Assembly: GCF_964355755.1 (NCBI RefSeq)
Contig: NC_092673.1
Span: 34,283,648 to 34,347,647, forward strand
Reading direction: 5' to 3'
Length of the DNA stretch: 64,000 nt
From: Antedon mediterranea
Lineage: Eukaryota > Animalia > Echinodermata
The notes below the pieces were generated by a model. That model saw only the letters and a program-made list of their open reading frames with translations. It made no database searches and was not told where the DNA came from. Numbering within the stretch: position 1 is the stretch's first letter; each line of letters opens with the position of its first letter. Made by a program: the position numbers and the translations under genes. Of the stretch, positions 1-64,000 are shown one piece after another.

Positions 1-140
1 TATTGTTATTTTTTTTAGGCAGGAAAATGCTTCCAAACCCCAAAAATTATTATTTATATGTTTTCTGTTACAGGCAAAGCATGCTTCTGCCTTTTAAGGA
101 AGCTTCAGAATTTGACTACAATAGCAATGTAGATTACCTT

Positions 141-2310
141 ATAGTTTCGTCGTGCTCTGCTGTACATAACAGCGACATGATGAAAGTAGCAGACATATTA
201 CAATGGAATGGCTTCACGTATATTAGAATGAAGCCAACAAAAGACAATCAAACAATAATGAAGTATGTCAAAAGACGCAAACACGTTATTGTAGTTCAAA
301 ATTTATTAGTGTTGGAAAGGTTCTCAATAGACTTTACATCTTTTCAATAATATTTGGGATGTAGTATTTAGACTGGAGATAAGAGTCCGATAAAGCAAGT
401 TTTTCGGTTTACCTTTTGTTAAAATGCTGTTTTTAATTGAATGTAGGAGACATAATGAAAATAATTTCTTTTAATGCACAAGATTGTAATAAAGGTTGTT
501 GCAAAATATTTAGCAAAGAGATTGCTGTGAATAATATTAAATATGATTAATTAATTACAATGGAATGGCTTCACGTGTAATGAAGCCAACAAAAGACTTT
601 ACATCTAAACATTTGGGATGCAGTATTTGAATTGGACAAAAATTCACACAAAAGAGATTGACTGTGAATAATATTAAATATGCATATTATGGAATGTAAA
701 ATATTTGTATTATATTAAAAGTTCTACTTAATATTGAGATGATAAAAAAAAGTAGCACTTTGGTTACAGTTCCTCCTGTTTGATCATTTAGCTGTAGGAA
801 ACATAATAATATGAAGAACTAATGATGTATTCCATGCACCAGAAGATAAAGGATATATACTGTATTATTTATTTATTCGGCATGACTAAAAGCTTTATAA
901 GTGAACACAGAAGTGTTGAGAAGGTTTACTTCATCAGAATTCAACAGACTTTACATCCAAAGGTTCCATTTCTTTCCACAGTTTCAGTCAGTGCTTGATC
1001 ATGGTGCAAAATGATTTAATAATTTGCTACCCAACCTAAGCAGATGCGATAAAGGAGTTGAAGAGGAAGCAAAGACTTTTAATAATTTGTTTAACTGTAA
1101 TGTTTGCACTGGTTATTATCCCATTTTGGTTAAGATTCTTCCTATTTGACCACAATGACATATTATAGAATGTAAAATATTTGTATTATATTAAAAGTTC
1201 TACTTAAGATAAAAAAAAAAGTAACTGTATTTTTATTCTCAACCTAAAAAGACAAATACCTTTTTATATGTATTTTTCACAGAATCGTTTAATCACTGGA
1301 AATGATTTATTTAATAAACTTACTGAAAGTTAAGTTTACCTTCTATTAGAGATTGCTGAAATATCTAATTTGAAGGATGCTACTGAGAGCTTCAAGAGAA
1401 GTATTACTGATGTTAGAAAATCACTCAATGGCTGTGCAGGATATCAATGGTTAAGATTCTGCCTATTTGACCATCTAACCTTAGGGGACATTACAAGACC
1501 AAACTGCAAAGCAAATGATTTATTTAATGCACTAGAAATTGGGTAAACCTTCTTTTAGAGACTACTAAACTATCTAAATTGAAGGGTGCATTCAAACATT
1601 GTACAGAACATAATATCTGTAAAGATAAAGGTTACATTGACAGTTCATCTTTTATTAGACATTGCTAAACTGACAAAATTAAAGACTGCTACAGATCTTT
1701 TAACAAAAATATGAGGATTACAACAGTAACACACTTTGAATTATCAACTGATCCAAATGCAGCAGAGGTACCAACACTGTTGCACAGAACAACACAGAAG
1801 AGAAGAATATCTACTGTATGCCTCCCAGAAAAAGCAACCTTGACAACTAATGTCTGTGGAGAAGCTCCTGTAGTAAAGAAATTATGAGATATTCTTCCCA
1901 GAAGAATATCTGCTTATTAACGGAAGAGATTGAGTCTGATAAAGAAAGTTGTCACTGATAAGAAGTGAACACAGAAGTCTTGGAAAGGTTCTCAATAGAC
2001 TTTACATCTAAACATTTGGGATGCAGTATTTGAATTGGACATTGAGCCTTTTCAATAATATTTGGGATGTAGTATTTAGACTGGAGATAGAGTCCGATAA
2101 AACAAGTTATTACTGTATATTATTATTTCTTGATGTGGCAGAAAAATTGCAAGCGTTTTTGGAAGAAAATACTGAAAGAAAGCACAATGAAATGTGACAA
2201 CGTTTCTGAGATATTGTTTGAAGTAGAGAGAGAAATCTCGACAAAAAAGACAGTTTCGTCGTGCTTTGCTGTACATAACAGCGACACGATGAAAGTAGCA
2301 GACATATTAC
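141..2310 (+). repeat. Mosaic block duplicated at ~18254-20087
   Basis: 141-1270 matches ~18952-20087 and 1646-2310 matches ~18254-19010. ORFs 2076-2276 and 18777-18977 translate identically. Confidence 0.9.
1446..1600 (+). pseudogene. Death effector domain-like coding fragment (representative of about 20)
   Basis: Translates WLRFCLFDHLTLGDITRPNCKANDLFNALEI../VNLLLETTKLSKLK, resembling the DED pattern LKFL..D......DLF..LE.....NL.LL.E. Confidence 0.6.
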
Positions 2311-2314
2311 ATAT

Positions 2315-5300
2315 TGTGATTGGTCAATTTGATCTATTTCATTGATTGGTCAATGCAAGAAACTTCAATGACAAAAACTTCAATTCAGAAAAAAAAACTC
2401 TCATTCTAGTCACACCTACTACAGTAGTACTACATTAATACACAGAGAATACTGGAGTAGACTCAAGGATATGGCAGATAAGATATTTCTGTTGTATTTT
2501 TTAATTGTTGTAAATTAATTATAACCTACTGTAGCTAAACTTTAATGAAGATTAGCTACTGTAGGTTAGTTTAACTAATAAGCAAACCATTAAATACTTT
2601 GAATAAAGTTTGGGTACTGTACCTAAATTTGGGCATGTTATAAGTGTTTAAAAATGAAAAACAATTTTATTTTATACTGTTTTTATTTTTTTACCACTAG
2701 CCTAAATCAACATTTCTTAGTGAAGAAGAGATTGAGATGGATAGCAGTAGTAGTGTTAGTGACGACAGCAGATCCGATTCAGAGTCCGATAGTGGTAGCG
2801 ATATGTTTGGCAGTAGCAGTAGCAGTGATGTAGACGACAATATTAATAAGCTACATTTTTTAACAATTTCATCAATAGAATTGTCAAAAATGTTGTAAAT
2901 GTATGTTAATAATCGCATTATTGACGCATTGATCCATTATTTTAACATTTTTTACTTTACACTTTATACTATTCCGTAAATGTCCTACAAAATACAATTA
3001 GGGGCGCAGCTTATTCAATCGATAATTTTATATTTCTAATAATTATTGGAGAGCGACGCTAATTAGGTCATTAACAGTATACATTGTCGATGTAATGAAT
3101 AATGGTTATACTAATAATTGATAGGGTTGGTTTGTTGGGACTTGATAGGGCTTGGGTGGTATTTAGTAAGACCTAGAACAGTGGAGAGAGTGAAACTCGA
3201 ATTGTGCAGATGTTAAATTATAAAATCATAACTTTATTGTCACTGTATTATTTCAACTCAAATGTTATTTATTTTCTAAATTCACCAGGAGCCCAAGAAG
3301 GGTAAAAAACGCACAAGACAATGCCCTTTGCCAAAGTGTAAAGCCAAGGTTCAGCAACTTGTACGGCATCTAATGAGCAGAAAGCATGGTTTATTACGAG
3401 AAGATGCAATGGAAATTGCAGATGAAGGCAGTCTCAAGTTGAAACGCGACAAGTCAGAACTCGACTCTTGTCCGTTTCCGGGATGCAGCATGAAAAGAGC
3501 AAGAGTTGGAAGGCATCTCACTCAATTTCACAAAATTGATAAAGGTATGTTGTATTAATTTTGATTAGTCTTTCAATCCTTTATTCAATAGATCATTATT
3601 AAGAAATATTGAGAACTAAGTAATAGAGGGTGCAATTTAATTCTTGTGCACACTTTAAAATTTACCATGTTCAGATCCCAAATCATTGAATTGCGTTGAG
3701 TTACCAAATCGTTGAAGTTGAGAATAATGATGTTGATTGAGCCGGACTGTTAATATTTACACATTTTAAGCGACCGTTCTTGGTTTTTTAGTTCTTTTGA
3801 GTGTTGCTAGGACACGCTTACGTGAAAATGGCTATAATCATTAAACTATAAATATTAAATGACAATAGTCATTATTTTAAACTGCATCATACATTAATGT
3901 TATTTGTTGTAGAATCTGTTAAAAATTCTTTCAATAAGTTTAGTTGTCCAGTGGCAATATTTCACTCCACGAACATCCTTAAACAGAATATACAAAATTT
4001 GGATTTTCTGATAATAATTCATTAGGATACTGGTGTATTGACCATTCTGTTTCCATTTTAATTTCTTCTTACTCTAGCCATTAACATTAATTACAATTAA
4101 TGTATGATTAGTGGCTAAGGTGCTCACCTTTCAATCCCAGGGTCCAGTTCAGAAAAGGTGGCTATTTGGCTTTCCTTGGCCATGTGCCTAAATAAATATT
4201 TAAAAAATAATGGAATAAAATATTGAGAAATCTAATAAAAACAATAATTACTAAAGATTTATTCTTATTGTACAACAAATTAAACATTTTGTATGATGTT
4301 TTTTTGTTCTTTCAGCTAAATCATTATCGGAAGAAGAAGCGCCTTCTACATATAAACGAGTCGCCCTATACGATAGCTTCAAGAGGTTTAAGAAATACCT
4401 AACCAACATGGTCGGAGGACTCCTAGAGGAGGAGAACGCTCAGCAACATATTGTTCGCCTCCACAGGCTTTCCTCACTTGTTGGTGGTTTGGACGGTATG
4501 GTAAATGCTGACAAAATGCGCGAGTGTTTTACAAATTTACATGTAAAGTCACTAGATGGAAAGAAACCGATATCGGTTTCAACTACACTAGTGTACATTG
4601 GTTCATATAGAAGGTTAGCCAAAGTTGCTACTTTTCAGGATTTTGCCACTGGCCTTTTGCTGCAGACCGAGAAATGGAACTCGGCTCTTGGTCGGCAGAA
4701 AAGGGTTCGGCACGCAGAGGTGGTTGCAACTGATATGCAGGAAAGGCTTCGTCATGACGAATTCCACCTGCTTACCAGTAGCAACAACCCTGCAAAAGTC
4801 CAGGCTTTAGAAATTCTGCGCAAGTCTGAGGAAGAAGAGTCGGAATTTGTACGAGTCAGAGATTATATAATGATGCTGCTCGTATTAAATTCCGGCCAAC
4901 GCAGCGGTTGTCTAAAGAATCTCACTTGCAAAAAGATTCTAAATGCCGAGAAAAGAGGAACCCAGTGGATGATCCTAGCAGCTAGACACAAGACTACGTC
5001 TACTGGACGATGATTATCGGTTGGCTGAGAAATTTATCCAATGGATTCGGCCGTGTGTTAATGACGAATGCGAGACGCGTTACGCCTTCACTAATTTTGT
5101 GGATGGCAAACAACTCTCAAGTTCTGTCATTAGCAAACGGCTGAAAACGGTTTGGATAAGTGCAGGCAACAGGAGTACGTTTAGCTGCACGAGGTTGCGT
5201 AAATTTTACACAACTTCGTTGAGGAGACGGGACCCTACTCTAAGGGAAACTTTGGCCTCCCACTTAACCCACAAAGCAAATACAGCTGATCGATTTTACG

Positions 5301-6820
5301 AACTACAGCAGAGCGTAGATAATAGCCTAAACGTAGCCCGTCATCTACGCTCACTAATATCACTATCGGATCGGATCTGCGGCTACTCTCACTCCATTCT
5401 GAATGTTATTTAAGTTCCTCTTCATTAAGAAATGCTGATTAAAACAGTTTTTAAAAAAACAGTTGTTTGTTTGTTTTTTTAATATAAAGTGTAAATTATA
5501 CAAAATAGGATAGTGTTAATTGCATTTGGTTAAGACGATTGTGCCGTAAAAAATGTTACATAATGGATCAATGCGTTTAATAATGCAATTATTAAAACAT
5601 AGATTTTCAACATTTTTTTTACGACAATTCTATTGATGAAAATGCAATTACTCTTTCTAATGTTAAAAAATGTACCTTATTGTTGTCGTTTGAATATGTA
5701 TCACTTGAATCAAAAGGGGGTGGTGGGGGGGGGGGGTATGGAGGGATGTTCAAACATATAAAAAAAAATTTCCTTCATACCTCCCCTTTAAACATTGGTT
5801 TTTGTATTTTTGTATAATGAATAAATTACTGAAAATGCTTCGGTATCTAACAGTATTTAATATCGACAATATAGATATAATGAGACTGGTAACGACGTGA
5901 CATGTTGTTGATGATTAATTTGATGATGATTTGATGATAATAATAATAATAGACTTGCATCATTTCAATGTTTGTTATTAAATATATATTTTTTTATATA
6001 TTTAAAACCAACCTTTATTTAACGCTACAGATGTTTGACCTGGAAAATTAAAAGGTTGTCACGGGAAAACAGCGATTATTTTATTCTAGTTGCTTTACTA
6101 CAAGTTGTTATAATTCATTTCAACCTCAACTGAGTCCAATGTCTTTTGAAAATGCTTCGGTATCCCTAACAGTATTTAATATCAACAGTATAGATATAAT
6201 GATCAGACTGGTAACGACGTGACATGTTTGTTGATGATTAATTTGATGATGATTTGAATGCAGATGGCACGATATATTTTAAAAGCACCGGCGTATACAC
6301 CCAAAGTGGCTTTAAATGAAAATTTAGGATGGATACCCTTAACCGTATCTCATAACATATTACAAACTAAAATTCTTTGAACGTATAGTCGGGTTGAATG
6401 AGAAACGATGGCCCAACCTGTATTGTACAAGACTAATGCTTAATTACAACACAAAAGAATTACGGTTTAAATTCCATAGTTGTGTACGAACCACTTTCTG
6501 TAGATTTGTTATTAAAAATTGCACTATGGAGAATTTGTTTAATTTACTGAAACAAAATATTTTAGATAACGTAATATTAATCAATGGTCTAGGACCTTGT
6601 ATCTAAATCGACGCTATCTTTTTATGCAAAGTTAAAATCAAAGCCGGATCTTGAACAATTTTAACTTGATAAAACAAATTTTAATGGTGCCCGTCTTAAA
6701 TTTCAAGCCCGTTCCAATTCTCTACCTTTAAATTTTAAATTAAGTAAATGGACCGTGGATAATGATGGTCTCTGTTCATTATGCAACTTTGGAGATATAG
6801 AGGACATATCTCATTTTTTA
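2315..6820 (+). repeat. Copy 1 of the recombinase locus duplication (matches ~24988-29935)
   Basis: Colinear identity from tgtgattggtcaatttgatc to gaggacatatctcattttt, including introns and the downstream LINE fragment. Confidence 0.92.
2471..5413 (+). pseudogene. Disrupted second copy of the zinc-finger tyrosine recombinase gene
   Basis: Near-identical to 25146-28252, but the exon-1 donor is deleted, the exon-2 donor GT is changed to CT (~2851), exon 4 is deleted (~3998), there are in-frame deletions (~4615, ~4835) and a frameshifting deletion (~5005) that splits ORFs 4408-5013 and 5021-5413. Confidence 0.88.
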
Positions 6821-9800
6821 ATTAGTTTTTTAGTAGTTTTTAAGAGAAAATAATTCAGACGAAATCACTCCGTATCACGGAGATCCGTCTTTTGTCAGTA
6901 GACACGAATCGATTAAACAAAGACGCTTGTTAGAAAACTGTGAAAAGTTATTGCAGTCTAACTGCTACTTTAACGAGTTGGGCAACTGTAAAACACCGTT
7001 TCATATTTTCCACCAGTGTAGAAAATGTAAGATATACACAAAACGTAATGTAGGTTCACATGTTAGAGCATGTAACGAAAATACGAAATTACATTACACG
7101 CAATTTAAAGCGTTTCAGTCTTTAAAAGCTGCTCAGAAAAGATCCATTGAGTGCGAATCCACATCAGGATTTTGGACCGATGAACAACAAAAAAAATAAA
7201 AAAATACAAAAAAAAAAAAAATATGTTTAATATTTATGTATGTATATCAATATAATAAAGTTCACACGATGATGAATATTGTTTACGAAAAAGTTATTTC
7301 ATTACCATCTACCGCTACCAACCACATTATTTAAAATAGCGCCCTCTATTATGATGACATCACTACATGGTACCTCAATTTTCGAAAAAATTTATTCTAT
7401 TACCAACAACCATTACCAACCATCCCATATCAACACCATCGTCTATTTTGAAATGAACTGCTCCCCCTTGCGGTGGTACATAAACGGTTCGATACTCACG
7501 ACTAGCCTATAATACGTTGTAGTAAAGTACGCCCTCTATGTGTATATCGCCCTCTATATATGAACATCGCGCTCTACGATATAAAGTGCGCCACCTACGG
7601 TCGATAGAGGGCGCTATTTTATTATGACTCAACAGAATTCCAAGTAATCCAATAAACCAGGTTGAGTAACTACTAACTGAATTAGCACATTTAATAAAAT
7701 GGCAGATAGTTGATGGAAGGTTCTTGGACATCAAATATCAATGGTTAAGATTCGGCCTATTTCACCATCTAACTCCTCATACATATAACCTTTTATTAGG
7801 AATTTCCAAGTACAAGACAACACTGTACATAATTTATTCAACGCACTAAAACTCACCATAGATCATTCCTATTCCTGTCCAATTTTGTATCTAAAGGTTC
7901 ACAATAAAATAACTGACATAGACATAATTAACAATAGTTGCCTTCCTGACCGTTTAGGGAAACCCCACCGTCGTGATGTCTTTATTTCGGTAAATCCGAG
8001 TGTAGCATGCCTCTAAACCAACGGACCCACAATTACGTCGATCTTGAACAACACTTTTGTTTTTTATAGCACTTCAGGTAAATATTTTAGAATATGACAA
8101 CTATAAGTAAAATAAACCTATTTCAAGAACTAATTTTTAAAGAAAGATGGACATAATTAGAAAAAATGCAGGCAGTGCTGCCAAAAATGCTCTTTTCAAT
8201 TTCACCAAAGCGTGATGAGCCACACTGCAGAAAGTATAGAAGAGTCTATATCGTTCTTGGAACCCATGGAACATGCAGACTTTGGTTATGACAATCCGTG
8301 CTAAAACATAAATAAAGCAGACAGACTATAGAACAATATATTTTACACAATTCTACTATTTGGCAACATTTTCCTTGTTTTGCAAACCACAGAGGGGACT
8401 TCTTTTCGAGTTGGGTACACATTTCGCGTATGGTACACATTTTGGTATGTACCACTACCAACAGGAAAGGTGGGTGGAACCTTTTTGCAGAACGTCAAAA
8501 GGCTGGGAAAATTTAAACAACTCATCATCCAACCAATCTATATTATCTTCCCTTTTCTTTTGAGTTTTCTTTTCGTCACATATTTCCGGTTTCTTTTTAT
8601 TCATTTCTTATCCGTTGTATTGTATACATAGGATAGAGCTTATCTTAACCAACTGCATGTAAATGGGGCAATATCAATGCAATGTAGATTACCTTATAGT
8701 TTCGTCGTGGCCTGCTGTACATAACAGCGACACGATGAAAGTAGCAGACATATTATAATGGAATGGCTTCACGTATATTAGAATGAAGCCAACAAAAGAC
8801 AATCAAACAATAATGAAGTATGTCAAAAGATGCAAACATGTTTTTGACGATTACGTTGAAGACACATTTATTATCTGCAACGAAAATTTAGAAATGGTGG
8901 CGACAACTGTCTATAAGACTGAAAGTGAATGCATGCCCCTGCTCTAACAATAAATTTAATGACACAGTGTCATAAAAACTTTAACTCATTGTTCAAAGTA
9001 TTAAGCAAATAAAATGTATTATTTAAAAAAGATGGTAAAGAGTTATCATTGTCCTGTCTTAGGATCAGATTAAATTAAGAATAAGCAACTGATTTTCATT
9101 GATGTTTCTTGAATGTTCTTATTATTCATTTTACTGTAGATGCATATTTACAACTAATAGCATTTCACCAGAATCTTGAAGACGAGGGACATCAGTTGGA
9201 TGCAAAACAAATTGTATGTTCACATTTCATTGCCGAAACCCTAAATTTCAGGCGAATCACCCACTTGCTGCAACCGGAGTTGCAGGTTAGGTTATTTTGT
9301 AGTTGAGTCTTCAAATCATATCCTAAATTTATTATCTGCAACAGAAATTCAAAAATAGAGAACTCATGAAAACGTGAAAGTTATTAAATTATATTGCGGA
9401 CTTCACATTTGTCACTTTTGTGTCCATAGGTTGGTCATGCCACAGGTGCCATGGGCTAGGTACCCAATCATGGTTGTTAAAGGCCGATTGGATTGTAATC
9501 ATTGTTTTTTCATTAAAGAAAATACAATGAGGACACCGCCGACAGCCCCTAATTCACCCACCCTCTAAAACCCTTCTAGTTGTTTAAATTTTAAATCAAT
9601 TAATACACGATTTTTAAAAGTGCAACAGCTGCCAACACTCATAAATCTAGTCAGGGATTGGGGTATTCTGCCTCAGCAGAATTTTTTTACAGTATTATTC
9701 CAACTCAAATGTTATTTATTTTTTAAATTCACCAGGAGCCCAAAAAGGGTAAAAAGCGTACAAGACAATGCCCTTTACCAAAGTGTAAAGCCAAGGTTCA

Positions 9801-10159
9801 GCAATACACCCACCCTCTAAAACTCTTCTAGTTGTTTAAATTTTAAATAAATTAATAAATTAAATATTAGGCGCAAACTTTATTGATGTGGCAGACAAAT
9901 TACAAGCGTTTTTAGAAGAACTTAACTAGACGGGGAAAACACTGAAAGAAAGCACAATGAAATGTGGCGATGTAGCTGAGATGATGTTTGAAGTAAAAAG
10001 CCAGACTCTGAACACGCATGGATGACACTCTTAAGGAGGCATTTTGCAAGACCTAATTCGGATGGACTGAAAGTGATATGTCGTGACACGATTTTTACAA
10101 GTGCAACAGCTGCCAACACTCATAAATCTAGACAGGAATTGGGGTAGTCTGCTTTTTTG

Positions 10160-10375
10160 ACAGTATTATTTCAACTCAAATGTTATTTATTTTCTAAATT
10201 CACCAGGAGCCCAAAAAGGGTAAAAAGCATGCCCTTTACGAAAGTGTAAAGCCAAGGTTCAGCAATTTGTATGGCATCTAATGGGCAGCAAGCATGGCTT
10301 ACTACAAGAAGATGCAATGCCAATTGTAGATGAAAGCAGTCTCAAGTTGAAACGTGACAAGTCAGAACTTGACAA
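10160..10375 (+). pseudogene. Diverged fragment of the recombinase zinc-finger exon with its upstream intron (second fragment at ~9690-9803)
   Basis: cagtattatttcaactcaaatgttatttattttctaaattcaccag|gagcccaaaaaggg matches 25905-26130 with substitutions and deletions. Confidence 0.85.
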
Positions 10376-10627
10376 AAAAAAACTAAGGATGATGGAAGAC
10401 TCTTCAAATGAAGACAAAAAACAAACAACTTTCTAGAAAAATAAGAAATTTAAATTGTCAACTGCAAAGGAGAGAAGGGGTAATTTCTTATTTAGAAGGT
10501 TTGACCAAGGATTTGGAAAGAAGAATAGCTGAAGGGGAAGAACGCCTACAGCGTATTGAACCAGATGAAGAAATTGTGTATATTGATTAAATGACTGATA
10601 ACTGTAAGTAATTGGTTACCTTATTTT

Positions 10628-10872
10628 AAAGGAAGCTTACACCTTTAATTCAGAAGACATCGACAACAACAATGTAGATTGTCTTATAGTTTCGTCGTAG
10701 CCTGCTGTACATAACAGCGACACGATGAAAGTAGCCGACATATTACAATGGAATGACTTCACGTATATTAGAATAAAACCAACAAAAGGCAATCAAACAA
10801 TAATGAAGTATGTCAAAAGATGCAAACGTGTTATTGTAGTTCAAAATTTATTCTTTGAAGATTACGTCGAAT
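10628..10872 (+). pseudogene. SEFIR/TIR-like coding fragment (copies near 95-305, 2251-2310, 8680-8860, 18952-19115)
   Basis: LIVSS..AVHNSDTMKVADILQWNGFTYI...YVKRCKRVIVV resembles the first strand/helix and later strand of SEFIR/TIR; pattern-level only. Confidence 0.35.
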
Positions 10873-11628
10873 GAATGCATTATTAAGCAGTGAACACAGA
10901 AGTGTTGGAAAGGTTCTCAATAGACTTTACATCTAAACATTTGGGATGCAGTATTTGAATTGGAGATTGAGCCTTTTCAATAATATTTGGGATGTAGTAT
11001 TTAGTCCGATAAAACAAGTTTTTCGGTTTACCTTTTGTTAAAATGCTGTCTGTTTTTAATAAAGGTTTAATAACACTTTGGTTACAATTCTTCCTCTTTG
11101 ATCATTTAGCTGTAGGAAACATATAATAGTTATATAATGATGAAGTATATACTGTATATTGTTATATTGTTAGTTATTTCTAAATTATAGAAAAACTGTA
11201 AAATAACATGCTCTTTTGGTTAAGCTTCTGCCTATATGATCACTTTTCTGTAGGGAACATATATTTTTCCAGAATGAGTGATAATAGAAGGATAGAGAAT
11301 CTTGAGAAGGAGGTATACAAGTTGAGAAAGAGGAGAAACTAGAAAAGTCAGAGGCAAAAAAAACCAATGATGGAAACCGATATAATGGCCATTCCATGAA
11401 TGAGCTGAAGTCATGCATATGGCCAGTAGATCCTTTGTTGAATACTGCCCAAAAAAATATTTACAAAATTGAAGAATCAAAAAACAAAAAATCAATGAAG
11501 AGTGGAGACAGGCCTCACCCTCCGCTTGATCACTAGTTTGGAAAATATAGTAATTGTACCCACAAGTTGTACCAAACAATTTTTAAAAAAAATCAACCGC
11601 TTCCGAGTACAACAATAATGGTTAACTT

Positions 11629-11985
11629 TTAAAAATAAAACGCGCGGATTTCGCATACAGCACAACTGCAATACAATAACAAAAACCTATATGCTTTATG
11701 GGACATATTGAACAACTCATCTCCTGCCAATTCACCGCTTTGTTGCTTTCGTCGTCTTTGACGATCTTGTTTGAACTCCGTTGGAATTTCACATTTTGAT
11801 GCAAATTTCTTTGCGTCGCTCATTAATGCCTTGTAATATTCGTCGCTTCTCTTAAATGCCAGTGCTTTTTCAGCATCGTCTATTAGTTGTAATGCTGTAT
11901 CTATTGCAATTCCTCGCTCTTGCAATGCGTCAGAAGCCACACGAATTGTCAAGGATGTCTTTGAGAACTGTAAAAATCCCACAAC
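11629..11985 (-). mobile_element. hAT-family transposase fragment (ZMYM1-like C-terminal region)
   Basis: SDALQERGIAIDTALQLI...KRSDEYY...AKKFA....FKQDRQRRRK is characteristic of hAT transposases just before the dimerisation domain. Confidence 0.7.
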
Positions 11986-13623
11986 CGAGGTAGTAGATCA
12001 CGATATATTAAGATTCAAGTTAGAAGAACCGCAATTTCTTGAAGCCGAACCGTCGCAACTACGAAAAGCGTGGATTGGAATGTTGTCCGAGGGTACGGAG
12101 ATTAAACTGAGAGAACAATTTGGACACGACGTGGACACTTATTTACGCCATATAAGACTGGTAGAAGATGAAATTATAGAAAAGGACAAACTGCACAGAT
12201 TCAGACCATTGGTTTACAAGACTGGTGAAAAGAAACTTTCACGGTGTACGTGTTCAAAACAAACGTTATGAACTTTTTATATGTATATTCATATTATGTT
12301 TATGGTCTTTTATAAATGACATTGTATACATGTGGGTTTTTTTTTTGTGTGTGTGCGTGTGTTGCCAATAAAACGAATGAAATTTAGCCGTCTCGTTCTC
12401 TGTTTTAATCATTACAGACAAGAATAGCATTGATAAACGCGCACTTTATAATGAACACAGATAGTATGTGTACTGTAAGAAAATACATCTCCGTAATTAT
12501 TTTATACACTTCTCATCGAATATAAAGAAAATGTATACGACCGATTCTAGTAAAAAAAATGCCTATAAAGCGCCGCGCTGTTATCATGGTCTACCTGCAT
12601 GCTTAACAATGAAGCGCGCTGTTATCATTGACTTGATGTTATATTTTCATTTAAAAAAAACATCCCTCAAGGAAAATGATAAGAAAAGATGATGGTCAAT
12701 GGTGAGTAAAACAAATATATGTATCAAATACGAGTCTCGAACCCTAGCCTAATGCTACAGCGTTACATTACGAGACTCAAGAACTACCCATTCAGCTGGC
12801 TTACAATCTACCGATATCATAACATTATTACTAATTTATCAAAAACTATAGAGGGCGCGATATCGGCGTAGATATAGAATCTAGGATTGGATTTACGACT
12901 AGGCGCCTAGAGGCAGCCAGTTCAAATTTTTAATATATCAAATATGGAAACGAATTACTATATCACACATATTTGGGATAACAATTAAAAATATTTCTTT
13001 ATAGCTTTGTGACCTGGTGTGTACACTGACACACGCCATGGCCATTTCCATTGTAATCGATAAAAGCAAAGCAGACAGTTTTTATAGTAACAATTATGCA
13101 GTGTTTTAATTTTGGAAATTAAATTCCGTTTATACAGGTGTCATAGTCGAATCATCATTCGATAACAAAATTAATAAGGAGAAGGAGAAGGAGAAAGGAG
13201 GAGCGAGAGAGAACTAAATAAAATTTAAAACATAGCATTTTTTATTCGCTTATATTAAACTATAAATAATAATAATACATATTAAACATAATAATTTCTT
13301 AAAAAGTAATTGACCCTGACTCTTTGGGACCGGTGTATACATTGACCGACGGTGACGCTTATTTCCATATTGCCGATGGTTTTATTGTAACACTGCAGTA
13401 ACTAACGATAGAATTACACCCGTTTGTGCCTGTCATTCGAAAACCCTACGCAAATTAAGCAGGGTATGAGGAGCAAGAGGAGGCACGATATATTCAATAC
13501 GAATTTAAAAGCGCGCACACACACACATTAGTAATCGATAACCATTCATCGGTTTTGTTGTTTGTTGACAAATCGCGTGTAGTTAACATTCATCGCAACG
13601 GAGATGGTATAAAAATAGACAGT

Positions 13624-14277
13624 ATGGAGTTTTATTTCGGTTTTCCTTCACACACCGTATGCAGACCGGAAGGAAACCTGAAATGTGTACGTGTACATCT
13701 GCTACATAGACGGATAGCACACACTATTTTTTAAAAATGTAGGAAAATACATTTATTCACTTCTATATATAAATTACGCAATGTGATCAGTGAAGTAGAT
13801 CACATTAGATGTGCAGCGTACGGTGATTTGGAGTTATCATTCCAAATAGGAGTTCACACAAACATCGACGATACAACAAGAAGTCCTCTGTGTTACTGGC
13901 CGAAATTTCTACTCGAAATGCGTGAATGGATACACATTGCGACTGGTCATAGTTACATTATGGTGACTTTGACAAGAGCAGAGGATTCAGCGGAATGCTA
14001 TCTTAATAATGTACAAAGGAGCGAAACAAGTCCTGTATGCATTATGTCTCTTGGACCTACTAGAATCTGTAGATTCGAACACCGTACAAAAAACCCCATT
14101 AAACCGGTGAACATAAAAATGGAGCATGGTTCGATGCTGGTAAAAAATTCTGAAACAATCAATGAATGGTCAAGAACTGTACCAAAGACAGATGGAATAG
14201 GAAGCACCAGCATATTAACATTTATGAACATTGAAAGGTATAGTAACATCAATATTACAACAAACAATGTATTGTAG
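13624..14277 (+). pseudogene. Intronless AlkB/ALKBH2-like 2OG-Fe(II) fold gene, catalytic motifs absent, one in-frame stop
   Basis: ATG 13624 is in frame with ORF 13783-14277 apart from TAA at 13732. ALKBH2-like blocks AAYGD, W..FL.EMR, IMSLGPTR..RF, MEHGSMLV, W..TVPK, ILTF. TATAAAA at ~13608. Confidence 0.7.
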
Positions 14278-15502
14278 TAAATTCTTGGAGCGGTAACGTT
14301 AAATCATGAACGTCAGCCAGTCACTAGAAGACACACACACATCCCGCATGCAGAGCAGAACGAAACATGAAAATATATCTGCTACATTTTCAACTTAATA
14401 ACCTTTTTCATACATTATGATTTACTTTATTATAACTCTAAAATATGAAAGAAATAAATCTTTATTTGAATTGAATTGAATTATTTTAATACCAATGGTA
14501 GGAAACTAGTATTTGGACGTTTATGAACTTTAATTTATTAATGCATCATGTGACAATTTGAATTATCTTTATTTTATTACAAAATACTAATAAATTTTTC
14601 GAGTGTAAAACAATCAAGCATAGATTCTCTTTATTACTCTCAGTGTTTTATGTGTGTGAATTATGCAGTTCTGATCCTGATAGAGCAGTAACACGCATCC
14701 GTATCCAATTTTGAAAGTCAACGACGACGTACCGCTCATAGTAAGCGTCGAAAAATCCAGATCCGAATACAATGCGGTGGTGGTGGCCAAAGAAGAAGTT
14801 TCATCTGCGAAACGACCATGTAGATGATTTTTGTTTTTTTAATAAATTAGTAGTATAGTAGTAGTAGTTGCACAGAAATGGATTGAACTTCTGTATACAT
14901 AATTTCATGTATACTTTTACGTAACAGTATAGCCAATATAACTTGTGATTTTTTACTTACTTACATTAATTTATTGAATATTGTTATGTGTTATGATGTG
15001 GACTTTGTTTTGAAATAAACGTGAATTGATTGAATTGGATTTTATAAATTATAGATATAGGGTACAATACTTTGTTGTCACTGAATCATGGGCATTAGTT
15101 TTGTTTACCTTATGCGAAGACTCCTTCAAGAAAGAAGAAAAGGAACAATAAAAAATGTGAGGCTGAACCTTGTGGTGGAACAGCAAATGAATCATGGATT
15201 TCGTGTGACATCTCTGGCAGGTGGCATCACCAAAACACCTGCACATCCCCCATGCATAGGCTTCTTCAGGAAGGAAAAAGGGAACCCTTAAAAAGTGTGA
15301 GGCTGAACCTTGCAATGGAACTGAGAGTGCCAACGAATGGATATATGTCCTCTCACATATCATACCACATAACGTGGCAGAGTAATTCAACAGCATAAAT
15401 AAATTTCCCTTTAGCATAGTAACTACATAGCCTTTTTGGGTTTTCATTGATGTCACCATTATACTAAGTTTAATTTACTGCATAGACTGCCTGCATACTG
15501 TA

Positions 15503-15672
15503 TATGGTTGAGATTCTGCTTATGTGACCACCTAACTTTAGGAAACATAACATGATACAATTTAAAGGAAATGATTTATTCAATGTACTAGATCTTACAG
15601 TAGGTTCGTTACCTTTAAAAGAATAAGTTAACCTTCTTCTTGAGATTGCTGAACTATCTAAATTGAAGAGTT
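15503..15672 (+). pseudogene. DED-like coding fragment, different paralog
   Basis: WLRFCLCDHLTLGNIT*..FKGNDLFNVLDLTVGSLPLKE*VNLLLEIAELSKLKS, with stops and a frameshift. Confidence 0.6.
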
Positions 15673-16014
15673 GTGATGTTGAATGAATATCATTAGGTAA
15701 ATTGACGTTGATGGAATATTAGAATTGAAGGATTCTACAGTACCAGCCAGAAAGTTTGATCTCGACTCAGGTTGATAAAGACAGCATGGAGAGAATGGAA
15801 GACAACCAAGGTTGTTAAAATTCTGCCTATTTGATCACATACCTTTAGGACACATTATCAAGTTCTCTTGAACTTGAATAAAAATTTATTGAGGTACAGG
15901 TACAGTAATACTATTCTGCCACCTCAATGGACCCTTGGAAGGAGCCACAAAATACCGGATATAGGTTTGTCCACGGTGATACTGATTTGATCCTGTTAAC
16001 GAGATGAAGATAGA

Positions 16015-16368
16015 AAGTGGCAAGAGAGAATAGTGTACATGGCTGGTGAGATCCACCCTAGCCATAACACTAGGTTTTGGAAAGCAAGGGAGGTACAGGC
16101 AAGTCGACTTTGGCAAGACAACAACAATAAGACCGCCAACGTTTTATTTGCTCACAATGGGGAAAGAATTGTCGTTTTTGACTTTTGCAGAACTAATGAG
16201 GACAAAGTCAACTACCAAGTAATTTGAAGCCATTAAAAATGGTTTTATTTTAACTCTAAACGAATCAATTACAAAAGTATTTGATATTCCACATGTAATT
16301 ATTTTTGCTAACTTTGCACCATGACAAATTTAAGTGTTGATAAATGGATAATCCTTCACGTTTATTAA
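16015..16368 (+). pseudogene. CRESS DNA virus-type Rep, SF3 helicase domain remnant
   Basis: Across frameshifts: Walker A ESKGGTGKSTLAR, Walker B IVVFDFCR, NYQVI-EAIKNG, motif C PHVIIFANFAP and LSVDKW. Confidence 0.85.
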
Positions 16369-19300
16369 CCTATCCAGAACAACTAATTACACTTAGTCTT
16401 GAATATCATCAAATCACCAGTTTAATGACCCGAGAGAGATAGGTTGATCTTATAAATCCGAGACAAAGCCTAAAATCCTCATATGAAGAATGGAGCAAAT
16501 GATTAAATGCACAAGATGATGAAGGCTATATAGTGTCCTATATAACCTTTTATTAGAAATTGCCAAGTACAAGAAAACACTGAACATAATTTATTCAATG
16601 CACTAAAACTTTGGTCACCATAGATCATTCCTACTAAAATCAACCTCTCTTAAAGATTACTTAGCATTAATCCAAGTTTGATATTCTTTTTTGTTGATCC
16701 TATAAAAATAATAAAATAATAACTCAATTAAATTAAAAATATGTTTTGCAAATGCTCTATTCACATTCTAAAGCTGACAGGTGACCTTGTTTTCAATCTT
16801 CTTGACCTTTCACCATGTCGTTCCACTGTTCAAACCTGGCTTTTTCTTTCTTGGTAATTTGAGTGTTCTAATTTTGCATTGTGGTTGAGTTGAATTGCAT
16901 GATCTATGTCCGATTGATTGATAAGCAAGTTGAGATATTAAACTGGTGTTTTCTTTTTTACTTCTTGTTCTCCGATATAAATATGGTCACAGTTTAACAG
17001 GCCACTTTAATGCAGCCACAACTTTCCATTTTATCTTTTGGATTTAGTTATATGTGGTATAAAAAGTCTTTGTTTCGAGGGTTTCCATGAAAATAATAGA
17101 ACACCGCTGAATCTTCTCAATTATTTCTTTTGTTTGAAGTTGCCTTTTGTAGGACTACCAAAGCACAATAATTACAAGGCTCATCGGATCTATTGATTTA
17201 AAAAAAAAATAAAATCATCTTCTCTACGTTTCAGCATCTTTGTATCTTATGTGCAAGAGTTACCATAGATGGTGAGTTACACTAATTGGATATCATGTGA
17301 TTGTTGACTTCAAATAGTTATCCAGGTTAATTTCCATAATTTTATTGGTCTGTACAGGTTGACTTAGTTGTTAGTCAATGATTCTTCAAATCTTTCTCAA
17401 ATATAGGTTTGATGATGACTGCCACTGATGTAATCACTTGTTATTCCATAATGTTCTAGCCATTCCATAAACTTGTTTGTGATAATAAGCGTCTTCTTGT
17501 TGCATCACTGCTGTCAACAACACACAGGTGATGTTAGACCAGACTAAAAATAACAGCACCAGTCTACTTGAGAAAGCAAAGAGCATTCGCGAAACATAGT
17601 TATAAGGTACTATATTTTTGTACTTAAATTCTTTATTTTGTATTAGATTTAAAAAAAAGATAAAACTTAGGGTATCGTTAAGCAATATCTACAGAGGTTG
17701 ATTTTAGTAGGAATGATCTACAGTAATTCAAGTTCTAATGCATCAAAAAAATAATGTACAGGTAATTTTTATTCTCAACCTAAAAAGACAAATACCTTTT
17801 TTATGTATTTTTCAGTGAATCGTTTAGTCACTTGATTTATTTAATAAACTTACTGAATTTACTGGAGTAAACCTTCTATTAGAAATTGCTAAACTACCAA
17901 AATTGGAAGAACGTCGCAAATACAATTGCAAATCGCAAATACCATGAAAATGTCAAAAAAAAGAAAAAGCTAAAGGAGCAATCAGTTTGTAATATCCGTA
18001 AAATGCATTTCCAAAATACCTAATATATTCGATTCAGACACGAATGATGAAACGTTTAATCACTGAATGGAAATGATTTATTCAATGAACTACAATTTAC
18101 TGGAAGTAAACCTTCTATTAGAAATTGCAAAACTATCCAATTTCGAAGAATGCATAAAAACCATCACTCAACTGCACAAAGTGAATGGCTGAGCAAGACA
18201 GATCATCACAAAAATGATGAAGAAATTTAATAGGTAAAATTCGTCACAACCAATCTTTTATTAGACATTGCTAAACTGACAAAATTGAAGACTGCTACAG
18301 GTCTTTTAACAAAAATATGAGGATTACAACAGTAACACACTTTGAATTATCAACTGATCCAAATGCAGCAGAGGTACCAACACTGTCTGTGGAGAAGCTC
18401 CTGTAGTAAAGAAATTATGAGATATTCTTCCCAGAAGAATATCTGCTTATTAACGGAAGAGATTGAGTCTGATAAAGAAAGTTGTCACTGATAAGAAGTG
18501 AACACAAAAGTGTACAGGTAATTTTTATTCTCAACCTAAAAAGACAAATACCTTTGAAGGTAAGAATCCTGTAGTAAAGAAATTATGAGATATTCTTCCC
18601 AGAAGAATATCTGCTTATTAACGGAAGAGATTGAGTCTGATAAAGAAAGTTGTCACTGATAAGAAGTGAACACAGAAGTGTTGGAAAGGTTCTCAATAGA
18701 CTTTACATCTAAACATTTGGGATGCAGTATTTGAATTGGACATTGAGCCTTTTCAATAATATTTGGGATGTAGTATTTAGACTGGAGATAGAGTCCGATA
18801 AAACAAGTTATTACTGTATATTATTATTTCTTGATGTGGCAGAAAAATTGCAAGCGTTTTTGGAAGAAAATACTGAAAGAAAGCACAATGAAATGTGACA
18901 ACGTTTCTGAGATATTGTTTGAAGTAGAGAGAGAAATCTCGACAAAAAAGACAGTTTCGTCGTGCTTTGCTGTACATAACAGCGACACGATGAAAGTAGC
19001 AGACATATTACAATGGAATGGCTTCACGTATATTAGAATGAAGCCAACAAAAGACAATCAAACAATAATGAAGTATGTCAAAAGATGCAAACGTGTTATT
19101 GTATTTCAAAATTTATTAGTGTTGGAAAGGTTCTCAATAGACTTTACATCTTTTCAGTAATATTTGGGATGTAGTATTTAGACTGGAGATAAGAGTCCGA
19201 TAAAACAAGTTTTTCGGTTTACCTTTTGTTAAAATGCTGTCTGTTTTTAATTGAATGTAGGAGACATAATGAAAATAATTTCTTTTAATGCACAAGATTG

Positions 19301-22300
19301 TAATAAAGGTTTTTACAAAATATTTAGCAAAAAGATTGCTGTGAATAATATTAAATATGATTAATTAATTACAATGGAATGGCTTCACGTGTAATGAAGC
19401 CAACAAAAGACTTTACATCTAAACATTTGGGATGCAGTATTTGAATTGGGACAAAAATTCACACAAAAGAGATTGACTGTGAATAATATTAAATATGCAT
19501 ATTATGGAATGTAAAATATTTGTATTATATTAAAAGTTCTACTTAATATTGAGATGATAAAAAAAAGTAGCACTTTGGTTACAGTTCCTCCTGTTTGATC
19601 ATTTAGCTGTAGGAAACATATAATAATATGAAGAACTAATGATGTATTCCATGCACCAGAAGATAAAGGATATATACTGTATTATTTATTTATTCGGCAT
19701 GACTAAAAGCTTTATAAGTGAACACAGAAGTGTTGAGAAGGTTTACTTCATCAGAATTCAACAGACTTTACATCCAAAGGTTCCATTTCTTTCCACAGTT
19801 TCAGTCAGTGCTTGATCATGGTGCAAAATGATTTAATAATTTGCTACCCAACCTAAGCAGATGCGATAAAGGAGTTGAAGAGGAAGCAAAGACTTTTAAT
19901 AATTTGTTTAACTGTAATGTTTGCACTGGTTATTATCCCATTTTGGTTAAGATTCTTCCTATTTGACCACTATGACATATTATAGAATGTAAAATATTTG
20001 TATTATATTAAAAGTTCTACTTAAGATAAAAAAAAAAAGTAACTGTATTTTTATTCTCAACCTAAAAAGACAAATACCTTTTTATATGTATTTGAATTGG
20101 ACATTGAGCCTTTTCAAAACCATTAGGGATGTAGTATTTAGACTGGAGATTAAGTCCAATAAAACAAGTTTTTCGGTTTACCTTTTGTTAAAATGCTGTC
20201 TCTTTGATCAATTAGATGTAGGAGAAATGAAAATGATTTCTTTTAATGCACAAGATTGTAATAAATGTTATAATTATATATTAATATTTAGCAAAAATTC
20301 ACACAAAAGAGATTGCTGTGAATAATATTAAATATGACATATTATGGAATGCAAAATATTTGTATTATATTAAAAGTTCTACTTAGATAAAAAAAAAAGA
20401 TAATGAAGATACTGTAAACAAGACACATACCACTGTGGTGGGGAGATACAGTATGAAGAATTCCATAACTTTGTACGGTGCTTAATCGAAGAAAGTGCCG
20501 ATCAGAAAAATCTAATTCTGTTGCCACCGCCATTGCTGTGAATCTATGGGAAATGCATCAAAGTGGAAAATTACTCCTTTTGTTAAAATTCTGCCTATTT
20601 GATCAATTAGATGTAGGAGACATTTGGGATGCAGTATTTAAACTAGAGATTGAGCCTGGTGAAAAAAAACCTTTTTCAACTAATATTTGGGAAGTAGTAT
20701 TTAGACTGGAGATAACAAAGCTTAGAAACTAGTCAACACAATATTTTAAAAAGGTTGTGTTTATTCCAAACATTTGGGATTTAGTATTTAACTTGGAGAT
20801 TAACTAAGCTTTTAGAAACCATACAAAATAAAGATCAAAAGACAATAGCTGATCTATAGCTAATTATAGCTATTTTGTGTCACCTATACATTTTGCTAGT
20901 AGATAGGACAAAAGACATCACCATTGGTAGAAAATTTGTTCATTGCAGAAGATGAAGAAAATGACATTAGTTATGGCATCATAATCTAATGAATTACACA
21001 AACTTAATTTCAATTACAATATTCAAGAGTTTCAAAACGATAAGAATTTTGAATCACAGCAAACCATTACCAGTTCCATACCATTTTAAAATCATCTTAC
21101 TGCGATTTATATCGTTGATTAAATATAAAGACTTGTCAAAATGTTTCAGTCACAATAACCTTAGTGATATCACAGGTTTTTACCAAGGCGTTATCATAGA
21201 TGGTCAGTGAATGAGCTAAAAGGAAAGTTTTGCTACAATTATCTTAATATCAGAAACAATAATCTCAGCAAAATCAAGATTTAACTAAATTGCAGGTCAT
21301 CTGTGAAGCAATATCACAAAATAACTAGATTTTCTCTATATCTCTCATAATAACCTCAATGACATCAAAGGTACTTAACTTGCCATAGTACCGTTTATTT
21401 CTCCAAGAAATGCAACATGGGTGGGTTCAATCGCCAACACAACAAATTTCAATTGATGTATATTTGATGTATAGGCCTATATTTCCATTATGCAGATTCC
21501 ATAATATCATTCATTGTTTAGTTAATCAAATTCAATCAAATGAATACATTTCAGAATTTAATAATTTTATAGGATATTGTACTTGTAGTGCAAAGCATAA
21601 AACAAAATTGTCAAAAAGAAGTTGGTGGCATTGGGTAAAGAATTAAAATAAAACATAGTTTTAAACAAAGGTAATTTAATTTATTTTGAAATAGAGCAAC
21701 ATAATTGGCCAATAGCTAGCCTCTTCGGATTTGTTGTACTGCCTATAATATCGCACACACAGTAGTTTTCGAGCAGCCTTCCTATCCGAAGAGTCTATTA
21801 AGTCCGAAACGAAAGGATGGAAGAACTATTGTACGGAAAACCCGAACAGATCTGTTTTGTACGATATGATATTGTATAAGGTGATAATATGTATTAAATT
21901 GCAAGATTTTCATAAAAAAAATATTTTATTTTTGTTCTGTGGTATATTATTTTTTTGGTTGTTCAAAAAACACAAAATTATGCCAGATTATGCTAAAAAC
22001 GGCTAAATAATGCAGCGGCATTATGCCAGATGCCGTGGGCCTCCAAATATGCCAAAAAGCATAATAATGCCAGAAATGGCAACTATGATTTGAGCACAAG
22101 CTAACTGTTTATATTTAACGTTCAATCAATAAGATAGATAACCTAAGTTAACCTGTTACATTTCGATTCAAACCTTGCTTTGAACGGGTGATCAGGGCCT
22201 CCTACACATCTGTTCAAACCTTGCTTTGAGGTGCCTGTACACAACAGTGTGGTTCAAGACTTGATGCAGAATGATCTAGAACCTACAGACAAAGAATTAA

Positions 22301-22845
22301 CTGAAGGCTACTCTGTATAACATTGAAAAGCAAATAATGGACTCAACCATTCTTAAAATAGGGGTTTGGATAGTCTTGGTTGAACAATTAGGTCACATTG
22401 TTATTTCCTATGTACAGTATTGTAAATTACTCAACACAGCCTTCTGACCATGGAATTAGATTGAAAGAGTGCAGTAAGGTTACAATAATGGAATTAAGGA
22501 AAATATTGTGTAGCATACAACCAATACATTCCAGTTTGTTCTATGATTTTAATTGTTTGAATTACGTTAGGCTTGCTATTAGCTATTAAATATGTTACTG
22601 TATATAGAAAATCTCTGATAGGATATTTGCCACCACTGAAAAATAATACTACAGTTGACTATGCTATTTTCAGTACATGTCTAGCTCATCTGCTAATTTT
22701 TTTAAATAAAGAAAACTTAAAATCATAAAGAAAAAAAATGATTGCCCTAAACAATACATAATGTTTCATAATTAAATACAAGCTGTTAGGAATCTCCACT
22801 TTAAAAAAGGGTGCTAATGATTCACATAAGAATTAAAAGGACGTT

Positions 22846-24850
22846 AAATAATAAAAATGTATTGAAAATATGCTAATTAATTTGTTTATAATTGATTTTA
22901 ATTAATTAATGAAGAATTTTTTTTTTTTTTTGGTTTTTTGTTTTTTTTTGTTCATATTTATTCATTCATTCATTATTATATTATTCTATTTGACTTTTTC
23001 ACTTCAAAAATTAATTTTTAAATTACAATTATGGGACATAAGGATAGGATTTTATACAGTAAACCATATTTTTAACCCTGAATTTATGGTTAAAATATGG
23101 TATTAAGGCTCTATGTTCCAAACTCTAGGGGGCGCATCGGGGTTATGTTATGGTTGGAGCGGCGTGATGTCCCATCATGAAGTAGATTATCGTTTTATTT
23201 TGCGACAAGCAATATATTATTTAGGGAAACTGAGTTGGTGGCTGGTTAAGGAATAAATACTTTTAAAATATCTTTTTTTCGATTTCATACCGTTTTCGAC
23301 TGCAAACCATTATGTCGATGGCTTGTTTTCCTGGTATCGCCCTCTTTTTAGGGCTTTAATTTTCTAAACTATAGAGGGCCTGGCAAATAAAATATTGAAA
23401 TAAATAATTTAATATCAAATTTATTTTTATTTTATTGTTTGATTTATATTATATATACATTATATTTATTGTAAAACTTACAGTTAATGAAATGGACATG
23501 ATAATATGCCCAGCCAGACCAAACAAAATGTGCTAGGCCCAGGCCTAGCCTATAAAGTAGGCTAGATAGGGCGGCCGGTACTACTTCTGTAGGCTTCAGA
23601 AATAACCAATATAGAATTACAGTCTAAATTTAATTAAAATTCAATTATGTTTTAATAATATATATGTTTTTAGCATCTATAGTTTTATAGAATTTTGCTG
23701 ACTTGGTAATTTTTATGAAAATCATTATTATATGTTACTTTTTTAAACAATTTCAGTACCGGTATATTAACAAAAAAGTGTATAGGCTTCAGAAATTACC
23801 ATTGTAGAATTACAGCTTAAATTTAATTAAAATTCAATTATGTTATATTGATATATATGTTTTTAGCATCTATAGGTTTATAGAATTTTACTGGCTTGGT
23901 ACTTTTTAGGAAAATCATTACCGGTATTAATATTAATTAAATTTAAGTTCATTAAACCATCTTTATGACCCGGGGCTCATTAAACCATATTTTAAGATAA
24001 GATTAGATATAAGATAATTAATAATTAAACCATATTTGGGAGGGGGCTTAAGTCCATTAAACCATATTTTAACCCTGACTTCAGGGGTATAATATGGTAC
24101 GTGGCTTTATGGCCCGGGGATCAAGTCCAATAAACCATATTTTAACCCTGACTTCAGGGGTATAATATGGTACGTGGCTTTATGACCCGGGGATCATTAA
24201 ACCATATTTTAAGATAAGATAATTAATAATTATAATTAATAGTTAATAACAATTAAGTAGATAAGATAAGATAATTAATAATTATAATTAATAGTTAATA
24301 ACAATTAAGTCCATTAAACCATGTGGGAGGGGGTTTAAGTCCATTAAACCATATTTTAACCCTGACTTCAGGGGTATAATATGGTACGTGGCTTTATGAA
24401 CCCGGGGATCAAGTCCAATAAACCATATTTTAACCCTGAATCCAGGGGTATAATATGGTACGTGGCTTTATTACCCGGGGATCAAGTCCATTAAACCATA
24501 TTTTAACCCTGAATTCAGGGGTATAATATGGTACGTGGCTTTATGACCCGGGACTCATTAAACCATATTTAAAGATAATAATTACAATTAATAATTAATA
24601 ACAATTAGGTCCATTAAACCATATTTGAACCCTGAACTCAGGGGTATAATATGGTTTACTATATAAATTCCTATCCTTATGTCCCATAGGCCTAATTGTA
24701 ATTTGTAATTTAAAAATTAGTTTTTGAAGTAAAAAAATCAAATTGATTGGAAATATGAACAAAACAAAAAAAATAAATTCTTTATTAATTAATATTAATT
24801 ACTGTATAAACAAATTAATTAGCATATTTTTCAATAAATGTTTATTATTT
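22846..24850. repeat. ~2 kb segment bounded by ~250-bp imperfect inverted repeats, containing a palindrome array
   Basis: 22846-23100 is the reverse complement of ~24617-24850 (e.g. atgggacataaggatagga / tcctatccttatgtcccat). Also an internal direct repeat, 23588-23745 vs 23780-23925. Confidence 0.8.
24049..24657 (+). repeat. Array of ~73-bp units each with the imperfect palindrome ACCATATTTTAACCCTGA(A/C)TTCAGGGGTATAATATGGT
   Basis: Full units near 24049, 24123, 24338, 24411, 24484, 24608; a related copy at ~23060 and a half copy at 24920-24952. Confidence 0.9.
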
Positions 24851-24989
24851 AATTGATTTAATATAATTGCCATAAAAATTAGATGATTTTCGGTTAGGGT
24901 TAGGAGGGGGAGGGGGTTTAAGTCCATTAAACCATATTATAACCCTGAATTTCTTCCTGGACAGTGTGGTGCTGGCTCTATCATCTATG

Positions 24990-25026
24990 TGATTGGTCAA
25001 TTTGATCTATTTCATTGATTGGTCAA
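24990..25026 (+). promoter_or_regulatory. Putative recombinase promoter: tandem inverted CCAAT boxes
   Basis: Two tgattggtcaat motifs about 120-150 bp upstream of the ATG at 25146; also present in copy 1 at 2317-2353. Confidence 0.4.
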
Positions 25027-25145
25027 TGCAAGAAACTTCAATGACAAAAACTTCAATTCAGAAAAAAAAACTCTCATTCCAGTCACACCTACTATAGTAG
25101 TACTACATTAATACACAGAGAATACTGCAGTAGACTCAAGGAGGT

Positions 25146-28100
25146 ATGGCAGATAGAATAGTAAGATATTTCTGTTGTATTTTTTAATTGTTGTAAATTA
25201 ATTATAACCTACTGTAGCTAAACTTTAATGAAGATTAGCTACTGTGGGTTAGTTTAACTAATAAGCAAACTAATAAAGTTTGGGTACTGTACCTAAATTT
25301 GGGCATGTTATAAGTGTTTAAAAATGAAAAACAATTTTATTTTATACTGTTTTTATTTTTTTACCACTAGCCTAAATCAACATTTCTTAGTGAAGAAGAG
25401 ATTGAGATGGATAGCAGTAGTAGTGTTAGTGACGACAGCAGATCCGATTCAGAGTCCGATAGTGGTAGCGATATGTTTGGCAGTAGCAGTGATGTAGACG
25501 ACAATATTAATAAGGTACATTTTTTAACAATTTCATCAATAGAATTGTCAAAAATGTTGTAAATGTATGTTAATAATCGCATTATTGACGCATTGATCCA
25601 TTATTTTAACATTTTTTACTTTACACTTTATACTATTCCGTAAATGTCCTACAAAATACAATTAGGGGCGCAGCTTATTCAATCGATAATTTTATATTTC
25701 TAATAATTATTGGAGAGTGACGCTAATTAGGTCATTAACAGTATACATTGTCGATGTAATGAATAATGGTTATACTAATAATTGATAGGGTTGGTTTGTT
25801 GGGACTTGATAGGGCTTGGGTGGTATTTAGTAAGACCTAGAACAGTGGAGAGAGTGAAACTCGAATTGTGCAGATGTTAAATTATAAAATCATAACTTTA
25901 TTGTCACTGTATTATTTCAACTCAAATGTTATTTATTTTCTAAATTCACCAGGAGCCCAAGAAGGGTAAAAAACGCACAAGACAATGCCCTTTGCCAAAG
26001 TGTAAAGCAAAGGTTCAGCAACTTGTACGGCATCTAATGAGCAGAAAGCATGGTTTATTACGAGAAGATGCAATGGAAATTGCAGATGAAGGCAGTCTCA
26101 AGTTGAAACGCGACAAGTCAGAACTCGACTCTTGTCCGTTTCCGGGATGCAGCATGAAAAGAGCAAGAGTTGGAAGGCATCTCACTCAATTTCACAAAAT
26201 TGATAAAGGTATGTTGTATTAATTTTGATTAGTCTTTCAATCCTTTATTCAATAGATCATTATTAAGAAATATTGAGAACTAAGTAATAGAGGGTGCAAT
26301 TTAATTCTTGTGCACACTTTAAAATTTACCATGTTCAGATCCCAAATCATTGAATTGCGTTGAGTTACCAAATCGTTGAAGTTGAGAATAATGATGTTGA
26401 TTGAGCCGGACTGTTAATATTTACACATTTTAAGCGACCGTTCTTGGTTTTTTAGTTCTTTTGAGTGTTGCTAGGATACGCTTACGTGAAAATGGCTATA
26501 ATCATTAAACTATAAATATTAAATGACAATAGTCATTATTTCAAACTGCATCATACAGTTATGTTATTTGTTGTAGAATCTGTTAAAAATTCTTTCAATA
26601 AGTTTAGTTGTCCAGTGGCAATATTTCACTCCACGAACATCCTTAAACAAAATATACAAAATAACTACAGTATACTGTAAAATTGATTGATATTTCATTT
26701 TTCTATAATAGGCACTTCTGAATACATACGATTAATGAGAAAAAATAAAACAGGTAAGAAATAATATATAAGTCATATTTGGATTTTCTGATAATTCATT
26801 AGGATACTGGTGTATTGACCATTCTGTTTCCATTTTAATTTCTTCTTACTCTAGCCATTAACATTAATTACAATTAATGTATGATTAGTGGCTAAGGTGC
26901 TCACCTTTCAATCCCAGGGTCCAGTTCAGAAAAGTTGGCTATTTGGCTTTCCTTGGCCATGTGCCTAAATAAATAATTAAAAAATAATGGAATAAAATAA
27001 TATTGAGAAATCTAATAAAAACAATAATTACTAAAGATTTATTCTTATTGTACAACAAATTAAACATTTTGTATGATGTTTTTTTGTTCTTTCAGCTAAA
27101 TCATTATCGGAAGAAGAAGCGCCTTCTACATATAAACGAGTCGCCCTATACGATAGCTTCAAGAGGTTTAAGAAATACCTAACCAACATGGATGGAGGAC
27201 TCCTAGAGGAGGAGAACGCTCAGCAACATATTGTTCGCCTCCACAGGCTTTCCTCACTTGTTGGTGGTTTGGACGGTATGGTAAATGCTGACAAAATGCG
27301 CGAGTGTTTTACAAATTTACATGTAAAGTCACTAGATGGAAAGAAACCGATATCGGTTTCAACTACACTAGTGTACATTGATTCATATAGAAGGTTCTTG
27401 AAGTTTGCTATCTTAGCCAAAGTTGCTACTTTTCAGGATTTTGCCACTGACCTTTTGCTGCAGACCGAGAAATGGAACTCGGCTCTTGGTCGGCAGAAAA
27501 GGGTTCGGCACGCAGAGGTGGTTGCAACTGATATGCAGGAAAGGCTTCGTCATGACGAATTCCACCTGCTTACCAGTAGCAACAACCCTGCAAAAGTCCA
27601 GGCTTTAGAAATTCTGCGCAAGTCTGAGGACGAAGACTTCATCTGCGATGAGTCGGAATTTGTACGAGTCAGAGATTATATAATGATGCTGCTCGTATTA
27701 AATTCCGACCAACGCAGCGGTTGTCTAAAGAATCTCACTTGCAAAGAGATTCTAAATGCCGAGAAAAGAGGAACCCAGTGGATGATCCTAGCAGCTAGAC
27801 ACAAGACTACGTCTACTAGTGGAGCTGCTAGGATCATTCTCTTGGACGATGATTATCGGTTGGCTGAGAAATTTATCCAATGGATTCGGCCGTGTGTTAA
27901 TGACGAATGCGAGACGCGTTACGCCTTCACTAATTTTGTGGATGGCAAACAACTCTCAAGTTCTGTCATTAGCAAACGGCTGAAAACGGTTTGGATAAGT
28001 GCAGGCAACAGGAGTACGTTTAGCTGCACGAGGTTGCGTAAATTTTACACAACTTCGTTGAGGAGACGGGACCCTACTCTAAGGGAAACTTTGGCCTCCC

Positions 28101-28252
28101 ACTTAACCCACAAAGCAAATACAGCTGATAGATTTTACGAACTACAGCAGAGCGTAGATAATAGCCTAAACGTAGCCCGTCATCTACGCTCTCTAATATC
28201 ACTATCGGATCGGATCTGCGGCTACTCTCACTCCATTCTGAATGTTATTTAA
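25146..28252 (+). CDS. Spliced tyrosine recombinase with N-terminal acidic tract and two C2H2-like zinc fingers (Crypton-like), about 537 aa
   Basis: Five phase-compatible GT-AG exons: 25146-25160, 25371-25514, 25953-26208, 26712-26753, 27096-28252 (1614 nt). Fingers CPLPKC..RHLMSRKH and CPFPGC..RHLTQFH. YR motifs QRSG (Arg), HKT (Lys), RLRK and HLTH..TADRFY (His, Tyr). Confidence 0.85.
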
Positions 28253-29374
28253 GTTCCTCTTCATTAAGAAATGCTGATTAAAACAGTTTTTAAAAAAACA
28301 GTAAATAAAACCAGTTTAAAATTAAAATTAAAATTGTTTTTCATTTTAAAATAATAACATGCCTAACTTTAGGTATGGAGGTTGGGGGTTCATATAAGCT
28401 AACCACCCAAATTTATGTCTTGTTTGTTTTTTTTTTTTGTTTTTTTTTTTAATATAAAGTGTAAATTATACAAAATAGGATAGTGTTAATTGCATTTGGT
28501 TAAGACGATTGTGCCGTAAAAAATGTTACATAATGGATCAATGCGTTTAATAATGCAATTATTAAAACATAGATTTTCAACATTTTTTTTACGACAATTC
28601 TATTGATGAAAATGCAATTACTCTTTCTAATGTTAAAAAATGTACCTTATTGTTGTCGTTTGAATATGTATCACTTGAATCAAAAGGGGGTGGTGGGGAG
28701 TATGGAGGGACGTTCAAACATATAAAAAAAAATTTCCTTCATACCTCCCCTTTAAATATTGGTTTTTGTATTTTTGTATAATGAATAAATTACTGAATAA
28801 ATCTGGCTCTGAACCAGTTGAGATTACTACACAAGTTTATGATTATTTTATTCTGTTTAATGTTGCAATATCTTAGTTGCTTTACTACAAGTTGTTATAC
28901 AGTATTATTCATTTCAACCTCAACTGAGTCCAATGTCTTTTGAAAATGCTTCGGTATCTAACAGTATTTAATATCGACAATATAGATATAATGAGACTGG
29001 TAACGACGTGACATGTTGTTGATGATTAATTTGATGATGATTTGATGATAATAATAATAATAGACTTGCATCATTTCAATGTTTGTTATTAAATATATAT
29101 TTTTTTATATATTTAAAACCAACCTTTATTTAACGCTACAGATGTTTGACCTGGAAAATTAAAAGGTTGTCACGGGAAAACAGCGATTATTTTATTCTAG
29201 TTGCTTTACTACAAGTTGTTATAATTCATTTCAACCTCAACAGAGTCCAATGTCTTTTGAAAATGCTTCGGTATCCCTAACAGTATTTAATATCAACAGT
29301 ATAGATATAATGATCAGACTGGTAACGACGTGACATGTTTGTTGATGATTAATTTGATGATGATTTGAATGCAG

Positions 29375-30485
29375 ATGGCACGATACATTTTAAAAGCACC
29401 GGCGTATACACCCAAAGTGGCTTTATATGAAAATTTAGGATGGATACCCTTAACCGTATCTCATAAGATATTACAAACTAAAATTCTTTGAACGTATAGT
29501 CGGGTTGAATGAGAAACGATGGCCCAACCTGTATTGTACAAGACTAATGCTTAATTACAACACAAAAGAATTACGGTTTAAATTCCATAGTTGTGTACGA
29601 ACCACTTTCTGTAGATTTGTTATTAAAAATTGCACTATGGAGAATTGGTTTAATTTACTGAAACAAAATATTTTAGATAACGTAATATTAATCAATGGTC
29701 AGAGGACCTTGTATCTAAATCGACGCTGTCTTTTTATGCAAAGTTAAAATCAAAGCCGGATCTTGAACAATTTTAACTTGATAAAACAAATTTTAATGGT
29801 GCCCGTCTTAAATTTCAAGCCCGTTCCAATTCTCTACCTTTAAATTTTAAATTAAGTAAATGGACCGTGGATAATGATGGTCTCTGTTCATTATGCAACT
29901 TTGGAGATATAGAGGACATATCTCATTTTTTATTTAGTTGTGATGCATTGTGTAAGAGAAGAACAGCTAAATATACTTAAACAAGATTTAATTTATCATA
30001 ACGAGTTAGATGTTTGGGAAATATTCTGGAAAAAATTCTATATGTTATGGGGACAGATACACTTCCCCTCAGTAATAATGTTCTATAAGTATTGTGTTTT
30101 GACAAATTTTGTAAAGTATACCTAACAAGATCATGGAAAATACGAAACAATCTTAACAACTCGCAGATAGCATGTAATGCTTTGTATTGTTGCGGTATAG
30201 AGTTTATACTGACATCTCTATATTTTGAGCTCTTTTTTTTATATTTTCTATTTTCAATTATTACTGTACTACTTAAATTGTTTGTCTTTCTTTTCTTTTC
30301 AATTCATTGTATTTTGCTTAAGTCACGTACGACTAGGACAGCGATCGAGTCAGTCGGCGTTGTTGACTCTAGTTTTTATTTTTTACTTTTTGTATCTGTT
30401 GAATGTCTATTTGTATATAGAACACACCGTGTATGAACGGGTGCCACCATTGTAAAGGTGTAGTTTTAATAAATTATATCTTATA
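29375..30485 (+). mobile_element. 5'-truncated non-LTR retrotransposon, ORF2 C-terminus (truncated copy at 6270-6820)
   Basis: Frameshifted ALYENLGW...FQARSNSLPL...CSLCNFGDIEDISHFLFSC (CCHC knuckle), followed by a 3' UTR ending in AATAAA. Confidence 0.8.
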
Positions 30486-31500
30486 CTGTATCTAATAGAC
30501 TTGCATCATTTCAATGTTTGTTATAATATGTATTTTCTTGTATATTTAAAACCAACCTTTATTTAACCCTACAGATGTTTGACCTGGAAAACTAAAAGGT
30601 TGTCACGGAAAACAGCAATTATTTATAAACAATGATAAAGAAACATTCCTGATCAATATTCTTCCAATTTATTTTGTTTAAAACAACTTTAGGGAGGTCA
30701 TTACCACGTGGACAATCTACTTTCACATGCCATTTGAGGATTGAGTTGGCTCAAGATTTCTGGTGGTCAATAATTTAAAATTTGCATGCCTTGTCAAGTT
30801 GATCCATGGGGGAATAATAATATTCCATTTTATACAGTACTGTATTTCTGTTTTGTAGTCATACAGAATTTCAACTCAATCTACAGTACAAGGAGTAATT
30901 AGGTAACATTATTTATTGTAATTACATTTCAGGACCCAAGTGTAAATAAGGAAACTTTTCTTGGCTATCCTTGTGATCTCCATGTTGTCATCAAGGTCTG
31001 TTCCTTTGCCAAATTTTTTCTTTTTTAAGTGGTATTTTAATATTTATGTAACAGTATTTCAATTGACCTTGATTGCTTAATAAAGAAACTTTGACCATTA
31101 ACATGCAGAAGACAAAAGCACTGGAGGAGATGCACCAAAAAGAGAGTAAATCCTGCGCCTTAGTGCAAAAAGAGTAGACCAATTAAGAGAGAGATTAACT
31201 GTAAATAGACCAAGAAAACACAATTCTTAATTTTCAAGTCTTAACTCACAAGTAAACGAACAGGAAAACTGAATATATATATGAATTGAATTAGACAACT
31301 ATGTATTTCTTACTTGATTAGTCACTTTTTGTATTATACTGTATATTTAGACAACTTTTATTTTAACTTATAAATAAAATGGACTAAAGTTTGACCTTTT
31401 GACCAACCTTGAACCTTTGGTATTAATTTAACTGCAATGGGCTGTTTATAAAACTGTCCAGATGCCAGCTAAAATAATTAGGCTTTGGTTTATGGTCTCA

Positions 31501-32398
31501 GGGCCTGTTTCTGCTGAGCAGAAATAATCGATTATTAACCGTTTATTTTTTTAATCGATTATTTTTGGGCAGCAGAAACGGCGCAAAATAAAATAACCGA
31601 TTAAAAATAACTGATTAAAAACACTCAATCCATTGCGTGTTTTAATCGATTATTTCTTGTTTTAACCGATTATTGCGGAGCAGTTTTGAGCTGCAACACA
31701 AATAGCGATTATTGACCTCACTTTGACCTCTAGAGTATGACAAACTTATTCACGTAAAAGCATGCTGTTTTGCGCGATATCGACGACGATCAGCAAAACC
31801 ACGATTGCGATGTATACCGAATAACAATCAAATGTAACATTTGATTTTTATTATTTTGTGGGGGAGAATTATACCGAGAGACTCCAGGATTCTGTGTTAC
31901 AAGTACACCCGTTACATACCACCAGTCCAGGCTAACGATGTTTTACATGTCATTTTTTAGGCCTGTTGTCTGTTGACTTGTTCCGGTAGAAGTATATAGC
32001 CTATAGGCCTAGCAGGCCGAAGGTAGAACCAACGAACGGCGAAACAAACTTTTTTCGCCGACGTGTCCTTATTAATATAACATCATTATTCTGTTGTATG
32101 TGGTACGGTAGTATGCCTAGATGTTTATTTTACAAATAATATAGCTTTACGCAAGAGTAATTTTTAATCCTACATGTGAGAGTTTTAGGCAGCGATACGA
32201 TGTTAAAACAAACCAACTCTCATCGGCCTTTCATAACTTGAACTCCGCTGTGGGGGAATGATGACGTGATTTTAAAAACCGATTACCTGAATAACCGATT
32301 AAAGTCTTAGCAATTTTCAATTGCAACGCGATTATTTTTGTGGTTTGCGGTGACTGGAAAAAATCGATTATTTTGATTTTTTCAGCAGAAACTGACCT
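31501..32398. mobile_element. PIF/Harbinger-like MITE
   Basis: TIRs gggcctgtttctgctga / tcagcagaaactgacct, 3-bp TSD TCA, subterminal aatcgattat repeats. Confidence 0.75.
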
Positions 32399-32694
32399 TC
32401 ATCAGGAAGCAGATAGGAATTTGAGTAACTGTACTTTGATAGCTAAAAGAATGATATGTACTTTATGTAGTAATATTATACAATTAATCTTAGTGATTAT
32501 ACAGATTGTTAAAGAGCCGACAAAGTATGCCTTTTTAACAAATTATTTCTGAAATAGTAACACATTATATGCCTGATCCAAAAAATTAAAAATCATTTTA
32601 ATATACAAAAAAAATATGATTTATCAAAATAAGCCCTGCCCCCTAGAAACTGGCCGACTGGAATGTCAATCACTGTGACTTCAGAAGAAACATG

Positions 32695-34765
32695 CCACAT
32701 GCTGATGTCAGAGATGTTCACATATGGCATCATTTGACGAGTGTATATGCTGTACTGAGATCATAGCAATTAGAGAGACTCGAGAAAGAGACCAAGAGGT
32801 GACAGGACCCCTTACGTGTATAACGGAACATCCCGAAAGAAACCAAGAGGTGACAGGACCCCTTGCGTGTATAACGGAACATCCCGAAAGAGACCAATAG
32901 TTGACAGGACCCCTTACGTGTATAACGGAACATCCCGGATTTGATCCGTATGCCTAAACTACGCTCGCGCTAAGGTCAAATTTTCGTTCGCCAAAATGGC
33001 GAAAGGTTTTGAAAAACATTAGCCAAATTGAAAATCCTTTAGCCAAATTTAAAAAAAACCATAAAAATTCGAAAAAATGTTTATTAATATTAAATAAATA
33101 ATGCATGTATTTTTTTTATATTTTATTTATATTTTATTTCTATTACATTTATATTATTATTAGGTATCCCAATGAACCTGATTTTCGTTAACGGGATTTT
33201 AACACGTTCGTGAAATTTCAAAAAGTGACGTGTCTTTGAAGTTAAAAATACACTATTTCTTATGTACCCATGAGAATAAAAATTATATGCCTGGAAAGAT
33301 CTTGTTTAAGGGATTATTTTTATATATTTATAATCTATGTTTATTAAATATTTTAATAGAAAACGCGAGTTAAAAATGAGGTACAAAAGCCGGCGAGCCG
33401 AAATCCGCGTGCTAAAAATAACTTTGGAAAACACCTACCCATTTTCGCACCCGATCGCACGAGGTCCATAATAGGTGGTGGAGTAATTTTTGTTGCATGT
33501 TATCAGGCTTTAAATACTCTTTATTTTGATATGTAAATCGGTTATTATTATTATGTACATCCGCCTCAAATGTCAATTTTAACGATAAAAATTGAATTTT
33601 TGAGTCTTTCTCATTATCAAAATCTGGCTAATTTAGTATTGAATTGAAGCTAATTTATATTTCTGTTTGATAAAACACATCGTTTTTTACTTTGCGTGGA
33701 CCTCGTGCGAAGAGGCCAACAAGACCAACCCCTGAAAAAAATAATCCCTACCATAAATATCAGTGTTTACCATTTTCCTTACGGGGGATTCAGTTCTCCG
33801 CTTATTACTAAATTACCGTCGCCCAGGCAATGTGCATGGTATGCATGTATTAGCGCGTTAATTAATGATTGGATAACCCCCGCAGTGGACTGTTCCATTT
33901 TCTGAACTAGTCTTCGCCGCACACGAGGCATGTCGAAAAATGTCACCTCTCATCATGGAATATTTGCTTCGAAACGTCAATTTTACCGATTTATTAAATT
34001 ATTTAATAATTGGAATATTTATCAATCTATTATATAAAACAAGAAATGTACCGCAGAAATTTAAGAAGCTTTGAATTTGCTATGCAGCGGCCGTAACCCA
34101 TTCTATGTAGGCGGCCGAAACGCGCTTTGGCCATGGTGTTGCCGTTGCAGTATACGCTGTTTCTTAGCTATTCAATTTAAAGCCCAACTTTCGGTTAGAA
34201 TAATCGAAAGGGAAATAAAATTAAACATGTTAACATTATGCTATTGAGGTAATTACTTTGTTAAATTTAAAATTCCCCTTTTTAAATAACAGAACAGCCT
34301 CGTTTACGGAAGTATTCGTCCACATGTTTCTGTTTACATTTTCTTCTCAAAGTTCATTTTCTACGTCGAAGAATAGGGACTTCCCCTTTTATTCGCTCAT
34401 CATCACGTCGACGACGGCCGGCCACGAACCAATCACATTAACTGTGTGTCATTAAAACGTCATCGAGGCACGCTCTGCGCATGTTTAAACAGAACTAAAA
34501 AAATTAACACGGCGATCGTGACGTCGTCACATAAAATGCTGTTGTGGTAAAAAGTGTACCCGAGTCAGAAAGTACCGAAGTGTGGCGAATTCTCGCTCCC
34601 ATAAGAAGTCACGCCGACCAGGCTAGGCCTAGGCTTGGAAATGTATTTTCGCCAATTTGGCGAACGAGGCAATAATTATTTTCGCCAAATGGAGACTCCA
34701 GTCGCCATTGGCGAATTGGCGAGCGGTTAGCGCGAGCGTAGCTAAATGTCTGGACTTTGCAACTT
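32695..34765 (+). pseudogene. P2RX7-C-terminal-like cysteine-rich domain remnant, split by an insertion
   Basis: CQRCSHMASFDECICCTEI...CITEHPGFD..CLN, resuming as VWTLQ after 34746; has an internal 51-bp triplication at 32784-32936. Confidence 0.7.
32959..34741. mobile_element. Non-autonomous DNA transposon, 15-bp TIR, 5-bp TSD
   Basis: ctacgctcgcgctaa / ttagcgcgagcgtag with CTAAA on both sides; removing it restores the reading frame CLNVWTLQ. Confidence 0.85.
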
Positions 34766-35949
34766 TCAATTGGGAGAGGGAGAAGACATCGTAACAAGTC
34801 AATAAATGAGAGTACAACCAAAACAATATAAATTATCAATGATTTATGTATAATATGTACACTTGCGTCATCGTGATAAATTAAAACATATTGTTATGAA
34901 TATTTCGTGATCATTAATCAGTTTCCTGATGATAAAATTGATCAACCCAATATATAGTGTACCACTGTTATCGCAGTACACCACAATGCATGATACTGTA
35001 TTTTCAACTGCATTCAATTATTTTTTAATTGATTGCAATTCATTCATTTCTCTCTATTTCGAACTTCATATAAACAGTAATATTTTTGAGAATTATTCTT
35101 CGGAGTTAAACCAAGTACCGGTACTGTTTAACTCCGAAGAATATTACCTCACAATACGACATGAATTTATTTTAATAGTAAGATAAATTTTATTTAAAAA
35201 AACATTTTCTTCTGTTATAGAAAATACAGACATGGATATTTGGGTAGATGCAACCGCACTATACTGCCAGCCTGCGAAATCACAACTATTAGAAACCATT
35301 TCCAGTCAGAGGCATATGTTGGGTTCAAATATCCAAATATTTAGAAATAGGAGTATGGCAGGTCTTAATAAATTGTTCAATTTTGTAAATTAAATAAAGT
35401 TTTCACAGAGTATGATTTAGTACCTGTAACAAGAGGCGTATCAGGCCAACCAACAGCTAGCTGAATGCACGAGGCATTTATCTTTTACGTAAGATTACTT
35501 TCATTTAGAACCACAAGCAGTACATTGATGGCAGCAACACGGACTTCTTTTTGTGTTATACCTACTGTACACTGTACCTTCTGTATCTTTATTTATGATG
35601 CCGATATGTGAACTATGACTTAATAAGGCCTACTCTAGCTGGATACTGATTGGTCTCACTGGGCCTAGCCTAGCCTGCTATACGACTATGAATGATGTCC
35701 AAGAAGAGCCATGCCTTTTGCAGGCCCTCCTGGCCCTTCCTTGTCTAGCTAGGGGCCTACCTCTAATCTAGGATAGATTGCATCCGGCCTGTGTTTTTGG
35801 AACCAGTTAGGTGGTTTATGTGAGATAGGAAGCTAGCCGTGCTAACTAAAATGCATATCTTTAAATCAGAAAAGAATTTGTTAACTCGTAACTCACCGTA
35901 CACCACTCTAAATTAGAAACTGGTGGGCCGGTCGTGGCCCTCTATTAGC

Positions 35950-37260
35950 CTCCCTCGTCTTCTGAAATTGTCTTTTAAATAGTATGGTAGTGTCAACTTC
36001 TACTGTACTGGCAGAGAGAGCATTCCATGAATTTACGACTCGTTGGGTAAAAAAATTACTACGGCAATTTAATCGAGCAATAATTCTTTTCACTGTGGCT
36101 AAAGATACGGTACCGTATCCTAACTTCCGTTTGCTAAAGGTACGGTAAAATTGCATTACGTCATAGTCAGCCAATGGGGTGTGGTACGTGTGTGACGTCA
36201 TCGTATAAGGACTTGGGGTTTTTTTTCATATCGCGAAAACAGTGATCAACCGGCGTCTTAACATTTTCTTTATTATGCTTCATTTATCGCTATTATCCCC
36301 GTCGTCTGACAAAACTAAATGTAGCCTAGGCCTACGTCTGATATTATTGATAGGCTAAAATATGTTGATTTTAATTCTAGAATACAGAAATTTACCGTTT
36401 CAAAAGAGGTCTACTACGTACTATAACCATGCTATATAGCCTCGGTATATGAGTTTGTTTGCCAAGCTGGGGCCAGCTGCATGTGTGCGCTGATTTCTGT
36501 GACTTAGACTAAGACCTGGGAGCTAGGCCTATTGTCTAAATCATAGTATTTGAGGGCCTCTTTATTGTCCGCATTTGCTTTTTGTTTATGGTCACCATCT
36601 GTAAACAAAGTTTATTAAAAAATATAGGCCTAAATAGGCAGTTTGTAATAAAAATAAAACCCTCATAGTAACTATAGGCCTATGGACGAATGAACTAGAC
36701 GCAACACAATTTCCAACATTGAATTATAATTCCTTTACTTCTAATTTGGCTATCAACATATTTCTACTGTAGTGCAAGTGTTTAATGTTGTATAATGAAA
36801 TAATATTTGAGATTGAGTGCATGATTTTAGTCTTTAGTAAACGGAAGTTAGGATACGGTACCGTATCTTTAGCCACGGCGTATTCTTTTTCAATTTAAGT
36901 TTATGACCCCTAGTGGCGGGAATGGTATATTCAGACTTTTGAAAAAGTAAATCACTATCAATAGGCTATAGCCTCTTTGTTGGAAAGAAAATTATATATT
37001 TGAATCAAGTCCCCTCTATGTCGTCTTTCTCCTAAGGTTGTTAAATTAAAAACTTTTAACCTATCTGCATAGGGCATGCCATGCAAACTAGGTGGTAGCC
37101 TAGTTGCTCTCCTCTCTAAACTTTTTCTAATAATAGAATGTCTTTCCTTATTAGTTGAGGAGACCATGCCTGGACTGCAAATTCAAGATGAGGCCCGACA
37201 AATCTAATATAAAGCGATTTAATCATATCAACTGATTTATATTTAATAGATCTTTTAAAC
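35950..37260 (-). mobile_element. CR1-type LINE 3' fragment
   Basis: PHLEFAVQAWSP, RRATRL..L.GMPYADRLK..LTTL.ERR.RGDLI, TRGH, FFTQRVVNSWNAL. Confidence 0.88.
36091..36880. mobile_element. MITE inserted in the CR1 fragment
   Basis: ~47-bp TIR gtggctaaagatacggtaccgtatcctaacttccgttt and its reverse complement at 36831-36880; near-duplicated flank (a/t)attctttt. Confidence 0.85.
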
Positions 37261-37744
37261 AAAGATTAAATCTATAGCCCAGAAGATGCTGTACTTAGTA
37301 CTTACAAAACCTACGCCTAACCTTCAACACTTGCCTCCACTCCGATCCCCTGCTGCTGACGAAAAGATACTTGCTCTCTCCTCACACGCAAACGTGTCCA
37401 TGACTAGACTATACCAATTTCCCTTATGGGGAACCAGTACTACCTATGTATGTAGCATAATGCACTACGCATTATCGACGCATATCCTCTTTGGAATAAA
37501 ATATCAGGCATTGTGCTTAATGTGTTTATACCAACAAAACAAATATAAAATTGAAGTACCTTCAAATTTTTAAAAAAATTAATAGGCCTCTTGGTTGATA
37601 CCATTATCATTTATTTTTTATTCCCTATCTCGAGGTACGGTATTCATAGCGTCATTTCGACGATCAAGCATTCTCTACTTCTACGGAGCGCCATTTATGC
37701 CTTTATTTACTTACGAAATAGAAATAGTACTTCGGTAGCTGCTC

Positions 37745-40700
37745 CAGTGGACCAAATTTAGCACTAGTGGAGCGCAGTAATATAAAATAGAAATAAGTTA
37801 CTAATTTTAATATCTTTTCGTATGGTAATACACTGTGCTCAAGTGGACACAATTTGGCTCCAGTGAGGAGCACAGTGATATAAAATAGAAATAAGTCACT
37901 GAATATTAGGCCTAATATCTTTTCGTACTGTATGTTAATACACTGTGCTCAAGTGGACCCAATTTGGAGCCAGGGGAGCACAGTGATATAAAATAGAAAT
38001 AAGTCACTGAATGTTAATATCTTTTCGTATGTTAATACACTGTGCTCAAGTGGACCCAATTTGGCGCCAGGAGAGCACAGTGATATAAAATAGAAATAAG
38101 TCACTGAATTTTAATATCTTTTCGTATGTTAATACACTGTGCTCAAGTGGACCCAATTTGGCGCCAGGAGAGCACAGTGATATAAAATAGAAATAAGTCA
38201 CTGAATTTTAATATCTTTTCGTATGTTAATACACTGTGCTCAAGTGGACCCAATTTGGAGCCAGGGGAGCACAGTGATATAAAATAGAAAAAAGTCATTG
38301 AATTTTAATATCTTTTCGTATGTTAATACACTGTGCTCAAGTGGACCCAATTTGGAGCCAGGGGAGCAGCACAGTGATATAAAATAGAAATAAGTCATTG
38401 AATGTTAATATATTTTCGTATGTTAATACACTGTGCTCAAGTGGACCTAATTTGGCGCCAGTGGAGCACAGTGATATAAAATAGAAATAAGTCATTGAAT
38501 GTTAATATATTTTCGTATGTTAATACACTGTGCTCAAGTGGACCTAATTTGGCGCCAGTGGAGCACAGTGATATAAAATAGAAATAAGTCACTGAATGTT
38601 AATATCTTTTCGTATGTTAATACACTGTGCTCAAGAAGTGGACCCAATTTGGAGCCAGGGGAGCACAGTGATATAAAATAGAAATAAGTCACTGAATGTT
38701 AATATCTTTTCGTATGTTAATACACTGTGCTCAAGAAGTGGACCCAATTTGGAGCCAAGGGAGCACAGTGATATAAAATAGAAATAAGTCACTGAAAGTT
38801 AATATCTTTTCGTATGTTAATACACTGTGCTCAAGAAGTGGACCCAATTTGGCGCCAGTGGAGAACAGTGATAAAAAATAGAAATAAGTCAATTTGGAGC
38901 CAAGGGAGCACAGTGATATAAAATAGAAATAAGTCACTGAAAGTTAATATCTTTTCGTATGTTAATACACTGTGCTCAAGAAGTGGACCCAATTTGGAGC
39001 CAAGGGAGCACAGTGATATAAAATAGAAATAAGTCACTGAAAGTTAATATCTTTTTGTATGTTAATACACTGTGCTCAAGAAGTGGACCCAATTTGGCGC
39101 CAGTGGAGAACAGTGATAAAAAATAGAAATAAGTCACTGAATTTTAATATCTTTTCGTATGTTAATACACTGTGCTCAAGTGGACACAATTTGGAGCCAG
39201 GAGAGCACAGTGATATAAAATAGAAATAAGTCACTGAATGTTAATATCTTTTCGTATGTTAATACACTGTGCATGCTCAAGTGGACCCAATTTGGAGCCA
39301 GTGGAGCACAGTGATATAAATAGAAATAAGTCACTGAATTTTAATATCTTTTCGTATGTTAATACACTGTGCTCAAGTGGACCCAATTTGGAGCCAGTGG
39401 AGCACAGTGATATAAAATAGAAAAAAAGTCACTGAATTTTAATATCTTTTCGTATGTTAATACACTGTGCTCAAGTGGACCCAATTTGGCGCAAGGAGAG
39501 CACAGTGATATAAAATAGAAATAAGTCATTGAATGTTAATATATTTTCGTATGTTAATACACTGTGCTCAAGTGGACCTAATTTGGCGCCAGTGGAGCAC
39601 AGTGATATAAAATGGAAAAAGTCACTGAATTTTAATATCTTTTCGTATTTAATATACACTATGCTCAAGTGGACCCGATTTGGAGCCAGGGGAGCACTGT
39701 GATATAAAATAGAAATAAGTCACTGAATTTTAATATCTTTTCGTATGTTAATACACTGTGCTCAAGAAGTGGACCCAATTTGGAGCCAGGGGAGCACAGT
39801 GATATAAAATAGAAATAAGTCACTGAATGTTAATATCTTTTCGTATGTTAATACACTGTGCTCAAGAAGTGGACCCAATTTGGAGCCAGGGGAGCACAGT
39901 GATATAAAATAGAAATAAGTCACTGAATGTTAATATCTTTTCGTATGTTAATACACTGTGCTCAAGAAGTGGACCCAATTTGGCGCCAGTGGAGAACAGT
40001 GATAAAAATAGAAATAAGTCACTGAATTTTAATATCTTTTCGTATGTTAATACACTGTGCATACTCAAGTGGACCCAATTTGGAGCCAGTGGAGCACAGT
40101 GATATAAATAGAAATAAGTCACTGAATTTTAATATCTTTTCGTATGTTAATACACTGTGCTCAAGTGGACCCAATTTAGAGCCAGTGGAGCACAGTGATA
40201 TAAAATAGAGAAAAGTCACTGAATTTTAATATCTTTTCGTATGTTAATACACTGTGCTCAAGTGGACCCAATTTGGCGCAAGGAGAGCACAGTGATATAA
40301 AATAGAAATAAGTCATCGAATGTTAATATATTTTCGTATGTTAATACCTGTGCTCAAGTGGACCTAATTTGGCGCCAGTGGAGCACAGTGATATAAAATG
40401 GAAAAAGTCACTGAATTTTAATATCTTTTCGTATTTAACATACACTATGCTCAAGTGGACCCGATTTGGAGCCAGGGGAGCACTGTGATATAAAATAGAA
40501 ATAAGTCACTGAATGTTAATATCTTTTCGTATGTTAATACACTGTGCTCAAGTGGACCCAATTTGGCGCCAGGAGAGCACAGTGATAGAAAATAGAAATA
40601 AGTCATTGAATGTTAATATATTTTCGTATGTTAATACACTGTACTCAAGTGGACCTAATTTGGCGCCAGTGGAGCACAGTGATATAAAATGGAAAAAGTC

Positions 40701-41120
40701 ACTGAATTTTAATATCTTTTCGTATTTAATATACACTATGCTCAAGTGGACCCGATTTGGAGCCAGGGGAGCACTGTGATATAAAATAGAAATAAGTCAC
40801 TGAATTTTAATATCTTTTCGTATGTTAATACACTGTGCTCAAGTGGACCCAATTTGGCACAAGGGGAGTACAGTTATATAAAATAGAAATAAAGTCACTA
40901 CATTTTAATACAATACCGTATCTCATTTGTATCTAATACACTGAGCTCAATGGACTCAATTTGGCACGAGCGGAGCGGAGGGATATAAAATAGAAATAAA
41001 ATCACTAAAATGTTATATCTCATTCGTATGTTAATAAACTGTGCTCAAGTGGACCCAATTCGGCACCAGTGGAGCACAGTGATAGTAATAAGTTACCGGT
41101 ACTGAATTTTAATATCTTTT
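37745..41120 (+). repeat. ~97-bp tandem satellite, about 34 copies
   Basis: Unit cactgtgctcaagtggacccaatttggagccaggggagcacagtgatataaaatagaaataagtcactgaatgttaatatcttttcgtatgttaata; more units at 42630-42902 and inverted at 46450-46620. Confidence 0.97.
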
Positions 41121-42129
41121 CAATTCACATTTATTTACTCATCGTTTATAAATACAGTTTCATAGCATAAATGATGGCAAGGATCCTGCATGGAGAAGTT
41201 TACACTTCTGTTTTCGCAGGACCCTTTTACATAAAAAACATAAAACAATAAACACAACATAATAGATACAAAATTTAAAAAAACATTTCCTATATACATT
41301 TTAGAGTTGTTCATCAACAAAAAGCATTAGTGTTTTTATAATATCATTATTTATACATTTTATGAAGATATTCAGTTTATTACTTCCAGTACATGTGGAT
41401 TCTTTCTTTTATTATAGCAAAACTATGAATACATATAATATAAAACAGGCTATGTGTGTATACTCGCACACACCAACACAACGCATAATATATGCATATA
41501 TATTTTATGAGTAAAGCATTTTAAGTTCTGTAATTCGTATGCTCTGTGCTCAAGTGGACCAAATTTGGCGCCAATTAAGCACATCGTCACATACAAAAAC
41601 ATTAAGAAAATATACGTCTGGAATTCAAAATGCAGCTATATTTCTCAAAATTTGCTCAGCCCCAAGCATGGTGGGGTACTGAAGATTCTTATACATGTTG
41701 TTTGAAAAAATAATAGATTCAGGAGAACCTTGCAGCTCTATTTTAAACAGTTTGGTATGCCGTGCGTTGTGTTATGCAAATGAGTTTGTGCAGGTGTATT
41801 ATGGTGAAGATGGTGTGTAGTCATTCGCGGTCAACACGCCACACTGTTAAATCTTGATGTTGTTAATCTTTACATTAGAAGATTGTTCAAATCATGTAAA
41901 TAAAATATTTTCCTCAACAACCCTCAAAATATCTCTCTTTCAAAATGAAATAAAAATAATATTCATTATTTTCCATTAAAAAAAGAATTCTGTAGAGGTT
42001 CGAACCCGATCTACTAGAGCTGAGAGCACCCAAAGCTGAGCATTACCCTTAGGCCACAAAGTAGTACATGAATGAACAGATGATAATAGTCTATTTATAC
42101 GTGTATTACGTAATTCATCATCACTTAAA

Positions 42130-42632
42130 GCACATCCTCTCAAACTACGAACTAACATTTACAACACCTTCAATTTTCATACAGTCCAAGATAGCATGCA
42201 TCTACAACTGGGCTGCCTTGCCTACAGGTCTGCAGATGGTCTTGTTCCGGAATACCTTGTCCTGCGTCTTGCCAGAATTCCAAATCATCGATGTACCCGA
42301 AGTGTCAGTGAAAGGAAATTTGTCGTCCCTTTCCCTAAAACTGAAACTTTTAAGAACAGCTTCATCTATAGAGCACCAACATACCTGAATTTGCTACCCA
42401 CCAAACTAAGAAATGCGTTAACAATAAATAATTTTAAGTCTGCTCTAAAAAAATATTTAATCCCAAAAGAAAAAACTCAACGTTTTGTATAGTATTTTAA
42501 GCTATATTTTTGTATTTAAGTACATATATAAATTTTTATATTTTTTGAACATAGTTTTTTCATATATGTTTTTGACTGTCTGCATATGTTGTTTAGGGTC
42601 ACCCTCACAAAATAAGGTTTAATAAAAAAATA
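42130..42632 (+). mobile_element. L2/Crack-like LINE 3' end
   Basis: GCLAYRS..VPEYL...TRS...VPFPKTETFKNSFIYRAP...LP...NNFKSALK with AATAAA and an A-rich tail. Confidence 0.8.
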
Positions 42633-44003
42633 AAATAGAAATAAAGTCACTAAATTTTGATATCTTTTCGTATGTTAATACAATGTGCTCAAGTGGACCT
42701 AATTTGGCCCCAGTGGAGCACAGTGATAATAGAAATAAACTCACTAAATTTTAATATCTTTTCGTATAAAACACTGTGCTCAAGTGGACACAATTTGGTA
42801 CCAGGAGAGCAGTGATATAAAATAGAAATAAAGTCACTCAAGTTTCAATCTTTTCGTGTGTTAATACACTGTGTTCAAGTGGACCCAATTTGGCGCCAGT
42901 GGATTTTTTTTTTAATGGAAAATAATGAATATTGTTTTTCTTTTATTTTGAAAGAGAGATATTTTGAGGATTGTAAATGTCAAGTGGAACTTTTTTTAAA
43001 TCAGAAACAAAGTTTAAATAGACTGCCATAAAACCTCGAAAAGAAACCCATGTGCTCCTTCATTTTTAGTACTCTTGGGTGGGCTTCTTTTCCACATGGA
43101 GTTCTTTTCAAGATTACTTTTGCAAACTAAACGACGAGAGGAACTGCTAGCTTCCCGCCCGGAAAATATTTTATTTACATGATTTGAAAAATCTTCTAAT
43201 GTAAATAATTAACAGCATCAAAATTTAACAGTGTGGCGTGTTGACCGCGAATGACTAACATACCATCTTTACCATAATACACCTGCACAGACTCATTTGT
43301 ATAACAACGCACGCACATACCAAACTGTTTAAAATAGAGCTACAAGGTACCCGAAATGACATCTATTATGTTTTCAAACAACATGCATAAGAATCTTCAG
43401 TACCCCACCATGCTTGGGGCTGAGCAAAGAAAATTTTTGAAAAAAAGAGCTGTATGTGGGTAGGTTCCGAAAAAATATGGCGTTACATGATTTGAATGAA
43501 ACAAACTATATAAGACTCACCAGGACAATATATGAGCTTGTTACCCGGAAAGTGCACCTATTCATTGAAATATAAAATTAAATATTAAGTCTCCAGTACT
43601 AGCCCATCCATGGTTGAGGCAGATCAATGAAAATAGAGCCCAGAAATGCACTTACTCATACTTATTACTATACATAGTCCCCTATGATAATTATGATAAT
43701 GTTAAAATTTCAACTATCCAGATGTGACTTCAACATTTTAAGTGGGGTTTTCTACTTTAACAACTCGACTTCGTATATGCCTATGGCCTAGCCCGGCGGC
43801 GGAATTAACTTCGAAATTGGTCGGAAATCGGAATCTTTGCAAATATTCTATATTTGATCTTATTTCACTCTCCATTAACCCCATACAAAAACTATCTGAG
43901 ACTATCTGTTTAAAACATGTTTATTCTGGGACGGTGCGACCATACACACCAAACTACTATAAAGAATCGGACATTTCGCTACCAATGTTGCAACATTGAT
44001 TAA

Positions 44004-44545
44004 AGATGTATTGTCCCGTGAAACACAAAAAATGAAAAAAAAAAAATATTCTAAATTTAAATTGGCCATATCAAAGTAATATTAAAGTTATTCACTTTAA
44101 GTCGAAAATTCGAGCCAAAAACAACAGTTTACGTAATTAACAGGTAAATTAATTAGATTACATTTCGTCTGAGAAATCGTCTGAGAAAGTAAACAAAGAT
44201 TTCAAACCATGAGTATGCATTATGCATGATGCTAATTAGGATTGTTTTCAACTCATCACGGTTGAGAAGGTGTTTTCACACAGATCGCGAGGAAGTTTTA
44301 TGATTATGCATACAGAGTAGCCAAACAAGCGCATTGCATTATGGGATATGTTTTGATTGAAAACTTTGACTGGAAGTCAAAGTTATTTTTTGAACAAAAA
44401 AACATCTGTATTTCGGTTAAATTATTATTTTTTGACTAATTTTTGGTGAAAGTTAATAACTATTATGATACTTCAAAATGACCCACTTTTTTTTCGAAAT
44501 TTAAAAAAAAAAATTTTTTTGGAATTCGTCAAAGGGACAATACAT
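44004..44545. mobile_element. Kolobok-like MITE (inverted copy of 52983-53530)
   Basis: TTAA then agatgtattgtccc ... gggacaatacatc; the body is the reverse complement of the NMNAT intron copy. Confidence 0.75.
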
Positions 44546-45925
44546 CAATAAATCAAAATTTAACAGTGGGGCGCGTTGACCGCGAATGACTAACAATACC
44601 ATCTTTCCCACTACACCTGCACAAACTCATTTGTATAACAACGAACGGCATACCAAACTATGATGAGAGATACATTCTCTTCTCAACACGTAACGAAGAT
44701 AATTAATTCATTTTTTACATTAAAATTGAGGTGTTCCTGATTGTTTAGTACTCTTCGGTACGGTTGCTTCTTTTCAACGGATAAGCTTCTTTTCCATGGA
44801 TAAGCTTCTTTTCCATATGGGGTTCTTTTCGAGATTACTTTTGTAAACTAAAGGAGGAAAGTTTCTAGATTCCCGCCCGGAAAATTGTATCTTTACATGA
44901 TTTGAATTTCTAATAAAGATTAACAAAATCAAAATTTAACTTTTAAATTTAATTTTGTGGCGTGTTCACCGCGTAGGACTAACAATACCATCTTCCCCAT
45001 TACACTTGCACAAACTCATTTGCATAACAACGCACGGCATACCAAACTGTTTAAAATAACTACAAGGTCCCCAGAAATGACACCTATAGTATGTTGAACC
45101 ATGATATATAAGAGTCTTCACTAACCCACCGTGATTGGGGCTGAGCAAAGACAATTTTGAAAAATATTTATTGAAATATGAAATTAAATATTAAGTCTCC
45201 AGTTAAGCTCACCATGGTTAAGGCAGAGCTAAGAATGAAAGCTTATTCCCCGGAAGTTATGAAACGAAATATATAAGTCTTCAGGACCAGCCGTACAATG
45301 GTGATTGTTTCCCAAGTGTGAGACATGCAATGCACGCGGCCATGACGGTAATTCAACAAAACAAAATTATGAAATACAAACAGAACTAGCACACAAAAGC
45401 CTGCTTACTAATTTTTAATATTTCTATAAATTTAGAAAACAATTACAATTATCACCTTTGATAATTATAATGTTAAATTTCAACTATCCAGATGCCAATT
45501 TTAGGTTGGGTTTTAAAAAACCCAATTCAATTTCGAAGATCCGCTTAAAACATATTTATTTATTTATTCTACCATAAACTTTTATTCACAACATATTAGT
45601 AGGCCTACAATACAATATCTTGCATGAAACGGATATTTAAAAGTTATGTGTAACAACGGTAGAATTACAATTCTAATGTAAAAGATTAACAAAATATAAA
45701 TGAAAAGTGTTGTGTTGATCGCGAATGACTAACAATACCATCTTTCCCACAGCACATGTGCATACTCATTTGCATAACAAACGCACGCCATACCAAACTA
45801 CGATGAGATAAAATTAATTCTCTTCTAAACACGTAACGACGTCAATTAATTCCCCTTTTTTACATTAAAATAAATTGAGGGCGCTAAACATAACATTTAA
45901 ACCACCAAATCAGTTTGCGAGAGCC

Positions 45926-46190
45926 AAAAAAAAAAAAAAGATGGTAAATGTGCTCTCCCTGCCTCAGCACTAAGGCCCTGCCACAGCCTTTTAGGGTCGT
46001 TTCCACCACATCACCAGATGTATTGATGTTGTCGCCTCATGATGTGTGGTGGAAAGGGGGACGTGTGATCTGTGAACCCCAAACACAGTGGCTCGCATAG
46101 CCTTAACTCTATTCCACCGACCAGCGTGGGAATCCAACCCACGACATACGTGTTGTTAACACAACGCTCAGACGACTGAGCTAACTGATC
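45926..46190 (-). mobile_element. tRNA-derived SINE (tRNA-Ile-like head)
   Basis: Minus strand gatcagttagctcagtcgtctgagcgttgtgttaacaac...gggttggattccc has A and B boxes; 3' end catttaccatc followed by a T run. Confidence 0.6.
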
Positions 46191-46818
46191 ATTTTGGTTT
46201 TAGCAAGGTTAATATGATATTTATGACGTAATGAACAATTACGTAATACACGTATAAATAGACTATTATCAGCTTTTCAGTCATGTAGTTGGTGGCGTAA
46301 CGGGTAATGCTCAGTTTTGAGTGCTATCGGCTGGGGTTCGAACCTCGACGGATATTTTTTTATTTTTTTTAAATTTTTTAATAGAGATATGTGACACTGT
46401 ATTGTCGAACATGTATGGTACCATACCGGTAGGTATTCAAATATGCTTAATACAAAAAGATATTAAAATTCAGTGACTTAATTATTTCTATTTTATATCA
46501 CTTTGCTCTACTGGCTCCAAGTTGGGTCCACTTGAGCACAGTGTATTAACATACGAACAAATTAGTGACTTATTTCTATTTTATATCACTGTGCTTCTCT
46601 GGTGCTAAAGTTGATCCACTGAACCAGTTACCGTAGTACTATTTCTATTTCGGAAGTAAATAAAGGCATAAATGGCGCTCCGTAGAAGTAGAGAATGCTC
46701 GATCGTCGAAATATGACGCTCTGAATATACCTCAATATTTCATACGTGCCTCGTGCCTCTTATCCTATCTTATCTTATCTTGTTGTTTTTGTTGTTGCTG
46801 TTTTTTTACGAGCGAAAA

Positions 46819-55723
<8,905 letters not shown>

Positions 55724-57464
55724 TGAGCATCTGCAGGGGTTCAGCTTTTATATAATTCCACATGGTAATCACAACACGCATTTTAACAATTTAGTTTCTA
55801 TACTTACTGATCAAATAAACGAAGTGTCGCTTATAAAAAAGTTTTGGGGTGGTGCGGACTTAGTTGTGGAACTGATTAATGAGAGTGGTCTATGTTTATC
55901 ATTTGGACAACATTTATAAAATGTTAATAAAATTATATTATTTTTTAGTAATAAATTTTTTTACAATACAATTGGCCAATAATTTTGTTAAACATGTTCT
56001 GCAACAGAGGATTTTCAATATCATGGTGACTAGTGACCGTATTCACCATTCACATTTAATTTTAAGGGTGTCCCTTAGCCTAAGTGAATGCATTATGGGA
56101 AATATTTATTGAGTTAAATGAATTATAATATATACATACATATATCTCATATTTAAGTGTGATTGGTGAATATGGCCACAAGACTTGCGTAAATGAGGTG
56201 ATATCCTAGCTATTAATATTCAATTAACCTTTTTAATTTTTCTGATGGCCATTAATATCAGTAAAGTACACTTATTAGGTTATTTACTAAATTTTTAAGT
56301 CAACGTACAGACCTGAATTACCAATAACAATATGTCTCAACCAAAAATTGGAGTTTGCGAGGATTTTTAAAGCGCATATTAAACTGAGCCGTTTATTTGA
56401 TCATCTGCATGTTCAAATAAAATTGTAATTTGTTTAGTTGGGTTGTACTTAAAGTAATAATTAATGTAAATTGAATTTGAGCTAAAATAAACAAGTGTGG
56501 TGTACTGTAGTAGTGGTGTACTTAGTACAGATGATTAAAAAATATATAGTTTTGCATGGTTCTTGGTGTGATAATCCCTTTTGCAGTTCAAATGAAATGA
56601 TACTGGGATTGGGTGCAGGTGGACCTGAGGTTCCATCAATGAATTTGGTGGTAATGAATTAGTAATAATGATTGGTATGTTGTCAATTAGAAGCTGTAGA
56701 GGGTGCACTTTTGTGAATTGGTTAGTTTTTATACGGTGTAGTTTTTATTATGATTTTTACTTCAAATTTAATAATTTACTCGTATTCATGTATGGCTGTG
56801 ATATAAAAAATCGTATAATCCCAACCAAATTTAGGCTAAATTCAGAATGCAAGACTAGTAAGGTTCATTGTTATGCCCATCCACCCCCCACCCCACAAAA
56901 TGTCATACGTAGGTCACCCATCACTATACTTGGGTCAAATATGGTGTTCATTATGTGACTGTGCATATCATATGACTGGAAAGATTTTAGAATAATAGTT
57001 GATTATGGTGATGTTTGTCATGTTGGTAAGCAATATAACCTTTTTTTTTTGTATTACAGAAACAATGCAAGGATGTTGTCTTTGTGTCTTTATACATGCA
57101 TTCCAAGTATGTTGGCAAGGTTTTGTGAAGTGACATGATCCTCAAGAGAAGGTCATGTGTTCCAGAGATTTAAGAACAAAGCTGTCAGAATGATGGGGAT
57201 AAGGGATGTAGTGGTTGGACCCTCTTCTCTTCTTGTACTTCCCAGAAAGTATTAAATTAAAGATATTATTATAAATATAATTATATATAATATCGTATTT
57301 TCATATTTTATTCAAATGAAGTAAAACCATATATTCCATGTGTCAATTGGATTTACCATTTAGGTATTGTACTTGATTCAACTTAGTTTTGTATTATGTG
57401 TTTACATAAACAAATGTAGCATTAGTAATAGGGATTGTGAAAAATTGCTATAAATCTGATGTGT

Positions 57465-57652
57465 GTGAACGCGCACTAAAAGTGACTCCGTACTATGCAC
57501 GCAATAAAGATGTGAACGCGCACTAAAAGTGACTCCGTACTATGCACGCAATAAAGATGTGAACGCGCACTAAAAGTGACTCCGTACTATGCACGCAATA
57601 AAGATGTGAACGCGCACTAAAAGTGACTCCGTACTATGCACGCAATAAAGAT
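57465..57652 (+). repeat. 47-bp tandem repeat, 4 copies
   Basis: Unit gtgaacgcgcactaaaagtgactccgtactatgcacgcaataaagat. Confidence 0.97.
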
Positions 57653-57774
57653 GCAAGTAAATTGAGTTAATTGCTCATCCCTCTGTGTCATTAACATCAA
57701 TATATTTCTCAATAGATATTTTGGAAATACATCCAAACTTAAACTCAGATAGAATATGAATGTAAAGTGCTTCT

Positions 57775-58333
57775 CATTGGGTGCAGTACGTATTACCGGT
57801 GTCATTGGGTGCAGTACGTATTACCGGTGTCATTGGGTGCAGTACGTATTACCGGTGTCATTGGGTACAGTACGTATTACCGGTGTCATTGGGTGCAGTA
57901 CGTATTACCGGTGTCATTGGGTGCAGTACGTATTACCGGTGTCATTGGGTGCAGTACGTATTACCGGTGTCATTGGGTGCAGTACGTATTACCGGTGTCA
58001 TTGGGTGCAGTACATATTACCGGTGTCATTGGGTGCAGTACATATTACCGGTGTCATTGGGTGCAGTACATATTACCGGTGTCATTGGGTGCAGTACGTA
58101 TTACCGGTGTCATTGGGTGCAGTACATATTACCGGTGTCATTGGGTGCAGTACATATTACCGGTGTCATTGGGTGCAGTACGTATTACCGGTGTCATTGG
58201 GTGCAGTACGTATTACCGGTGTCATTGGGTGCAGTACGTATTACCGGTGTCATTGGGTGCAGTACGTATTACCGGTGTCATTGGGTGCAGTACGTATTAC
58301 CGGTGTCATTGGGTGCAGTACGTATTACCGGTG
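57775..58333 (+). repeat. 28-bp minisatellite, about 20 copies
   Basis: Unit cattgggtgcagtac(g/a)tattaccggtgt. Confidence 0.97.
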
Positions 58334-59212
58334 GTGTAGGTTTGCGTTTGAATGTAGAACATGCTAAAAAACATAATGAAACTCCGAAAAAGAAAAGAGC
58401 GGGTAAACAGCTAATAACTTAACTAGTAGTGTTTGTATTTCGCAATAGTCAATTTCATGCAATATAGGTTAGTTTTGTAGAATGTGTTTTGTTTTATGTT
58501 CAAATTCATTTAAAAAATGTATTCAAATCATGTTTTGCTAAAACAATAAAAATATTTTAAAAATAACTTTTCATTATTAGTTTGTTTTAATTATGATTGA
58601 TTTTATTATTGTACAGTCTGTAAGTTGCCAAAATTATTAACTGGCCTATTGTATGGAAAGTTTGACAAGGTTTTATGAAAACTGGAATCCGACCGATGTA
58701 GAATAAAGAAACTTGAAAATGGCATGCTTCAAGTGAACTGGCACACTTTGTTTGTAATCATAATTAACTACATATTATTATCATCAGGTGCCGCATCTGT
58801 GATCATTTTCAGTTCAATTGTATTACATACTATCAATAAAATTATTGATACAGTACAACGCTTCCTTTGGAAATTTCATGCGCATCCAACAGCGAGCACA
58901 ATCAATTACAGGATGGTTAAACTATTTAATTATTTATCATGGTTATAAAAAATAAAGTCTCATTTGAGGCTTAAGAAGTGGAGTTGAAATAGTTGTGAGT
59001 TATACAACCCAGGCACTAGGCAAGGATTGAACCCTGAACCTTAGCCAGGATTGACTCCTGCACCTTGGGATTGGAAGGAAAGCATGTTAACAGCTCCACT
59101 TCTACTTTGTTGGGTTCCAAAGGATTCTACTGTATATAGTTAAGTACTGTATCTGAAGACCACAGATGTGACGACCGGACCATTATAGTAGCAAGATGCT
59201 GATGAGAACCAT

Positions 59213-62200
59213 TCAGTCATCTTCTTCCATCGATGAATCATCCTCTTCACTACTTGTCTGATCTGGGTCATCGCATTGTTCTCTGCACTTTGAACAATCG
59301 CAAACAAACAGATAATTTAACCTAAAACAGAAAAAACAACTTGGATATAATGCGAAAAATGCATGCAAAAATGCTGAAAATATTTTACAAATACAATACA
59401 AAGTCAGGAACAGTTTAAGAACTGTGCACAACTTTCGCATACCATGGCTGTATCATTCGCTCATAATTTGCATATGACGCGCGCTTATGTTGACCATGTG
59501 ATCTAGCATAATTATGTAACAATGTTAAATTTATTGTTTAAAGTATTTGTAACAGACGCCACGGCAATACAAAATATTAAATGGCACATGAATGCGAAAT
59601 GCAGAAGAAAATATGTGCATCAATGTTTATCTCTCTGCATTTAAATTAAAATGAATGTATTAAGATGCATTTAAGTCTTCATGTATCAATCAATCAATCA
59701 GAAGAACTTACTTAAGCAGCTTTTGTCTGGAATGTCGGCTTCTTGTTTGTGCACACTCATCCAGATAACATATGTTGATTTCCTTCAATATTAAAACAAG
59801 ATTCAATTAGACATAATCATGGACCGAGAAACAAAGCTGGATGGAATTTAGTCTCTTACTATAGCCGAGCATGCTGTTTGTAGATTGTACAAGCCCACAT
59901 TTGTGAAGATGTCATATTAGGTGACTATAAATAATAACCTAATATTTTATGAGCCACTCTTACTAAAAAGGTCTCGCAGCGATTAGAGAAAAGTAGACGA
60001 TTTTAAAAGGTTGAGTTCTGAGAAGAGACTAAAACTGTGAAAACATTGACCAATGATGTACTGTATAATGCACACCTTAAGGTAATGTAGTGCATTATGT
60101 GCTGTGGTATGCATAAATGATGGATGAATGAATGCAAAATACAACTTTAAAATATGCCACGGAATGTAGCCAAGGCGTTGGGAATTGGGGTGAGTGGTGA
60201 AAATTAAAAATTTCAAACGAGGAAAGCACCTCGCCTGCCTCATGCTGGCTACGGCCCTGGTAGCCACAATACACAGCTCTATACTCACGTCACCCTCTGC
60301 TATATTTTTCAAAGCAACTAAACTCATCGTTGAATTCTGGTCCAGAAACTGCACTTCAGCATTCGGATCACAACTATGGTTACCTTTAGTTTAAAAAAAA
60401 ACAAAAATGTATAAAAATTAAACCAATAAAACCAATCTATAATGTGTAGATTTTGCTTTCTAAACCACTAAAATATACTTACAGCAACTTTGAAGTGAAT
60501 ACAGAGCTGATCCCTCACAATTCAAAAAATTACCAGATTCTGTAAAAGGTTCATAATAAATATTATATATTATATAGAAAACATAAACACAGTTCTACAG
60601 TCATCAAATCAAATTTTCTGCTTATTTCTGGAGGAATATTTAGCTTATGTACGGATTTCACTTGAAGAATATTTTCATAAAGTTGAGCTTCATTTAAATA
60701 CTCTGGAGTGACTAAAGTAAGGGTTGGCGATGTGTTATAATTGTGTTATAATTAAGAATAATGAAATAGATGTTGTCAATGAATTTAAGTATCTTGGTAC
60801 CATTATAGATAAGGACTTTTGTTGGACGCCTAATACAATATACCTTACTAAGAAAGCTAATCAGCACCTGTATTTTCTCAGAAATTTTAAAAAGTTCAGA
60901 GTTAGTGAGGATATTCTTTATTTATTTTTCTCTAGTGTTATTACAAGTGTTCTTTTATACAACTGCATTGTCTGGTTTGCCAGTCTATCGGGAATAAACA
61001 AGGATAAATTTAAGAAAGTTTAGAATTACGAACAATTACATCTAGATTTGCTTTCTCTAAACAACTTAACGAATTACTTTTATTTAAGTATATAAAAGAA
61101 TAATCTATAATTTACAATGTTTTATATATTGTTAATCCATCAGATATTATCTACTGAACTGATATGGTTTTGTTTATTACAGTATAGTACATACAGCACT
61201 TTACGTTATTTATTTATTATTCAAAATTTTTTGTTTTGTTTTTGACGTTTTCAAATTTTTATTTTCTTTTAAGTTCTGTTATTTATTTGTTAATTTTGTA
61301 GCTTAAGTTAGTTAAGATAAAAGGTACCAAGCTTGATTAGCTTCGGCTATATCTTGGCTACCTTTTGTATTGAAATTGTTTTTGTTTGATACAATAAAAG
61401 AAGAAAGAAAAGAAAAAGATGTCAAAAAGTAATATGAAAAGAGCTGGCAGAGTAATTGGCTGCAATGTAAAACACGTCGATGATATACATACTGACTATT
61501 TATATAAGCATTTTGTCAAGATCATGAATAATACAAAACACCCTCTAAATCAGTATATTGTGTATCAAAGGTCAGGTAGGATTAGGCCTCTTAAGGGTCA
61601 TACTAATCGGCACAGAAACTCCTTCCTAGTAAACTGTAGATTTTTAAGATAATGTTTCAGTGTAGTATTTATTTATGTTGTAGTGTGGTGAGTTCTTGCA
61701 GCAAGCAAGAAGAATTTCAACTGTCACATGTTTGGCCTTTGACAATAAAGTTTTCTTGTATCTTGTAAATCCAAAACTGAAATGTGTACAGCATCATAAA
61801 ATCATTTTGTTCATAAACTATTGATATTTTTTGTGTTTGTTACTACTTCTGAGGACAACCAATGTAATTTGATTGAAACGTCAAGAAACTCAACAGTTCT
61901 TTTCAGAACTATACATGTGGTGCACTGCAAACTTATATCAACTATTTTAACTGTCATTAATATACAGTATGAGACTAATCTATATCACATAGATATCACA
62001 TAGAGTAAAGGCATTGTATGCTTAGATTTCCAAAGTTTGGGTGAGAAGGTGAGAAGACGTTTGTGGCTATGCTAAGCATTGGGACAATACACTGGTATTT
62101 ATCAATGGCTAGTCATAACATGACGGTTCAACAAAGAAAAATTACCATTTTCAATATCAACATAAATTTGGTCAATAAAACTATCTAACTTTTGTCTTTC

Positions 62201-64000
62201 TTCTTCCTCCAAATGTAGATCATCACAATTACTTACATAAACACTCAATGAACTGAAATAAAGTGAAAAACAATCGTCAAATCTCTCAAACAAACCGGAT
62301 CTGACAAATGACAGATACAATGAACATTCAATGTGAAATTAATGAAGGGTATGTTCAGACACAAATGCTATACTTCAAAAGCAACATGACTGACTTGTTA
62401 TGTAGAAAATCTGGTGTGATAAATAAATTGTAACAATGATTAATACAGTTTTATTTATATCACTTTTAAATATATTACCTGTATACACATTGATAAAATT
62501 ACCAGAAGGTCTAAAACTAATTTGCACAAAATGATATTGGAAAATAAAAAAATATTACAAAATACATACCTAGTACCCACTCCTTGGCCATTGGTTCCTA
62601 TGAGAGCAAACAGTGATCGGATACCTTCAGGTGTAAACCACTGTATTAAAAAAATGCATTTTAGGCCCTGTTCGTAGCGATAGAATTACAGTGTTTTAGT
62701 ACACAATGGCTATTGTACAGTGAAATGTGTTTTTGTTTTTACAATGCGCACTGAACCGTTTCAGATGATAATGGTTGAATGTACAATTTTAGCGTATTAT
62801 ACGTTAGATGTAATTCAACGTTCTATCAACATTTATTATAATATAAAAAGAACACGTTCTGGGAAGAATGAGATGATGGCCTGTGTCTGAACACCAACTC
62901 CCCCCCCACTGGGGTTTATAATTTACTTGCAGCTTCGTATGAGAATACTCCATTGGTGTGAATGACTTACTGTATATTCAAGCAATAACTTGACACTGTA
63001 TATGACATGATACTGTATTTTACACAAATCATTAATTACCTCCATACAATGTTTGGTAAGATACATACTGTTACTTACATGAGCTACGGTGTCCTCCTGA
63101 AGAGCTGCCGTGAAGACACTGAGCAACGTGTCAAACTGTTCTTGAAAACGTGTTCCCATTAATTTATGAACTAATTCTTTTTCCTCATTGGCTGTTGCTC
63201 GACAGAAATTTGCAAATCTTTCGATTGCATTATCTTTGTCTTTTGCCTAAATGAAAGCATTTTTAGAAACAATTCTTTAAAGTAAAGTCTTTATCCTCCA
63301 AATAAATAAATATATATGTATATAAAACATTTCAAACATGTTGATAATAAGCAATTATTATCACTTTATTATTTTTTATTTCATACGCATCCAACAGCAA
63401 GTAACTCTCCAATTACATTTGAGGCTTAGGTAGTGTAGTTTACAGAATCGTGAGTTGAAACCCTACGTTAGGATTGAACGCTAGATTTGGGTTTGGAAGG
63501 CAAGCATGTTAACCACCAAGCTACAGCTCCACTATTACCTCTACAGTAAATAAAACTGTCTGTGTGGCTCACTTGTTTTATAATAGCAATCATCTTGGCT
63601 AGTAACATAATACTTGTTGTTTCTGGTGGGAAATGCATATTCCTAAACAAAAGTAATTAAATACAAAGTTTATACTGGTGAAAAAAGGTGTCAATTTAAA
63701 ATTATACCCAAACAATTTTAACCCATGAATCATGTTGACATTGGTATGCTTAGTTTTTCCATAGTTTCCTAAAAAAATGACTGGGGTATTTAATAATGTT
63801 TAACACTTAGAGGCTTCACAACATTAGGCACTATATAAATCCAGGATATTATTATTATATACAATTTTGATTTAATTTCTCGCTTATTGGCCACTGAAAA
63901 AGTTGGCAGGTATACAATTGAATGATCAATCAACCAACCCACCTCCATACATCCTGTATCATTACTAGTGGGTGATCAGGGTCTGGTGGATGCTGAGAAA
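59213..64000 (-). CDS. SMYD5: SET and MYND domain protein 5, 3' portion
   Basis: Exons >64000-63943, 63642-63573, 63246-63079, 62640-62570, 62252-62146, 60539-60483, 60383-60289, 59782-59712, 59321-59213. Motifs [62 protein letters not shown] and an acidic tail. Confidence 0.95.
60745..61765 (+). mobile_element. Rex/L2-like LINE 3' fragment interrupted by a second LINE tail (~61021-61417)
   Basis: [11 protein letters not shown]...[11 protein letters not shown]...[11 protein letters not shown], resuming at RAGRVIG...HPL...RSGR...TNRHRNSF with AATAAA. Confidence 0.8.

Follow-up and report, generated by a model that had tools for sequence, protein, structure and literature searches.

A co-oriented mosaic of DED/NLR gene pieces, viral and mobile DNA in Antedon mediterranea as a candidate piRNA-cluster-like locus

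Analysis of the 64-kb window (the whole stretch of DNA under study) revealed a mosaic in its left part. The pieces, nearly all on the + strand, show homology to a nearby recombinase gene, to a CRESS virus Rep and to two parts of a crinoid gene family, the tandem-DED module and the leucine-rich repeats (LRRs). With a probability of about one half, we regard it as a piRNA-cluster-like locus of the unistrand type, whose targets would be mobile elements and also the DED/NLR family of the host itself. Among the three mechanisms proposed in the first-pass annotation (a piRNA-cluster-like archive, a cassette pool for gene conversion and the cargo of a recombinase element), the archive, a candidate whose small RNAs are hypothetical, fits best because the strand bias is shared by unrelated pieces of viral and mobile origin and because the region appears to be transcribed.

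Content and orientation of the mosaic

Mismatch scans of both strands over the full 64 kb returned the WLRFCLFDH core 12 times (12 on + and 0 on -), NDLFNAL 10 times (9 and 1) and NLLLEIAKL 9 times (9 and 0). All + copies lie within 761-20580, and with shuffled versions of the 21 kb the mean numbers of matches were 0.1, 0.39 and 0.3, respectively. The 19 motif sites named in the first-pass annotation all fall within 20 bp of a scan match; a fourth motif overlooked there, NIWDVVFRLEI from the second DED, is present in 13 copies. A protein HMM trained on 10 intact Antedon modules yielded 33 matches of at least 7 bits, 30-153 nt in length, with 32 on + in 343-20804, none on - within that span and a single weak one outside it (36763, -, 8 bits); none of 10 shuffled sequences gave a match. 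DNA profiles built from the DED pieces of the window itself (E<=0.01) produced 40 matches, 39 on + and one on - (17665-17761), and none from 21.5 kb to the end of the window at 64 kb. The proposed co-orientation is therefore borne out by 39 of 40 pieces. About 40 short DED pieces occupy 346-20810 (Table 1), a count inflated by local duplications; they amount to 1772 bp, or 8.7% of the span, so that the description as a mosaic of DED-like fragments holds for the presence of the pieces, but the region is not mostly DED. The mosaic reaches about 21.4 kb with the LRR piece and may extend past the left edge of the window. Its interpretation as a satellite was rejected, since Tandem Repeats Finder shows no array over the DED pieces.

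Table 1. Features of the mosaic and its neighbours (A to D, DED motifs).
Feature	Position	Strand	Evidence
Left cluster of tandem-DED pieces	346..2098	+	motif scans, DNA profiles
Motif D in left cluster	346, 603, 2006, 2054	+	
Motif A in left cluster	408, 751, 1119	+	
B+C in left cluster	1293, 1637	+	
Longest DED piece; A, B, C in natural order	1385-1592	+	
Decayed copy of tyrosine-recombinase unit, ending in LINE reverse-transcriptase C-terminal piece	2315..6848	+	
DED pieces A, C, B, order rearranged	7718..7856	+	motif scans, DNA profiles
Two recombinase first-exon pieces from other family members	9689..10373	+	94% and 87% identity to 3232-3465
DED pieces D, D, A, A, A	10931..11262	+	motif scan, DNA profiles
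122-aa frame, presumed hAT-transposase resemblance	11632..11997	-	no tool match
AlkB-like 2OG-Fe(II) oxygenase piece	13735..14277	+	Pfam PF13532 E=0.011, below cut-off
DED pieces A, B, C (natural order), then A	15498..15862	+	
Broken CRESS DNA virus Rep helicase-domain piece, endogenous viral element	16120..16321	+	
DED pieces C, B+C, flank; left arm of imperfect inverted pair	16496..16799	+	
Inverted homologue with sole minus-strand DED piece	17541..17761	-	70% over 227 bp
Right cluster of DED pieces, including near-identical duplicates of left cluster	17826..20810	+	
DED pieces A, D, D, D in right cluster	20562-20810	+	
Decayed LRRs, Antedon DED-NACHT-LRR type; right end of mosaic	21118..21408	+	
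Better-preserved recombinase unit, outside mosaic	24988..29960	+	open frame 27077-28252 (391 aa)
SET-domain gene	58.4-64 kb		

The single orientation typical of unistrand clusters is shared by all six tool-supported non-DED items (the LRR piece, the recombinase copy, its LINE piece, the other recombinase exon pieces, the CRESS Rep and the AlkB-like piece), which are not fully independent, since the recombinase and its LINE piece form one duplicated unit. The exceptions are the inverted DED piece, an inverted 1-kb block (AT skew is reversed across 16.7-17.7 kb) and, probably, the 122-aa frame, which we take to resemble a hAT transposase and which has no Pfam or PDB match.

The recombinase copy is 95-98% identical to the unit at 24988-29960, small deletions splitting its ORF; by eye, it contains intron-like stretches and a zinc-finger-like first exon. 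Its closing LINE piece matches zf-RVT (E=0.0012 at 6665-6850) and the better-preserved unit matches Phage_integrase (E=7e-5), both below the cut-off. No recombinase homologues were found by word-index search, in viral contigs or in PDB, and the single-sequence structure model (pLDDT 35) was unusable. The Rep piece, broken and only about 70 residues long, shows homology to the CRESS Rep helicase domain in a search that started from this same piece: among 59 Rep-like frames of small IMG/VR contigs, 41 match it, all on + (E<=1e-3 against the 64-kb window), and four of five such frames scanned carry Viral_Rep and/or RNA_helicase. These contigs were chosen by a pattern taken from the piece, and therefore only the upstream match, 16120-16224, is independent. 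Another piece occurs four times (118-300, 8675-8846, 10663-10850 and 18953-19100); it has a TIR- or caspase-like appearance by eye, but Pfam, PDB and Atlas returned nothing. Atlas searches gave no usable match, and 42 further window frames compared with Pfam gave useful matches only to zf-RVT and SET. Rfam yielded two matches, one to a 5S rRNA and one tRNA-like, neither of them inside the locus, and no miRNA match; the locus lacks a good hairpin, the best inverted pair being that of Table 1.

Donor family and retained motifs

The donor of the pieces is a crinoid gene family, specifically its tandem-DED module. A phmmer search with the query 1334-1543 retrieved Antedon homologues in which the module is fused to NACHT-LRR, ROC, RING/NHL or ubiquitin; three of its ten matches (P0002, P0004 and P0006) were dropped as unrelated repeat proteins, and a word-index search with the same query found nothing. 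Pfam gives no DED in any of 34 frames of the raw window pieces. Among the homologues, P0001 matches the DED profile at 49.6 bits (cut-off 35.9), and P0007, P0009 and P0010 match below the cut-off. The donor-module model is best matched by tandem-DED structures in all 26 matches listed (TM about 0.4-0.55); the best 10 Foldseek matches, at probability 1.0, all belong to caspase-8/cFLIP/FADD DED assemblies, although their E values are 0.014-0.05 and the model pLDDT is 64. The DED identity assigned in the first-pass annotation is supported by intact homologues that carry Pfam DED and by a module predicted to fold like tandem DEDs. The DED alignment had no PDB sequence match and no loci in metagenome contigs. 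The closest known counterparts of the donor domain are the tandem DEDs of caspase-8/cFLIP/vFLIP (Foldseek E >0.001, pLDDT 64); the Antedon module is joined to NACHT-LRR, ROC, RING/NHL or ubiquitin instead of a caspase. The profile search found no NACHT, ROC, RING, NHL or ubiquitin pieces of at least 11 bits; the LRR piece scores 11-17.5 bits with the LRR profile and matches P0015 by tblastn (E=8.5e-6, 700-bp subject).

Each motif falls into about 4-7 sequence lineages. Synonymous changes account for 24 of 62 distinct changes (0.30 expected, P=0.08), and 16 of 38 amino-acid variants also occur in intact modules (0.25 expected, P=0.014); the other 22 of 38 are absent from these, so that divergence from present-day targets may have become too great. 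The coding-origin signal is modest. Lineages and variants give moderate support to the proposed origin from several once-coding paralogs, but local duplication and later decay contribute too. Retained pieces favour four conserved motifs, with one equally detectable helix absent: the protein HMM found 5-11 copies each at module positions 21-40, 61-80 and 131-150 and 0 at 101-130, although the HMM detected 89 of the 148 leave-one-out test pieces taken from that interval, a comparison of decayed with intact pieces that involves few founder lineages.

Transcription, duplication and persistence

Run X5, labelled RNA only as a guess, is taken to be RNA from its spliced-RNA behaviour on the SET-domain gene. 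One contig piece there spans 63079-63245 against a predicted exon at 63079-63246, the depths of three bins correspond to 167, 71 and 97 bp where the exons measure 168, 73 and 98 bp, and the bins left empty, 4 of 30, are all intronic, whereas X1 and X2 cover 30 of 30; X5 also covers an intronic stretch (59753-60212), and no splice joint occurs among the 15 joints displayed. Over 1-20000, X5 covers 29 of 30 bins, and a 506-bp contig (702-1207, 1 mismatch) crosses several fragment junctions; cover is absent at 13341-14007, and the AlkB-like piece is not covered. The alignments to the locus and to the SET-domain gene used different likeness thresholds (80 and 90), no single piece spans the locus and the contigs carry no strand. 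Overall, these data strongly suggest that the locus is transcribed without splicing, possibly as a long precursor.

Pieces have been duplicated and re-joined inside the locus: 143-1275 equals 18953-20093 at 98%, 1866-2311 equals 18567-19012 at 99.8%, and some joints show 3-6 bp of microhomology (AGAC at 594-597, for instance, or GTATTT at 20088-20093), cited as single examples because the automatic count (53 candidates) is too noisy for statistics. The locus is present in a second individual, and its pieces occur, rearranged and with different joints, in a second species. An assembly artefact was rejected, as pieces and junctions recur in other sequencing runs. One contig has 9 mismatches in 693 bp (15608-16300) and 52 in the adjoining stretch of about 1220 bp, a hint of lower divergence in motif pieces than in spacers, as selection would produce.

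Interpretation and relation to known loci

The survival in many places of the A-B-C-D-LRR order and the presence of intron-like sequence, which suggests DNA-level copying, point to larger DNA copies that were probably compacted by deletions. A putative long RNA from the - strand would yield, on cleavage, small RNAs with complementarity to DED/NLR genes, and these piRNAs would dampen DED/NLR transcripts and mobile elements; with the most conserved motifs kept, few small RNAs would cover many paralogs.

A possible, though less probable, reading is a functionless graveyard, in which a head-to-tail DED-NLR tandem array collapsed through deletions and local duplications, gathered mobile DNA and is transcribed only as read-through noise. 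Such an array would likewise leave its pieces in one orientation, and the motifs found in natural order at 1385-1592, 15498-15676 and 20562-21408 (DED to LRR) fit collapsed local pseudogenes, as do the large near-identical local duplications, the microhomology joints and the many variants resembling neutral decay. It leaves unexplained, however, the shared orientation of the unrelated viral, recombinase, LINE and AlkB-like pieces, the survival of conserved motifs with positions 101-130 and the NACHT/ROC/NHL parts undetected, and the persistence of the pieces in a second species. Capture of host gene fragments, in its own orientation, by a large tyrosine-recombinase (or rolling-circle) element would account for the presence within the mosaic, on one and the same strand, of a recombinase gene and exon pieces related to it, and short inverted motifs do flank that gene (2864-2955/5546-5644). 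This cargo reading fits poorly and is improbable: the copy in the mosaic is broken and decayed, and its better-preserved neighbour 22 kb away, at 25-30 kb, shares only 2315-6848/24988-29960 with it and has no DED pieces around it by DNA profiles. Moreover, comparisons within the window gave no element ends on either side of the mosaic, and X1 DNA depth, a rough measure, is about 12-40 in DED-rich bins, like the single-copy level of about 22-34.

Gene-conversion donor arrays of the chicken Ig type place domain-length pseudogene donors beside an intact acceptor gene. A comparable pool diversifying expressed DED/NLR receptors would agree with the several paralog lineages and the enrichment of variants for residues of intact modules, but the pieces measure 30-153 nt and are separated by frameshifts and deletions, they keep the least variable signalling-domain motifs and not the ligand-sensing LRRs, virus and transposon pieces are interleaved, and neither an intact module nor an intact receptor gene lies in the window, 21.5-64 kb included; we therefore consider it the least probable reading. 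Since X5 contigs carry no strand, the product might instead be a sense (+ strand) long non-coding RNA acting as a decoy or ping-pong partner for small RNAs made elsewhere. This is very unlikely, given that the known unistrand clusters consulted carry their pieces antisense (bioRxiv 10.1101/2022.08.22.504762; PMC4105748; PMC10643416).

The piRNA-cluster-like archive has precedents in unistrand clusters holding antisense transposons, viral elements and pseudogenes (bioRxiv 10.1101/2022.08.22.504762; PMC4423968; PMC4105748; PMC10643416). Drosophila flamenco and flam-like loci (PMC10643416) are likewise long, transcribed intergenic remnant arrays in one orientation, but consist of Gypsy LTR remnants with proven piRNAs, whereas the Antedon locus repeats most often the motifs of host immune genes, as scraps of 30-150 bp, and its piRNAs and their strand are putative. 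Core piRNA clusters of mosquitoes, which trap endogenous viral elements (bioRxiv 10.1101/2022.08.22.504762), share a co-oriented viral piece and a species-variable patchwork; they are described with a read-through origin and antisense orientation, both of which would be putative for the Antedon locus, where host-gene pieces outnumber viral ones. Mammalian pachytene clusters (marmoset, PMC4105748; pig, PMC4423968) also contain host-gene copies, among them antisense pseudogenes proposed to regulate their parent genes. The marmoset cases described are processed pseudogenes of individual genes, in contrast to the Antedon locus, where a single expanded immune family has supplied numerous short pieces, compacted and reshuffled, with intron-like sequence among them. 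Plant miRNAs derived from duplicated NBS-LRR genes (PMC5026261) resemble the locus in their source, immune-receptor paralogs, and in their focus on conserved motifs, by functional analogy only; they are hairpin miRNAs, and the Antedon locus has no good hairpin or Rfam miRNA match. The one-way archive layout is already known, and the host-immune-motif content is the unusual part.

A literature search, with most subscription papers outside its scope, found no account of such a locus. Large NLR and death-domain families occur in echinoderms and other invertebrates, and the literature searched gives no clear account of how their expression is restrained. More tentatively still, the locus may distil conserved DED/NLR motifs into a compact, reshuffling library whose piRNAs restrain dozens of cell-death receptors. 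If so, it would parallel, in an animal, the control of NBS-LRR genes by plant miRNAs, and the trap that deals with viruses and transposons would also serve for host immune genes. Should the locus make antisense piRNAs to conserved DED motifs, it would provide one testable control point for these families and a convergence with the small-RNA control of plant NLRs.

DED pieces and their donor family

The first-pass annotation had described the left ~21 kb of the window as a co-oriented mosaic of DED-like gene fragments marked by three motifs, WLRFCLFDH (A), NDLFNAL (B) and NLLLEIAKL (C), which were confirmed at 19 of 19 positions, well beyond chance. Scanning of both strands yielded 12, 9 and 9 plus-strand copies and 0, 1 and 0 minus-strand copies, respectively; shuffled 21-kb sequence gave 0.1–0.4 copies per motif. 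A fourth motif of the same family, NIWDVVFRLEI (D), occurs in 13 copies. The shared orientation was likewise borne out: DNA profiles that took pieces of the window itself as their training set recovered 40 DED pieces (39 plus, one minus), with none right of 21.5 kb within the window. The protein profile, built from intact homologues and independent of the window pieces, gave 32 plus-strand and 0 minus-strand matches within the span, and 0 matches in 10 of 10 shuffles. The pieces are 30–153 nt long and occupy only 8.7% of positions 343–20804.

The proposed DED identity is supported through the intact homologues, which carry Pfam DED; Pfam DED was absent from 34 window frames. A phmmer search with 1334–1543 returned ten proteins, seven of them from Antedon mediterranea (three of the ten, unrelated, were discarded), and a follow-up search added three further Antedon proteins. 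The family shares an N-terminal module of ~170 residues, fused to ROC, RING/NHL, ubiquitin or NACHT. In this module one protein passes the Pfam DED cut-off and three match DED beneath it; a structure model of the module best matches the caspase-8/cFLIP tandem DEDs, with modest statistics. The first DED supplied motifs A, B and C; motif D belongs to the second. Since the homologues are A. mediterranea DED-fusion proteins, the host is probably a crinoid, and the predicted donors, judged by homology, are host immune and cell-death genes. No NACHT, ROC, RING or NHL pieces were detected in the window search.

Lineages, decay and other contents

Once near-identical copies were grouped (with copies 1448 and 7742 merged), about seven lineages remained for A, about seven for C and four to five for D. 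The claim that the pieces come from several once-coding paralogs holds in part: some divergence dates from coding genes, and some is later decay. This split follows from pairwise pN/pS (A 0.34, B 0.64, C 0.37; copies used after removal of duplicates: A 10/12, B 7/9, C 8/9, D 6/13), from the synonymous share of distinct changes (24/62 against 0.30 expected, P=0.08) and from amino-acid variants equal to intact-module residues (16/38 against 0.25 expected, P=0.014). Copying within the locus was heavy, with 143–1275 repeated at 18953–20093 (98%) and 1866–2311 at 18567–19012 (99.8%); microhomology of 3–6 bp was seen at some chimeric joints, as single examples, the automatic joint count being noisy. 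The mini-intron retained in the mosaic suggests copying at the DNA level.

Retained copies concentrate at module positions 21–40, 61–80 and 131–150. Positions 101–130 hold none, in a region where 89 of 148 leave-one-out test pieces were detectable, and poor detectability accounts for the remaining empty regions. This suggests preferential keeping of conserved motifs, albeit from few founders and with intact test pieces. One unassigned piece before motif D (e.g. near 18660–18700) might be a decayed part of positions 101–130.

All listed non-DED pieces (recombinase copy, LINE, recombinase exons, Rep and AlkB-like) lie on the plus strand. Observed/expected CpG is 0.1–0.55 in DED-rich kilobases (1–2000, 15000–21000), as in host genes, and ~1.2–1.4 in mobile-element-derived ones (5000–8000, 12000–14000).

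Features of the mosaic and of the region to its right
Feature	Position	Strand	Remark
Decayed copy of recombinase unit 24988–29960, 4.5 kb	2315–6848	+	for the unit at 24988–29960, Phage_integrase E=7e-5, below cut-off
LINE piece	end of decayed recombinase copy	+	
Two exon pieces, related recombinases		+	
CRESS-virus Rep piece		+	broken
AlkB-like piece		+	Pfam weak
Inverted block	~16.7–17.76 kb		exception to orientation; one DED piece inside
Open frame	11632–11997	-	second exception; hAT-like in appearance, no Pfam or PDB match
Mini-intron, 55 bp, GT...AG	1229–1280; 17762–17815	+	complete-looking
Four-copy piece	118–300; 8675–8846; 10663–10850; 18953–19100	+	open frame ~70 codons; TIR- or caspase-type likeness by eye; no match from tools
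Open frames/cysteine-rich pieces	6837–7199; 11950–12271; 15099–15395	+	no Pfam match
CGCCCTCTAT/ATAGAGGGCG motif cluster	7330–7625; 12848		18-bp inverted pair; resembles CTCF-type sites or element ends
Decayed LRR stretch	21118–21408	+	same gene type as donors; ends mosaic
73-bp array	24043–24552		within inverted pair 22844–23106/24614–24852
Tyrosine-recombinase-like open gene	27077–28252	+	first exon ~25950–26208, zinc-finger-like; no relative in homologue, viral-contig and PDB searches
97-bp satellite, ~35 units	37740–41121		scattered copies 42.6–42.9 kb, 46.4–46.7 kb
tRNA-like match	46118–46190	-	probably SINE head or pseudogene
Host gene	~48300–55710	+	presumably NMNAT-like; converges with the next host gene
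5S rRNA-like match	49250–49370	+	probably SINE head or pseudogene
47-bp and 28-bp minisatellites	57464–58333		
Host gene	59150–64000	-	SET domain (Pfam SET); presumably SMYD5-like

Occurrence in other individuals and probable transcription

The mosaic is real and common to a second individual (sequencing run X5) and a second organism (runs X6 and X8), whose contigs cover 29/30, 30/30 and 30/30 mosaic bins, respectively. In the second organism the pieces are joined otherwise (e.g. 1383 to 17955 and 10656 to 118), joints of likeness 80 possibly arising from repeats.

The RNA status of X5 was probed on the SET-domain gene at 58.4–64 kb. One X5 contig piece lies on 63079–63245, against an exon at 63079–63246 bounded by splice dinucleotides; bin depths correspond to 167, 71 and 97 bp against exons of 168, 73 and 98 bp, and a fourth bin to 107 bp against an exon of ~86 bp (by eye). 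Four intronic bins of this gene are empty in X5, and the DNA runs X1 and X2 fill 30/30. X5 also lies over one intronic stretch, and no splice joints occur among the joints listed. We strongly infer that X5 is RNA. On the mosaic, an X5 contig at 702–1207 spans several junctions with one mismatch, and the twin of this stretch near 19.5–20 kb matches it equally; further X5 contigs lie at 6798–7656, 8019–8442 and 16729–17341. Transcription of the mosaic is strongly suggested by these contigs, which carry neither strand nor level. The predicted splice acceptor (4314 in the twin) is the exact start of an X5 contig with the insertions of the 24988–29960 copy, a hint that the recombinase gene is spliced and expressed.

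Interpretation of the locus

Homology, orientation and local reshuffling of the pieces are observed. We favour, at roughly even odds, a unistrand piRNA-cluster-like locus, in which NLR genes and mobile elements, copied as DNA, would have been inserted or duplicated in one orientation, then compacted and reshuffled, and a long RNA would give small RNAs antisense to mRNAs of DED/NLR genes, the adjoining recombinase and virus. The main rival, a collapsed tandem NLR array persisting as a transcribed graveyard, is possible though doubtful: it accounts for the motif order and shared orientation of the DED pieces, but leaves the shared orientation of unrelated pieces without an account. Cargo of the recombinase fits more poorly and is unlikely, a sense decoy RNA is very unlikely, and a pool for gene conversion, another poorer fit, is the least probable.

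Established unistrand clusters hold antisense transposons (PMC10643416), viral elements (bioRxiv 10.1101/2022.08.22.504762) and pseudogenes (PMC4105748, PMC4423968). In molluscs, ping-pong by piRNAs is seen on protein-coding sequence as well (PMC6128900), and in plants a conserved motif is the target of miRNAs that arose from duplicates of NBS-LRR genes (PMC5026261). The literature listings searched held no report of an animal locus of this kind made from DED/NLR motifs. A piRNA cluster is defined by its small RNAs; on the DNA and contig evidence we class this locus as one that would work like a piRNA cluster, not as a member. Tentatively, and with less confidence than the cluster-like reading itself, the motif library may serve putative small-RNA control of the animal's own NLR family.

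Follow-up and report, generated by a model that had tools for sequence, protein, structure and literature searches.

A palindrome array upstream of an animal tyrosine recombinase gene is most likely a local hairpin minisatellite rather than a set of the enzyme's cutting sites

Introduction

Partner sites of tyrosine recombinases have the same spacer, and a centre of the EcoRI type is a feature of baculovirus hrs. According to the available part of PMC3212892, a tyrosine-recombinase site consists of inverted arms of 11-13 bp around a spacer of 6-8 bp. Cryptons have defined ends and short direct repeats, and no long TIRs. Some CryptonV families insert in microsatellites (Kapitonov and Jurka 2012, as cited in the available part of PMC8869645). 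In bivalve satellites, 13 of the 16 junctions of one repeat lie inside a palindrome (PMC5139131, available part), and the internal arrays of MITEs reach six monomers (PMC5139131 and PMC12628747, as far as their available text goes). The available parts of PMC6681497 and PMC13465315 hold nothing on palindromic ends, and in the literature outside subscription journals and Repbase Reports we found no pair of an animal Crypton-type recombinase and a dyad site.

Here, we analysed a stretch of 64,000 nucleotides (the window), in which an earlier note had described an array of palindromes (dyads) and discussed them as recombinase sites or a replication origin. We consider the array to be a locus-specific hairpin minisatellite, grown locally by copying errors, with a rough probability of 0.55; its shape likely needs no recombinase. 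For comparison, contigs of five runs (X1, X2, X5, X6 and X8) from two related organisms, A and B, were used; the eight runs with the stretch come from three studies, and the assembly itself may have been built from runs X1 and X2. The window is eukaryotic, as seen from GT-AG introns and a SET-domain gene. The exons of the latter, which we take to be SMYD5-like, lie at 59983-63246 on the reverse strand, with a Pfam SET match above the cut-off, in an ordinary host chromosome context.

Results and Discussion

The dyads form an irregular array with variable centres

Positions 23953-24614, forward strand: array body, built of truncated arm plus AT-rich block, then G-run, then two or three units of 67-74 bp; it holds five dyads and six truncated left arms.
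Positions 24061-24098, no strand assigned: dyad 1, readable as 15+8+15; dyads 2-5 start at 24134, 24348, 24422 and 24495.
Positions 24892-24916, forward strand: G-run and two TTAGGG-like repeats; an identical G-run opens both unit runs (24039 and 24326).

All six dyads that the earlier note had listed were found, each 38 bp long and the sixth starting at 24618; the window contains the 18-mer arm 14 times (at most three mismatches), where chance would give 0.11 and none of 100 shuffles reached 14. The units of about 73 bp described with them hold for a part of the array only: units of 67-74 bp contain five of the dyads, in runs of two and three with AT-rich blocks between, whereas dyad 6 (24618-24655) continues into DNA unlike that of the other units. 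A seventh dyad (see below) and the six truncated left arms had been overlooked. Self-complementarity amounts to 30-34 of 38 positions per dyad, and the three dyads of the six that were folded gave fold z values of -3.8 to -4.9. Units differ from each other at 2-5 of 61 positions (3-8%), and cuts at every TAAACCAT show that AT-rich block, G-run and units together recur as a higher-order repeat. Contig depth on the dyad is about 3-8 times that of the flank, a rough ceiling only and not a copy number. No Rfam match was obtained in 20000-31000, a bacterial promoter scan stayed at chance level, and no microsatellite is present at the array or the junction beyond the two TTAGGG-like repeats.

The truncated left arms (at 23953, 23981, 24026, 24198, 24315 and 24559) break off after 5, 12, 9, 12, 5 and about 9-12 bases, none of the six at the axis. 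Truncation is thus common in the array.

A dyad can be read as 15+8+15 or as 18+2+18. The former brings in the alternative that the adjacent recombinase binds the dyads, either as core-type sites (15+8+15) or as a subterminal array at the 5' boundary of an element like CryptonV, in which case the last copy would be a junction with a look-alike target; we regard this explanation as possible, although less probable than a minisatellite. The distribution of variable columns (1 of 30 in the arms, and in the central 8 bp 3 of 8; p 0.024 in a post hoc Fisher test) speaks for such sites and against a minisatellite, as the arms are spared and the centre varies, as in a bound site; a hairpin loop would give the same. 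On the other hand, the central 8 bp do not show the single spacer of partner sites, since four different 8-mers occur among the six dyads, and this would hinder exchange. The dyad arms of 15-18 bp also exceed the 11-13 bp that are usual in the available part of PMC3212892. The 73-bp unit as a whole is loosely palindromic around another axis, at CCCGGG, and it may also represent fused 5' and 3' element ends with a putative crossover at that motif.

The array is the right-hand interior of a 2-kb foldback

Positions 22844-23106, reverse strand: left arm, about 260 bp, an inverted copy of 24614-24852 (73% identity with gaps across a poly-T run).
Positions 23064-23101, reverse strand: seventh dyad, diverged, at the inner end of the left arm (fold z -2.8).
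Positions 23590-23920, forward strand: direct duplication of 138 bp in the foldback interior (23590-23727 and 23783-23920, 91%).
Positions 24614-24852, forward strand: right arm, opening with dyad 6; in organism B one contig covers it and runs on to 24937.

The allele of the left arm found in run X5 differs from the right arm at 11 of 124 nt (about 9%, in the best part), and the arm-to-arm homology stops beyond the dyad, not inside it. The layout, with inverted arms, a non-coding interior and tandem repeats, is that of a foldback or MITE with an internal array. The outer ends are ragged and carry no direct repeat of 6-10 bp, and the listed contigs with dyads, compared at 80% likeness, all come from this locus. 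Since no sibling is present among the listed contigs and there is no target-site duplication of 6-10 bp, we do not assign the foldback to a transposon family, and this counts against the minisatellite account.

The last copy is likely an eroded unit

Positions 24917-24987, forward strand: last copy, left half intact and right half eroded; in both organisms, contigs link it to the region upstream of the recombinase.

The last copy opens with a G-run, like both unit runs. It had been described as cut near its centre, about 35 bp before homology with the other recombinase copy begins, and the exact match indeed ends at the axis (about 24951), 36 bp before the homology start at 24988. The cut is not complete, however, as 24951-24987 still agrees with the right half of the unit at 21 of 35 positions. 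Of 5000 shuffles 13 scored as high, as did 253 of 123,328 37-mers of the window, in a test run after the likeness had been noticed in alignment A1. Because of these matches past the axis, the copy is, judged by its letters, likely an eroded whole unit that ends at about 24987, and the duplicated recombinase block starts where this unit ends, a point against the minisatellite reading. The copy may instead be a junction with a look-alike target, with which the residual likeness is compatible: a target resembling the element's own site would also leave likeness past the axis, a point in favour of recombinase sites.

A reciprocal half was found neither downstream, in agreement with the earlier note, nor anywhere else in the window. 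When the six truncations, the arm end and the last copy are taken as eight junctions, none shows a clean break at the axis, which argues against recombinase sites; seven are off-axis and the eighth is ambiguous. A recombinase crossover would break in the spacer and leave two reciprocal hybrid sites. Local growth is the simplest account. The proposal that the half site is an integration junction was not supported, given the homology beyond the axis, the six off-axis breaks, the missing reciprocal half and a second recombinase copy that is a dyad-free segmental duplicate (see below).

A spliced tyrosine recombinase gene, catalytically complete, lies next to the array

Positions 24988-25030, forward strand: two ATTGG (reverse CCAAT) boxes at 24992 and 25018, predicted promoter; the duplicated block starts here.
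Positions 25407-28252, forward strand: tyrosine recombinase gene, 520 aa, exons 25407-25514, 25953-26208, 26712-26753 and 27096-28252, with two C2H2-type fingers and a Cre/Xer-like domain.
Positions 2315-6848, forward strand: second copy, frameshifted, of the block 24988-29960 (0.7-1.6% mismatch, about 99% identical), with a split ORF and no dyad.

The neighbour had been called a recombinase, and this was confirmed: it is a real, spliced tyrosine recombinase gene with the full catalytic set. The frame is open for 520 aa from the ATG at 25407 once three introns are removed, and splice joints at all three occur in run X5 (its RNA label is presumed, and introns are covered too); two of them read GT..AG, and the third is offset by the alignment. 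The structure model has a pLDDT of 90, and its fold matches XerA, Cre, XerH, lambda Int and Tn1549 Int; no protelomerase is among the PDB matches listed for the fold, and a sequence search of PDB gave no match. Residues R206, K236, R314, H338 and Y347 are kept in at least 90% of 41 aligned proteins (41 of the 150 listed), and in the H-x-x-R motif of the window's protein the first His is replaced by Thr. The Pfam Phage_integrase match (E 6.8e-5) is under the curated cut-off. No relative of 211-672 aa came up in a word-index search of proteins; a full HMMER search gave 857 relatives. The best Atlas clusters are eukaryotic, and the closest relative among the matches listed is the crinoid protein XP_033099785 of Anneissia japonica (45%, residues 21-323 only). 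A hairpin of 47 bp with 21-bp arms lies upstream of the ATG (25205-25251) and also in the second copy (2522-2568), and the zinc-finger exon has two further partial copies, at 9689-9804 and 10152-10373.

That the array stands directly upstream of the recombinase is true of the predicted promoter and not of the coding region, as the ATG lies at 25407 and the catalytic exon begins at 27096. The promoter is predicted from the two boxes. In both organisms the array borders on this predicted promoter, which belongs to an intact recombinase gene; that counts against a minisatellite, and an intact, spliced enzyme with its catalytic set next to the dyads is what binding sites would lead one to expect; the recombinase bound to them may regulate its own promoter. 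Alternatively, the array could be a putative enhancer or insulator of the recombinase gene, in which cellular transcription factors would bind repeated sites just ahead of the CCAAT boxes, an idea to which we give little credit. Within about 40 bp of the array lie the two ATTGG boxes, the gene has splice joints in run X5 (RNA label presumed), and palindrome arrays of baculoviruses work as enhancers (PMC4535591, available part). However, the two organisms are only about 4-5% apart in the flanks, so the shared array needs no selection, and the junction segment 24960-24989 differs between them.

The recombinase is likely a resident CryptonV-like element: a tyrosine recombinase with its catalytic residues is present, as in Cryptons. 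No element ends were found for it, the duplicated block terminating at 29960 within a fragment that looks LINE-like by its translation, though not by a family match, and the insertion in a microsatellite that is a trait of some CryptonV families is not seen at the array or the junction. A second motif-bearing end is likewise lacking in the 35 kb downstream, a further point against recombinase sites.

By its sequence, the second copy is a segmental duplicate and not a separate insertion. The DNA upstream of it is a copy of 18567-19012, and its upstream junction has a few bases of microhomology. It carries no dyad, which counts against recombinase sites. Positions 1-21000 of the window are a patchwork of locally duplicated pieces, among them decayed ORFs in which a peptide motif is repeated.

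The array stays at one locus in two related organisms

In organism B, the flanking DNA is about 4-5% different, and the spacer, the right arm and the junction to the recombinase upstream region are all present. Between the organisms the difference is about 3.5% (10 of 290); with the arms about 9% apart, the foldback likely predates their split. Dyad 6 of organism B has three changes that make it more symmetric and agree with the left-arm form of A. No differences are listed from 24990 onward.

To assess dispersal, 24590-25060 was compared at 80% likeness (22, 13, 13 and 13 contigs per run; the array spacer is outside that stretch, and run X2 was partly filtered). Every listed contig with a dyad leads on either into the left arm or into the spacer of this very array, and the remaining listed matches, from other loci, are AT-rich pieces of 37-42 bases. 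The dyad motif is not a dispersed MITE among the contigs listed, as far as the tables show; the earlier note had named such dispersal among the findings that would speak against recombinase sites. Diverged further recombinase sequence is present in organism A, yet the listed dyad contigs all stay at this array. Neither the dyad nor the arm patterns occur in IMG/VR, the JGI metagenomes or the GTDB genomes. An array restricted to one locus and common to two organisms is in line with recombinase sites.

A contig of organism B with the recombinase (X8) has in-frame deletions of 42 bp and 9 bp (27497-27540 and 27942); it may be a paralogue, as it has letters in common with diverged copies in A.

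Three candidate rearrangements were set aside. The left arm seemed missing in organism B (depth 0 at 22921-23127, a joint 22853-23205 with 21 letters on one side), and a hole is no proof. An opposite-strand joint 23020/24705 (X2) was considered as an inversion, and its loose end reads as the left-arm allele. The joint 23946-24831, a possible empty site, has just 21 letters on one side and was not used.

Relatives of the recombinase have ends of a different kind

We retrieved 71 metagenome loci with an alignment of a 14-protein subfamily, many of them near-duplicates. Relatives with visible ends abut (CT)n or (AG)n. A 17-mer stands near their 5' end in a single, inverted copy, and their 3' end has 6-9 direct copies of it, spaced about 21 bp apart.

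Loci with this end layout: L002, L003, L007, L008, L009, L011, L012, L019, L021, L022, L035 and L065.

Insertion in a microsatellite is seen in L002, L003, L008, L009, L011, L021, L022 and L035, and in L003 two elements stand head to tail over a short (CT)n. These relatives look like CryptonV, a label taken from the microsatellite trait and not from a comparison with Repbase. Near two other relatives there are ORFs of about 1,600 aa with no Pfam match (L056, 6258-11081; L058, 5602-10431).

Arrays of 6-9 repeats at one end of the relatives count against a minisatellite, and one inverted motif plus an end array is echoed by the foldback, with one dyad at its left and six at its right, as recombinase sites would have it. 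The details, however, do not agree. The 17-mers of the relatives are asymmetric and not dyads; in a profile of 52 relative end sites the dyad arms score below 0, and the window has 9 sites vs 5-11 in shuffles. Neither (CT)n nor the family motif is found at the array, and two similar dyads in the 4 kb upstream, as in this array, occur in none of the 33 loci (of 71) with at least 2 kb upstream, where the window as a control gave 10 pairs. In a tree of 36 rows, from which L011 was left out owing to frameshifts, the window's protein groups with XP_033099785 on a long branch that holds none of the 8 end-bearing loci, so the ends of the relatives need not apply to the window's gene and the comparison with them is an indirect control, which weakens the case for a minisatellite.

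A stronger form of the recombinase reading would be a native animal Cre/lox-like pair, in which an intron-bearing, transcribed and catalytically complete recombinase has a private 15-8-15 array at its own promoter, kept at a single locus in both species, and uses it to regulate itself or to rearrange DNA site-specifically; we hold this to be rather unlikely. If the recombinase binds the dyad, an animal recombinase of the Crypton type would have both a concrete enzyme and a concrete site.

No viral origin is apparent

An origin of the hr type had been suggested, which would make the array part of an endogenous large DNA virus and the recombinase a viral integrase. Its appeal is one of form: units of 67-74 bp with an imperfect palindrome resemble hrs of 3-8 units of 64 bp with a 24-bp palindrome (PMC4535591, available part). 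The GAATTC axis of the dyads would also fit a centre of the EcoRI type. Against it, no viral hallmark family was found among the ORFs scanned (7, 37 and 3; most ORFs of 33000-64000 by eye), IMG/VR contains no relative of the dyad or the recombinase, spliceosomal introns interrupt the recombinase gene, the fold search against viral proteins places VLF-1 at ranks 40-42, no better than phage integrases, and there is a single array. This explanation is largely refuted.

Two other observations in the window may be recorded. The stretch 16060-16330 (forward strand) is a broken, frameshifted fragment in three frames, whose words we presume to be like Walker A, Walker B and motif C of a superfamily-3 helicase, resembling a CRESS-virus Rep; the scanned pieces of it had no Pfam match. 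An ORF of 180 aa (13735-14277, forward strand) has a weak 2OG-Fe(II) oxygenase (AlkB-like) match (E 0.011, under the cut-off).

A probable local origin of the array

A hairpin minisatellite is the most likely explanation of the array, ahead of the enzyme's cutting sites. It is based on the two arms, the dyad in both of them, five near-identical units, the off-axis truncations, the eroded last unit and the same locus in two organisms. In the proposed course of events, an inverted duplication or the insertion of a solitary foldback would have produced the two arms, likely as the earliest event. The dyad and 35 bp next to it would then have been amplified in tandem, by replication slippage or unequal exchange, followed by duplication of larger blocks. 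The hairpin-prone DNA may have suffered deletions at varied places and mutations in the loop, and a later duplication of the microhomology type would have taken the recombinase gene from 24988 and left the array behind.

A local precedent is the foldback at 37632-46733, where a hairpin-bearing unit of 97 bp is repeated about 35 times at the left end, with no recombinase ORF. This foldback is 9 kb long, has arms of about 290 bp (84%) and a few inverted copies of the 97-bp unit at its right end. It is one of five inverted-repeat elements, with arms of 34-550 bp, that the window contains besides the foldback of the array; a further element, of 290 bp, has 18-bp arms. Some of those at 41630-43455, 44000-53533, 47371-48193 and 31507-32392 are nested or overlapping, and two have short subterminal repeats. 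The 290-bp element (7332-7621) has a perfect 18-bp inverted repeat with four partial internal copies at about 20-bp spacing. A motif family CGCCCTCTA (7340, 7530-7605, 12849, 23126, 23338 and 23372) was considered as true element ends and rejected, as its regions align no better than shuffles, save for the 18-bp inverted repeat 7332/7604. If the array is a minisatellite, it is one more palindromic repeat in a repeat-rich animal genome, of little significance.

Comparison with known systems

Like loxP, FRT and dif, the dyad can be read as arms with an 8-bp centre, and the window's protein folds like Cre and XerA. Unlike those sites, the window's dyads stand in a tandem array and lack a partner site, their arms measure 15-18 bp, and their centre varies and is self-complementary. 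With baculovirus hrs the array shares a unit length near 70 bp and an imperfect palindrome in every unit; it differs in being one array in a host chromosome where no viral genes were found.

The window's protein is about 21-33% identical (most listed matches) to the recombinases of (CT)n/(AG)n-ended elements, as would fit CryptonV, and the zinc-finger exon is common to these CryptonV-like relatives and the window's gene. In contrast to them, the gene has three introns and stands on a separate branch with one crinoid protein. Foldback and MITE elements with internal arrays (the pearl family, DTC84 and CvA; Tetris) resemble the locus in their inverted arms around about six monomers, in the palindrome within the monomer and in the breaks near it, as described in the available parts of PMC5139131 and PMC12628747. 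From these elements the 2-kb foldback differs in having neither siblings among the listed contigs of either organism nor a target-site duplication of 6-10 bp, and in that its dyad is part of the arm.

Follow-up and report, generated by a model that had tools for sequence, protein, structure and literature searches.

Introduction

Cryptons generally have terminal direct repeats of 4-6 bp. Those of the A, I, F, and S groups encode a tyrosine recombinase (YR) only, have no terminal inverted repeats, and are described by a circle model of movement. Their enzymes carry an R-H-R-Y tetrad, and animal CryptonA and CryptonI lack a C-terminal domain (Kojima and Jurka, 2011; PMC3212892). In the available text of the same source, DUF3504 stands for CryptonA-derived genes, GCR1_C for CryptonF, and YR sites consist of two inverted arms around a 6-8 bp spacer. 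CryptonV elements are cnidarian, encode a YR, and are microsatellite-specific, as stated in a passage that cites Kapitonov and Jurka (2012, Repbase Reports) (PMC8869645); the name also appears in tables of two other papers (PMC5753468; PMC4455052). DNA transposons may carry introns (PMC13465315). The telomere-specific and 28S rDNA-specific YRs of nimaviruses combine C2H2, SAM-like, and YR domains, are multi-exon in some cases, retain five of seven key residues, have non-viral relatives in decapods, and were placed apart from the Cryptons sampled (Kawato et al.; PMC10871703). In the available parts of the literature searched, CryptonV is a name or one sentence, and the domain layout considered here is described only for nimaviruses.

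The window, which is the whole stretch of 64,000 nucleotides of Antedon mediterranea DNA analyzed in this study, is AT-rich, repeat-rich, and animal-like. The original prediction, made from the letters of the window, placed an apparently intact five-exon zinc-finger YR gene at 25146-28252. The five-exon spliced YR gene is real. Its family is most likely a thinly described but known kind, CryptonV-like, of which the window gene is a further member. This likeness was missed by the original prediction, as was the replacement of the C-terminus.

Materials and methods

Protein relatives were sought among 1.84 billion representatives at E<=1e-3, and the best 150 of 854 clusters were studied. Metagenome loci were the best 80 of 116, represent one subgroup, and fell into 39 groups. 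A FastTree tree was built from the window YR, 22 loci, and whichever of the top 44 hits had a core of at least 300 aa; only this family was included. X5 is a run from another sample and another study, and was taken as RNA-like by a program's guess. Contig depth was not taken as copy number.

Results and discussion

Gene structure and splicing

The exons of the YR gene and the evidence for each are as follows.

25146-25160, + strand: exon 1, five codons starting with ATG; an X5 contig terminates at 25160
25371-25514, + strand: exon 2, Ser/Asp-rich tract; an X5 joint spans intron 2
25953-26208, + strand: exon 3, basic patch and two C2H2-like fingers; X5 joints on either side
26712-26753, + strand: exon 4, helix after the second finger; X5 joint, contiguous in relatives
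27096-28252, + strand: exon 5, core-binding and catalytic YR domains; profile, model, and relatives

As modelled originally, the four introns are GT..AG and the spliced product is 537 aa long with zero stops. The introns have pyrimidine tracts of 12-14/17, and the GC content is 40-44% in exons 2, 3, and 5 versus 24-29% in introns. The Ser/Asp tract, the basic patch PKKGKKR, and the two C2H2-like fingers (residues 65-86 and 114-134) are also as first described.

Contig joints of X5 excise introns 2 and 3 exactly at GT..AG, which shows that both are spliced as modelled. Another X5 joint, 26748>27094, fits intron 4 to within 5 nt at the donor side. For intron 1, X5 contigs terminate at the donor (25160) and 30 nt past the acceptor; X1 and X8 contigs continue through these break points. 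The junction check by RNA-seq was thus exact for two introns, near-exact for the fourth, and a matter of contig breaks for the first; introns 1 and 4 are supported by X5, the former indirectly. None of the X5 splice joints was among the joints listed for X1, X6, and X8. X5 covers all bins of 15.5-30.4 kb and contains the high-copy repeat at 19-fold, versus 119-fold in X1; such coverage and under-representation of the repeat fit RNA with intronic reads. In comparisons with relatives, exons 3 and 4 align as a single stretch, and the N-terminal 170 aa matches 37 of the best 150 of 854 clusters (best E 1.5e-15). Spliced transcripts of the YR gene seem to exist.

Fold and active site

Sequence searches with the protein returned little. 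The Pfam profile PF00589 (Phage_integrase) matched at E 7e-5, under the cut-off; NCBIfam gave a weak XerA match; PHROGs gave nothing useful; a PDB sequence search found no match; word-indexed protein searches found zero or one; and tblastn against phage DNA found one match, at E 0.07. DUF3504 and GCR1_C had no hit in the window protein or in 46 relatives, and DUF3435 (Starship-like) had none in the window protein.

When built with the alignment of relatives, the structural model reached a pLDDT of 92.6, with values down to 55 and 44 over the final 20 residues; from the single sequence alone it reached 34.8. The best Foldseek match was XerA (E 4.5e-7), followed by XerH, Cre, and lambda Int, and the TM score against Cre was about 0.5-0.6. 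The model shows a predicted tyrosine recombinase fold with core-binding and catalytic domains, as had been proposed. The two-domain fold and the order of the catalytic residues resemble those of Cre, XerA, XerH, and lambda Int in this model; the differences lie in an identity of 11-15%, the fingers, the introns, and T/N in place of the first His. The key positions, with counts from the best 150 of 854 clusters, are as follows.

27713-27715, + strand: Arg359, first catalytic Arg; present in 148/149 relatives
27803-27805, + strand: Lys389, HKT motif; present in 147/149
28028-28039, + strand: T-x-x-R467 where H-x-x-R is canonical; Arg in 146/148
28109-28111, + strand: His491; present in 143/145
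28136-28138, + strand: Tyr500, predicted nucleophile; present in 138/142

The catalytic R, K, R, H, and Y are in canonical order in the window protein, in agreement with the original assignment, and all five are kept in 133/141 relatives that span the positions (best 150 of 854). The replaced first His (TRLRK) had been raised as a reason to doubt activity, a concern that comparison does not support: among the same 150 clusters, the first position of HxxR is T in 118, N in 20, S in 6, A in 3, R in 1, and His in 0/148. Judged from these alignments, the missing His is a family-wide trait and TRLRK is normal for the family. The concern over SDQR was well placed. Position 357, just before Arg359, is Ala, Gly, or Cys in 141/149 relatives and Asp in 0/149 (best 150 of 854). 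The window copy has Asp357, and the second copy has Gly357 (SGQR), as noted originally; both alleles occur in X5, only Gly in organism B, and Asp in the listed X1 contig.

Replaced C-terminus and signs of decay

Similarity to relatives ceases near residue 520, where the following two segments are relevant.

28197-28375, - strand: diverged copy, in inverted orientation, of 25290-25467 (end of intron 1, exon 2); alignment score 139 versus 43 for the best of 100 shuffles
28449-28659, - strand: diverged copy, in inverted orientation, of 25498-25706 (end of exon 2, start of intron 2); alignment score 156 versus a shuffle maximum of 56

The last 18 codons and the stop (28197-28252) are the opposite strand of the inverted intron 1/exon 2 copy. 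The two pieces are out of colinear order and hence do not represent simple terminal inverted repeats. X5 contigs cross the region with few differences; the arrangement therefore exists outside this assembly as well. Among the best 150 of 854 clusters, at least 100 aa forming a conserved domain follow the Tyr in 88/138 Tyr-bearing relatives, and 37 follow it in the window protein. Profiles of this domain matched no window frame of at least 15 aa, and the stretch from Tyr500 to the inverted tail has no consensus splice donor. By eye, the domain resembles Myb/HTH; six examples gave no matching Pfam hit. At the level of aligned sequence, the window copy is shown to be without the family C-terminal domain and to have a replaced end, so that "apparently intact" no longer describes it. 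Fewer than 100 aa follow the Tyr in the other 50/138 relatives (best 150 of 854), many of which are probably partial; the short form may therefore be natural.

Among the best-supported variants listed, the synonymous share of differences was 7/21, 5/12, and 4/10 versus 0.27 for neutrality, and none was significant. The listed copy of organism B is a colinear gene with introns; it has a 42-nt deletion and departs from the window sequence at 28027, before R467. A loose end of X5 at window position 27706 indicates that a diverged YR paralogue with a similar motif is present in this RNA-like run. The window copy is probably a remnant in decay and not an active mobiliser.

Copies of the locus within the window

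Three further copies or fragments lie in the window.

2315-6848, + strand: broken second copy of 24988-29960, 95-98% identical
9689-9804, + strand: intron 2/exon 3 fragment, 93%
10152-10373, + strand: intron 2/exon 3 fragment, 86%

The second copy, of about 4.5 kb, has two damaged donors and no exon 4, and its exon 5 carries a frameshift besides two in-frame deletions. It starts at a junction with another repeat, includes part of the downstream high-copy repeat, and has a left junction that is also in X1 contigs. It reads as a segmental duplicate. The window locus yielded no element ends and no intact cargo, and a microsatellite tract, an end motif, direct repeats, and an empty site were likewise not found there. 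Neither an RT domain nor a viral family was detected among 89 stop-to-stop frames of at least 72 aa in the window, with two tandem arrays left out; the statement that no RT is adjacent and that the gene is not DIRS-like is borne out in these frames.

Two ATTGG motifs (CCAAT-box-like) at 24992-25022, 125-155 nt before the ATG, are kept in both copies by eye.

Palindromes upstream of the gene

An array of palindromes lies 0.5-1.1 kb before the ATG, inside a pair of 260-bp inverted repeats.

24043-24951, strand not assigned: six 38-bp imperfect palindromes in 73-nt units plus a half copy
22844-23106, - strand: copy of 24614-24852 in inverted orientation, 72% identical and carrying an additional palindrome

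Each palindrome has two 15-bp arms around 8 bp, a loxP-like geometry, and six of them correspond to a z of about -5, none being expected by chance. The array is low in depth, like the YR gene, and at least its last unit is linked to the YR gene in organism B. No such site lies downstream of the YR gene in the window, and the duplicated segment begins beyond the array, at 24988. Single spaced palindromes turn up often near relatives: 16 loci with 169 kb yielded 25, with no array and no palindrome shared. Relatives have no counterpart of the array and do not support it as a recombination site; any link between the array and the enzyme would be conjectural.

A family of relatives near simple repeats

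The window YR has 854 relative clusters at E<=1e-3. Among 30 representatives looked up, named relatives came from a crinoid, corals, hydrozoans, jellyfish, a scallop, and several Nematostella loci; the closest was the crinoid protein, an annotated gene product with 45% identity. Their names are only "uncharacterized" or "XerC/D". Two or more fingers are present in 36/38 relatives with a long N-terminus (best 150 of 854), and one relative matches Phage_int_SAM_4 weakly. These relatives, the fold, and the lack of an RT support the original description of a poorly characterised animal YR mobile-element gene.

Most of the 80 metagenome loci have a single long uninterrupted YR frame. No recurring polymerase, capsid, or linked RT was found near them; RT-like and RNase H frames do occur, at varying places and on varying strands, as host repeats would. 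Neither viral contigs (single-protein and alignment scans) nor metagenome contigs in the single-protein scan with the window YR contained a relative.

Among 18 groups with at least 3 kb downstream, eight have a tract of (AG)n, (TTAGGG)n, (TAAG)n, or (ATC)n at 3.1-5.2 kb after the stop, and ten have none in reach. Nine tracts were counted in 124 kb of downstream sequence, whereas 108 kb of upstream sequence had none (binomial p of about 0.005 with kinship disregarded). At the TTAGGG loci, the shared sequence follows the tract and could be part of a different repeat. Loci L001, L037, and L049, with YRs 49-57% identical, have a common motif directly before (AG)n that scores 77 versus at most 53 in 5000 random draws. 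The three fall in one clade (support 0.97), which also holds members without a seen tract. In this AG clade, one upstream exon is common to four groups and additional exons to two of the four, giving a unit of about 9-11 kb. The accessory exons are upstream of the YR, not downstream, and no 5' end was seen in any relative. With the tract-bearing relatives the window gene shares 25-27% identity, and in the tree it sits on a separate branch together with the crinoid protein; given this distance, the targeting of the relatives need not apply to it. The suggestion that the gene mobilises a large cargo-bearing unit thus has some footing at the family level, in one clade with conserved upstream exons. 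It is not borne out at the window locus, where no ends were found, the duplicate is broken, and nothing upstream matches the accessory exons.

Two further features were seen near relatives. A shared exon at L028-L030, L034-L037, L040, and L041 lies 2.4-5.3 kb upstream of the YR and is dsRNA-binding-motif-like (Staufen_C, E 0.011), with low-complexity repeat frames further upstream. At L065:6258-11081, downstream of a YR relative, is a 1608-aa frame with no Pfam hit.

Interpretation and alternatives

The reading we prefer, and regard as reasonably probable, is that the spliced YR gene has lost its C-terminal domain and likely represents a CryptonV-like DNA transposon copy in decay. In its mode of action the enzyme would resemble a site-specific recombinase of the Crypton type. 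The likeness to CryptonV lies in a YR without an RT, in relatives that are rich in cnidarians, including several Nematostella loci, and in relatives that abut microsatellites. The comparison is by description only, and the window copy differs in having no microsatellite, ends, or C-terminal domain. CryptonA, I, F, and S, which lack terminal inverted repeats, are comparable as eukaryotic elements with a YR only.

For intact relatives, the predicted cycle is excision as a circle and insertion at a microsatellite. Following the circle model as given in the available text of PMC3212892, the enzyme of intact members would bind the element ends and cut through a Tyr-DNA intermediate, and the released circle would then be recombined into a simple-repeat target. 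The paired fingers and the C-terminal domain may help to read the ends or the target. In the window copy, a rearrangement would have swapped the 3' end for inverted pieces of the 5' part of a paralogue; the locus would then have been partly duplicated and would now drift near-neutrally while still transcribed.

A broader proposal, which we put forward tentatively and consider rather improbable, is a large animal lineage of YR elements of about 10 kb and more, in which each subclade has its own simple repeat. A His-less site, paired zinc fingers, and upstream accessory genes would be common to the lineage, which would include or underlie CryptonV and would have donated the telomere-specific integrases of nimaviruses. 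If true, the lineage would amount to a naturally occurring collection of animal recombinases with repeat specificity. The window copy matters little alone; the family, with at least 854 clusters, an active site without the canonical His, and signs of repeat-specific ends, matters more. The AG-type loci L001, L037, and L049 offer a concrete end motif and target for site-specific integration by an animal YR.

Domestication, in which the host retained a zinc-finger DNA-binding gene from a transposon, as with the Crypton-derived DUF3504 genes, is unlikely. A host gene would fit the presence of four introns, the transcription, the apparently low copy number, the annotated status of the nearest relative, and the occurrence in organism B of a colinear, intron-containing gene. 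However, DNA transposons may also have introns (PMC13465315, available text), the variants listed show no significant synonymous excess, the listed copy in organism B is broken, a broken duplicate and two fragments lie nearby, and DUF3504 has no hit.

It is also quite unlikely that the gene belongs to an active, naturally short autonomous element with the upstream 38-bp palindromes as recombination sites. The complete catalytic core, the splicing, the z of the six palindromes, and the linkage of the last unit to the gene in organism B agree with this view, as does the arm-and-spacer form of YR sites (PMC3212892, available text); P0004 and P0005 likewise end soon after the Tyr. Against it are Asp357 and the borrowed tail, the absence of a downstream palindrome in the window, a duplicate that begins past the array, and the common occurrence of palindromes near relatives, none arrayed or shared.

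It is very unlikely that the gene encodes the integrase of a large DNA virus (or a virus-like element) that became endogenous, akin to the nimaviral telomere- or rDNA-specific YRs. By description, in the available text of PMC10871703, those enzymes share with the present family the layout of C2H2, SAM-like, and YR domains, an incomplete set of canonical residues (five of seven), several exons in some cases, and apparent simple-repeat targeting. The family differs in that viral genes are lacking at the window locus (no viral family in the 89 frames) and near relatives, with no recurring polymerase or capsid at the 80 loci and no relative in viral contigs. Host DNA rich in repeats flanks the YR gene, with a spliced NMNAT-like gene next to it, and no nimavirus was among the 50 BFVD matches listed, which were 10-17% identical. 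A fragment of a YR retrotransposon (DIRS/Ngaro), compatible with the YR domain only, has almost no probability given the introns, the absence of RT/RNase H linked at the window locus, and the varying places and strands of such frames near relatives; with no RT and RNase H on the same element, DIRS/Ngaro/VIPER is largely refuted.

Other features of the window

The high-copy repeat at 29370-30480, partly inside the duplicated segment, has a CxxC..H..C motif, which we take to be typical of LINE 3' ends. Segments 1-2311, 8675-11120, and 15400-20900 consist of shuffled low-copy modules that organism B joins in many other orders; some translate to a decayed repeat that is death-effector-domain-like by eye, with no Pfam hit. 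An AlkB-like 2OG-Fe(II) oxygenase fragment (E 0.011) is at 13735-14277 (+ strand), and a presumed hAT-transposase-like fragment with no Pfam hit is at 11629-11997 (- strand). A 97-nt satellite of about 35 units occupies 37740-41121, with inverted outliers near 46470-46710. The spliced host gene at 48340-55720 (+ strand) has one exon matching CTP_transf_like (E 8e-4), and from its motifs we assume it to be an NMNAT. Exons of a SET-domain gene (PF00856) at 59200-60390 (- strand) and beyond are convergent with it, and young tandem arrays with 47-nt and 28-nt units lie at 57464-58333.
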